Below, piece after piece: positions 1-63,859 of a stretch of 63,859 nucleotides of DNA. Position 1 is the stretch's first letter. Each line of letters starts with the position of its first letter. This DNA is from Callorhinchus milii (taxonomy: Eukaryota). Location of the stretch: positions 124,142 through 188,000 of the forward strand of contig NW_024704805.1 in the NCBI RefSeq assembly GCF_018977255.1, given 5' to 3'. A program made the translations under genes and the position numbers. A model generated the notes under the pieces. It saw only the letters and a program-made list of their open reading frames with translations, did no database searches and was not told where the DNA came from.

Positions 1-48
1 CGATAGAATGAGTGAGAAAGAGATAGTGACAGCGAAATCATGATTGAG

Positions 49-49
<1 letters not shown>

Positions 50-82
<33 letters not shown>
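50..82. repeat. (GA)n microsatellite
   Basis: Directly visible. Confidence 0.95.
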
Positions 83-86
<4 letters not shown>

Positions 87-391
87 CAGCGTTGCAGGGG
101 ATAGTACATGTATTCACTTCTCGAGCAGAGAGCAATGTTGGGATTGTTTTCTCATCAACACAATCGCCTCCGTTTACATATCAGTAAACAGGAGACCAGG
201 TGTTAGTCGATTCGTGAATGAATTTAGCACAAACAGATATACAGGAAGTGAGCAGTCAGTGAAGGCGTCACCGAGAATATAATCATAACCTTCACAGCTC
301 ACGGCGCTGGAAAAACGTTTCTAACCGTTTATCCACCTTTAGGTGATTAACCTTTGCACTTCAACCCAAAAAAATTAGGTTAGAGTTGAGA

Positions 392-1463
392 ATGAAGCAA
401 AATATCAAGGCAACATTTATTATTTTGAGTATAATGACATCATTCTTGTGTAAGTAGGGAATGACGCTCTCTCTCTCACTGTATCTTTATCTCAGTGACT
501 CTCAGTGAATCTCAGTCAATCTCTCTCTCAGTCTCTCCTTCAAAAAACAACGTCCCTACACATTATAATATATTTTCCTCCTTAGTCTTTCTATCTGTTC
601 TCAGTCTATTTCAAAATATAAATTATTGGTCTTGGCTATGAAACCGGCTGCCACTGGATTTGGTCATGTTATTCCTTCTCTCCATGCCCACTGCATCCAT
701 GTCTGCAGTCTCTCTTCCCAAACCATGTCTGCAGTCTGTCTATGATTACAGTGGTGGGACATCACCTTGTTGACGAGTATCAACAAGATAATAATAATCC
801 CTCCAAAAAAACCAAAAAACAATAATAAAAAAAAATTGGGTCATTTTCAATCTACGACTGTTTGTGGGACATTGCTGTGCGCAATTGGCTGCCGCGTTCG
901 CCCACAAATATACAGTCAATTCACTTTACAGTGTGTTCTGTGAAGCGCTTTGGGACGTCCTCCCGACGTGAAAAGCGCTATATCAAATGCAAGGATTATT
1001 ATTATTATTATTATTATTATCTCCCTTAGTCACTCTATTAATGTCTCCATCAAATCACAAAGTCCCGACACTTGATAATGTATTCACTCTCAGTCTTTCT
1101 GTTCCCTTCTTTCAGTCTTTCTCTCGCTCAGTCTCTCTCTCTAATAACAAGAATAATTGTTAGTAATATTATTATCATCACAGGTACTTTGGCTGACAGC
1201 GATGTATCACAGAGACCCCAGACCGTGACACAGCTTGAAAATGGAGACGTATCCATGGAGTGCACCACCACTGAGTCGGGTCCAACTTTTCAGTGGTACA
1301 TACATGATGGAAACGGCTCCATCCTGTTCTTGGTTTTGGGAGAAAGAGACATAACAGTGAAGGACAGGGTAAGAGCTTTGGCTAATACAAAACAGAGAAG
1401 CTGCACTCTAACAATCCAACACGTGCGAGTGTCAGACACCGCCACTTACTTCTGTGCGGACAG
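392..1463 (+). CDS. TCR alpha/delta V segment V1 (leader 392-449, V exon 1184-1463), apparently functional
   Basis: Leader MKQNIKATFIILSIMTSFL + T|gtaagt; acceptor cag at 1181-1183; V exon ...DSDVSQRPQTV...SMEC...FQWY...DTATYFCADS; RSS cacagtg 1464-1470, 23-bp spacer, acgaaaaca 1494-1502. Confidence 0.88.
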
Positions 1464-1614
1464 CACAGTGATGTGTGTCTAAGAGGGACCTGTACGAAAA
1501 CATGCTGAGGTTACTGGAGCTCAAGGTTTAAAGCACTCGCCTCGCAAACGAGAGACCTGGGTTGATTCCCGGCAGGGCAAAACATTGGACATGTTTCCTT
1601 ACTCCTTTTGCTGA

Positions 1615-1930
1615 ATCCTGTAGCTCAGTCGTTAGGGCACTCGCTTTGCAAGCGAGAGAACTGAGTTCAATTCCAGGCAGGGCGAAACCTTGGGCAAGTT
1701 GCCTTACCCCAGACGCCTAATAATAATCCCTCCAAAAACCAAAAACAATAATAAATCGGTTATTTTTAATCTCCGACTGTTTGTGGGACATTGCTGTGCG
1801 CAATTGGCTGCCGCGCTCGCCCACAAATGTACAGTTAATTCACTTTACAGTGTGTTCTGTGAAGCGCTGTGGGTCGTCCTCCCGAAATGAAAAGCGCGAT
1901 ATCAAATGCAAGGATTATTATTTTTATTAT
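1615..1930 (+). mobile_element. tRNA(Ala)-derived SINE with L2-like 3' tail; representative of dozens of copies and fragments on both strands across the window
   Basis: Head tagctcagtcgttagggcactcgctttgcaagcg...gagttcaattcc (A/B boxes); core ctgtttgtgggacattgctgtgcgcaattggctgccg; tail gtgaagcgc...aaaagcgc.atatcaaatgcaagga(tta)n. Confidence 0.8.
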
Positions 1931-2725
1931 TAGGCGTCTTATTACCTAGCAAAACGTAGGTTTTAGTTGATTGGCGGAGCGTCTTTCTCTGCAAAATAAT
2001 TCCTTACAATAATGATATAATTATAATAATGATAATCAGTTCTTTATCTCAACGCACATCTGTTTGTGGGACACTGCGTTGCGCAACTCGCTGCCGCATT
2101 TAGTCCATAACATGTACAGTCATTTCACTTCACAGTAGAGTCTGTGAAATACTATGTAACGTCTCGAAGAAGTGATAATGCGTTATGTCAAATGGAAGGA
2201 TTATTATTATTCACTTTATTGGTTTGCTGAGCCGCAAATAGGAACCCGTTTATCAATAGATTGGAGGAGCGCTTTTTCGTTGGTAATATACCATTAAAAA
2301 AATTGGTCGGTCGATCAACGACTGTTTGTGAGACGCTGTTTTGCGCAACTGGCATTTTCCCCACAAAATACACTGTCGATACACTTAACCGTGTATCGCA
2401 TGAAGGCCGTATAGACAGATAACTCGGACAAGTGATAAGGCGTTGTATCAAACGCAAATATTTTATAACTTACCGGTTGATTTGGATAACCATAGGCATG
2501 GTGATTGGTTTCCATATGTGTCAGACACCACGGTAACAAAAATAAATGTTAATATATGAAGCGTCATTCAGCGAAACAAATCGTACAACACAGAAGCTCG
2601 TAGAAATGAGTCATGTTTGAAAACGTGTGTTTTACACCCAAACTGGTGTAACTCAGAAGTGTAGAGAGGAAAGGGGAGTGAAGGAAACTTTCAACTAATT
2701 GGGGCAGAGACATCTGAGAAACTGC

Positions 2726-2733
2726 TGACGTCA
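2726..2733. promoter_or_regulatory. CRE (TGACGTCA) upstream of the V2 leader
   Basis: Perfect palindrome about 510 bp upstream of the leader; CRE-like motifs are established features of TCR V promoters; a paralog tgacgtaa is at about 20244. Confidence 0.35.
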
Positions 2734-3242
2734 CATGGCTCCTACCATTTCGCTTTGAACCCTCTGAATGGTTCGTTTCACCTCGTTACCAAATTGACAC
2801 CCGTCCCCGGGGATGTGAAGCTAACGCACACGACGCCATTGTGCAGCCGTCTGCACACACTCAGGGGCTTCCACTGAGCAACTCGTCCTGCATTCTGTTG
2901 ACAGTCTATGCCATAATAATCTTTGACCGTTGATAACGTGCCTTATCTCGTCTCTGAGGCGTCTCAAATCGCTTCATAGAATACATCTCAAGTGTTGTGA
3001 CCGTGTATTGGTTGGGCGGCGAAACTCGAGAACGAACCGTGCACCGCAGAGTATCTCGAAGAGTTGTGGATTGAGTGACAATCTTTTTGAGGGATCAATA
3101 GCCCTGTAAAGCGATCCGCAGACCGACTCGCAGTCGGGTTCCTGTCTACTGTCGGTTAAAGAGAGACGCGTGGAATAAGGAAAACTGCCTAAGCTTTTAA
3201 AGGCAATTTTAGTTTCTTCATTAAAGCGCTGAAAGATTGGCT

Positions 3243-3689
3243 ATGAAGGCGAGTACAGTTTACTCTTCATCCTCCTGAAAGCTGCCGTGTTCCTCAGCGT
3301 GAGTATGTTTCACAGATAAACCCCGCTTGAGCTTAGTGAGACATTGCAGTTAATTCGACCACAATTAACGAGTGAGTTTCATTGAGAGATTTTCTTATAC
3401 TTATCAGGAATCAGTGGTCAGGATACAGTCTTACAGTCGCCATTCTCTGTGCCTGTTCGAGGAGAAGGAACAAGTGCTTATACTGTTCGGCAACAGGATC
3501 GAATACCGCTTCAATGGTACAGAGAGTATCCGAACCAGGTTCTCAAACACTTGATAACAGGAAAGACAGGAGAGCAGCAGAAGGAGAGGATCACAGCTAC
3601 AATGAACTATAGAGACGGGAAGGGCAGTAATCTGAGCATCACACGCACAGAAGTAACAGACGCCGCCACCTACTTGTGTGCAGTGGAGA
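3243..3689 (+). pseudogene. TCR alpha-like V pseudogene V2 (degraded leader about 3243-3298, V exon 3408-3689)
   Basis: FR1 QDTVLQSPFS, QWYREYP and DAATYLCAVE are in one frame, but the Cys23/CDR1 motif (CSATGSNTA) is in another. The leader has an in-frame stop and wrong phase. RSS cacattg 3690-3696, 23 bp, acacaaacc 3720-3728. Confidence 0.8.
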
Positions 3690-5865
3690 CACATTGAGAC
3701 AATCACATAGAGAGGCCGTACACAAACCCCCAGTGATCAGTCAGCAATTCCCCTCTTGTTCATCACAGTAACTGCTCAGTACTCACTGCCTCTCAGTCTC
3801 CCTCAATTTCCTTGTTCATGACGGGATGTCCATGTCATGTCTGCAGGGCATGTGGCGTCCTGTAGCTAGTGGTGAGAGCGAAAGGACCTTGTTCGATTAG
3901 GGGCAGATGGCTATTACAGGGGTAAAGTTCCTTCAATACTGATAACAAATTAGTCACTCAACTCAATGGGACACAGATGCGAATGATTGGCTGCGGTGTT
4001 TCGCTCACACAATGTGCAGCCCATTCGTATACAGTGTAATATGTGAAGTACTTTGCGGCGTCTGGAAGGTGTAAAAATATGCAATAGCGAATGAAAAGAT
4101 TAAAACTATAATTAAATATAATCATGTTATTGTCGCAGTAATAAACTCAAAGTCCTGCTCTCTGGGCAATGCCGCCGCATTTACGAGCCTTTCTGTTGGT
4201 ATTATTCAGCAGTATACCATCAAAAACAACAACTCATATTCAAGTACTGCCATACACAACGGGAAATAAAAAATAGGCTGAAAAATATTTGCCATCAAAT
4301 GTCTCCAATTGTACAGGTGATGTAGCTGCAATTCACCAGCAGAAGGTGAAACCAACACATATACAACATGAGCTGCAACTTGTACAACTTGTCACTTTCC
4401 TTTCTGCAACTATCTTCCTTGGTAACACTAACAGCTGCTTCCTGTTACATTTAACATTGTTTACTCATACAATATTGCTGCTTCAGCTGAAATATACAAA
4501 GTTTTCTCCAAAGCATAAGTAACAAAAGGTTTAGTTTACTCAAGAAGCAGCTTCTGTGTCACTTTTTATATATATTGCCTGACTCCCAAATAACTAGTCG
4601 CCCTTAATCCGATCTCTCTGCTGTATAATGCTTCTCTCCTGAAATGTCGTCGATTTGGCTACCACCAATCTTTCAGGCAACATACTCATGCAGTATACTC
4701 TGCGAAGCGCTTTCAGACGCCTCAACGGCATCATATGTCAAAGGAACAGATGCAAGCATATGTATTATTATTCCTGGTTCAGGGTAAAATTTATATTGCA
4801 GTGTCTTACCACTGGGTGTCTCTCAGGCGCTGAAATTCTGACAAGACACCACTGGCTTGAAAGCCTGTGAAAAATGTTGAATAAAGCATATTCCTGCACA
4901 CCGCTTACAACCGTTTTCAGAAGGTTGCTAACCGTATCCCATTGCTTGGTTGACACTTTCCATTCTGAACAACAGGTATACTCGAAACGAAGATTGTTGG
5001 AATCAAAGTTTGTAACAAATTGTTGGGGAGCAGTCGACATAATATACGGGTGTTTCAGGATTCTCTGACTGTTCTGCTCCCACGATTAATGAAAAATCTA
5101 TTCCATATATCCGAATCAATCCTAAACCTGGTTTCTGCAGAACATAGAGCTTTTTGAGATCTCTTTTCCTGAAACACAAATTTCTTCATACAGTGTTCCT
5201 GCAAGTCGATCGATTATCAAGATCTGTGCTCTTTGCCAAAGCACATCTTGGTCCTATAGGTTGGTGGTTAGAACACACGCCTCGCAAGCAGTGGAGATTT
5301 ACAGCATTGAGCAATTCTGCGCAAATTTGCTTACTCCACACGCTTCTGTTTAACCGACTAGTAAATAGGAACCCGGTTATCAGCCGAATGGCGAACAGTT
5401 TGCCAGGGGAATAACACCCTAAAAAAGTGGTAGATTGGTCATTCATTCAAGGACTGTATGCACGGCACAGCTGTGTGCATCAGGCTGCCGAGGTTCACAC
5501 TGAAAGCACAGTCAAATTATTTTACCGTATACTCTTTGAAACAATTCGAAACGTATCCAAGACCTGATAAGGCACTTATTATTATTATTATTCGTATAAT
5601 TTGTTGAGTCTTTGTAATCAGGTCTCTCTGGACTGTCTCTTTGATGCATTACTATTGTTTGCCACAGCGAGGAGAAGTGAATCTGAATGTAAACGGTAGG
5701 GGGAGTCGCAATGTACCTCCACCAAAAAACACAGACAAGATAATGACGCGGGGATAGGAGACAACTCCTCAAATGGAGAAAGGTTTATCAACCAGACGCT
5801 ACGTTTAGATAAATTCTCGTTGCATTCCAACGGAAGATATTGACGTGAATCGACGGCAGTTGAGA

Positions 5866-6325
5866 ATGAAGCAGAATCACAATGCAAAATATATGATTTT
5901 GAATGTAATAGTATTCCTACGGTGTGAGTAGATGATGGTTGTGTGCAAGCAAATGCTTTTATTTCCTGATAAATAATTATAAATTGTGGTGACAGACTTT
6001 ATCTCAAATCCGTTCCAACAATGTTCATTTCTGCTTTCTTTCCAGGCCTCTTGGCCGCAAGTGACGTCTCACAGATACCTCAGGCCGTGACAGTGAATGA
6101 AAATGGAAATGTATCTATGGAATGCATCGCCTCTGTGACCAGCCCTGTCTTTCACTGGTACAAACATTATGGAAACGGTTCCATTCGGTTCTTGTTGTTG
6201 GGAAAAAGCGACGTAAATACGAAGGACAGGATAAGAGCTTTGGCTGAGCGAAAACAGAAAAACTGCACGCTTACAATCGAAGATGTGCGAATATCAGACA
6301 CCGCCATTTACTTCTGTGCGGAGGG
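5866..6325 (+). CDS. TCR alpha/delta V segment V3 (leader 5866-5923, V exon 6046-6325), paralog of V1, apparently functional
   Basis: Leader MKQNHNAKYMILNVIVFLR + T|gtgagt (58 nt, same length as the V1 leader); V exon ASDVSQIP...MEC...FHWYK...DTAIYFCAEG; RSS cacagtg 6326-6332, 23 bp, acaaaaaca 6356-6364. Confidence 0.88.
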
Positions 6326-7396
6326 CACAGTGCTGTGTGTCTAAGAGGGACCTGTACAAAAACATGTTGGTTTTACTGCAACTCAATGGTTAGAGCACTC
6401 GCTTCGCAAGCGTGAGGGCCTGGGATCGGTTTCCGTCAGGGCAAAGTGTTTTGCAAGGTTTCTAACTCCTCATGCGTCTGCTTACGTTGAATTGTGTAGG
6501 AATATGGCTGTTAGTTTACTGGCAGATCGCTTTTCAGAGGGTAAAAATTGTTTAAACAGGAAAGAAACGTTTTCTTTATTCCACAACAGTTTGTGGGATC
6601 CGGTTGTGTGCAATCGGCTGCCGCATTTATCCCATAGCAAACGCAATCAATTCACTTCACAGCACAACCTATAAAACGCTGTGTAATATCTCGAAGACGT
6701 GATCAGAAGCTGTATCAAATGCAAGGTTTATTATCATTTTTGTTGGTTTACTGATCCGGAAATCGGAGCCCGGTTGACAGGCGTTTGGATGATCGCTTTT
6801 CGTCGATTAGAAATGTTCATCACTCGATCAAAGACTGTTTGTGAGACGCTGCTGTGCGCACTTAGCTGCCAGGTAAGTGGAAAACTTACCCCTTAAGTCT
6901 GGTTCCTGCAAATGAAATCCAAAGCTTATGTTTTATTGCACCAAATAACCGATACGGTACAGGACATTTGTGGTCGTGGAGTACTATAGTTCAGTGGTTA
7001 GAGCACTTGTGTAGCAAGGGAGAGGAGCTGGACTCGATTCCAGGACGGAACAGGTCAAAACCTTCAGCAAGTTTCCAGACTCCACACACTCGCGAGTGCT
7101 TTCCTATGAATCCGTAGGATTCCAGGTATAAGTCAATGGGCAGATGCCTTTTATGGTGGTGATAATCCCTCAAAAAATGTTACCTGTGATAATATGGGGG
7201 CGTCATGCAGGACATTTTGTGCGTTACTGCACTGCGCATACGCTGGTGTGCTTCGCCCGGAAAATACAATTAATATCCATTGTGTGAAGCGCTTCGCCAT
7301 CTCCAAGCTGTGATAATTCGCTATATCAGTTGCAAGCTTTATCACGGTCATCATAATTATTTTATTGAACGCTGTTGCATTGTACCTGTTTCCCAG

Positions 7397-7703
7397 GATA
7401 TTGTAGAGGTGATTCGGTGACACAGCTCCAATCTACAGTGACAGTGAATGAAGAGGAGGATGTTACTCTCCAGTGTAATTACACAACTACAAGCAACACT
7501 CTCTATCTGTTCTGGTACCGTCAGTATCCTAACAAAGCTCCAGAATATATCCTTTGGACATACGGCAGGGGCCAACCGCAACATGCAGACTTTGCAAAAG
7601 AACGTTTCTCAACGAAACTGGATGAAAGTCGTAGAACCGTCCCGTTAAATATATCCCAAGTGAGAGTTACAGACTCAGCGGCGTATTACTGTGCACTGAG
7701 CCC
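7397..7703 (+). CDS. TCR alpha/delta V exon Y1 (family Y), open frame, no leader exon found
   Basis: GDSVTQLQSTVTVNEEEDVTLQC...LFWYRQYPNKAPEY...DSAAYYCALSP; acceptor cag 7394-7396; RSS cacagag 7704-7710, 23 bp, acaaaaact 7734-7742. The intron remnant at about 6890-6950 matches Y paralogs, but SINE sequence sits where the leader should be. Confidence 0.85.
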
Positions 7704-9232
7704 CACAGAGGCACAGAACAGCGGCTCCGCCCTACAAAAACTGCCACGTGGAGTCCTGCAGCTCAATGGTTATAGCACACACCTCGCAAGCAGCAAGCAA
7801 ACGGGATACGTGTGTTCCATTCACGGCAAAGCGTTTTGAAGCGTTTCGACGATGTGGTTTGGCACTATAATAAATGCAACGATTATTATTATTAAATACG
7901 ATCATGTTATTTTCACAGAAATACCTTCACACATTTTGCACTCTGGGGAGACCTGCACTGGAAGTGTCCTTCTCTGCTATTTCAACAAGTAGGAAACAAT
8001 AAGAAATATTAACTTGCATCTACGTAGCGACATTCATAGGGGGAAAGTTAAGACGGGCCGAAAATAATTTGCAATCAACTGTCTCCAAATGTACACATGC
8101 TGTAGCTGCAATCCACCAGCAGATGTCACACTAAAAATAATATAACATGAGCTGCGACTGACATACCTTTTCACGTTCCTTTATGTAACTGACAGGTGCT
8201 TCCTGTTGCAGTTGACATAATTTCCTGACATACATATTGCTGCTTCAGCTGACGTGTAAAAAAACTTGTCTAAATCATGATTGGCACAAAATTTAGATTA
8301 CTCAAAGAACAGTGTTTGTGTCACTTTTTAGATGTGTTATCTTTCTCTACCAGAAGCATTCGCCCTCATGTGGTTCACACTGAGATAAAAAATGTGATAA
8401 TTTTTTTTATGGGTTATATGGTCATTTATGTTTGTTTAATTTGAAAACGAGATTACAACTGACCTCGTTTAACTTAATGTAAGAATTGAAACGCAATCTC
8501 TGATACACTGGGAGCTCAAACTGCCGATCTGGGTCCAGAACCAACAACATTCAGACACATAGGAGAATGTACCAATAACACATGCCGGTTTTCAACTCAG
8601 CCTTGATAGAAAGCAAACCTTTTTTTAAAGCTAGGCTGCATTGTTCAAGATCAACCAAATGAATGCATTCAGAACAGTATTGAAAATAAAAATGCCCTTT
8701 AATCATTTGATATACATCCATACTGCGTCTCGAAGGCGTCCTGAAGCGCTTCAAAAATGAACAGAAAAGCAAATCGTTAGTGGGTGAAACGCACTCCTCG
8801 CAACCTCGCCCAGACCCACTGGCCTCCAATCCGCGGCAGATCAAGTTAAAAATCCTCATTAGAGAAAGTGACATCAAAAGCGGAAATGTTGTCACCACAG
8901 CCTTGATGACAGAAACTGAACCTATATTCCTTTAGGCTCTACTGCATGGCTCAACGATTCACATCAAATCGGTTCACTCACTAAACTGTAGAATGAATTG
9001 TTGTTGTGTGATACGTGCGACAATATTCCCATCCAAACCGAGACCCATTCGCTTCCAATCGCCAGAAGATCGAGTTCAGGATCCTCTGGTTAGTGTGAAA
9101 CGCCGACAATTATAGAGAGTAAACACTAAACCCGTCAGATGAGCCGCTTCCTCACAACTCGTCACTGAAGCAGCAACACAGCGATATACAAAGGAAGAGA
9201 TTCCATTATCTGTCCACACCTCAGCAGCCAAC

Positions 9233-10352
9233 ATGACATCTCACTGCCAGTTACTGATAGCAGTGCTCACCATAGCCAGTAAGTATGTGTGGACATACCC
9301 AGCGAATGAACTTTACATGATATAATATCAGATGCTTAAAGGTTAAAGCAATCGTCTGTTAAGCGAGAGAACATGTGTTCGATTCTCGGGCGGTCGAAAC
9401 TTTTACCAAATTTGCTTACACCTCACGCCTCTGTTTACATGAAGTAATGTCTTAATTTCAGGGGTGCGCTGCAACATGCACGTTTCTTTCTATGCTGCTG
9501 TATTAAGTAAGAAAACATCAAAACAAACAAGATCCAATATATTCTTTACACCAAAACTATTTCCTTTATTTATAAAGATACTGTTTTTTCTGGTGGTTGG
9601 GGGAATCAGACTAAAGGTGCATTAGATCCAGTCCAGTTAGCAGAGAAATTTTGAGAAAAATATTACGAAAAATGTAAGGAAATCTGGAAAACTTCACAAA
9701 GAAGCTGAGGTTGACGGTTCCATTTATATTTTCGAGACCGAGTTGGATTCGTGGATCGCTTTGCGACTGCAATAAAGTATTTTAAAAAATCAGCTAACAA
9801 AATTTTTTTCACTCAATCTGTGGTTTGTTGTTTGTTGTTGATGTTGCTGGACGCTGCTTTGTTTGATTTGCTGCTACGTTTCGCCCACAAAATATTGTCA
9901 ATTCGCTTTATAATATATTCTCTGGGCTATTTGAGATGTGTGAACCGTGTGATAAGGTGCTGTATAAAAAGGAATAATTGTTATCAATACAGTTAATTAA
10001 AATTATCATTTAACTTTGCTCACCAAAATGTGTTGTTTTTGGCTGTTTTTGCAGAAGTCGGCGGACAAGATGTTGTCACCCAATATCCTCCCAAGATAAC
10101 AGATTTTGAAGGAGAAGACGTGACACTAAAATGTAATATTTCAAGGTTGGACACTGCCTTCTGGTACAGGCAATATCCCGATGGAAGCCTTCAGTACTTG
10201 TTCAGGATATATGGCTCTGGAAAGGTAGACACAACTCCTGATCTACCGGAACGTTTCACAGCCGAGCAGATCAAGGAGAATAAAGTAATTAAGATGCAGA
10301 TATTCGGTGCTGTTATGGGTGACAGCGCTGTGTATCACTGTGCCCTATACCC
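9233..10352 (+). CDS. TCR alpha/delta V segment X1 (family X; leader 9233-9278, V exon 10055-10352), apparently functional
   Basis: Leader MTSHCQLLIAVLTIA + A|gtaagt; GQDVVTQYPP...VTLKCNISRLDTAFWYRQ...DSAVYHCALYP; RSS cacactg 10353-10359, 23 bp, acaaaaact 10383-10391. Confidence 0.9.
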
Positions 10353-13169
10353 CACACTGCTACAGGAAGGCAGATTCCCCGTACAAAAACTCAGCAGACA
10401 ATAATATCTTGCTCTCACACATTTAACATGTGCTTTAAACAGACTGAAATATGCAATTAAAACAGGGAGATTGGTGGAGCTCTGTGTTTATAGCACTTGC
10501 CTCACAATCGACAGACGTGGGTTCAATTGCCAAGAGAACGGATCATGGTGCAACGTTCCTTATTCCACCTTCCCGTCTCTGTTTACCATCAGAAAGTAGG
10601 AAGCAGGTTGTCAATCGATTGGCGGATCGATTTTCCAGAGTTAATAATTCCTTCAGAATTATCGTGTGAATAGTAAATTGTTCACTTCATCCAATGGGAC
10701 ACCGATATTTACAATTTGCTGCCGTGCTTGGCCCTCACAATATGCAGTCAATTCGTTTACTGTATATTGAAGGAAGCACTGAGTGGCGTCTCGAAGATGT
10801 GATATGGCGCTGTATCAAATGCAACTATTATTATTCTTGTTATTAACTGTAGTCATGTTATCATTCCAGTAATAATAAAAAAATGTCTTGCATTCTGCGG
10901 AGCGCTGCCACGTGCAATATTCTTACTATGCTGCATTAGTAAGTAAGAAAACATCAAAACAAACAATTTCCGTTTATATTGCTGACACAGAAACTATTTT
11001 CTCTATTTATAGAGAAACTGCTTCTTCTGGTGGTTGGCGGCATGCAGAATGAGGTTGCATCGGAGCCAGTCCAGATCGCAGAAAAAATTGTGAGGAAAAA
11101 ATTACGAAAAATTATGGAAATCTGGAAAACTTCCACAAAGATTCTGCAGAGGTTGATTCCATTAATGTTTCCCAGACTGAGTTGGATACATTTATTTTAG
11201 ATCAGAATTTCAAGAAATACGGAGAAAAGGTTGCAATATGTCTTGAGAGATAAATCAGCCATGATGTAATGTAACGTTGGAACATGCTCAAGGAGATGAT
11301 GGTCTGCTCCTATTACTATTTAGCGCTTTACACGTTGGGGAGCGTCTTGGTGAATCAAAAAAGAAAGAAACCAATTTGGGGAATTTACGTTAAAGAAGGA
11401 TGAAGTTTAACTTTCATTTTAAGTTTATTGAGCACATTTGCCTCGGGACGTGCGCCTGACACGAACGGACTTACCTGAATGCCCCTCTGATGTTACTCTG
11501 TTTTAAAATGCTATATGTCAGCGAAGTGTTCATCAAATAATCTAATCGATGAAGTAAAAAGTTAGTGAATTGAATTAAATTGGGGAAGCAAGTGTTTGCA
11601 CAGAGACACGTCAAATTAAGGAAATGTGAATGACATTGAATGGTCGAATGCTCCAGGGAAGACCAGAAAATATGAGGAACGAGCGGGGAAATGAGACTAA
11701 TGTATAAAATTTCAGTGGAGAAGACAGCACCAAGGAAAGGCAAGTCGGGACCATAGCAATTAAGCTACGAAACCTCTCTAATTGCAAACGTGCTGTAGCT
11801 ACAATCAACCAGCAGATGGAGCACTAAACATGCACATGCAACATGAGCTGCAACTTATATAACTTGTCACGCTCCTTTCGGTAAATAGTTTCCTTTGCAG
11901 CAGTAACAGGTGCTTCCGGTTGTGTTTGACACAGTTCACTCATACACACTATTGCTGCTTCAAATGTAATTTACAAATATTTGCCTAAAGTATTAACACA
12001 AGGCTTAGGTTGCACAGGAAACAATTTCTATCTCACATATTATATTTTGTTCCCCTTTCCCAAATAGCAGCCGTTGTTAAGTTGTATTCTCTACTGTATT
12101 GCAATTCTCTCTTGAAAGTTGTTATATTATCGGCTTCTGCCACCCTTTGAGGCAATGCATTATAGATCAGAACAACTCGCTGTGTGAAAAAAATAATTCT
12201 GGCCTCCTCAATGCTTATTCAGGCAACTTCATTAAACGTGAATATTAAGCTATTTAATACGTTATTACCATATAATTAAAAAATTCTTTGATATTTCATC
12301 CCGCAACTGAAACATTGAAAAGCCACCGAAGTGCTCACTGTGTAATACATATTGGATTATGTTCTGATGTTCTGGGCTGACACTTGGGCAGGCCTGGCTG
12401 TCTGTATTGTCGGTGAAACTTGTCCTACCGAGGAGATATTAAAACGAGGTCGAGACGTCTTGCCTGAAGGGACTATAATGTTGCCATAGCACTGCTCGAG
12501 AAAGGACAAGGTTTCGACCAATGTCTGGACAGACTTTCTTTCGGTAAAATTCGTCTCTCATTCATAGCTGTTTGTGGAACATTGTTGTACACAAATTGGA
12601 TGCCAAGTTGACAAAAAAATCTGCCTCTGTTTTCGACATTAAAACCTGCGAGGAGGTTTGAGGCGATTCTACGAAATGACAAGACTGTGTCGATAAAAGC
12701 ATTTCTCAAACACGAATAACCAACACAATTGTAAGGTCATGTTTATTCTATATTGTAACAATATCGATAATAATAAGAAAGGTTGCATTTGCTATACTGC
12801 CATATTACGTCATTGAGACGTCTCAAAGATCGTCACAGAATATACTGAAAAGTGGAGTACTATATTCTTTTATGCCAATTGTGTACAGCTGTGTCCCACA
12901 AAAGTTGTGGGTTGAGTTGCCTTATTATGTGGCACTGTGTGTGTGGGAGAGTGTGGGGGTGAGGTGTGCGGGGGAGAGGGTGGTGATGGGGCGATAGATT
13001 GTATTGTGTGGGCCAAACTTGGTAGCCAACTGTGTAAAACAGTGGCCCACACATTGTTATGGATTGATTGACCTGATTTTGTGGCACTGTGTGTGTTTGT
13101 GTGGGGGGAGGGGAGGAGGCGGGACGCTGTGTGGGCGGGGCGTTGTAAATTAACGGCAGTGATTGGGCG

Positions 13170-13380
13170 ATTCGGCTCAGTTCGGGGGTGGGGCTGTGAC
13201 TGAGTGACGTAGCACTGTGTGCGCGTCAGTGGCTGTGTAGGCGGGGCTCAGTGCGGGCGGAGCAGTGACTGAGTGACGTAGCACTGTGTGCGCGTCAGTG
13301 GCTGTGTAGGCGGGGCTCAGTGCGGGCGGGGCAATGACAGAGTGACGTAGCTCTGTGGGCGTGGCAGTGGCTGTGAGATT
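13170..13380. repeat. GC-rich minisatellite, 69-bp unit x3 (related arrays at about 27280-27440, 38560-38760 and 45785-45945)
   Basis: Recurring gtgactgagtgacgtagc at 13196, 13265 and 13334; contains gggcgggg and tgacgt motifs. Confidence 0.85.
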
Positions 13381-13995
13381 AAGTATATACGATAATGTAT
13401 ATCAATGTTTCAATGCGCTTCACAGAAAAAAAACTGTCAAGTATAGTGACTGTGCATTTTGAAGGCGAAACACGATACTTATACCCAGAAAGTAAACCAG
13501 CAATCGACTAACACCGGATTCCTACTTACTGCGCTGTAAACAGTGTTGAGTGTGGAGTAAGGAAATTTGACCAACAGTTGACCATGTCTGGAATCGAGCA
13601 GATATCTCTCGCTTGGGGCGATGGCATTAATCCGTGAGCTACAGTACTCGACTGATGGTACATATATGTGAACTCATTTATGAGCGTTTGATGAACTAAT
13701 ATATGGGTGTATCTTGCTGCAGGTTTCAGACATGCGATTGAACAAAAACATATCAGTGATCGAAGAGCACCAATGGAGGAGCGATACGGCAGAGCAGAGA
13801 ACATGACGCAGAGACACAAGATTTGTACGTAACCCTCAGATCTGATCCCTCACAGTGTAGGGTAACTTCTGTAGGTTATTTCCTGTTCAGTACTCCTCAC
13901 CGTATCTTATTCTCTCCCAACCAACATTCTCCAACTACACCATCAACGTTCTCTCAACGCCCTGTGACATTAAATACAAATGATACAAATCATAA

Positions 13996-15113
13996 ATGAT
14001 AATGTATATCTATGTGGTAGCAGCCATCATTGCCTTATCAGATAAGCGCTAAGCTCATTCTACCAGTCTGGTTCCTGACATATTATCTAATGCTTATGTT
14101 TTATTTATGGAATTTATGAAATTTTCTTATGCAGAAGGCTGTAGATGCTCAGTCCATGTACAGTTTAAGACTGAGATTGATAGATTTCTAAAGGATAGAG
14201 GGTTTAAGGGATATGGGGATCAGGAGTGCAGATAGAGTTAGGTTAGAAGATCAGCCATGATATTATTGAATGGCTAGGCTGGCTGGAGGGTCCGAAGGGC
14301 CTACTCCTCTTCCTGATTTCTAGGTTCGTATGTTCCTATGTTTATTGTATAAAATAACCAATACGCTACCTGCCTCATGGAGTCGTCAGCTCAGCGGACA
14401 AGGACTGGCCTCGTCAGCGAGATGACCTGGTTTCGATTCCCGGGCGAGACAGGGGTAAACCCTATGCAAGTTCCTTACACCACAAAACACACTCTGTTTG
14501 CCCAGAAGTCAGTAGTACACGTTTGTTAATCGATTGTTGGAATATATTTCGTTTGTAAATAATCCTTAAAAAATGTATACTGATATTAACATTAAGAATG
14601 GTGTCAATCGTTCCATTACTGTTTGTGGGTGAATGTTATGCGCAATTAACTGCCACGTATCGCCCACAAACTACACAGCAAAAGTGTGTTATGTGAACCA
14701 TTTGCAGACACTGCCACCATGTGATTAGGGGCTATAATAAATCCAATAATTATTTATATTATTATTATTATTGCTGTTAACGCTGATGTGTTTCTCTTTC
14801 CCAGGACATAGTGGAGGAGATTCTGTGACACAGCTGCAATCTTGTGCAGTGAATGAAGGGGAGGATGTTTATTGCAGTGTAATTACACAGCTCCAAGCAC
14901 CAGCGATCCCTATCTGTTCTGGTACCGTCACTATCCCAATAAAGCTCCAGAATATATCCTAAGAACAGACACCAGCAACAAGTTCCCGGACCACGCGGAC
15001 TTCGCAAAAGGACGTTTCTCAACGAATGTGTCTAAAGTGGAGAGAACCGTCCCATTAAATATATCGCAAGTGAGAGTGAGAGACTCTGCGGGGTATTACT
15101 GTGCACTGAGCCC
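13996..15113 (+). pseudogene. V pseudogene Y2 (leader 13996-14041, V exon 14805-15113)
   Basis: Leader MIMYIYVVAAIIALS, donor reads ATAAGC (14042) with a normal AG acceptor. FR1 has a frameshifting deletion relative to Y3/Y5. RSS cacagag 15114-15120, 23 bp, acaagaact. Confidence 0.85.
14140..14340 (+). mobile_element. CR1-type LINE 3' end in the Y leader intron (copies at about 21210-21410 and 39520-39725; other CR1 fragments at about 11200-11290 and 60100-60520)
   Basis: gatcagccatgatattattgaatggc...gggtccgaagggcctactcct...tatgttcctatg is the characteristic chondrichthyan CR1 3' terminus. Confidence 0.75.
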
Positions 15114-16728
15114 CACAGAGGTACAGATCAGCGATTCCGCCCTACAAGAACTGCCTGTAGCTAAATGTTTATAGTACTCGCCTCGAAAGCAACCAAGCAA
15201 GCAAGATACGTGGGTTCAATTCACGGCAAAGTGTTTTGTGGCGTTTCGAAGATCTGATTTTGCACTGTATTAAATGCAACGATACTTTTTATTATTAAGT
15301 CCGATCATGTTATTTTCACATAAATAACTTCATTTATTTTGCATTCTGCGGAGAACTGCACATGGAAGTGTCTTCCATTTCTTTTTGAAAAAGTAGTAAA
15401 AAATAAGAAACTTTAACTTGAATTTACGTCGTGAAATTCATAACGGGAAAGTTATGACGGGCCGAAAACTTTTTGCTATCAACTGTCTCCAAATGCACAC
15501 ATGCTGTAGCTCCAATCCACCAGCAGATGTCGCACTAAAAATACTTATAACATGAGCTGCGACTGACATAACTTGTCACGATCCTTCTGTAACTAACTTC
15601 CTTGGCAGCAATAACAGGTGTTTCCTGTTGCAAATGACATACTTTCCTGACATACACCGTTGCTGCTTCAGTTGACGTGTAAAAACCGTGTCTAAAAGAT
15701 GATTGGCACAAAATTTAGATTGCTCAAGAAACATTATTTGTGTCAGTTTTTACATTTCTCCAAAATAAGTAGCCGCCTTTATGTGGATCTCACTGAGGTA
15801 ATAAATGTGATAAATTTTGTTAAGTGAAATATGGTCATTTATTTCGGTTTAATTTGCAAGCGAGAATACAACTGACATAGTTTCAGTTAATGTAACAATT
15901 GAAGCGTTATCTCCGATATAATGTGAGCTCAAACTGTCCATCTGGGTCCAGAACCAACAACATTCGGACTTATAAAAGAAAGTACCATTAACAAAGGCAG
16001 ATTTTCAGCTCAGCCTTGATGATGGAAAGTAAACCTTTTTTTAAGCTGGGCTGCATGGTGCAAAATCCTTTAAATGAATGCATTCAGAACAGTAACGAAA
16101 ATAATAATGAGTCTTACGGTTGATATAGCGCAATATCGCGTGAAGGAGGCGTCTGAAGCGCTTCACAAATGTACAGTAAAACAAATTGTTAGTGGTTGAA
16201 ACGCACAACTCGTATCCTATCCCAGACCCATTGGCTTCCAATCCTCGACAGATCAAGTTCAAGATCCTCATAGGATAAAGTAGCATCAAAAGAGGAAGGT
16301 TGTCAACTCACCGATGATGACAGTCACTATTGCTATATTCCTTCAGGCTCTGCTGCATGGCTCAACGGTCCAAATGAATGAATTCAGTATAAAAATAACA
16401 TTTAAAATTAAATGAATATTTTCATTTGACATAGTGCCTGATCGCGTCTTGAGACATTTCAAAGCGCTTCACACAACACACTGTAAAGAAAATTGTTAGT
16501 GGGTGAAACGTGCGTCAATATTCCCATCCTAGACCAGACCCATTGGCTCCCTATCCCCGACAGATCAAGTTCAAGAACCTCTGTTTAGTGGGAAACGCCT
16601 ACAATCGGAGACAGTAAACCACTGAACCCGTCAGATCAGCGGCTTCCTCACAACTCGTCACTGAAGCAGCGACACAGCGATATAGAAAGGAAGAGATCCC
16701 ATTATCTGTCCACACCTCAGCAGCCAAC

Positions 16729-17603
16729 ATGACAGCTCTCTGCCAGTTACTGATAGCAATCCTCACCATAGCCAGTAAGTGTGCGTGGACATGCCCAGCG
16801 CATGATTTGTACACTATATAATATCAGATGCTTAATGTTAGAGCAATCGCCTCGGAAACGACAGGACCTGTGTTCGATTCGGGCAGTCGACACTTTCAGC
16901 AAGTTTCACGCTTCGGTTTTAAATGGGAACCGAGGTAATAACCCATTAAAAAAACAGTTAACAATAATCTGATCATTCAATCTATGGTTGTTGTTGATGT
17001 TGTTGGACAATGCTGTGCTGACTTAGCTGTTCAGTTTCATCTAAAAAATATAGTCAATTCGGTTTACAATAGTAATAATAATCACTGCATTTGATATAGC
17101 GCTTTTCACGTTGGGAGGACGTCGCAAAGCGCTTCACAGAACACACTGTAAAGTGAACTGACTGTATATGTGTTTCTCTTGGCTCTTTGAGCCTCAAACT
17201 TTGTGAAAAGGCGCTATATAAAAAGGAATAATTACTATACTTATGATGAATTGAAATTACCACTGAGCGTTGCTCAGCCTAATGTGTTAGTTTTGCTGTT
17301 CTTGCAGAAGTCCGTGGACAAGATGTTGTATCCCAATTCCTCCCGAGATAACAGATATTGAAGGAAAAGACGTGACACTAAAATGTAATATTTCAACATT
17401 GAACACTGCCTTCTGGTACAAGCAATATCCCGATGAAACCTTCATTACTTGTTCAGGATATATACCTCTGGAAAAGTAGACAAATCTCCTGATCTACCGG
17501 AACGTTTCACAGGCGAGCTGATCAAGGAGAATAAAGTAATTAAGATGCAGATATTCGGTGCTGTTATGGGTGACAGCGCTGTGTATCACTGTGCCCTAAA
17601 CCC
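16729..17603 (+). pseudogene. V segment X2 (leader 16729-16774, V exon 17308-17603), frameshifted as assembled
   Basis: Near-identical to intact X5 but 296 nt instead of 298: single-base losses in a T run (about 17337) and an A run (about 17437). RSS cacactg 17604-17610, 23 bp, acaaaaact. Could be homopolymer sequencing errors. Confidence 0.75.
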
Positions 17604-19051
17604 CACACTGCTACAGGAAGGCAGATTCCCCGTACAAAAACTCAGAAGGCAATATTATCTTGCTCTCACACATTTAACATGCGCTTTAAACAGACTGAAG
17701 TACATATGAAATTAAAGCAGGCAGATTTGTGTAGCTCTGTGTTTATAGCACTTGCCTCACAATCGACGGGCGTGGGTTCAATTGCCAAGAGAACGGATCA
17801 TGGTGCAACTTTCCTTATTCCACCTTCCCGTCTCTGTTTACCATCAGAACGTAGGAAGCAGGTTGTCAATCGATTGGCGGATCGATTTTCCAGAGTTAGC
17901 AATTCCTTCAGAATTATCGTGTTGATAGTAAATTGTTCACTTCATCCAATGGGACACCGATATTTACAATTTGCTGCCATGCTTGGCCCTCACAATACGC
18001 AGTCAATTCGTTTACTGTATATTGAATGAAGCACTGAGTGGCGTCTCGAAGATGTGATATGGCGCTGTATCAAATGCGACTATTATTATTATTGTTATTA
18101 ACTGTAGTCATGTTATCATCAAAGTGGTAATTAAAAATGTCTTGCTTTCTGGGGAGCGCTGCCACATGTATGCTTCTTTCTATGCTGCATTAGTAAGTAA
18201 GTAAACATCAAAGCAAACAATTTCCGTTTAAATTGCTTAAACAAAAATTATCTGAAGAAAACTGTTTCTTCTGGTGGTTGGGGGAATGCAGAATAAGGGT
18301 GCATTAGAGCCAGTCCAGTTAGCAAAGAAATTGGCAGGAAAAAATTACGAAAAATTTAAGGAAATCTGGAAAACTTCTACAAAGATTCTGGAAATGTTGG
18401 TTCTATTCACATTTTCCAGACTGAGTTGGATACATTTATTTTAGCTCAGAATATCAAGGATTACGAAGAAAAGGTTAGAATATGTGTTGAGAGATAAATC
18501 AGCCATGATGTGATATAACGTTGGAACAAACTCAAGGACCTGATGGTCTGCTCCTATTCCTAGTTAGCGCTTTCCACGTATGGGAGCGTTCTTGGCGAGT
18601 CACTAAAGAAACGAAACATTTTAGTGTATTGAAGTTAAAGAAGAATGAACATTAAATTTCATTTAAAATCTCGTGAGCACATTTGCCTTGCGAAGTCCTC
18701 CTGACGTGAACCGACTTGAATAAATATCAATATGTTGTCACTCTGGTGCAAAATACTCCAAGTCAGCTAACTGTGCAGTCAAATGATATAATCGATGAAA
18801 TAATAAGACAAGGAATTCAATAGAAATGGAGGAGCAAGTGGCGCAGCACGTGTTAGCACAGAGACACGTCAATGTAAAAGAATGTGAATGACACCGAATA
18901 TCCGAAGGTTCCAGAGAGGAAGATAAAATATGGGGAACGAGCAGGGAATCTAGACTAATGCATAAACTTCCTATGGAGAAGATAGCACCAAGGAAAGGTA
19001 AGACGGGCCCAAAATTATTATGCTATGAAACCTCTCCAATTATGTACGTAT

Positions 19052-19180
19052 TGTAGCTGCAATCCACCAGCAGATGGCGCACTAAACAAACACATATAAC
19101 ATGAGCTGCAACTCACATAATACGTCACGCTCCTTTCTGTAACTACCTTTCCTTTGTAGCAGTAACAGGTGCTTCCTGTT
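19052..19180 (+). promoter_or_regulatory. Putative CTCF site (ccagcagatggcgc 19067-19080, upstream tgtagctgc) plus E-box/ETS element (caggtgcttcct 19166-19177); best of 12 copies
   Basis: Exact match to the CTCF core CCASYAGRKGGCRS here and at 44482. Related copies at 4336, 8116, 11809, 15520, 22600, 25990, 32091, 37188, 40913 and 50468 carry 1-3 mismatches; all are on the + strand. Confidence 0.6.
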
Positions 19181-19847
19181 GCAGTTGACATATTTCACTC
19201 ATACACACTATTGCTGCTTCAACAGAAATTTACAAATATTTCCCTGAAGTATTAACATACCTCGGTTGCTCATGAAACAATTTCTATCTCACCTATTTTA
19301 TATTATTGCCTTTATTCTCGATTAGCAGCCGCTCTTAAATTGTTTTCTCCGCGGTATAGCAATTCTCTGTTGACATTTGTTACAGTATCGGCTTCTGCCA
19401 CCCTTTCGGCAATGCACTTAAGATCAGAACAACTGGCAGTGTGAAAAAAAAATCTGCTCCTCACAGTTTGTTCAGGCAACTACATTAAACGTGAACATTA
19501 AGCTATTCAATACGTTTATTACAACATAATTTAAAAAGATCATTGATATCTCATCCCGCAACTGAAACATTCAAAAGCGACCAAGCTGCTCACTGTGAAA
19601 TACAGATTGGATTATGTTCTGCTGTTCTGGTCTGACACTCTAGAGCAGGCCTGGCTGTCAGTATTGTTGGTGAAGCTTGTCGTACCGAGGAGATAGTAAA
19701 CCCAGGTCCAGGCGGCTTGCATGAAGGGACTATAGTGATGCCATTGCAATGCCCGAGAAAGTTTTCAACGGTTCTGGACAGACTTTCCATAGGTTAAATT
19801 CATCCTTCATTCATAGCTGTTTGTAGGAAAGTGTGCATACAAATTGT

Positions 19848-19872
19848 NNNNNNNNNNNNNNNNNNNNNNNNN
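19848..19872. other. Assembly gap (25 N)
   Basis: Run of N at the point where copy 1 departs from copy 2. Confidence 0.99.
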
Positions 19873-21063
19873 TGCCAGGTATTGTCCACAAAATACACTG
19901 TCGATACTCTGTACACTGTGAAGAAGTTATAGACTCCTCGGTAATTGATAAGGCTTGATATCAAACACAAGGGCAATTATTATAACTCACAGGTTGGTTT
20001 GGTTATCCAAAAGAATGGTGATGGGTGTCCTCACATGTGTTACACACCGGTTAAGAAAAATAAATGTGAATATATGAAGAATCATTCAGCAAAATAAATC
20101 GTAAACCGCAGTAACTTGCATAATTGAATTATGCTAAGAAACTTGTGTTTTGTCCCCAAACTGCTGTAACCCAGAAGTCTTGAGCGGAGAGTGGCAAGAA
20201 GAAAACTCTCAACTAATTGGGGAGAGAAAGCTGAGAAACTGCTGACGTAACATGGCTCTTACCCTTTCGCTTTGAACCCTCTCAATGCCTCGTTTCACTT
20301 CGTTACCAAATTGACAGCTGCCCCCGGGGACCTGAAGCCAACACACATTAGGTGATTGTCTTGCCATCTGCACACACTCAGTGGCTTCCACTGAATAGCC
20401 CGTCCTGCCTTATTTTGATTATCTATATTACAATAAACCTTGACATTTAATAGAGCGAATAATTTCGCTCTGATATGTCTCAATGCGCTTCACAGAAAAA
20501 ACTGTCAAGTATAGTGACTGTGCATTTTGAAGGCGGAACAGGATACTTATACCCAGAAACTAAACCAGCAATCGACTAACTACCAGGTTCTTACTTACTG
20601 CGCTGTAAACAGTGTTGAGTGTGGAGTAAGGAAATTTGACCAACAGTTGACCATGTCAGGAATCGAACAGATATCTCTCGCTTGGGGCGATGGCTTTAAT
20701 CCGTGAGCTGCAGAACTCGACTGATGGTACATATATGTGAACTCATTTATGAGCGTTTGATGAACTAATATATGTGTGTATCTTGCTGCAGGTTTCAGAC
20801 ATGCGATTGAACAAAAACGTATCAGTGATGGAAGAGAACCAATGTAGGAGCGATACGGCAGAGCAGAGAAAATGACGCAGAGACACAAGGTTTGTACGTA
20901 ACCCTCAGATCCTCTCCCTCACAGTGTAGAGTAACTTCTCTAGGTTATTCCTGTTCAGTAGTCCTCACCGTATCTTATTCTCTCCCAGCCAACATTCTCC
21001 AACTACACCATCAACGTTCTCTCAACACCCTGTGACATTAAATACAGATGATACAAATCATAA

Positions 21064-22195
21064 ATGATAATGTATATCTATGTGGTAGCAGCCATCATTG
21101 CCTTATCAGGTAAGCGCTAAGCTCACTCTACCTGTCTGGTTCCTGGACATATTATCTAATGCTTATGTTTTATTTATGGAATTTATGAAATTCTATAATG
21201 CAGAAGGCTGTAGATGCTCAGTCCGTGTACAAGTTTAAGACTGAGATTGATAGATTTCTAAAGTATAGAGGGTTTAAGGGATATGGGGATCAGGAGTGCA
21301 GATAGTGTTAGGTTAGAAGATCAGCCATGATATTATTGAATGGCTAGGCTGGCTGGAGGGTCCGAATGGCCTACTCCTGTTCCTGATTTCTATGTTCGTA
21401 TGTTCCTACGTTTATGGTATAAAATAACCAATACGCTACCTGCCTCATGGAGACGTCCAGCTCAGCGGACAAGGACTTGGTCTCGTCAGCGAGATGACCT
21501 GGTTTCAATTCCCGGGCGAGACAGGGGGTAAACCCTATGCAAGTTTCCTTACACCGCAAATACACACTCTGTTTGCCCAGAAGTCAGTAGATGCACGTTT
21601 GTTAATCGATTGTTGGAATATATTTCGTTTGTAAATAATCCTTCAAAAAAATGTATACTTATATTAACATAAAAAATGCTGTCAATCGTTCCATCACTGT
21701 TTGTGGGTGAATGTTGTGCGCAATTAACTGCCACGTATCGCCCACAAACTACAAAGCAAAACTGTGCTATGTGAACTATTTGCAGACACCGCAACCATGT
21801 GTTAGGGGCTATATCAAATCCAATAATCAGTTATATTTTTATTATTATTGCTGTTAATCGCTGACGTGTTTCTCTTTCCCACGACATAGTGGAGGAGATT
21901 CTGTGACACAGCTGCAATCTGCTGTTACAGTGAATGAAGGGGAGGTTGTTTACCTGCAGTGTAATTACACAGCTGCAAGCACCAGCGATCCCTATCTGTT
22001 CTGGTACCGTCACTATCCCAATAAAGCTCCAGAATATATCCTAAGAACAGACACCAGCAACAAGTTTCCGGACCACGCAGACTTCGCAAAAGGACGTTTC
22101 TCAACGAATGTGTCTAAAGTGGAGAGAACCGTCCCATTAAATATATCGCAAGTGAGAGTGACAGACTCTGCGGGATATTACTGTGCACTGAGCCC
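21064..22195 (+). other. V segment Y3 (leader 21064-21109, V exon 21883-22195): open frames but GT...AC intron, probably unspliceable
   Basis: Intact leader and GT donor; acceptor reads ttcccAC (21881-21882) where Y2 has AG; full V ORF ending YYCALSP; RSS cacagag 22196-22202, 23 bp, acaagaact. Confidence 0.8.
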
Positions 22196-23765
22196 CACAG
22201 AGGTACAGATCAGCGATTCCGCCCTACAAGAACTGCCTGTAGCTAAATGTTTATAGTACTCGCCTCGAAAGCAACCAAGCAAGCAAGATACGTGGGTTCA
22301 ATTCACGGGAAAGTGTTTTGTGGCGTTTCGAAGATCTGATTTTTGCACTGTATTAAATGCAACGATACTTATTATTAAGTACGATCATGTTATTTTCATA
22401 GAAATAACTTCATTTATTTTGCATTCTGCGGAGAACTGCACATGGAAGTGTCTTCCATTTCTTTTTGAAAAAGTAGTAAAAAATAAGAAACTTTAACTTG
22501 AATTTACGTCGTGAAATTCATAACGGGAAAGTTATGACGGGCCGAAAGCTTTTTGCTATTAACTGTATCCAAATGTACACAGACTGTAGCTGTAATCCAC
22601 CAGCAGATATCGCATTGAAGACACATAAAACATGAGCTCCGACTGACATAACTTGTCACGATCCTTCTGCAACTACCTTCCTTGGCAGCAATAGCAGGTG
22701 CTTCCTGTTACATGACATAGTTCCTTCACATTCACTGTTGCTGCTTCAGCTGAAGTGTAAAAGCCTTGTCTAAAACGTAGATTGCTCAAGAAACATTATA
22801 TTTGTTACTTTCTTTATTTCTGCAACATAAGCAGCCGCCATTATGTGGATCTCACTGAGGCAATAAATGTGTTAAACTTTGTTAAGAGCAATATGGTCAT
22901 TTATTGTGGTTTAATTTGAAAATGGGATTAAAACTGACCTAGTTTAATTTAATGTAATAATTAAAGCGCTATCTCCGATACACTGTAAGCTCAAACTGTC
23001 GAACTGGGTCCAGAACAAACAATATTCAGACTCATAAGAGAAGTTACCAATAACAGATGCAGGTTTTCACCTCAACCTTGATGATAGAAAGTAAACCTTT
23101 TTTTAAGCTAGGCTGCATGGTTCAAAATCAACCAAATGAACGCATTCAGAACAGTAGAAAATAAAATGAGTCTTACGTTGATATAGCGCAATATCGCGTG
23201 AAGGAGGCGTCTGAAGCGCTTCAAAATGTACAGTAAAACAAATTGTTAGTGGTTGAAACGCACACTCGTATCCTATCCCAGACCCATTGGCTTCCAATCC
23301 CGCAGATCAAGTTCAAGATCCTCATAGAGAAAGTAGCATCAAAAGAGGAAGGTTGTCAACTCACCGATGATGACAGACTATTGCTATATTCCTTAGGCTC
23401 TGCTGCATGGCTCAACGGTCCAAATGAATGAATTCAGTATAAAATAACATTTAAAATTAAATGAATATTTCATTTGACATAGTGCCTGATCGCGTCTTGA
23501 CGACATTTCAAGCGTTCACACAAACACTGTAAAGAAAATTGTTAGTGGGTGAAACGTGCGCAATATTCCCATCCAGACCAGACCCATTGGCTCCATCCCC
23601 GACAGATCAAGTTCAAGACCTCTGTTTAGTGGGAAACGCCTACAATGGAGAAGTAAACCACTGAACCCGTCAGATCAGCGGCTTCCTCACAACTCGTCAC
23701 TGAAGCAGCACACAGCGATATAAAAGGAAGAGATCCCATTATCTGTCCACACCTCAGCAGCCAAC

Positions 23766-24618
23766 ATGACAGCTCTCTGCCAGTTACTGATAGCAATCCT
23801 CACCATAGCCAGTAAGTGTGTGGTGGACATGCCCAGCGCATGATTTTACATATATAATATCAGATGCTTAAGTTAGAGCAATCGCCTCGGAACGACAGAG
23901 ACCTGTGTTCGATTCCGGGCAGTCGACACTTTCAGCAAGTTTCACGCTTCGGTTTTAATGGGAAGAGGTAATAACCCATTAAAAAAACAGTTAACAATAA
24001 TCTGATCATTCAATCTATGGTTTTTTGATGTTGTTGGACAATGCTGTGCTGACTTAGCTGTTCAGTTTCATCTAAAAAATATAGTCAATTCGGTTTACAA
24101 TAGTAATAATTCACTGCATTTGATATAGCGCTTTTCACGTTGGGAGGACGTCGCAAAGCGCTTCACAGAACACATGTAAAGTGAACTGATGTATATTTTT
24201 CTCTGGCTTTTGAGCTAAACTTTGTGAAAAGGCGTATATAAAAGGAATAATTACTATACTTATATAATTGAAATTACACTGAGCGTTGCTCAGCCAATGT
24301 GTTAGTTTTGCTGTTCTTGCAGAAGTCCGTGGACAAGATGTTGTATCCCAATTTCCTCCCGAGATAACAGATATTGAAGGAAAAGACGTGACACTAAAAT
24401 GTAATATTTCAAATTGAACACTGCCTTCTGGTACAAGCAATATCCCGATGAAAACCTTCATTACTTGTTCAGGATATATACCTCTGGAAAGTAGACAAAT
24501 CTCCTGATCTACCGGAACGTTTCACAGGCGAGCTGATCAAGGAGAATAAAGTAATTAAGATGCAGATATTCGGTGCTGTTATGGGTGACAGCGCTGTGTA
24601 TCACTGTGCCCTAAACCC
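23766..24618 (+). pseudogene. V segment X3 (leader 23766-23811, V exon 24323-24618), frameshifted, frameshifts likely artefactual
   Basis: X2/X5-like exon with two 1-nt deletions, both at positions where X1 and X2 differ; RSS cacactg 24619-24625, 23 bp, acaaaaact. Confidence 0.7.
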
Positions 24619-27512
24619 CACACTGCTACAGGAAGGCAGATTCCCCGTACAAAAACTCAGAAGCAATATTATCTTGCTCTCACACATTTAACATGGCTTT
24701 AAACAGACTGAAATATGAAATTAAACAGGAGATTTGTGTAGCTCTGTGTTTATAGCACTTGCCTCACAATCGACGGCGTGGGTTCAATTGCCAAGAGAAC
24801 GGATCATGGTGCAACTTCCTTATTCCACCTTCCCGTCTCTGTTTACCATCAGAAGTAGGAAGCAGGTTGTCAATCGATTGGCGGATCGATTTTCCAGAGT
24901 TAAATTCCTTCAGAATTATCGTGTGAATAGTAAATTGTTCACTTCATCCAATGGGACACCGATATTTACAATTTGCTGCCTGCTTGGCCCTCACAATAGC
25001 AGTCAATTCGTTTACTGTATATTGAAGAAGCACTGAGTGGCGTCTCGAAGATGTGATATGGCGCTGTATCAAATGCACTATTATTATTTTGTTATTAACT
25101 GTAGTCATGTTATCATTCCAAAGTAATAATAAAAATGTCTTGCTTTCTGGGGAGCGCTGCCACTGTATGCTTCTTTCTATGCTGCATTAGTAAGTAAGAA
25201 ACATCAAACAAACAATTTCCGTTTAAATTGCTAACACAGAAACTATTATTCTATAGAGAAAACTGTTTCTTCTGGTGGTTGGCGGAATGCAGAATAGGGT
25301 TGCATGAGCCAGTCCAGTAGCAAAAAATTGGCAGGAAAAAATTACGAAAAATTTAGGAAATCTGGAAAACTTCACAAAGATTCTGCAGAGTTGTTCATTA
25401 ATTTTCCCAGACTGAGTTGGATACATTTATTTTAGCTCAGAATTCAAGATTACGAAGAAAAGGTTGCAATATGTGTTGAGAGATAAATCAGCCATGATGT
25501 ATATAACGTTGGAACACTCAAGGACTGATGGTCTGCTCCTATTCCTATTAGCGCTTTCCACGTTGGGGAGCGTCTTGGGATCAAAAGAAAGAAACCAATT
25601 TGGTATTAACGTTAAAGAAGAATGAATTAAATTTCATTTTAAGTTTATTGAGCACATTTGCCTGCGAAGTCCTCCTGACGGAACGACTTACCTAAATTCT
25701 GATGTTACTCTGTAAAATCTATAGTCAGCAATGTGCAGTCAAATATATAATCGATGAAATAAAAGAAGTGAATTAATAAAATTGGGGAAGCAAGTGTTGC
25801 ACAGAGACACGTCAAATTAAAAGAATGTGAATGACAGAATTCGAAGTTCCAGAGAGAAGAAAAATATGAGGAACGAGCGGGAATTAGACTAATGATAAAT
25901 TCTAGTGGAGAAGAAGCACCAAGGAAAGGAAGCGGGCCCATAGCAATTAAGCTAGAAACCTCTCCAATTAGACGTTTGTAGCTCAATCACCAGCAGATGG
26001 GCACTAAACACACATAAACATGAGCTGCAACTAATAAACTTGTCACGCTCCTTTCGTAATATTTCCTTTGAGCAGTAACAGGTGCTTCCGTTGGTTTGAC
26101 AATTTCACTCATACACACTATTGCTGCTTCAAATGAAATTTACAAATATTTGCCTAAGTATTAACAACCTGGTTGCCAGAAACAATTTCTATCTCACTAT
26201 TTATATTTTGTTCCCTTTCCATTAGCAGCCGTTTAAATTGTATTCTCTACGGTATGCAATTCTCTTTGAATTTGTTAATATCGGCTTCTGCCACCCTTTA
26301 GGCAATGCATTATAGATCAGAACAACTGGCGTGTGAAAAAAATAATTCTGGCCTCCTCAATGCTTTTTCAGGCAACTCATTAAACGTGAAATTAAGCTAT
26401 TAATACGTTATTACAACATAATTTAAAAAATTCTTGATATTCATCCCGCAACTGAAACATTAAAAGCACCGAAGTGCTCACTGTGAAATACAATTGGATT
26501 ATGTTCTGTGTTCTGGCTGACACTTAGGCAGGCCTGGCTGTCGTATTGTGGTGAACTTGTCCTACCGAGGAGATATTAAACCAGGTCAGAGCGCTTGCTG
26601 AAGGGACTATAGTGTGCCATGCATGCCCGAGAAAGTTTTCAACTGTCTGGACAGACTTTCCTAGGTAAATTCTCCTTCATTCATAGCTGTTTGTGGAACA
26701 TTGTTGTACACAAATTGGATGCCAAGTTGACAAAAAAATCTGCCTCTGTTTTCGACATTAAAACCTGCGAGGAGGTTTGAGGCGTACGACAAATGACAAG
26801 CTGTATTTGATAAAAGCATTTCTAAACCCGAATACAAAACACAATTGTAAGGCATTCTTATTCTAAATTGTAACATATACGATAATAATAAGAAAGGTTG
26901 CATTTGATATACTGCAATATTACGTCATTGAGACGTCTCAGATCTCTTCACAGAATGCGCTGAAAAGTGTAGTGACTATATTTTTTTATGCCAATTGTGT
27001 ACAGCAGTGTCCCACAAAAAGTTGTGGTTTGAGTTGCCAGATTTTTCGGCGCTGTGCGATTGGGAGAGTATGGAAGGTGGGGTGGCGGTGGTGGTTTAGG
27101 GTTAGGTTAGGTGTGGCGTGTTAGAATGTCTTGTGTGGGCCAAACATTGTAGCCAACTGTGTAAAACAGCAGCCCACAAATTTCATGAATTGAGGCACCT
27201 GATTGTGTGGCACTGTGTGTTTCTGTGGGGGGAGTGGATGGGGCGTTGAGCTTAAATGCAACGGAAGTGATTGGGCGATGCGGCTCAGTGCGGGGGGGCA
27301 GTGAATGAGTGACGCAGTTCTGTGGGCGTGGCAGTGGCGGTGTGGGCGGGGCTCTCTGTGGGCGGGGCAGTGACTGAGTGACGCAGCTCTGTGGGCGTGG
27401 CAGCGGCTGTGTGGGCGGGGCTCTCTGTGGGCGGGGCTGTAACAGTGTGACTACTGAGCCAAAAAGCCCCATCAATCCACATTGGAGAGTTAATGTCAGA
27501 CACGGGATCAGG

Positions 27513-28299
27513 ATGCTCATGTGGGAGACATGTGCTGTGCTCTCAATCACTCTCAGCTTACTTTGCCGTTAGTATCTTTTGTATATCTTCTTTTCTTAAT
27601 GTCGTGTTATACCATTTACAACATTATAATATTAATAATCTTTGCATTTGATAAAGTGCCTTATCGGATATTCGAGCCGATTGCGCACAGCAGTTTTTAT
27701 CAAATAGTCATGGATTGAGTGATCACATTATTATCTATTTTATTATTGATTTATTACTGAAGGGCGAGTTACCAACTGGAAAAGAGCGGCGCCAATCGGC
27801 TGACAAATTTGTTCCTATTTATTGCTTGGTAAACAGAGGCGTATGGAGCAAGGAAAATTGCCTAAGCTTTCGCCCTGCCCTGGTATAAAAGCCGGATCCT
27901 CTTGCTTGTGAGGCGAATGCTCTCACCAATACACTACAGGACTCCACGTAAGTCAAATTTTCTGCTCAACAATATGTTCTTTTAAATCACAGCAAACAGC
28001 TTGCGAGACACGGGAAGACAACCGATTGCTGAAAAATCAGTTGAAGAGGGAAAAGATGTGAAATTATCCTGCACCTTAAAGAAAATCAGTGATGCCACCT
28101 AACTTTACTGGTACAGTCAAGCTTCCAGGCACGCTCCAGTCTACATACTTATTTCTGTCTGCTGCAGGGAAGGATTATATGAGCTTTTATTTCCCAAATC
28201 GATTTTCCTTTAAAGTCAATAAAACTAATGAAGATTTCGAACTGAGTTTTGTCAACGACCTGATCAGGGACAGTGCATATATCACTGCGCCAAGCGGCC
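27513..28299 (+). pseudogene. V pseudogene Z1 (putative leader 27513-27567, V exon 27993-28299)
   Basis: Putative leader MLMWETCAVLSITLSLLC; SVEEGKDVKLSC...T*LYWYSQ...APVYIL, then frameshifts, ...DSA/YHCAKR; RSS cactctg 28300-28306, 23 bp, acaaaaact 28330-28338. Confidence 0.8.
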
Positions 28300-29956
28300 C
28301 ACTCTGCTGCCAAGCTATGGCGGCTCCGTACAAAAACTCCAACTGGTTGCTTTGCTGCTAATCCGCGAGGAGGCGTCGTTGCATCGAAGAAAAATAAAAT
28401 AGCATTAGTACCTGTTTATTTGTGGAGAAATACTCTCAAGCAGTTAGGAGACACGTGGGGAAATATTGGTTGATTGTCTACGATGCAAATAAGGCTTAAA
28501 ACATGATCAATGAAATAGCTTAAGGTGAAACATATCGAGAGTCATTTAGTGTATAGTTTTTGTGCATTGGCTTCAAAAGCGAGAAGAACTGGTGTCGATT
28601 CCCGGGCGGGTCGAATAACGCTTAAAACATGATCAATGAAATAGCTTAAGGTGAAACATATCGAGAGTCATTTAGTGTATAGTTTTTGTGCATTGGCTTC
28701 AAAAGCGAGAAGAACTGGTGTCGATTCCCGGGCGGGTCGAAACTTTGGGCAATTTTTTTTGATCCCCACACGTGGCTCTCTATACGGAGCAGAAGTAGGA
28801 ATATGGTTGTTAGTCGATTGAGTTATGGCTTTTCCTGGAGAAATAACCCCTTAAAACATAATAATGGCAACAATGTTGTCACTCAAACCATAAATGTTTC
28901 TATGCAGCAGACGACCACATTATGCCCCCCAAAGCACAGTCATTACACTGTACAATATATACTACAAAGCGCTTGGAGACGTCTCAATAGCATGATAACG
29001 CGCTGTATCAAATGTCATCGTTAATTTGGGCCCAGCTTAAATAATGTATTGCGGTATATGACAACTGGGGGTCGCTCGTGCGCCGATATTTTGACAAGAT
29101 ATCTGTGGCTGAAAAGCATGAAAATGCTTCAAAAAAGCATATCCTGGAATCACTTCCAATCGTTCTCAGAAGCTTGACAACCTCGTCCCGTTCCTTGGTT
29201 TACACTTCCCATTTTGAATAACAGATATACTCGAAACGTGTGTTTGCTACATTATCTTGAGAACATATTGATCTCATTCCCTTCATCACCAGTTTTCCGA
29301 TTCACCATTCCTGCAAGTCGCCGACATATTAGCCTTTGCCAAGGACATCTGGGTCCAATATCTCAGTGTTTAGAGCACTCGCCTCGCAAGCAGGAGATAT
29401 GATTTCGATTTTCGATTCTCGACTGTGCGAAATGTTCGGTAGGTTTCCTTACTCCACTCCTCTACTTACCTCTTAGATTAGTAGGAAAACGTCCAGTAGT
29501 CGATTTGCGGATCGCTTCCATATTTCTTTAAAAAAATTCCTAGTAAATTGGTTATTCAATCCACGACTCTTTGTGCGATACTGTTGTTCCCAATGGGCTG
29601 CCGCACTTCTCTCTAATATACACAGGCAATTCATTTTACAGTATATTTTGTGAAACATTGAGACGTATCCGTGATGCGCTATATCAAATGCAAGGATTAT
29701 TATTATTTCATTCGGCTGAACAAAAATATATCAGTGATGGAAGAAAACCAATGGAGATAGCAGAGCAGATGAGATGACGCACAATGAAAGGACACAAAGT
29801 TTTGGACATAACCCTTAGGCCTTCTCCATCACCGTTTTTGGCAATTTCTGTATGTCAGTTCCTGTGCAGCTCTCCTCACGGTAACTTACTGACTCCCAGC
29901 CAGCATTCTCAAGCGACAGCATCAACTCTCTGAACACCCCGTGTCATTAAATACAT

Positions 29957-30700
29957 ATGACAATGTACATCTATGTGGCAGTCGCCATTATTACTTGTCA
30001 GGTAAGCGATAAAGTCATTCTGTATGTCTGCTTCCTGCAGATATTTTCCAACGCGATTGTTTTATTGTCTTTAATAATCAAAATGCTAAAGCAATCGTGG
30101 TGCCGTGGAGTCCTGTAGCTCAGTTGTTATGGCACTCCGGTTGTATTTAAATTTGCGAAAGGATTCTCCAGGTATAATAATTTATTTATAATTGAATTAC
30201 TCAAGCCACGACTGTTTGTGAATTACTCCGTGAATGCCTGTGGCATTTCGCCCAGAAAATACACTTAAATTGTTTTCTGTGACGACATTTGAGATATTTC
30301 AAAGGCATTATAAGTCGCTGTATCAAATTCAACCATTATTAATATTATCATAATTATTGCATTGAACTCTGCTGTTTGTATGGTTTCTAGGACATTGTGG
30401 AGGAGACGCTGTGACACAGCTTCAATCTACTGTGAAAGTGAATGAAGGGGAGGATGTTTATCTGTAGTGCAATTATACAGCTACAACAACCAGCGACCCC
30501 GACCTGTACTGGTACCGTCACTATCCGAACAAAGCTCCAGAATATATCCTTTGGACAGACAAAGGGAACAATCCGCAAAATGCAGACTTTGCAAAAGATC
30601 GTTTTATAACGCATGTGGATGAAGCGGAGAGAACCGTCCCATTAAATATATCCCAAGTCAGAGTTGCAGACTCCGCGGTGTGTTACTGTGCACTGAGCCC
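29957..30700 (+). pseudogene. V pseudogene Y4 (leader 29957-30001, V exon 30391-30700)
   Basis: Leader is 45 nt (1 nt short of paralogs); TAG at 30465-30467 just before Cys23; RSS cacagag 30701-30707, 23 bp, acaaagact. Confidence 0.88.
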
Positions 30701-33199
30701 CACAGAGGCACAGATCAGCGATTCCGCCCTACAAAGACTGCTTAACGGATTCCTGTGACTGAGTGGTTAGAGAACTCGCCTCGCAAATGAAAGCATCTGG
30801 GTTCGATTTCCGGCAGAGAGAAACGTTGGGCCGGTTTCCTTATTCCAGGAACTCCTATTATTTTCATCGAAACCACTTGAAAGATCTTGCTTTCTCGGTA
30901 GAGGGGCCCCATGCACGTGAACTTTTCTTGTGTTTCTTAAATACGTAGAAAAACATCCAAAATAACAGGTTGCAATTATATTGTTTTCAAAGAAACTATT
31001 TCCTCCATTTACAGAAAAACAGTTTCTTCTGGTGGGTGGGGAATCCAGAAAAACTGGGTATCACTTTAAAATTAGGGTCAGTCAAGTAAGGAGAGCAATT
31101 GTGGAGCATTTGCACTAACCCAAACGGTAATGGAAATCCAGAACATTTTCACCAAAAAATATGTGGATGCTGGATCCATTCTTATTTTCTATGCTTAAGT
31201 GGATGGAGATCTGTTAGCTCAGGGATGCGGGCGAGGGCTGGAAATTGCAGTTGAGGTATAGATTAGCAATGATGGAATATAATTTGGGAAAAGGCTCACG
31301 TGTCTGAATGGCTTCCTCCTTCTCCTCTAAAGTGCCTTTGAAGGGGTGTGTCTTTCACTGAGTTTAACAATGTTGGGGCTTGGCCAAGAAACAGGGACAA
31401 CGGCTGTTGACAGGAGGCACAATAATAAAGAAACTTATTTAGGTTAGTGTGGCCAAGCTGGAGGGATTCAGACATAGACTGGCACAGCTTCAGGGCCCAG
31501 TGCTTTTGACAGTGGAAAACAACATGAATCATTCCCAGACTGCGCGTAATAAATGCTGTCATATTTCTGTGGTATAGAAACACACAGAGATTCAATGCGC
31601 TGTATTCTCTGTCCAAAACATGAAACTGAGAATGTTCCCCTTGCGCTGTTTGGATTACAGATCAATTCAGTTCAGGTTTTGCTGTCATATCAGGTTCAAG
31701 GAATGCCTAGAAGCAAAGCACACACTAACAAGTATGTGTACTGTTCGGTGAGTCACTAACGATATAACACAAATTGTACTATTTACGTTAACGAATAGTA
31801 GTCAAGATGAAATGATATTTTATATCTAGTGAACAGAGCGCAATGGCATAATCTCCTGAAGTGAACGGAGGAACATAAGAGTAAAGATATAGTGGCTATT
31901 TTGTAAAATGCTCCATCACAGCTCAATGCTCAGTCAAATAATATTTACGACAATATGAGGAACGAGCCGGCAAATGAGAATACGGTATAAACTTGTAATG
32001 GAGGAGATAGCTCCAGGAAAGTTAAGACAAGGCCCAAAATAATTTACTATCAAAAGTCTCCAATTTTACCAGTGCTGTAGGTGCAATCCACCAGCAGAAG
32101 GCGCACAATACACACTTATATCATGAGCTGAAACTGATAAACTTGACACATAACTTTCTGTAACTAACTTCCTTCGTAGCAATAACAGATGTTTCCTGTT
32201 ACAGTTGACATTCTTCACTCATATACACTTTTGCTGCTTCAAGTGAAATTGACAAAGATTTTTTCTGAAGCACAGCATTAGTTTGCTCAAGAAGCAACTT
32301 AAATTTTATGTTTTGTACATTAATGTCTTTCTCCCAGGAAAGCAGCCGCCCTGAATAAGATCTCACTCCTGTAATACATGGGTTAGATTTTGTTAACGGC
32401 AATATGGTCATTTGTTTTGGTTTAAGTAGGGTAGGAAATTAAAGCTGACCTTGCTTAATGTAATTTAGGCGTCTTGAGTTGCAGCTCGCTTACTTGGATG
32501 CAATGCTAAGAAGAAGTGCACAACGATGATAATATTAATAAAAATCATGATAATAATAATAGTAATGATAAAATTATAATAATAATAATGCTGGCCTTTG
32601 GTACAGCGCCTTTCAATTTTCAGTCGTCAGCAAAGCTTAGTATCCGTTTTCTAATGAGAAGTGACGTTAGATTGTAGGCCAACACCAGAAGCAATTATCA
32701 TGCAGTAGTTTCCCCACAAACGTTAATAAAGTGATTGATGGCTTCTATCTGGGGTTGTTGACAGCACAACCTTCACACAGTCTTGAATTGCAATTCAGTC
32801 TCGTCTGTGAGCTCAACTTGTCGACGTTGGGCCTGAAACATCAACATTGTGACTCATGTATGAAAGCATAACCAACAGAGGCAGGTTTTCAGCTCAGCCT
32901 TGATAATAGAAAGGAAATCTTTATTCCTTCAAGTGAGGCTGCATCGGTCCATGATTCTGCATATAAATGCTTGTGTTCATCGCGTCCAGGATAGATTATG
33001 TCAACTGTCTGCTCACATTATAAGATGCTTCTTCCCTTCACACATTGCTCGATATCTAGAAATCTGTATGCTGTGCTTTTCCCACACACGATTCCACAGT
33101 ATATAATACCAGACAATACCAACTGGCTCCCAATCACGGGAAGGTCAAGCTCAACAACAACCGTAATATTCCATTTGAGTAGAGTCTTTCACGTCGGAA

Positions 33200-33650
33200 G
33201 GAAGTCCTAGGCCGCTGAACATTCAGAGTTTTTGACCTGAGGTTCGGTGGGGTTTTATGGAGTTTTGAGTGCAGGTGGTGTAGCTGGTGATCCAAAGCAT
33301 GGTCAACGAGTAGGGTCTTGAAGTGGGCTTTGAAGGAGGCAAGGAAGGGGGCGAGGCGGAGGGACAGCGGACGGATTTGCAGATTTTGTGGTTAGAGTTG
33401 CAGTTCAAGTTACTTACCCTAACCATTAAATATCTCGATGGCATTGCCCCATCACCTTTGTGATATCGCTCCGCATTTTGCTGCAAAGCTGTCACCAAAT
33501 TGAATTACCTCGAAGGAGACTCACTCTCCCGTACCCCTGCCCCAGACGACCAACGGTAACGCATTAACTGCCCTCCCACATTGACCAGGTGATGTCCACG
33601 TCATGGGATTAGGAAGTGAGGGCAGAGCGTTCAATTGTCATTAGTCAGAG
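33200..33650 (-). mobile_element. Decayed L2-like LINE ORF2 3' fragment (paralog at about 51500-51950; another L2-like piece at about 57000-57320 on +)
   Basis: The minus-strand translation of the paralog gives ...LSHRLAPFLAALKAHFKTLL..., resembling the L2 ORF2 C-terminus. Confidence 0.45.
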
Positions 33651-33711
33651 TTTACATCGCAGATCAACAACAATATCTTTCCAACAAAAGAGCGCAGCTG
33701 TGGAGTGAGTG

Positions 33712-33762
33712 ATGGGGATGGAAGTATCCTGTGTGTGTTAGCTCTTGCTGCCATTTTATTAG
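33712..33762 (+). pseudogene. Orphan, frameshifted leader exon, paralog of the 52051 leader; its V exon is missing past the duplication junction at 34205
   Basis: Sequence similarity to 52051-52102 including ttattag|gtaatc; the following intron matches 52103-52550 and then breaks off. Confidence 0.7.
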
Positions 33763-34611
33763 GTAATCCCGGGTAACAATAGTAAAGTTTCAATCAATTT
33801 TCAAACTCGTTTCGTTGTATCGGTTTCTCTATTCTGCCCGTTTCATTAATCATAATAATAATAGTTTTCACACCTGCTATCGGGCTTCAATATGACTTGA
33901 AGACGGCTCCAGTCGCTTCATAGACTATATTGTAAATAATAGTGACTTAACGTTTTGTTGGGAGAAACGCGGCAGCCAATTTGGAGTATTCCCCAAATAA
34001 TCATGGATTATATGACCACATTGAAAGTTTTTTTTTCTTTTTGACCGGGTTATTATCCCGGAAACCATCTCCTAATTGACTAACAATTAGTTTTCTACTT
34101 ATTGTTGGGGAACCAGAGTTGTGTGTGCTAACGAAACTTGCCTAAGATTGTGCCCTGTCCTGACCGGGAATCGAACACGGGTCCTCTCGTTTGCGAGGCG
34201 AGAACCAATCCGCGGCAGATCAAGTTAAAAATCCTCATTAGAGAAAGTGACATCAAAAGCGGAAATGTTGTCACCACAGCCTTGATGACAGAAACTGAAC
34301 CTATATTCCTTTAGGCTCTACTGCATGGCTCAACGATTCACATCAAATCGGTTCACTCACTAAACTGTAGAATGAATTGTTGTTGTGTGATACGTGCGAC
34401 AATATTCCCATCCAAACCGAGACCCATTCGCTTCCAATCGCCAGAAGATCGAGTTCAGGATCCTCTGGTTAGTGTGAAACGCCGACAATTATAGAGAGTA
34501 AACACTAAACCCGTCAGATGAGCCGCTTCCTCACAACTCGTCACTGAAGCAGCAACACAGCGATATACAAAGGAAGAGATTCCATTATCTGTCCACACCT
34601 CAGCAGCCAAC

Positions 34612-35730
34612 ATGACATCTCACTGCCAGTTACTGATAGCAGTGCTCACCATAGCCAGTAAGTATGTGTGGACATACCCAGCGAATGAACTTTACATTAT
34701 ATAATATCAGATGCTTAAAGGTTAGAGCAATCGTCTGTTAAGCGAGAGAACATGTGTTCGATTCCCGGGCGGCCGAAACTTTTACCAAATTTGCTTACAC
34801 CTCACGCCTCTGTTTACATGAAGTAATGTCTTAATTTCAGGGGTGCGCTGCAACATGCACGTTTCTTTCTATGCTGCTGTATTAAGTAAGAAAACATCAA
34901 AACAAACAAGATCCAATATATTCTTTACACCAAAACTATTCCTTTATTTATAAAGATACTGTTTTTTCTGGTGGTTGGGGGAATCAGACTAAAGGTGCAT
35001 TAGATCCAGTCCAGTTAGCAGAGAAATTTTGAGAAAAATATTACGAAAAATGTAAGGAAATCTGGAAAACTTCACAAAGAAGCTGAGGTTGACGGTTCCA
35101 TTTATATTTTCGAGACCGAGTTGGATTCGTGGATCGCTTTGCGACTGCAATAAAGTATTTTAAAAAATCAGCTAACAAAAATTTTTTCACTCAATCTGTG
35201 GTTTGTTGTTTGTTGTTGATGTTGCTGGACGCTGCTTTGTTTGATTTTCTGCTAAGTTTCGCCCACAAAATATTGTCAATTCGCTTTATAATATATTCTC
35301 TGGGCTATTTGAGATGTGTGAACCGTGTGATAAGGTGCTGTATAAAAAGGAATAATTGTTATCAATACAGTTAATTAAAATTATCATTTAACTTTGCTCA
35401 GCAAAATGTGTTGTTTTTGGCTGTTTTTGCAGAAGTCGGCGGACAAGATGTTGTCACCCAATATCCTCCCGAGATAACAGATTTTGAAGGAGAAGACGTG
35501 ACACTAAAATGTAATATTTCAAGGTTGGACACTGCCTTCTGGTACAGGCAATATCCCGATGGAAGCCTTCAGTACTTGTTCAGGATATATGGCTCTGGAT
35601 AGGTAGACACAACTCCTGATCTACAGGAACGTTTCACAGCCGAACAGATCAAGGAGAATAAAGTAATTAAGATGCAGATATTCGGTGCTGTTATGGGTGA
35701 CAGCGCTGTGTATCACTGTGCCCTATACCC
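34612..35730 (+). pseudogene. V pseudogene X4 (leader 34612-34657, V exon 35433-35730), copy of X1
   Basis: AAG>TAG nonsense at 35600-35602 in CDR2; otherwise nearly identical to X1; RSS cacactg 35731-35737, 23 bp, acaaaaact. Confidence 0.88.
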
Positions 35731-38700
35731 CACACTGCTACAGGAAGGCAGATTCCCCGTACAAAAACTCAGCAGACAATAATATCTTGCTCTCACACAT
35801 TTAACATGTGCTTTAAAGAGACTGAAATATGCAATTAAAACAGAGAGATTGGTGTAGTTCTGTGTTTATAGCACTTGCCTCACAATCGACAGACGTGGGT
35901 TCAATTGCCAAGAGAACGGATCATGGTGCAACTTTCCTTATTCCACCTTCCCGTCTCTGTTTACCATCAGAAAGTAGGAAGCAGGTTGTCAATCGATTGG
36001 CGGATCGATTTTCCAGAGTTAATAATTCCTTCAGAATTATCGTGTGAATAGTAAATTGTTCACTTCATCCAATGGGACACCGATATTTCCAATTTGCTGC
36101 CGTGCTTGGCCCTCACAATACGCAGTCAATTCGTTTACTGTATATTGAAGGAAGCACTGAGTGGCGTCTCGAAGATGTGATATGGCGCTGTATCAAATGC
36201 AACTATTATTATTCTTGTTATTAACTGTAGTCATGTTATCATTCCAGTAATAATAAAAAAATGTCTTGCATTCTGCGGAGCGCTGCCACGTGCAATATTC
36301 TTACTATGCTGCATTAGTAAGTAAGAAAACATCAAAACAAACAATTTCCGTTTATATTGCTGACACAGAAACTATTTTCTCTATTTATAGAGAAACTGCT
36401 TCTTCTGGTGGTTTCCGGCATGCAGAATGAGGTTGCATCGGAGCCAGTCCAGATCGCAGAAAAAATTGTCAGAAAAAAATTACGAAAAATTATGGAAATC
36501 TGGAAAACTTCCACAAAGATTCTGCAGAGGTTGATTCCATTAATGTTTCCCAGACTGAGTTGGATACATTTATTTTAGCTCAGAATTTCAAGAAATACGG
36601 AGAAAAGGTTGCAATATGTGTTGAGAGATAAATCAGCCATGACGTAATGTAACGTTGGAACAGGCTCAAGGAGCTGATGGTCTGCTCCTATTACTATTTA
36701 GCGCTTTACACGTTGGGGAGCGTCTTGGTGAATCAAAGAAGAAAGAAACCAATTTGGGGAATTTACGTTAAAGAAGGATGAAGTTTAACTTTCATTTTAA
36801 GTTTATTGAGCACATTTGCCTCGGGACGTCCGCCTGACACGAACGGACTTACCTGAATGCCCCTCTGATGTTACTCTGTTTTAAAATGCTATATGTCAGC
36901 GAAGTGTTCAATCAAATAATCTAATCGATGAAGTAAAAAGTTAGTGAATTGAATTAAATTGGGGAAGCAAGTGTTTGCACAGAGACACGTCAAATTAAGG
37001 AAATGTGAATGACATTGAATGGTCGAATGCTCCAGGGAAGACCAGAAAATATGAGGAACGAGCGGGGAAATGAGACTAATGGATAAAATTTCAGTGGAGA
37101 AGACAGCACCAAGGAAAGGCAAGTCGGGACCATAGCAATTAAGCTACGAAACCTCTCCAATTGCAAACGTGCTGTAGCTACAATCAACCAGCAGATGGAG
37201 CACTAAACATGCACATGCAACATGAGCTGCAACTTGTATAAATTGTCACGCTCCTTTCGGTAAATAGTTTCCTTTGCAGCAGTAACAGGTGCTTCCTGTT
37301 GTGTTTGACACAGTTCACTCATACACACTATTGCTGCTTCAAATGTAATTTACAAATATTTGCTTAAAGTATTAACACAAGGCTTAGGTTGCACAGGAAA
37401 CAATTTCTGTCTCACATATTATATTTTGTTCCCTTTTCCCAAATAGCAGCCGTTGTTAAGTTGTATTCTCTACTGTATTGCAATTCTCTCTTGAAAGTTG
37501 TTATATTATCGGCTTCTGCCACCCTTTGAGGCAATGCATTATAGATCAGAACAACTCGCTGTGTGAAAAAAATAATTCTGGCCTCCTCAATGCTTATTCA
37601 GGCAACTTCATTAAACGTGAATATTAAGCTATTTAATACGTTATTACCATATAATTAAAAAATTCTTTGATATTTCATCCCGCAACTGAAACATTGAAAA
37701 GCCACCGAAGTGCTCACTGTGTAATACATGTTGCATTATGTTCTGATGTTCTGGGCTGACACTAGGGCAGGCCTGGCTGTCTGTATTGTCGGTGAAACTT
37801 GTCCTACCGAGGAGATATTAAAACGAGGTCGAGACGTCTTGCCTGAAGGGACTATAATGTTGCCATAGCACTGCTCGAGAAAGGACAAGGTTTCGACCAA
37901 TGTCTGGACAGACTTTCTTTCGCTAAAATTCGTCTCTCATTCATAGCTGTTTGTGGAACATTGTTGTACACAAATTGGATGCCAAGTTGACAAAAAAATC
38001 TGCCTCTGTTTTCGACATTAAAACCTGCGAGGAGGTTTGAGGCGATTCTACGAAATGACAAGACTGTGTTCGATAAAAGCATTTCTCAAACACGAATAAC
38101 CAACACAATTGTAAGGTCATGTCTTATTCTATATTGTAACAATATCGATAATAATAAGAAAGGTTGCATTTGCTATACTGCCATATTACGTCATTGAGAC
38201 GTCTCAAAGATCGTCACAGAATATACTGAAAAGTGGAGTACTATATTCTTTTATGCCAATTGTGTACAGCTGTGTCCCACAAAAAGTTGTGGGTTGAGTT
38301 GCCTTATTATGTGGCACTGTGTGTGTGGGAGAGTGTGGGGTGTGAGGTGGTGCGGGGGAGAGGGTGGTGATGGGGCGATAGATTGTATTGTGTAGGCCAA
38401 ACTTGGTAGCCAACTGTGTAAAACAGTGGCCCACACATTGTTGTGGATTGATTGACCTGATTTTGTGGCACTGTGTGTGTTTGTGTGGGGGAGGGGAGGA
38501 GGCGGGACGCTGTGTGGGCGGGGCGTTGTAAATTAACGGCAGTGATTGGGCGATTCGGCTCAGTTCGGGGGTGGGGCAGTGACTGAGTGACATAGCTCTG
38601 TGGGCGTGGCAGACGTTATGTGGGCGGGGCTCAGTGCGGGCGGAGCAGTGACTTAGTGACGTAGCACTGTGTGCGCGTCAGTGGCTGTGTAGGCGGGGCT

Positions 38701-39376
38701 CAGTGCGGTCGGGGCAGTGACAAAATGACGTAGCTCTGTGGGCGTGGTAGTGGCTGTGAGATTAAGTATATATGATAATGTATATCAATGTTTCAATGCG
38801 CTTCACAGAAAAAAAACTGTCAAGTATAGTGACTGTGCATTTTGAAGGCGAAACACGATACTTATACCCAGAAAGTAAACCAGCGATCGACTAACACCAA
38901 ATTCCTACTTACTGCGCTGTAAACAGTGTTGAGTGTGGAGTAAGGAAATTTGACCAACAGTTGACCATGTCAGGAATCGAACAGATATCTCTCGCTTGGG
39001 GCGACGGCATTAATCCGTGAGCTACAGTACTCGACTGATGGTACATATATGTGAACTCATTTATGAGCGTTTGATGAACTAATATATGGGTGTATCTTGC
39101 TGCAGGTTTCAGACATGCGATTGAACAAAAACATATCAGTGATCGAAGAGCACCAATGGAGGAGCGATACGGCAGAGCAGAGAAAATGACGCAGAGACAC
39201 AAGGTTTGTACGTAACCCTCAGATCCTCTCCCTCGCAGTGTAGAGTAACTTCTCTAGGTTATTCCGTTCAGTAGTCCTCACCGTATCTTATTCTCTCCCA
39301 GCCAACATTCTCCAACTACACCATCAACGTTCTCTCAACGCCCTGTGACATTAAATACAGATGATACAAATCATAA

Positions 39377-40509
39377 ATGATAATGTATATCTATGTGGTA
39401 GCAGCCATCATTGCCTTATCAGATAAGCGCTAAGCTCATTCTACCAGTCTGGTTCCTGGACATATTATCTAATGCTTATGTTTTATTTATGGCATTTATG
39501 AAATTCTCTAATGCAGAAGGCTGTAGATGCTCAGTCCATGTACAAGTTTAAGACTGAGATTGATAGATTTCTAAAGGATAGAGGGTTTAAGGGATATGGG
39601 GATCAGGAGTGCAGATAGAGTTAGGTTAGAAGATCAGTCATGATATTATTGAATGGCTAGGCAGGCTGGAGGGTCCGAATGGCCTACTCCTGTTCCTGAT
39701 TTCTATGTTCGTATGTTCCTACGTTTATGGTATAAAATAACCAATACGCTACTTGCCTCATGGAGTCGTCCATCTCAGCGGACAAGGACTTGGTCTCGTC
39801 AGCGAGATGACCTGGTTTCAATTCCCGGGCGAGACAGGGGGTAAACCCTATGCAAGTTTCCTTACACCACAAACACACACTCTGTTTGCCCAGAAGTCAG
39901 TAGATGCACGTTTGTTAATCGATTGTTGGAATATATTTCGTTTGTAAATAATCCTTCAAAAAAATGTATACTTATATTAACATTAAAAATGCTGTCAATC
40001 GTTCCATCACTGTTTGTGGGTGAATGTTGTGCGCAATTAACTGCCACGTATCGCCCACAAACTACAAAGCAAAACTGTGCTATGTGAACCATTTGCAGAC
40101 ACCGCAACCATGTGGTTAGGGGCTATATCAAATCCAATAATCAGTTATATTTTTATTATTATTGCTGTTAATCGCTGACGTGTTTCTCTTTCCCACGACA
40201 TAGTGGAGGAGATTCTGTGACACAGCTGCAATCTGCTGTTACAGTGAATGAAGGGGAGGTTGTTTACCTGCAGTGTAATTACACAGCTGCAAGCACCAGC
40301 GATCCCTATCTGTTCTGGTACCGTCACTATCCCAATAAAGCTCCAGAATATATCCTAAGAACAGACACCAGCAACAAGTTCCCGGACCACGCGGACTTTG
40401 CAAAAGGACGTTTCTCAAAGAATGTGTCTAAAGGGGAGAGAACCGTCCCATTAAATATATCGCAAGTGAGAGTTGCAGACTCTGCGGGGTATTACTGTAC
40501 ACTGAGCCC
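39377..40509 (+). CDS. V segment Y5 (leader 39377-39422, V exon 40197-40509): open frames, intron with AT...AC termini
   Basis: MIMYIYVVAAIIALS-G-HSGGDSVTQ...YLQC...LFWYRH...DSAGYYCTLSP is continuous if 39423-40196 is spliced out; RSS cacagag 40510-40516, 23 bp, tcaagaact. Confidence 0.7.
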
Positions 40510-42134
40510 CACAGAGTTACAGATCAGCGATTCCGCCCTTCAAGAACTGCCTGTAGCTAAATGTTTATAGCACTCGCCTCGGAAGCAACCAAGCAAGCAA
40601 GATACGTGGGTTCAATTCACGGCAAAGTGTTTTGTGGCGTTTCGAAGATCTGATTTTGCACTGTATTAAATGCAACGATACTTATTATTAAGTCCGATCA
40701 TGTAATTTTCACATAAATAACTTCATATATTTTGCATTCTGCGGAGAACTGCACATGGAAGTGTCTTCCTTTCCTATTTGAAAAAGTAATAAAAAATAAG
40801 AAACTGTAACTTGAATTTACGTCGTGAAATTCATAACGGGAAAGTTATGACGGGCCGAAAACTTTTTGCTATCAACTGTCTCCAAATGCACACATGCTGT
40901 AGCTCCAATCCACCAGCAGATGTCGCACTAAAAAATATTATAACATGAGCTGCGACTGACATAACATGTCACGTTCCTTTCTGTAACTAACTTCCTTGGC
41001 AGCAATAACAGGTGTTTCCTGTTACAAATGACATACTTTCCTGACATACACCGTTGCTGCTTCAGTTGACGTGTAAAAACCGTGTCTGAAAGATGATTGG
41101 CACAAAATTTAGATGTCTCAAGAAACATTATTTGTGTCAGTTTTTACATGTGTTGACATTCTCCAAAATAAGTAGCCGCCTTTATGTGGATCTCACTGAG
41201 GTAATAAATGTGATAAATTTTGTTAAGTGAAATATGGTCATTTATTTCGGTTTAATTTGCAAGCGAGAATACAACTGACATAGTTTCAGTTAATGTAACA
41301 ATTGAAGCGTTATCTCCGATATAATGTGAGCTCAAACTGCCTATCTGGGTCCAGAACCAACAACATTCGGACTTATAAAAGAAAGTACCATTAACAAAGG
41401 CAGATTTTCAGCTCAGCCTTGATGATGGAAAGTAAACCTTTTTTTATAGCTGGGCTGCATGGTGCAAAATCCTTTAAATGAATGCATTCAGAACAGTAAC
41501 GAAAATAATAATGAGTCTTACGGTTGATATAGCGCAATATCGCGTGAAGGAGGCGTCTGGAAGCGCTTCACAAATGTACAGTAAAACAAATTGTTAGTGG
41601 TTGAAACGCACAACTCGTATCCTATCCCAGACCCATTGGCTTCCAATCCTCGACAGATCAAGTTCAAGATCCTCATAGGATAAAGTAGCATCAAAAGAGG
41701 AAGGTTGTCAACTCACCGATGATGACAGTCACTATTGCTATATTCCTTCAGGCTCTGCTGCATGGCTCAACGGTCCAAATGAATGAATTCAGTATAAAAA
41801 TAACATTTAAAATTAAATGAATATTTTCATTTGACATAGTGCCTGATCGCGTCTTGACGACATTTCAAAGCGCTTCACACAACACACTGTAAAGAAAATT
41901 GTTAGTGGGTGAAACGTGCGTCAATATTCCCATCCTAGACCAGACCCATTGGCTCCCTATCCCCGACAGATCAAGTTCAAGAACCTCTGTTTAGTGGGAA
42001 ACGCCTACAATCGGAGACAGTAAACCACTGAACCCGTCAGATCAGCGGCTTCCTCACAACTCGTCACTGAAGCAGCGACACAGCGATATAGAAAGGAAGA
42101 GATCCCATTATCTGTCCACACCTCAGCAGCCAAC

Positions 42135-43017
42135 ATGACAGCTCTCTGCCAGTTACTGATAGCAATCCTCACCATAGCCAGTAAGTGTGCGTGGACATGC
42201 CCAGCGCATGATTTGTACACTATATAATATCAGATGCTTAATGTTTAGAGCAATCGCCTCGGAAACGACAGGACCTGTGTTCGATTCTCGGGCAGTCGAC
42301 ACTTTCAGCAAGTTTCACGCTTCGGTTTTAAATGGGAACCGAGGTTAATAACCCATTAAAAAAACAGTTAACAATAATCTGATCATTCAATCTATGGTTG
42401 TTGTTGATGTTGTTGGACAATGCTGTGCTGACTTAGCTGTTCAGTTTCATCTAAAAAATATAGTCAATTCGGTTTACAATAGTAATAATAATCACTGCAT
42501 TTGATATAGCGCTTTTCACGTTGGGAGGACGTCGCAAAGCGCTTCACAGAACACACTGTAAAGTGAACTGACTGTATATGTGTTTTCTCTTGGCTCTTTG
42601 AGCCTCTAAACTTTGTGAAAAGGCGCTATATAAAAAGGAATAATTACTATACTTATGATGAATTGAAATTACCACTGAGCGTTGCTCAGCCTAATGTGTT
42701 AGTTTTGCTGTTCTTGCAGAAGTCCGTGGACAAGATGTTGTATCCCAATTTCCTCCCGAGATAACAGATATTGAAGGAAAAGACGTGACACTAAAATGTA
42801 ATATTTCAACATTGAACACTGCCTTCTGGTACAAGCAATATCCCGATGAAAACCTTCATTACTTGTTCAGGATATATACCTCTGGAAAAGTAGACAAATC
42901 TCCTGATCTACCGGAACGTTTCACAGGCGAGCTGATCAAGGAGAATAAAGTAATTAAGATGCAGATATTCGGTGCTGTTATTGGTGACAGCGCTGTGTAT
43001 CACTGTGCCCTAAACCC
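42135..43017 (+). CDS. V segment X5 (leader 42135-42180, V exon 42720-43017), apparently functional
   Basis: MTALCQLLIAILTIA; GQDVVSQFPP...LKCNISTLNTAFWYKQ...DSAVYHCALNP; RSS cacactg 43018-43024, 23 bp, acaaaaact 43048-43056. Confidence 0.9.
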
Positions 43018-46016
43018 CACACTGCTACAGGAAGGCAGATTCCCCGTACAAAAACTCAGAAGGCAATATTATCATGCTCTCACACATTTAACATGTGCTT
43101 TAAACAGACTGAAGTACATATGAAATTAAAGCAGGCAGATTTGTGTAGCTCTGTGTTTATAGCACTTCCCTCACAATCGACGGGCGTGGGTTCAATTGCC
43201 AAGAGAGCGGATCATGGTGCAACGTTCCTTATTCCACCTTCCCGTCTCTGTTTACCATCAGAACGTAGGAAGCAGGTTGTCAATCGATTGGCGGATCGAT
43301 TTTCCAGAGTTAGCAATTCCTTCAGAATTATCGTGTTGATAGTAAATTGTTCACTTCATCCAATGGGACACCGATATTTACAATTTGCTGCCATGCTTGG
43401 CCCTCACAATACGCAGTCAATTCGTTTACTGTATATTGAATGAAGCACTGAGTGGCGTCTCGAAGATGTGATATGGCGCTGTATCAAATGCGACTATTAT
43501 TATTATTGTTATTAACTGTAGTCATGTTATCATCAAAGTGGTAATTAAAAATGTCTTGCTTTCTGGGGAGCGCTGCCACATGTATGCTTCTTTCTATGCT
43601 GCATTAGTAAGTAAGTAAACATCAAAGCAAACAATTTCCGTTTAAATTGCTTAAACAAAAATTATCTGAAGAGAAACTGTTTCTTCTGGTGGTTGGGGGA
43701 ATGCAGAATAAGGGTGCATTAGAGCCAGTCCAGTTAGCAAAGAAATTGGCAGGAAAAAATTACGAAAAATTTAAGGAAATCTGGAAAACTTCTACAAAGA
43801 TTCTGGAAATGTTGGTTCTATTCACATTTTCCAGACTGAGTTGGATACATTTATTTTAGCTCAGAATATCAAGGGTTACGAAGAAAAGGTTAGAATATGT
43901 GTTGAGAGATAAATCAGCCATGATGTGATATAACGTTGGAACAAACTCAAGGACCTGATGGTCTGCTCCTATTCCTAGTTAGCGCTTTCCACGTATGGGA
44001 GCGTTCTTGGCGAGTCACTAAAGAAACGAAACATTTTAGTGTATTGAAGTTAAAGAACAATGAACATTAAATTTCATTTAAAATCTAGTGAGCACATTTG
44101 CATTGCGAAGTCCTCCTGACGTGAACCGACTTGAATAAATATCAATATGTTGTCACTCTGGTGCAAAATACTCCAAGTCAGCTAACTGTGCAGTCAAATG
44201 ATATAATCGATGAAATAATAAGACAAGGAATTCAATAGAAATGGAGGAGCAAGTGGCGCAGCACGTGTTAGCACAGAGACACGTCAATGTAAAAGAATGT
44301 GAATGACACCGAATATCCGAAGGTTCCAGAGAGGAAGATAAAATATGGGGAACGAGCAGGGAATCTAGACTAATGCATAAACTTCCTATGGAGAAGATAG
44401 CACCAAGGAAAGGTAAGACGGGCCCAAAATAATTATGCTATGAAACCTCTCCAATTATGTACGTATTGTAGCTGCAATCCACCAGCAGATGGCGCACTAA
44501 ACAAACACATATAACATGAGCTGCAACTTACATAACACGCCACGCTCCTTTCTGTAACTACCTTTCCTTTGTAGCAGTAACAGGTGCTTCCTGTTGCAGT
44601 TGACATATCTCACTCATACACACTATTGCTGCTTCAACAGGAATTTACAAATATTTGCCTGAAGTATTAACATACCTCGGTTGCTCATGAAACAATTTCT
44701 ATCTCACCTATTTTATATTATTGCCTTTATTCTCGATTAGCAGCCGCTCTTAAATTGTTTTCTCCGCGGTATAGCAATTCTCTGTTGACATTTGTTACAG
44801 TATCGGCTTCTGCCACCCTTTCCGGCAATGCACTTAAGATCAGAACAACTGGCAGTGTGAAAAAAAAATCTGCTCCTCACAGTTTGTTCAGGCAACTACA
44901 TTAAACGTGAACATTAAGCTATTCAATACGTTTATTACAACATAATTTAAAAAGATCATTGATATGTCATCCCGCAACTGAAACATTCAAAAGCGACCAA
45001 ACTGCTCACTGTGAAATACAGATTGGATTATGTTCTGCTGTTCTGGTCTGACACTCTAGAGCAGGCCTGGCTGTCAGTATTGTTGGTGAAGCTTGTCCTA
45101 CCGAGGAGATATTAAACCCAGGTCCAGGCGGCTTGCATGAAGGGACTATAGTGATGCCATTGCAATGCCCGAGAAAGTTTTCAACGGTATCTGGACAGAC
45201 TTTCCATAGGTTAAATTCATCCTTCATTCATAGCTGTTTGTAGGAAAGTGATGCATACAAATTGTTTGAGGAGATTTGAGGCGTATCGACTAAATGACAA
45301 GGCTGTATTTGATAAAAGCATTTCTGAAACCCGAATACTAAAAACATTAGTAAGGGCATATCTTATTCAACATTGTAATCATAACGATAATAAAAGCAAA
45401 AGTTGCATTTGATATACTGCAATATTACGTCATTGAGACGTCTCAGATCTCTTCACAGAATGCGCTGAAAAGTGTAGTGACTATATTTTTTGCTGCCAAT
45501 TGTGTACAGCAGTGTCCCACAAAAAGCTGTGGTTTGAGTAGCCAGATTTTTCGGCGCTGTGCGATTGGGAGAGTATGGAAGGTGGGGTGGCGTGGGTGGT
45601 TTAGGGTTAGGTTAGGTGTGGCGTTAGAATGTCTTGTGTGGGCCAAACATTGTAGCCAACTGTGTAAAACAGCAGCCCACAAATTTCATGGATTGAGTGA
45701 CCTGATTGTGTGGCACTGTGTGTTTCTGTGGGGGGAGTGGATGGGGCGTGGAGCTCAAATGCAACGGAAGTGATTGGGCGATGCGGCTCAGTGCGGGCGG
45801 GGCAGTGACTGAGTGACGCAGCTCTGTGGGCGTGGCAGCGTCTGTGTGGGCGGGGCTCTCTGTGGGCGGGGCAGTGGCTGAGTGACGTAGCTCTGTGGGC
45901 GTGGTAGTGGTTTTGTGGGCGGGGCTCTGTGTGGGCGGGGCTGTAACAGTGTGACTACTGAGCCAAAAAGCCCCATCAATCCACATTGGGGAGTTAATGT
46001 CAGACACGGGATCAGT

Positions 46017-46803
46017 ATGCTCATGTGGGAGACATGTGCTGTGCTCTCAATCACTCTCAGATTACGTTGCCGTTAGTATCTTTTGTATATCTTCTTTTCT
46101 TAATGTCGTGTTATACCATTTACAACATTATAATATTAATAATCTTTGCATTTGATAAAGTGCCTTATCGTATATTCGAGCCGATTGCGCACAGCAGTTT
46201 TTATCAAATAGTCATGGATTGAGTGATCACATTACTATCTATTTTATTATTGATTTATTATTGAAGGGCGAGTTACCAACTGGAAAAGAGCGGCGCCAAT
46301 CGGCTGACAAATTTGTTCCTATTTATTGCTTGGTAAACAGAGGCGTATGGAGCAAGGAAAATTGCCTAAGCTTTCGCCCTGCCCTGGTATAAAAGCCGGA
46401 TCCTCTTGCTTGTGAGGCGAATGCTCTCACCAATACACTACAGGACTCCACTTAAGTCAAATTTTCTGCTCAACAATATGTTCTTTTAAATCACAGCAAA
46501 CAGCTTGCGAGACACGGGAAGACCACCGATTGCTGAAAAATCAGTTGAAGAGGGAAAAGATGTGAAATTATCCTGCACCTTAAAGAAAATCATTGATGCC
46601 ACCTACCTTTACTGGTACAGTCAAGCTTCCAGGCACGCTCCAGTCTACATACTTATTTCTGTCTGCTGCAGGGAAGGATTATATGAGCTTTTATTTCCCA
46701 AATCGATTTTCCTTTAAAGTCAATAAAACTAATGAAGATTTCGAACTGAGTTTTGTCAACGACCTGATCAGGGAAAGTGCATATATCACTGCGCCAAGCG
46801 GCC
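46017..46803 (+). pseudogene. V pseudogene Z2 (putative leader 46017-46071, V exon 46497-46803), copy of Z1
   Basis: Same frameshifts as Z1 but TAC instead of the Z1 TAA; RSS cactctg 46804-46810, 23 bp, acaaaaact. Confidence 0.8.
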
Positions 46804-48335
46804 CACTCTGCTGCCAAGCTATGGCGGCTGCGTACAAAAACTCCAACTGGTTGCTTTGCTGCTAATCCGCGAGGGGGCGTCGTTGCATCGAAGAAAAATA
46901 AAATAGCATTAGTACCTGTTTATTTGTGGAGAAATACTCTCAAGCAGTTAGGAGACACGTGGGGAAATATTGGTTGATTGTCTACGATGCAAATAACGCT
47001 TAAAACATGATCAATGAAATAGCTTAAGGTGAAACATATCGAGAGTCATTTAGTGTATAGTTTTTGTGCATTGGCTTCAAAAGCGAGAAGAACTGGTGTC
47101 GATTCCCGGGCGGGTCGAAACTTTGGGCAATTTTTTTNGATCCCCACACGTGGCTCTCTATACGGAGCAGAAGTAGGAATATGGTTGTTAGTCGATTGAG
47201 TTATGGCTTTTCCTGGAGAAATAACCCCTTAAAACATAATAATGGCAACAATTTTGTCACTCAAACCATAAATGTTTCTATGCAGCAGACGACCACATTA
47301 TGCCCCCCAAAGCACAGTCATTACACTGTACAATATATACTACAAAGCGCTTGGAGACGTCTCAATAGCATGATAACGCGCTGTATCAAATGTAATCGTT
47401 AATTTGGGCCCAGTTTAAATAATGTATTGCGGTATATGACAACTGGGGGTCGCTCGTGCGCCGATATTTTGACAAGATATCTGTGGCTGAAAAGCATGAA
47501 AAATGCTTCAAAAAAGCATATCCTGGAATCACTTCCAATCGTTCTCAGAAGCTTGACAACCTCGTCCCGTTCCTTGGTTTACACTTCCCATTTTGAATAA
47601 CAGATATACTCGAAACGTGTGTTTGCTACACAATCTTGGGAACATATTGATCTCATTCCCTTCGTCACCAGTTTTCCGATTCACCATTCCTTCAAGTCGC
47701 CGACATATTAGCCTTTGCCAAGGACATCTGGGTCCAATATCTCAGTGTTCAGAGCACTCGCCTCGCAAGCAGGAGATATGATTTCGATTTTCGCTTCTCG
47801 ACTGTGCGAAATGTTCGGTAGGTTTCCTTACTCCACTCCTCTACTTACCTCTTAGATTAGTAGGAAAACGTCCAGTAGTCGATTTGCGGATCGCTTCCAT
47901 ATTTCTTTAAAAAANTTCCTAGTAAATTGGTTATTCAATCCACGACTCTTTGTGCGATACTGTTGTTCCCAATGGGCTGCCGCACTTCTCTCTAATATAC
48001 ACAGGCAATTCTTTTTACAGTATATTTTGTGAAACATTGAGACGTATCCGTGATGCGCTATATCAAATGCAAGGATTATTATTATTTCATTCGGCTGAAC
48101 AAAAATATATCAGTGATGGAAGAAAACCAATGGAGATAGCAGAGCAGATGAGATGACGCACAATGAAAGGACACAAAGTTTTGGACATAACCCTTAGGCC
48201 TTCTCCATCACCGTTTTTGGCAATTTCTGTATGTCAGTTCCTGTGCAGCTCTCCTCACGGTAACTTACTGACTCCCAGCCAGCATTCTCAAGCGACAGCA
48301 TCAACTCTCTGAACACCCCGTGTCATTAAATACAT

Positions 48336-49078
48336 ATGACAATGTACATCTATGTGGCAGTCGCCATTATTACTTGTCAGGTAAGCGATAAAGTCATTCT
48401 GTATGTCTGCTTCCTGCAGATATTTTCCAACGCGATTGTTTTATTGTCTTTAATAATCAAAATGCTAAAGGAATCGTGGTGCCGTGGAGTCCTGTAGCTC
48501 AGTTGTTATGGCACTACGGTTGTATTTAAATTTGCGAAAGAATTCTCCAGGTATAATAATTTATTTATAATTGAATCACTCAAGCCACGACTGTTTGTGA
48601 ATTACTCCATGAATGCCTGTGGCATTTCGCCCAGAAAATACACTTAAATTGTGTTCTGTGACGACATTTGAGATATTTCAAAGGCATTATAAGTCGCTGT
48701 ATCAAATTCAACCATTATTAATATTATCATAATTATTGCATTGAACTCTGCTGTTTGTATGGTTTCTAGGACATTGTGGAGGAGACGCTGTGACACAGCT
48801 TCAATCTACTGTGAAAGTGAATGAAGGGGAGGATGTTTATCTGTAGTGCAATTATACAGCTACAACAACCAGCGACCCCGACCTGTACTGGTACCGTCAC
48901 TATCCGAACAAAGCTCTAGAATATATCCTTTGGACAGACAAAGGGAACAATCCGCAAAATGCAGACTTTGCAAAAGATCGTTTTATAACGCATGTGGATG
49001 AAGCGGAGAGAACCGTCCCATTAAATATATCCCAAGTGAGAGTTGCAGACTCCGCGGTGTGTTACTGTGCACTGAGCC
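48336..49078 (+). pseudogene. V pseudogene Y6 (leader 48336-48380, V exon 48770-49078), copy of Y4
   Basis: Same 45-nt leader and TAG (48844-48846) as Y4; RSS cacagag 49079-49085, 23 bp, acaaagact. Confidence 0.88.
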
Positions 49079-52050
49079 CACAGAGGCACAGATCAGCGAT
49101 TCCGCCCTACAAAGACTGCTTAACGGATTCCTGTGACTGAGTGGTTAGAGAACTCGCCTCGCAAATGAAAGCATCTGGGTTCGATTTCCGGCAGAGAGAA
49201 ACGTTGGGCCGGTTTCCTTATTCCAGGAACTCCTATTATTTTCATCGAAACCACTTGAAAGATCTTGCTTTCTCGGTAGAGGGGCCCCATGCACGTGAAC
49301 TTTTCTTGTGTTTCTTAAATACGTAGAAAAACATCCAAAATAACAGGTTGCAATTATATTGTTTTCAGAGAAACTGTTTCCTCCATTTACAGAAAAACAG
49401 TTTCTTCTGGTGGGTGGGGAATCCAGAAAAACTGGGTATCACTTTAAAATTAGAGTCAGTCAAGTAAGGAGAGCAATTGTGGAGCATTTGCACTAACCCA
49501 AACGGTAATGGAAATCCAGAACATTTTCACCAAAAAATATGTGGATGCTGGATCCATTCTTATTTTCTATGCTTAAGTGGATGGAGATCTGTTAGCTCAG
49601 GGATGCGGGCGAGGGCTGGAAATTGCAGTTGAGGTATAGATTAGCAATGATGGAATATAATTTGGGAAAAGGCTCACGTGTCTGAATGGCTTCCTCCTTC
49701 TCCTCTAAAGTGCCTTTGAAGGGGTGTGTCTTTCACTGAGTTTAACAATGTTGGGGCTTGGCCAAGAAACAGGGACAACGGCTGTTGACAGGAGGCACAA
49801 TAATAAAGAAACTTATTTAGGTTAGTGTGGCCAAGCTGGAGGGATTCAGACATAGACTGGCACAGCTTCAGGGCCCAGTGCTTTTGACAGTGGAAAACAA
49901 CATGAATCATTCCCAGACTGCGCGTAATAAATGCTGTCATATTTCTGTGGTATAGAAACACACAGAGATTCAATGCACTGTATTCTCTGTCCAAAACATG
50001 AAACTGAGAATGTTCCCCTTGCGCTGTTTGGATTACAGATCAATTCAGTTCAGGTTTTGCTGTCATATCAGGTTCAAGGAATGCCTAGAAGCAAAGCACA
50101 CACTAACAAGTATGTGTACTGTTCGGTGAGTCACTAACGATATAACACAAATTGTACTATTTACGTTAACGAATAGTAGTCAAGATGAAATGATATTTTA
50201 TATCTAGTGAACAGAGCGCAATGGCATAATCTCCTGAAGTGAACGGAGGAACATAAGAGTAAAGATATAGTGGCTATTTTGTAAAATGCTCCATCACAGC
50301 TCAATGCTCAGTCAAATAATATTTACGACAATATGAGGAACGAGCTGGCAAATGAGAATACGTTATAAACTTGTAATGGAGGAGATAGCTCCAGGAAAGT
50401 TAAGACAAGCCCAAAATAATTTACTATCAAAAGTCTCCAATTTTACCAGTGCTGTAGGTGCAATACACCAGCAGAAGGCGCACAATACACACTTATATCA
50501 TGAGCTGAAACTGATAAACTTGACACATAACTTTCTGTAACTAACTTCCTTCGTAGCAATAACAGATGTTTCCTGTTACAGTTGACATTCTTCACTCATA
50601 TACACTTTTGCTGCTTCAAGTGAAATTGACAAAGATTTTTTCTGAAGCACAGCATTAGTTTGCTCAAGAAGCAACTTAAATTTTATGTTTTGTACATTAA
50701 TGTCTTTCTCCCAGGAAAGCAGCCGCCCTGAATAAGATCTCACTTCTGTAATACATGGGTTAGATTTTGTTAACGGCAATATGGTCATTTGTTTTGGTTT
50801 AAGTAGGGTAGGAAATTAAAGCTGACCTTGCTTAGAAGTGCACAACGATGATAATATTAATAAAAATCATGATAATAATAATAATAGTAATGATAAAATT
50901 ATAATAATAATAATGCTGGCCTTTGGTACAGCGCCTTTCAATTTTCAGTCGTCAGCAAAGCTTAGTATCCGTTTTCTAATGAGAAGTGACGTTAGATTGT
51001 AGGCCAACACCAGAAGCAATTATCATGCAGTAGTTTCCCCACAAACGTTAATAAAGTGATTGATGGCTTCTATCTGGGGTTGTTGACAACAAAACCGTCA
51101 CAAAGGTTTGAGTTGAAATTCAGTCTAGTCTGTGAGCTCAAATTGTCGACATGGGGCCTGAAGCAACAACATTGTGACTCATATATGAAAGTATAACCAA
51201 CAGAAGCAGGTTTTAAGCTCAGCCTTGATAATAGAAAGGAAATTTTATTCCTTCAGACGATGCTGCATCGGTCCATGATTCTGCATATAAATCCTTGTGT
51301 TCACCGCGTCCAGGCTAGATTATGTCAACTGTCTGCTCACAGTATAACATGCCTCTTCCCTTCACACATTGCTAGATATCCAGCAATCTGTATGCTGTGC
51401 TTTTCACACACACGATTCCACAGTCTACACTACCAGCCAATAACAACTGGCTCCCAATCTCGGGAATGTGAAGCTCAATAACAACCGTAATATTCCATTT
51501 GAGTAGTCTTTCACGTCGGAAGGAAGACCTAGGCCGCTGAACATTCAAAGATTTTGACCTGAGGTTCGGTGGGGATCGTGGAGTTTTGAGTGCAGGTGGT
51601 GTAGCGGGTGATCCAAAGCATGGTCAACGAGTAGGGTCTTGAAGTGGGCTTTTAAGGCGGCAAGGAAGGGGGCGAGGCGGTGGGACAGCGGAATGGATTT
51701 GCAGATTTCGTGGTTAGAGTTGCAGTTCAAGATATTTACCCTAACCATTAAATATCTCAATGGTATTGTCCCATCACACTTTTTGATATCCTGGAAACTT
51801 GCAAATCTGCTCCACATTTTGCTGACAAGACTGTCACCAAATTGAATTGCCTCGAAGGAGACTGACTCTCCCCCTAGCCCCAGAGACAAACTGTGAACAT
51901 TACCTGCCGTCCCACATTGACCAGATGATGTCCACGTCATTTGATTAGGAAGTGAGTTCACAGCGATCAGTTGTCATCTGAAACAGAGTTGTGCATCGCA
52001 GATCAACAACAATATCTTACCAACAAAAGAGCGCAGCTGTGGAGTGAGTG

Positions 52051-52900
52051 ATGTGGACGGAAAAATCCTGTGTGTGTCTGGCTCTGGTTGCGATTTTATT
52101 AGGTAATCCCGGTTAACAATAGTAAAGTTTGAATCAATTATCAAACTCATTTCTTTGTGTCGGATTCTCTGTTCTACCTCGTTTTATTAATCATAATAAT
52201 AATAGTTTTCACATCTGCTATAGGGCTTCAACACGACTTGAATATGACTCCAGTCGCTTCATAGACTATACTGTAAATAGTATTGACTTAACGTTTTCTT
52301 GGGAGAAACGCGGCAGCCAATTTGGAGTGTTCCCCAAATAATCATGGATTATATACCACATTTCAAAATGTTTCTTTATTTTTTTGACCTGATTATTATC
52401 CCCGGAAAGCCATCTGCTAATTGACTCACACACAGTTTTCTACTTACTATTGGGTAAACAGTGGAGTGTGCGCTAAGGAAACTTGCCTAAGATTGTGCCC
52501 TGTCCTGTCCGGTTATCGAACCCGGGTCCTCTCGTTTGCTAGGCGAGAACTCTAACCACTGAGTTAAAGGTCTCCACGCTCTTGTTTTTCAGGCCTGACC
52601 CAGGGAGATTCTGTTACACAGAAGGTGGCTTCAGTGACTGGGAATGACGGAGGAAGTGTGGCCATGGAATGTCATTATGATACGTCTCTGAGCGTCTACT
52701 ATTTACACTGGTATCGGGAACAACAAGAAACACAACCACAGTATGTGCTTCAAAAGTATTCCAGTGGTAGTACATATAAAGCAGACTTTGCTAGCAAGCG
52801 GTTCTCTATTGAGCTCCAAACCTCGACAAAATTCACCAGTTTAACCATCTCCCTGCTGGAGCTGTCTGACAGCGCTGTGTACTACTGTGCTCTCCAACCA
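52051..52900 (+). CDS. TCR alpha/delta V segment (leader 52051-52102, V exon 52593-52900), apparently functional
   Basis: MWTEKSCVCLALVAILL-G-LTQGDSVTQK...AMECHYDTSLSVYYLHWYRE...DSAVYYCALQP; consensus RSS cacagtg 52901-52907, 23 bp, acaaaaact 52931-52939. Confidence 0.9.
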
Positions 52901-53704
52901 CACAGTGATGGGAACCAGTCAGAGGCTCGTACAAAAACTAACACCGTTTAGTGGGTTTGTGCTTCTGTCTCTCAGGGCCGCAACAGCGATTTCCTGTGGG
53001 AAGGGAGACGAGTCAGAGACACAAAGAGAACATCACATTCACAGCTCATCTGACTGTCACACAAACAACTCAATGATCACATTATGTCAACTAATCATGC
53101 AGTAAACATGGATAGACAACATATGTCGCTAGAGAGTGACGCGTGCTCGACTCCCGGCAGGGCGAAATGTTGGGCCAGTTTCCTTACTGCACAAAGCGCC
53201 GTTTACTTACCATTAAATCGGCATATTATTGTCGGATTTCTTTTGCACCGGTAATATTTGCTTCAAAAGAATAATATGGATAAAAAATGTGGTCACTCCA
53301 TCCACGACTATTTATGGTGCACTGCTGTGCGGAATCGTCTGCCTCGATTCTCTCACACAATATAAACCTCTACACTATATAATAGTTTATCCGACGCGCT
53401 TTCCGTCTTCAGGAAAATGTGATAATGAGCTACATCAAATGGAAGGGATAATGTTATATTATTGTGATGATCACTCTGCCTGTTAGGGCTATGGCCTATA
53501 GGGTTAACAGCAGCTGAAGGGTGGATTCCCTGCCCCCAGTGACTGGTGAAAACCGCTGTATAAAAGCAATTGGATACTGTATTGAAACGCGGCTGAGATG
53601 TCAATGAGGTGACGTGAGACTGTGGCTCCGCCAATGCCGACCATCACTGCGGGTTATCAGCAAACTGATGGCACAGACACAGCCACACAGATCGAAGTGC
53701 AGCA

Positions 53705-54690
53705 ATGAGGCTGTTTGCTGTCTGTCTGGTGCTGGGAACCTTTATTCCAGGTGAGACCGTGTTGAGCTAATTCAGTTTTGGTGATGATGGTGAGCATTTC
53801 TTCAGCATCAATTTGTGAACGGTAACCTGTAGTTCAGTGTTGAGAGCTCTCGCCTCGCAAACGAGAGGACCTGGATTGGATTCCCGGGCATGATGAATAG
53901 TTAAGCAGGTTTGTTTTACTCCATAAGCACACACACGCCTCTGTTTACCCAGCTGTAAATTGGAGTCCCAATGCTCCGTAACTCGATGTAATATTCCTTC
54001 TAAATATTAATTCAATTGAAACGTTTTTAGTGGTGTATCTGATCTATTTCCATGGAAAATAATCCGTTTTTAAAAATAATTGTTTGGCAGTGTATTCCAG
54101 GAATGTTATTTTAGGCAATGCTGTGTTAAATTGGATGTCCTTTTTAGCGCACAAAAATACACAGCATAACTCGAGAATAAATTCCGTGAAAAGCATCCAG
54201 ACCTCTCAAGAAAGTGATAATGCTTTTTATAAAATCCTTTGATTACTATTAACTCATGTTTAACAAAGGACGTACGCATAGCGCATTTCTCGACGGGAGG
54301 ATTTTCAAATGCGCTCAAAATGTAATTGAGGCAACGAGTGAATAATATAATTTTGTGCTCTTCCATCTTTATTGCAGACCTCTGTGATGGTAATTCCGTC
54401 AGTCAGAAAGCTGTCACGATGGTTAAGAAAGAAGGAGAAATTGTGATTTTGCAATGTACTTATTCCACGACTGGAAGCTACTACTATCTCTATTGGTTCC
54501 GACATTACTCAGACAAACAGCCGGAGTTTATAATTTGGAAATATTCTGGGAGTGACAATCAAGATAAAGGAATAGGATTTGGAAACCGTTTCACTGCTCA
54601 CCTGCAGAAATCCAACTCATTCATCAGTTTATCCATCTCTGAGCTGGTGGTATCTGACAGCGCTGTGTATTACTGCGCCTTTATTCTCAC
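53705..54690 (+). CDS. TCR delta/alpha V segment (leader 53705-53750, V exon 54378-54690), apparently functional
   Basis: MRLFAVCLVLGTFIP-D-LCDGNSVSQK...ILQCTYSTTGSYYYLYWFRH...DSAVYYCAFILT; RSS cacagtg 54691-54697, 23 bp, acaaaaact 54721-54729. Confidence 0.92.
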
Positions 54691-56689
54691 CACAGTGATG
54701 GACTGCAATGCACGTCTCCTACAAAAACTGCCTTCACTTTGTACATAGGGACGATCTGCCTATAACCAGACTCAGAGGAAACCGGAATAACCTCACACCA
54801 ACTTGTCAGATAAAGTTTTACATAATTATATGTAACAATAAATGCAGAACACAATGAATGCTTGAGTTAGGTGTTACACGTCCAGTTACTATTTAACTAA
54901 TTTGATTTGTAAATGTGTAAAACAAATTATGTTTCTTTTGTTTTACTAATTGACCGGAGTCCTGTGGCGGAGTGGGAATAATCCTCGACTCCCAAACTAG
55001 AGGACCCGGGTTCGATCCAGAGCCTGGTGAAACCATAGGCAAGTTTCATCGCTCCTCACACAGGCTTTTGTTTATCGAGGAGTGACTAAGGACCCGATTG
55101 TAAATCGATAAACGGGTCGCTTTTCCAAGAGGTAATAATCCCTTCAAATTAATGTTGATCACTCATTCCCTGACTGTTCAGTTGGATAACAAAAAAAATC
55201 ACACGGACGACATGAAATAACAGCGATATCCTGAGAGAGCAAAATCAGTGTTCGGGTGGATAGTGTTTGTGACAGTCGCTGAGGGTGATGTAATAAATCT
55301 CTGTATCAAATGGAATCATTATTTTTATTATACCATTGTGTTATTGACAGACTACACCGCTGTAAATAAATCACTAAAGAGGAGAGAGCGGGTTTGAACT
55401 CAGCGCAGATGTTAGTCTGACAGTTGACCTATTTAGCAAGTCCTATTAAGGTTTGGGGAATTCTTGGTAGAAAGATATCTGAAGGAGAGGTTGAAGTGGA
55501 AGCTTTTGAACTGGACGGTTTTAATCTGATCGAAATATTCATATTTATGGTGTACTGTCCACATTGCACACCCGGTTATCCTAACCAAGATTTTAGGTTG
55601 GATACTTCAACTCCTCCGAACACATGGACCTGACATTCTCCTGAAATGCCAATAGATGTCGCCATATAATAATTCAATAAAACTGACTGTTTTACAGCAG
55701 CTTTCACATCAGGAGGACACCTCATTAGCTCTTAGCACTGCAAATAATTTGGATAATTTAGCTTAGTGGTTAGAGCAATAGTGTTACAAGCGAGAGGACC
55801 TAGTGTCGATTCACTGGTTGAAAAAAATATCAGTATACTTATTTCAAGCGTCTCTTTGTTTAGCTGACAATAAGTAGGAACTCACTTGTTACTCCATTGG
55901 TGGATAAATAAAAAGGTTTTTTTTTTAAAAAAGAAAACATATTCATAGTTTTTTCATCAAGAAAATAAATACTTGAGTAAAACATTAAATCGTTCGCTCA
56001 ATCTTTGATTGTTTTCGGGACATTGCGGTGCACAACTGCATGATTTATTTTTCAAACACAATATTTAGTTAACCGATCAGTGTACTTTGTGAATCTCGTT
56101 GGGTCCTGATAAGAATCCGTGTACAATGCAAAGATTATTATGATTCTAAGGAGAAAACGGCCTCCAACATAATCAAAACTATCGCCTCTCCCTCACACAC
56201 ATCCCCAAACTGCTTTGCCCTCCCAGTCCATCGTTCAAGTCGAAAAATAATCCCAAACTTCTGATTCCACTTGAGTTCAGCTCCTCCTCACATCCCTACA
56301 TCACCGCAATGTTCAAGACCAATGATATTTCTGAAAAAAATTAATAAAATTAACAATCCTTTCATTTTATGCAGTGCCTGATTACGTCAACGAAACACCA
56401 CCAAACACATTACGGAATATACTGTAAAGCGTAGTGAATGTGTTTGTCGGCGAAATGCAACAAACCATTGGCACCTCCCATAAGAGGCGGCGTCCCATAT
56501 TTACTGATGGATCAATAATTCAATTATTAATATATTGTAGCGATTTTTACCGCTGGAAAGCGATGCAACATTCGAAAAGCAAGTGGGGTTGCGCTTAGGA
56601 CTAAAAAGAGTGTTTGTTTGTTTGTTTGTGGGGATGTGTGTGCAGCAAGGAAGCTTTCCTACCGATTCAAAGAAAGACAGCTGGAGGGA

Positions 56690-56815
56690 GAGAGAGAATG
56701 TTTGTGAGAGAGAACGAAATACACACGGACAGACAGACAGACAGACAGACACGCACACACACACAGACACACAGACACAACGACACACAGACACACAGAC
56801 ACACTGGCATAGAAA
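56690..56815. repeat. Compound (GA)/(GACA)/(CA) microsatellite
   Basis: Directly visible. Confidence 0.9.
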
Positions 56816-57561
56816 CAGATAATCCGACTTATTCATTATTAAAAATAATCTTTGTATTTAAGTAAGTACATTACCATATCGTAAGTGGTGATACACCTCT
56901 TCACATAATATGCTGAGAATTGATCATCATATTAGCTGCCTTCCCTTCCTCCTACATAGCCCCCTGCATCTCTTCATCTGTTTGTCACCCCTTCTATTCC
57001 CACGGTTTATATAACCACCGCACCCCATACTCATTACCACAATTTCTCCATCCTCATCCACCCATCATTACCCATATCTCGGTAACGGACTGCTGCCTTG
57101 ACCGGCTTCCCCGTCCCGCTGCTGATCACTGTAACAGAATTCACGCCAACTCAAAGGTGTGTAAGCAGTTTCTTTATGTGACTTTCCCAAGTGCCAGTAA
57201 AATCCTCTCTACATCACACAACCTTTGTCCTACTCACTGTGTCAGATTATACTCCGTCTCGTTGGCTTCTCCGTCAATTGTCCATTTAAACCTAAATGAG
57301 ACTGGAACCGTCATTCACAAAGCCCCTCTCTGCCCACTGCTCTCGGGCACAGTTAGTCAGTCCCTTTTAAAATGTATGTTCTTCCCCTCCACCCCTAAAT
57401 TACCCACCTTCCACCCCTCAAAGCCGCTGACACCAGCCATGATGTGACGCGCTGTTCAATACAAATAAACCAAGTCTCCAATTCTCTTACAGAACAGCCC
57501 ATTGTTACTCACATTCACTCTGAGGTGTCCGAGGCTGACGGTATCTCCCAGCGGTGAGAGG

Positions 57562-58286
57562 ATGTCTCTCCTCTGTGTCTCCATCTCCTTCCTCTTCTTA
57601 CACTGTAAGTGTTTGTTTCCATAACGCAACACGACACAGCGCCAGTGAACGTCATCGTAATAATGTGCAATATAATAATTATAATAATAATCCTTGCATT
57701 GATATTTTGCTTTATCACTTCGACGAGACGCTTTAAAGTGCTTCTCGTAATACATTGTGAAGTTAAATGACTGTTATTTTTGGGAGGAAATGCGAGAGGG
57801 AATTGCTATCAATTACATAATGATAATTATATTATATATTAAAATTATTTGTATGAATTGGTATTATAATTATATTGTATTTCGTGATTATACTATGTTA
57901 ATGGATATCAGTCAAAATCAAGCCAGCGCTAGCGATATAATTTCCATAGCATTGGTGATTGTTGAAGACCTGATAAACTTATGTTATATTGTGTGTAATT
58001 TACAGATGTTTTCAGTGCCTCAGTAAAGCAAACGCCATCCGCTCTTAGGAGACAAGAATGCGATTCTTTGACCATCAACTGTATCTTTGAAGCAGAGTCT
58101 TATGAAACTTTCAGTAAGATGGAATTTTACAGAAAATCTCGAAACGAGAGAGATTGGAAGCGGATTCCTCTTGAAGCACGCTTTGTTGTGAAAACAGACA
58201 AGGAATCGTTGTCTTATTCTCTGGAAATTAATGATTTGTAAGTTCAAGACAGCGCTGACTACAAATGTACAGCTCGTTACAGGTAC
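57562..58286 (+). pseudogene. NTCRV: NAR-TCR V segment (IgNAR/VNAR-like; leader 57562-57604, V exon 58006-58286) with one in-frame stop
   Basis: MSLLCVSISFLFLH-Y-VFSASVKQTPSALRRQECDSLTINC...FYRK...RFVVKTDKESLSYSLEINDL*VQDSADYKCTARYR. This matches the VNAR pattern (VDQTP...GESLTINC...YRK...SFSLRINDL.VEDS..Y.C) with its short HV2 region and an extra FR1 Cys. TAA at 58239-58241. RSS cacaatg 58287-58293, 22 bp, acaagaagc 58316-58324. Not detected by the supplied ORF track. Confidence 0.88.
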
Positions 58287-58640
58287 CACAATGGTTTATC
58301 AGGACTTCACATAATACAAGAAGCCCCTGCACCACGTCGAAGTAAAAACACAGAGAATTTGAACTTGTCAATGAATTCAATGAACATTCTTCATTTGTAT
58401 GTAGTGTACAATGATATTTAATCTTTAACGAACGACCAATATTTATGCATATTTCGGAAGGAATATCGGTATGAATGCACAGTGGAAATCTGCTGGGATT
58501 AGCATAACTAATAATTTACTCCACGAGACAGACGGCATGTCAAGGCAAACGAAGACAATTTTCAAAAGTTTGTTAAACTTTATGTCATTGATTGACCATT
58601 TGTGAACGGAGAGAACATTTCAGCTGTTTTTGAAACCATT

Positions 58641-58712
58641 GGTTTTTGTACTTACAACCAATACTGTGTTGGGGTTCGAATGATCACATTGGGAATTATC
58701 AGCACAAATACT
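58641..58712 (+). other. NTCRD: NAR-TCR D segment (coding 58669-58684, ttggggttcgaatgat) flanked by two 12-bp-spacer RSS
   Basis: ggtttttgt 58641-58649, 12 bp, tactgtg 58662-58668; D; cacattg 58685-58691, 12 bp, acaaatact 58704-58712. Confidence 0.88.
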
Positions 58713-58851
58713 GTGCAACTTTTTTTTCTCAATACGACGGTCTATATTACCGATGACGGTTTCCTATTTAATGCTGCTGAATGTGTCTAAATATTGCTTT
58801 CAAAATTTATTATTTCATGAGGACATTTTCTGGAATTATTTGCAGAGAGGT

Positions 58852-58930
58852 GTTCTTTGTGCCGTGCACTTTGTCTGTGTTTGGGTGGAAATAATATTGT
58901 TAATAAACATGATTTGGACAAACGAAAATT
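58852..58930 (+). other. Candidate second NAR-TCR D segment (degenerate 12-D-22)
   Basis: gttctttgt 58852-58860, 12 bp, gtctgtg 58873-58879; G-rich core tttgggtggaaat; 3' heptamer degenerate (aatattg), 22 bp, acgaaaatt 58922-58930. Confidence 0.45.
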
Positions 58931-59028
58931 ATGATGATGGGACCACTGTTGAAGAGATAAGAAATATTGAGCAATTTGTCAGGATTGGGTTGTATTAGTG
59001 ACAGAATTTCACAGTGATCTGACATAAC

Positions 59029-59114
59029 AGTTTTTGCACCTTATAGAATGAGAGCTGTGTGACTGTGGTATTATAATGAAGATGGATCAGGAACCAAAGT
59101 TACTGTAACGAAAA
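59029..59114 (+). other. NTCRJ: NAR-TCR J segment (coding 59068-59114, YYNEDGSGTKVTVTK) with 5' 23-RSS and phase-1 donor
   Basis: agtttttgc 59029-59037, 23 bp, gactgtg 59061-59067; IgNAR-type DGxGT motif rather than TCR FGxG; donor gtaagt at 59115. Confidence 0.9.
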
Positions 59115-60581
59115 GTAAGTGAGTCAAAATTCTATCGAAATTAAATGAAGCTTCATTCCAATGAATTTGCGAAATGCACTGTTTGACTAATTGATACCAA
59201 TTATTTACAACTGTGCCATTTGAACAAATCCACCCCACCAATTATCATGACGAATTTTTTGTGATGTGCAAAAGGGAAACTGACTCCGCTGTGAGGCTTG
59301 TTAGAGGAATTGGCACACTTTTTTCACCTTGTTCTGTACTGTAATTGATTTTTGCAAACGAACAAGTCCAGGGAATTTGTATGTAAAATCACGTAACCAA
59401 TTTATGCAATAGTGGTTGGATCAAAATATGTATTACTATCCCTACCTTATTCTATTCTCCCAAGATGTGGGGCCTCGTTCGAACTGAACTGGCACCAGTG
59501 TGAAATATTCTACAACTTGCTGCCTTCCATCAACCTCCATTTCTGACTTAAGTTTATCGAACTGAAATGTTAATTTCAGAGAGAGAGAGAAAGCCCTTTA
59601 CTTCTGCTTCAAGTGAAACTGCATTGAGCAGCTCACAGACTGGGAGAGAAACTGATATTGGCAACAAACCAGAGACATAACCGCCTCCAGCAGCGGTGTT
59701 AAAGTAACGGCATTTACAGCAGTGAAAGTTTCCATTTCCCTCAATTGTAAACCCAGTGAGTTAACGGTACAAACTGACACCTGATTCTCTGCTAAACATT
59801 CCCATGATCACAGACAGCCAAAGCCTCAATGTGGATAATCAGCTTCAGCAAACCAGTATAAGGTTCGACAAACAAAGCTTAATTAGACGTGCGTTTATGA
59901 GAGATCATCTCAATTGTGTCACAGAAATAGTCACACTATTTGCACCAAAATCTGGGTCATCTACAAGAGCTCTGTATAATTAATCCCTTCCAAATTTCTT
60001 TCTATCACATTTACAACAGTAATCCTGACATTTGTTGAAAAGCATTTCACGTACAAATTACGAATGATGTCAAGGCCTTCGAAAGGGAACTTAGGTTTTT
60101 TTACTCTGGTGATTCCAGTGAAGAGAGGCTGCATTTATGTGAAGAGACTGCTGTTCGGCAGTGTTCTCCGTAGAGCAGCTAGGATGAGGGGAGATTTAAA
60201 TAATTTTTCAAAACTGTTAAAGATTTTGATAGGGTAGATCAGGAGAACTTGATTCCAACGTCCAGTGCATCAGTTTCCAGAGAAAACAAGTTTAAAATAA
60301 TTGTTAAAAAAAAGAGAGGGAAGATGAGAAAAACTGTGTGCACGGGCAAAGATTTTACAAACTGCAATTTACTCCATGAAACTGTGATGCAAGCAGATTG
60401 TATGATAAACTTCAAAGGGAAATGGAAGAAATAAGTTGCAACGCGACGGGGTGAGATAATGGGATCGGGAATAGATGGACTGCTCTTTCATAGAGAACTT
60501 AAAGGCAATGTGGGACGAGTAGTCTCTTTTTGTGCTATACGATTCTATGATTCTAAGTAACTTAAAAATAAAACCCCACAG

Positions 60582-60882
60582 GATCAAGTAATGCAATTTG
60601 CAAGATACAGCGCCAAGTGTCGGCTTCTGCTGGTGAGACCGTTTCATTGCATTGCAAATATATATTATTCATTGAAGAAAATTTCATCATCTACCGGTAC
60701 CGTCAGTTCTCTGGTGAGGCAATGAAATACCTGCTCCAAAAAAATCCTCAGTAGAGGGAGTGAACCCCACCGGAGAACGTATTTCTGCTTCTCTTGACAC
60801 TGCCAAGAAAATCAGCGTTTTAAAAATCGCTGGCCTGCGGCTGACAGACTCCGCTATGTATCACTGCGCACTCAGTCTGCAC
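60582..60882 (+). pseudogene. STCRDV: Leaderless supporting TCR delta V of the NAR-TCR cassette, frameshifted as assembled
   Basis: Phase-1 acceptor cag 60579-60581, in frame with the J donor: SSNAICKIQRQVSASAGETVSLHC...IYRYRQF...YLLQK, then -1 nt in an A7 run (about 60737-60743), ...GERISASLDTAKKISVLKI...DSAMYHCALSL. W41 codon is CGG. RSS cacagtg 60883-60889, 23 bp, acaataacc 60913-60921. No leader exon seen in 59115-60581. Confidence 0.8.
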
Positions 60883-61954
60883 CACAGTGACACACATCAT
60901 AGGAAACCTCGTACAATAACCCTTATCACAACCAAAGATGGAAAACAACAAAGTACAGTTAGTGACAGACGGTAAAATAAGCCCTCTCCCAACTGGAGCC
61001 GTAGCTTACACCTGATCGAGTTTATATCAAGTCAATTAAAGTATATTATATTTATACTGAACGCTAGAAACTCTGGAACCCCCATCAATCTTTTCACAAT
61101 GCATTTCCCACAATCCCATCCCCAGCTCCTAAACTATTTTTTAAATCCAGCCTCAAAGACGTTCTTTGATGTTCACCCCTTGATTTTGGAATGGCTTTCG
61201 CCAAAATTCAACAGATTTTTTTAACTGTTTGATCGATATTTGACGGTTTTTGATTGCACTAAAAGCTCACTTATAGGAACTATGTGCACCAAACAATTCT
61301 TTTGTTGTTTCTACCATTAAGCATTTAGCTTCGGTTTAAGGTGTTTCACAGCAGGAAACGTCCCAAAGCACTACACATGAAACAGTATAGAGTAAGTTAA
61401 CTTTGTGATTAGAAGGAGAAAGACAATTTGGACAGAGTACGTTCCTACAAACATAAATGAAGTGAATGACCAATCTATAAAAAATATATAATAGAGCCTG
61501 TATGGAGCAAGGATTCATCCGCAGCATTTCGACATGCCAGGAATGGAACCCACGTCTCCCGTTTGCAAGTGATTTTCCAGTAATAAAGCACCAGGACTCC
61601 ACATTTAGATACGCTACCAGCATTGCATGAGAGCGTCACCTTACACATACAAGGCCCAGTTCCGTAAAAGGGTCCTCTGTACACGATCTTCTGACGCAGA
61701 GAAGTACCCATCACTGCTGTTTTGACTGTTGCTTCCACATCAGTTATCATGCCCAATTCAAGACACAAACTTTTATCTCCCAAGCTCCGTTCAAACCATT
61801 TAGATGCCCACTTGGATAGATGGAGCTGAAGCTGATCAATTCGTTATTGTTGGTCCTGATGTGTAAGACATTCTCCCTCACCATTAAAACTGTATGGGAA
61901 TTTACATCTGGCCTTTGTTTCTCATGAATAACGTGGTCTATCTGGCGATAGTTG

Positions 61955-62291
61955 CAGCGAACAGAGTCAGCGTTGAACCATCACAGATGGAAGTGTCTGT
62001 TATTGAAGGCCAGACTATCACCCTGAGCAGCAGCTTCTCTGCTGATTTCACCGATGTTTAGATATTCTGGTCCCATCAGTTTCCAGGGAAGTCTCATCTG
62101 AGGGAATCTCACACAGTGGCATGATTTTAACGGGGAAACTTTCGGTGCTGAATTTGCAACACAATGTTTCACTACTAATCTGGATACGAGGAGGGAGAGA
62201 TCCACTGGAAATGTGCTCCCGGCGTCTCTACCTGACACGGCCACACATTGTGCCATTACACACTGTCAGACGACACCACTGTACCTAAACC
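61955..62291 (+). pseudogene. Heavily decayed V pseudogene
   Basis: VSVIEGQTITLSSSF...DV*IFWSHQFPGK, frameshift, AEFATQCFTTNLDT...DTATHCAI; heptamer cacactg 62259-62265 with shortened 17-bp spacer and acctaaacc. Confidence 0.7.
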
Positions 62292-63327
62292 TCCTTATGG
62301 GAGAGAAAGGGATTCATCTCAGCACCGACGTTAGTCTTGACAGTTGACCTATTTCACAGATTATGGCTTTGCTGCTGTATCTCTCGGTGGAAACATGTGA
62401 CGCATTCCCACCACAAGCAAACAGTTATAGAATGGTTCATGTACTGAAAGAGTGCAAGAAATATTATGAACACTTGCATTTAATACAACGCCTTATCATG
62501 TATTCTGGACGCCCCAATGCGATTCACAGAATCTAGTGTAAAGCGAACTGACTGGCAATTGACTGATTGATACAGTCAATACACAACGCGTTATATCATG
62601 CGTCATGCTTTGAGTTGTCCCATTTTCATTGTATCTTTGATCCGTTGTCCACAGATTTCGGGCCATTTTTTTCATTAAAGATTATCTGTGCACTCTTAAG
62701 TGATATATTGTGTGGTCATTGATGTTTTGTTGTGAAAGATAATTTAATCGAGCAATGAATTTCATTCGTATCAATTAACAATTATAATAACGTCCACTAG
62801 GTTTCCATATTAATCTGTTGCACCTTCTGAGTCAGTTACTTATTTCGCAGTTTGAAGATAATTGGCAAAAGAAGCAGAGGGGTGAAGAACAGACTGTTTT
62901 TAAGCAATCGACGTGTTAAGGTTTAGAATGCGCATTGTGAAAGTGTGGTGCCAACAGATTCGACAGTAGCTATCAAAACTGAATTGGACTGCAACTTACT
63001 GGACTGGACTGTACTGAACTGGAAAAGAAGAATTGCATGGCGTGGGGGAAAGTTTCTCGAGTGGGACTGAATATTTAGCTCTTTCATTGAGTCGAAACAG
63101 TCACAATGGAGCGAATAGCCTCCTTCTGTTCTGCTATAATCGACTATCCTATAGTTCTATGGTTTGAGTCACAAAAGTATAATTGATTGCAAAGTGTTTC
63201 TGATCACGAAGACCTTCTGCACTTTACCAATTGGGCGACAGCACACGTTGTGACTGCTGGGGCTGGAGCCAATCGTCTCAAATATCCTACAAGTAATCAA
63301 TGGGCATCTGCAGATAGATCTCAGACG

Positions 63328-63859
63328 ATGGAGGGAATTGTGATCTGTGTGATTCTGGCTGTTTTTCTACCAGGTGATCAAGTAAGGCAAATAGCTAAAC
63401 TTTAAGGCAATGTTCAAAATAGATTGCATGGCTTTTATTGGTGGAATATTGCAGATCAGCATACAGAGCGCTCACCTCGCAAGCGACAGATCAGTGTTCG
63501 ATACCCCTCAGGGCGAAACATTGGGCTTCTTGAATTACTCCACTCGGAAATTTTGCGAACCTTTTGTCAGCCCATTGGTGGATCGTTAAATCAGGTGGAA
63601 TAATTCTTCCAAGAAAAAAATAATAAAGTAGTCATTTAATCTATGCTGTTTGTGGGACACTGCTGTGCGCAATTGGTTGCCAGGTAGTTTTTTCACAAAA
63701 TATACATTCAATTCACTTCACAGTATATTCTGCGATGTATTGTGAAACGTTAGAAGACGCCAAAATGTGCTATATGAAACGTAAGTTTTTTTTTCCATCT
63801 GTTCATTTTTAATTTATTTTACGCTTTTGTTTTAGGTCTGACCCGGGGAGATTCTCTAA
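63328..63859 (+). CDS. TCR V segment truncated by the window end (leader 63328-63373, V exon from 63836)
   Basis: MEGIVICVILAVFLP + G|gtgatc; acceptor tttag 63831-63835; GLTRGDSL resembles the start of the 52593 exon. Confidence 0.75.

Follow-up and report, generated by a model that had tools for sequence, protein, structure and literature searches.

Does the V array on contig NW_024704805.1 of Callorhinchus milii carry a germline cassette for the NAR-TCR, and if so, is that cassette intact and does it represent a receptor family of its own? The original prediction held that a complete cassette lies here, embedded in a TCR V array, and that it may belong to an undescribed NTCR family. We found every element that this prediction listed, where it had placed them: a leader, a V with a 22-spacer recombination signal (RSS), a D between two 12-RSSs, a DGSG-bearing J with a 23-RSS, and a supporting V with a 23-RSS (Table 1). 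"Complete", however, does not hold, as both V exons carry reading-frame lesions in the assembly. We conclude that the locus is probably a NAR-TCR cassette in germline form, one of several paralogues and non-functional, within the TCR alpha/delta V array of C. milii. Positions throughout are those of the window, that is, the whole 63,859-nt stretch of DNA that was analysed.

Table 1. Elements and lesions of the NAR-TCR cassette, with positions in the window.
Feature	Position	Strand	Description
Leader exon of NAR-type V	57562..57604	+	43 nt, hydrophobic; MSLLCVSISFLFLH plus 1 nt, phase 1
NAR-type V exon	58006..58286	+	FR1 to YKC TARYRY end
In-frame TAA stop, FR3 of NAR V	58239..58241	+	EINDL*VQDSADYKC
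NAR V RSS	58287..58324	+	heptamer CACAATG, 22-nt spacer, nonamer ACAAGAAGC
D 5' RSS	58641..58668	+	nonamer GGTTTTTGT, 12-nt spacer, heptamer TACTGTG; 1 mismatch to consensus
D core	58669..58684	+	16 nt, TTGGGGTTCGAATGAT
D 3' RSS	58685..58712	+	heptamer CACATTG, 12-nt spacer, nonamer ACAAATACT
J RSS	59029..59067	+	nonamer AGTTTTTGC, 23-nt spacer, heptamer GACTGTG
NAR-TCR J coding segment	59068..59114	+	YYNEDGSGTKVTVTK plus 1 nt, phase 1
J-to-supporting-V intron	59115..60581	+	1467 nt
Leaderless supporting delta-type V exon	60582..60882	+	two frames as assembled; acceptor ccccacag
Trp41 loss, supporting V	60695..60697	+	CGG (Arg); IIYRYRQ vs paralogue IIYWYRQ, Trp41 near-invariant
Supporting V frameshift	60738..60744	+	A7 run, reading frame shifts one base
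Supporting V RSS	60883..60921	+	CACAGTG, 23-nt spacer, ACAATAACC; 1 mismatch

The N-terminal V and its private D and J

The N-terminal V has a leader exon of its own, whose phase-1 donor reads ACT at the exon end and GTAAGT at the intron start (GT at 57605-57606). This leader is near-identical to those of the C. milii gene models P0003 (MSLLCVSISFLFLQ) and P0006, and its length is that of the NAR-TCR leader of Hemiscyllium. The absence of the WYRK Trp is a feature that defines NAR-TCR V domains in nurse shark and elephant shark, and an extra Cys in the a-b loop is a further published trait (PMC1845163); the window V has both: it reads MEFYRK, and its Cys (RRQEC-DSLTINC) aligns with the KEC/EEC of all homologues. 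Similarly, all 14 of the 14 other NAR-TCR Vs that we gathered lack this Trp, having F, L (P0016) or H (P0006) instead. Together with the leader and the leaderless delta V described below, these are the published hallmarks of the NAR-TCR (PMC1845163).

Sequence searches and phylogeny gave the same assignment. In the PDB, the NAR V matched only shark VNAR chains over its full length (30 chains, E from 5.6e-9); matches to TCR alpha were partial, with E above 0.04. Corresponding PDB searches that started from a conventional V or from P0038, a C. milii paralogue, matched Ig and TCR V domains by the thousand, with multi-V scFv chains ranked first; such matches do not discriminate between TCR and Ig. 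No Pfam family was matched by the 77-aa NAR V piece at E up to 1, as this V, truncated and divergent, escapes the V-set model; in place of Pfam we used the PDB search and an all-database HMMER search. Among 1.84 billion representatives searched, C. milii models came top, followed by elasmobranch two-V models, with Triakis IgNAR scoring lower than both. The NAR V is 86% identical to P0003 (XP_007909367), an annotated C. milii NAR-TCR V, and the differences are mostly conservative (73/77 positives). In our tree it is sister to P0003 (99/95*) inside the C. milii NAR-TCR V clade (91/91); NAR-type and conventional Vs are split by a branch with support of 100/99*, and the IgNAR Vs form a separate clade (97/91*). 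The N-terminal V is of NAR type, not TRAV/TRDV type.

The private D and J lie downstream of this V. Only two 12-spacer RSS matches occur in the 63.9 kb, one on either side of the 16-nt D core and facing one another, an arrangement that none of 60 shuffles produced. Matches to the 23-spacer RSS (at most 3 mismatches) numbered 22 in the window against 1.05 expected. The excess of RSSs and the facing pair are more than chance. In addition, the D 5' RSS is conserved in a C. milii paralogue whose model, P0001, translates straight across it. The RSSs of the V and its private D and J conform to the 12/23 rule, with spacers of 22/23 for the V, 12 on each side of the D and 23 for the J, as do those of the Hemiscyllium NAR-TCR locus, and this rule forbids a direct V-to-J join. 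We also considered a second D: an isolated 12-RSS-like site of the 5' type stands at 58852-58879, and a site with a 13-nt spacer lies near 59016. The partner RSS is absent for both, and we treat these sites as chance or remnant. The J ends in a donor at 59115 (AAA, then GTAAGT). Its motif, DGSGT.VTVT, joins both V domains in the shark models P0005, P0008, P0009, P0012, P0014 and P0020; the Mustelus model P0014 runs from a NAR V through DGSGTVVTVT and a supporting V to a TCR constant and transmembrane region.

A leaderless delta V within a TCR V array

The J donor and the acceptor of the next V agree in phase: the junction codon, A+GA, encodes Arg and is in frame, and the same VTVTK-R junction is found in P0006. 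This phase match had been predicted, as had the lack of a leader for the supporting V. A scan of 59117-60581 turned up no hydrophobic exon that starts with ATG, scores 1.8 or more and ends at a phase-1 GT donor, and the same scan recovers the leaders of intact conventional Vs. Downstream of the exon, the read-through translation of the RSS is identical to paralogue models (HHSDTHHRKPRTITLITTK).

The closest comparison for the supporting V is the intact C. milii paralogue P0038, to which its 5' piece is 72% and its 3' piece 94% identical. In the tree, the supporting V clusters with the delta Vs that accompany NAR-TCR (93/85), and its 5' half sits on a long branch, sister to all other supporting Vs. 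Since the 5' half is 46% and the 3' half 85% identical to the supporting V of P0003, we considered a mosaic origin; this was ruled out, as P0038 matches both halves.

A conserved CDR1 Cys has been reported for NAR-TCR-associated delta Vs (PMC1845163). This residue is thought to link the supporting V to the NAR V. It is absent from the supporting V of the window (CDR1, KYILFIEENFIIY) and also from intact P0038, from P0003 (W) and from P0035 (Y). The window copy and P0038 instead have a Cys in strand A. It is conceivable, if doubtful, that these two form a holocephalan NAR-TCR subfamily that gave up the CDR1 Cys and gained the strand-A Cys (AICK / AVCQ vs TVSQ elsewhere). In such a subfamily, both the disulfide between the domains and the way in which the two V domains stack would differ.

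As predicted, the cassette is embedded in a TCR V array, whose neighbouring Vs carry 23-RSSs. Hits to the array were all from C. milii, with 92% for the best match to an intact V. About 8 or 9 of the window's 19 conventional Vs are pseudogenes, and some stops are common to duplicated copies, which indicates that they are real mutations. We found no further NAR-type V and no second copy of the cassette in the window.

The mechanism of the NAR-TCR is established (Criscitiello 2006, as summarised in PMC1845163, PMC3457774 and PMC5931798), and we infer its steps here from the anatomy of the locus. In a working cassette of this layout, RAG would join the NAR V (22/23-RSS) to the private D, which is flanked by 12-RSSs, and this D in turn to the private J (23-RSS), and the supporting V (23-RSS) would independently join downstream delta D/J segments. 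Transcription would start at the NAR leader, with splicing of leader to NAR VDJ and, from the phase-1 J donor, to supporting VDJ and then C delta. This would yield a delta chain whose delta V carries a free single-domain NAR V. These downstream steps are our reconstruction for a window that holds neither C delta nor TRD D/J segments. As the supporting V is leaderless, it would be expressible only via the NAR exon.

Lesions in both V exons and their explanation

Neither V exon is open as assembled. At the site of the FR3 stop in the NAR V, the paralogues have Q (P0003, P0002), K (P0006) or E (P0007), each one base from TAA; the TAA also creates a GTAAGT at 58238-58243. In the supporting V, the entry frame ends ...YLLQKNPQ* and the next frame continues KKSSVEGVNPTGERISASL...YHCALS. 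P0038 reads straight through at the A7 site (YLLQKKSSVEGGNPTGE, with QKKSS there), which fits one more A. The third lesion is the replacement of Trp41 by Arg. Together, the stop, the frameshift and the loss of Trp41 mean that no productive chain would come from this copy as assembled. The RSSs look usable, and the copy may still rearrange non-productively.

The window copy keeps all its RSSs and splice sites, both canonical Cys pairs and the a-b loop Cys. Its NAR V, stop aside, retains every hallmark residue and its RSS; inactivation, if real, would thus be recent, or possibly the property of an allele. Each of the two frame lesions involves a single base, and one of them falls within a homopolymer, where assembly errors classically occur.

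Could the cassette be functional, with the stop and frameshift introduced during sequencing or assembly, or representing a null allele in the animal that was sequenced? We consider this unlikely. An A7 homopolymer is where the frame is lost, a single base separates each lesion from the paralogue state, and the retained signals, splice sites and Cys residues, like the conservative character of the changes relative to P0003, fit an intact gene. However, the TAA is a substitution and no homopolymer error, and Trp41-to-Arg is a third independent damaging change. Furthermore, the array is rich in pseudogenes, and the stops common to duplicates argue that the lesions in the assembly are genuine. A pseudogenised paralogue is more likely than an intact copy that was misassembled. 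Damage to both V exons also fits the dependence of the supporting V on the NAR exon, as a lesion in either V would lift selection on the other.

We find it improbable that the cassette belongs to a new, divergent NTCR family, as the original prediction had suggested from its FYRK motif. The supporting V could be cited in favour of such a family, as it forms with P0038 a subgroup that has the strand-A Cys in place of the CDR1 Cys, and its 5' half has a deep position in the tree. FYRK is no departure, however, but the family norm, both in the published sequences (PMC1845163) and in those gathered here. For the NAR V, the tree contradicts a new family, as the closest relative is an annotated C. 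milii NAR-TCR V with 86% identity (XP_007909367), and the two pieces of the supporting V match an annotated C. milii protein at 72% and 94% identity.

That the locus is a remnant of an IgNAR-type Ig cluster, or a trans-rearranging Ig V merely located in a TCR locus, is scarcely credible. In its favour are the NAR-type V and RSSs arranged as in an Ig heavy chain (V 23-type, D 12/12, J 23), but the J is followed by a phase-matched leaderless delta-type V where constant exons would stand, the V reads FYRK and groups with NAR-TCR Vs apart from IgNAR Vs (97/91*), the cassette has one D and not several, and C. milii is reported to lack IgNAR (PMC3964593).

From these results, we conclude that the cassette is probably a pseudogene copy of a known system, not a new receptor family. 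The NAR-TCR in elephant shark is already known. It is an oddity in that one chain carries two separate V(D)J rearrangements and adds to a T-cell receptor a single domain of antibody-like character; the fact that chimaeras have it while being without IgNAR underlies the view, published for elephant shark, that the single-domain V began in a TCR. The window copy adds locus-level detail only, namely the exact germline coordinates and RSSs of one cassette, evidence for a layout shared by a chimaera and a shark, and an example of paired decay in two interdependent V exons. These details are of use for locus annotation, and repertoire pipelines should mark this copy as a pseudogene.

Comparison with known systems

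The nearest relatives are the other NAR-TCR copies of C. milii, with which the comparison was made at the protein level against automated, partly chimeric gene models. They share with the window copy the leader, the NAR V with its a-b loop Cys and without the WYRK Trp, a related J (DGS.TKVTVTK) with the same Arg junction codon (VTVTK-R-), and a leaderless supporting V with a conserved RSS and conserved sequence downstream. The window copy differs in its FR3 TAA, its supporting V frameshift and its Trp41-to-Arg change, and its supporting V, like that of P0038, has a Cys in strand A and none in CDR1.

Among elasmobranchs, whose NAR-TCR is known from the nurse shark (Criscitiello et al. 2006), the locus L001 of Hemiscyllium ocellatum (XP_060678048) has the same order of leader, V, D, J and supporting V. 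Its V RSS likewise has a 22-nt spacer (CACAGTG-22-TCAAAAACT), its J has a 23-RSS, and a clear 12-RSS lies 3' of its D; the D 5' RSS is weaker and less canonical, and with it the D core parses to 16 nt. The V-to-D and D-to-J distances are about 380-400 bp, the leader is 43 nt, the J donor is phase 1, and the J (YYYNIDGSGTVVTVTP) has the window's DGSGT.VTVT motif. The layout is thus conserved between chimaera and shark in its RSS types (V 22-RSS, 12-RSS-flanked D, J 23-RSS), spacings and phase-1 J donor. In contrast, the Hemiscyllium NAR V is only 41% identical to that of the window, the intron between J and supporting V is 2.45 kb as opposed to 1.47 kb, the supporting V has the CDR1 Cys (SGSCQY), and both V exons are open.

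The VNAR of IgNAR belongs to the same single-domain V fold family and has the FR motifs SLTINC, GRF/YV and SFSL.I.DL in common with the window V. Unlike the window V, however, VNAR keeps the WYRK Trp, has G in place of the a-b loop Cys, is followed by Ig constant exons and falls in its own clade. Finally, TCR mu of marsupials and monotremes is also a three-domain chain in which an unpaired antibody-like N-terminal V stands on a supporting V, with two sets of segments (PMC3457774). That likeness is convergent, not homologous: TCR mu is mammalian, its N-terminal V is VH-derived, and the marsupial supporting V is germline-joined.

Anatomy and identity of the cassette

Reading 57200-61300 with motifs located exactly, we found every element listed by the original prediction, each at its predicted position. 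Matches to a 23-spacer RSS (at most 3 mismatches) numbered 22 in the window, versus 1.05 expected from shuffles, and most sit 3' of V-like reading frames on the + strand, indicating that the window is a V array. Only two 12-spacer matches occur in all 63.9 kb on both strands, and they flank the 16-nt D core in facing orientation; such a facing pair arose in 0 of 60 shuffles. The C. milii gene model P0001 reads through a paralogous D element with the same nonamers and heptamers and a different core. Between D and J lie two unpaired RSS-like sites, which may have been left by additional D elements or may match by chance.

Features of the cassette and of the surrounding V array (window positions)
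Feature	Position	Strand	Details
Leader exon, NAR V	57562-57604	+	MSLLCVSISFLFLH plus one base; donor ACT/GTAAGT
Leader-to-V intron	57605-58005	+	401 nt
NAR V exon	58006-58286	+	acceptor tttacag/
NAR V RSS	58287-58324	+	CACAATG-22-ACAAGAAGC
D 5' RSS	58641-58668	+	GGTTTTTGT-12-TACTGTG
D core	58669-58684	+	16 nt
D 3' RSS	58685-58712	+	CACATTG-12-ACAAATACT
Unpaired RSS-like site	58852-58879		GTTCTTTGT-12-GTCTGTG
Unpaired RSS-like site	58987-59016		GGTTGTATT-13-CACAGTG
J RSS	59029-59067	+	AGTTTTTGC-23-GACTGTG
J coding	59068-59114	+	YYNEDGSGTKVTVTK plus one base; donor GTAAGT at 59115
J-to-supporting-V intron	59115-60581	+	1467 nt
Supporting V exon	60582-60882	+	last J base + GA = Arg codon, leading into V frame
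Supporting V RSS	60883-60921	+	CACAGTG-23-ACAATAACC
Conventional Vs with stops/frameshifts	RSS 15114, 17604, 24619, 28300, 30701, 35731, 46804, 49079
Conventional V without Cys23, counted with the damaged Vs	RSS 3690
Segmental duplication	8826-19847 vs 34205-45265		98.0% over 11 kb
Segmental duplication	28614-32457 vs 46992-50834		99.2% over 3.8 kb
Segmental duplication	13405-19846 vs 20475-26717		roughly 7-kb two-V unit, 92%

Pfam did not recognise the 77-aa piece of the NAR V that precedes its stop codon. A PDB sequence search with the NAR V returned end-to-end alignments to 30 shark VNAR chains (E 5.6e-9 to 0.01); TCR alpha gave weak, partial matches only (E > 0.04). HMMER, run exhaustively against 1.84 billion representatives, yielded 20 matches, the best being C. 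milii XP_007909367 (P0003; 80% identity across both stretches that HMMER matched, 86% across a 77-aa alignment by BLASTP), followed by other C. milii models and then by two-V models from Cetorhinus, Heterodontus, Hemiscyllium, Scyliorhinus, Mustelus, Chiloscyllium and Rhincodon; the Triakis IgNAR ranked below these two-V elasmobranch models. In a maximum-likelihood tree, a 100/99* branch divided NAR-type Vs from conventional and supporting Vs, IgNAR Vs formed a separate clade (97/91*), and the window V was sister of the P0003 NAR-TCR V (99/95*) within a clade of C. milii NAR-TCR Vs (91/91). The V was thus placed among NAR-TCR Vs and not with TRAV/TRDV, the grouping named beforehand as evidence against the reading. 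The observation is real, and its NAR-TCR interpretation, supported by these results and by the layout shared with Hemiscyllium, is right.

The FYRK motif had been taken as a hint of an undescribed family. The published hallmarks of NAR-TCR Vs in nurse shark and elephant shark include a leader, an a-b loop Cys and loss of the WYRK Trp (Venkatesh et al. 2007, PMC1845163). The window V shows all three, with RRQEC supplying the a-b loop Cys and FYRK in place of WYRK. Trp was found at this position in 0 of the 14 other NAR-TCR Vs gathered, which carry F, L or H. Having FYRK is therefore usual within the family and does not point to a new one.

The supporting V was predicted to be leaderless, and a scan of 59117-60581 turned up nothing resembling a leader exon (ATG, hydrophobic core, phase-1 GT donor) for it; the same scan recovered the leaders of intact conventional window Vs. 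A dedicated leader was the second outcome named beforehand as evidence against the reading, and it too did not materialise. In the tree, the 5' half of the supporting V falls with NAR-TCR supporting Vs (93/85), and its closest relative is the intact C. milii paralogue A0A4W3H2Z9 (P0038; 72% identity for the 5' piece, 94% for the 3' piece). Delta Vs associated with NAR-TCR are reported to conserve a CDR1 Cys (PMC1845163), yet CDR1 of the window copy (60656-60694) and of P0038 lacks it. It is also absent from P0003 (W) and P0035 (Y), a further C. milii model, and so is not universal among C. milii copies. Both the window copy (AICK, its Cys at 60599-60601) and P0038 (AVCQ) have a strand A Cys at a position that is Ser in other C. 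milii copies. This combination, the sole mildly new observation, is a weak lead that departs from the published description. The acceptor of the supporting V (60556-60581) has a polypyrimidine tract that is weak and A-rich (40% pyrimidine at -23 to -4, versus 75-80% in conventional window Vs and 65% in the Hemiscyllium supporting V); paralogue models suggest a similar context, and the weak tract may be typical of the family.

Coding lesions and the V array

The cassette had been called complete; its anatomy is, yet its coding sequence is broken as assembled. In the NAR V, an in-frame TAA lies in FR3 (58239-58241), so that leader plus V translates ...SLSYSLEINDL*VQDSADYKCTARYRY. This position is Q in paralogues P0003 and P0002, K in P0006 and E in P0007, each codon one base from TAA. 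The same TAA creates GTAAGT (58238-58243), which fits the 5' splice-site consensus perfectly but lies within the V exon; if used, it would be a phase 2 donor mismatched to the supporting V acceptor. The supporting V, in the J-donor frame, reads (R)SSNAICKIQRQVSASAGETVSLHCKYILFIEENFIIYRYRQFSGEAMKYLLQKNPQ*, and the remainder of the domain, KKSSVEGVNPTGERISASLDTAKKISVLKIAGLRLTDSAMYHCALS, follows in the next frame, the switch falling at an A7 run (60738-60744). In addition, the near-invariant Trp41 position is CGG (Arg; 60695-60697). P0038 reads ...IIYWYRQSSGEEMKYLLQKKSSVEGGNPTGERISASL... across these sites, showing that the window copy has a Trp-to-Arg change and one A missing from the homopolymer. 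The stop, the frameshift and the Trp41 change leave the cassette anatomically complete and not coding-intact.

Could these lesions be assembly errors, or one allele? One of them does lie in a homopolymer; since it is the only one of three independent damaging changes to do so, we consider this main alternative unlikely. Damage is also found among the roughly 19 conventional V segments with 23-RSSs, about 8 or 9 of which carry stops or frameshifts. The array consists of recent segmental duplications, and a YL*CNY stop common to the duplicated Vs ending at 30701 and 49079 must predate their duplication, indicating that at least part of the damage in this assembly reflects genuine mutation. We conclude that the cassette is quite probably a germline NAR-TCR cassette that has become a pseudogenised paralogue; neither its completeness nor its possible family novelty is supported.

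The first 11-kb copy stops exactly at a 25-N gap (19848-19872), so the assembled copy number may be uncertain here. Database relatives of an intact V (54691) are all from C. milii; the best reaches 92% and none 100%, so the window comes from a holocephalan that is probably C. milii. Public automated gene models for the locus are chimeric: in P0035, intron-derived residues link a conventional V leader (MRLFAVCLV, matching the window leader at 53705-53750) to a supporting V, P0001 translates a D element and its RSSs as an exon, and P0003 strings several V exons together. NAR-TCR cassettes are poorly annotated in the C. milii genome.

Function and comparison with known NAR-TCR loci

How intact NAR-TCR copies work is established; the individual steps here are read from anatomy. 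In an intact copy, RAG would join V to D and D to J within the cassette under the 12/23 rule, and the supporting V would rearrange separately to a delta D/J. Splicing of leader, NAR VDJ, supporting VDJ and C delta would then give a three-domain chain whose N-terminal V would act as a single domain in binding antigen. In the window copy, the germline stop and frameshift, as assembled, preclude a productive chain, and its RSSs may still permit non-productive rearrangement. Lacking a leader, the supporting V would depend on the NAR exon, and a lesion in either V would relax selection on the other, which would fit the damage seen in both.

The NAR-TCR system is already described in the elephant shark lineage: the C. 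milii genome is reported to have NAR-TCR and to lack IgNAR (PMC3964593), and NAR-TCR V exons of cartilaginous fish map within the TCR alpha/delta locus (PMC12227049). A Mustelus model (P0014) is an NAR-TCR chain, comprising leader, NAR V, DGSGTVVTVT, supporting V, and TCR constant and transmembrane regions. The genomic locus of Hemiscyllium ocellatum (L001) has a 43-nt leader; a V RSS of CACAGTG-22-TCAAAAACT; a D ~400 bp past V, whose 3' 12-RSS is clear and whose 5' RSS is weaker, the core parsing to 16 nt; a J ~380 bp past D, with a 23-RSS, that reads YYYNIDGSGTVVTVTP up to its phase-1 GTAAGT donor; and a supporting V with a 23-RSS 2.45 kb downstream. The window cassette matches this locus in order, spacer classes, spacings and phases, and both the 22-RSS and the Ig-type RSS logic of the original prediction recur there, indicating that the 22-RSS and the 23 / 12-12 / 23 logic are conserved in NAR-TCR cassettes from chimaera to shark.
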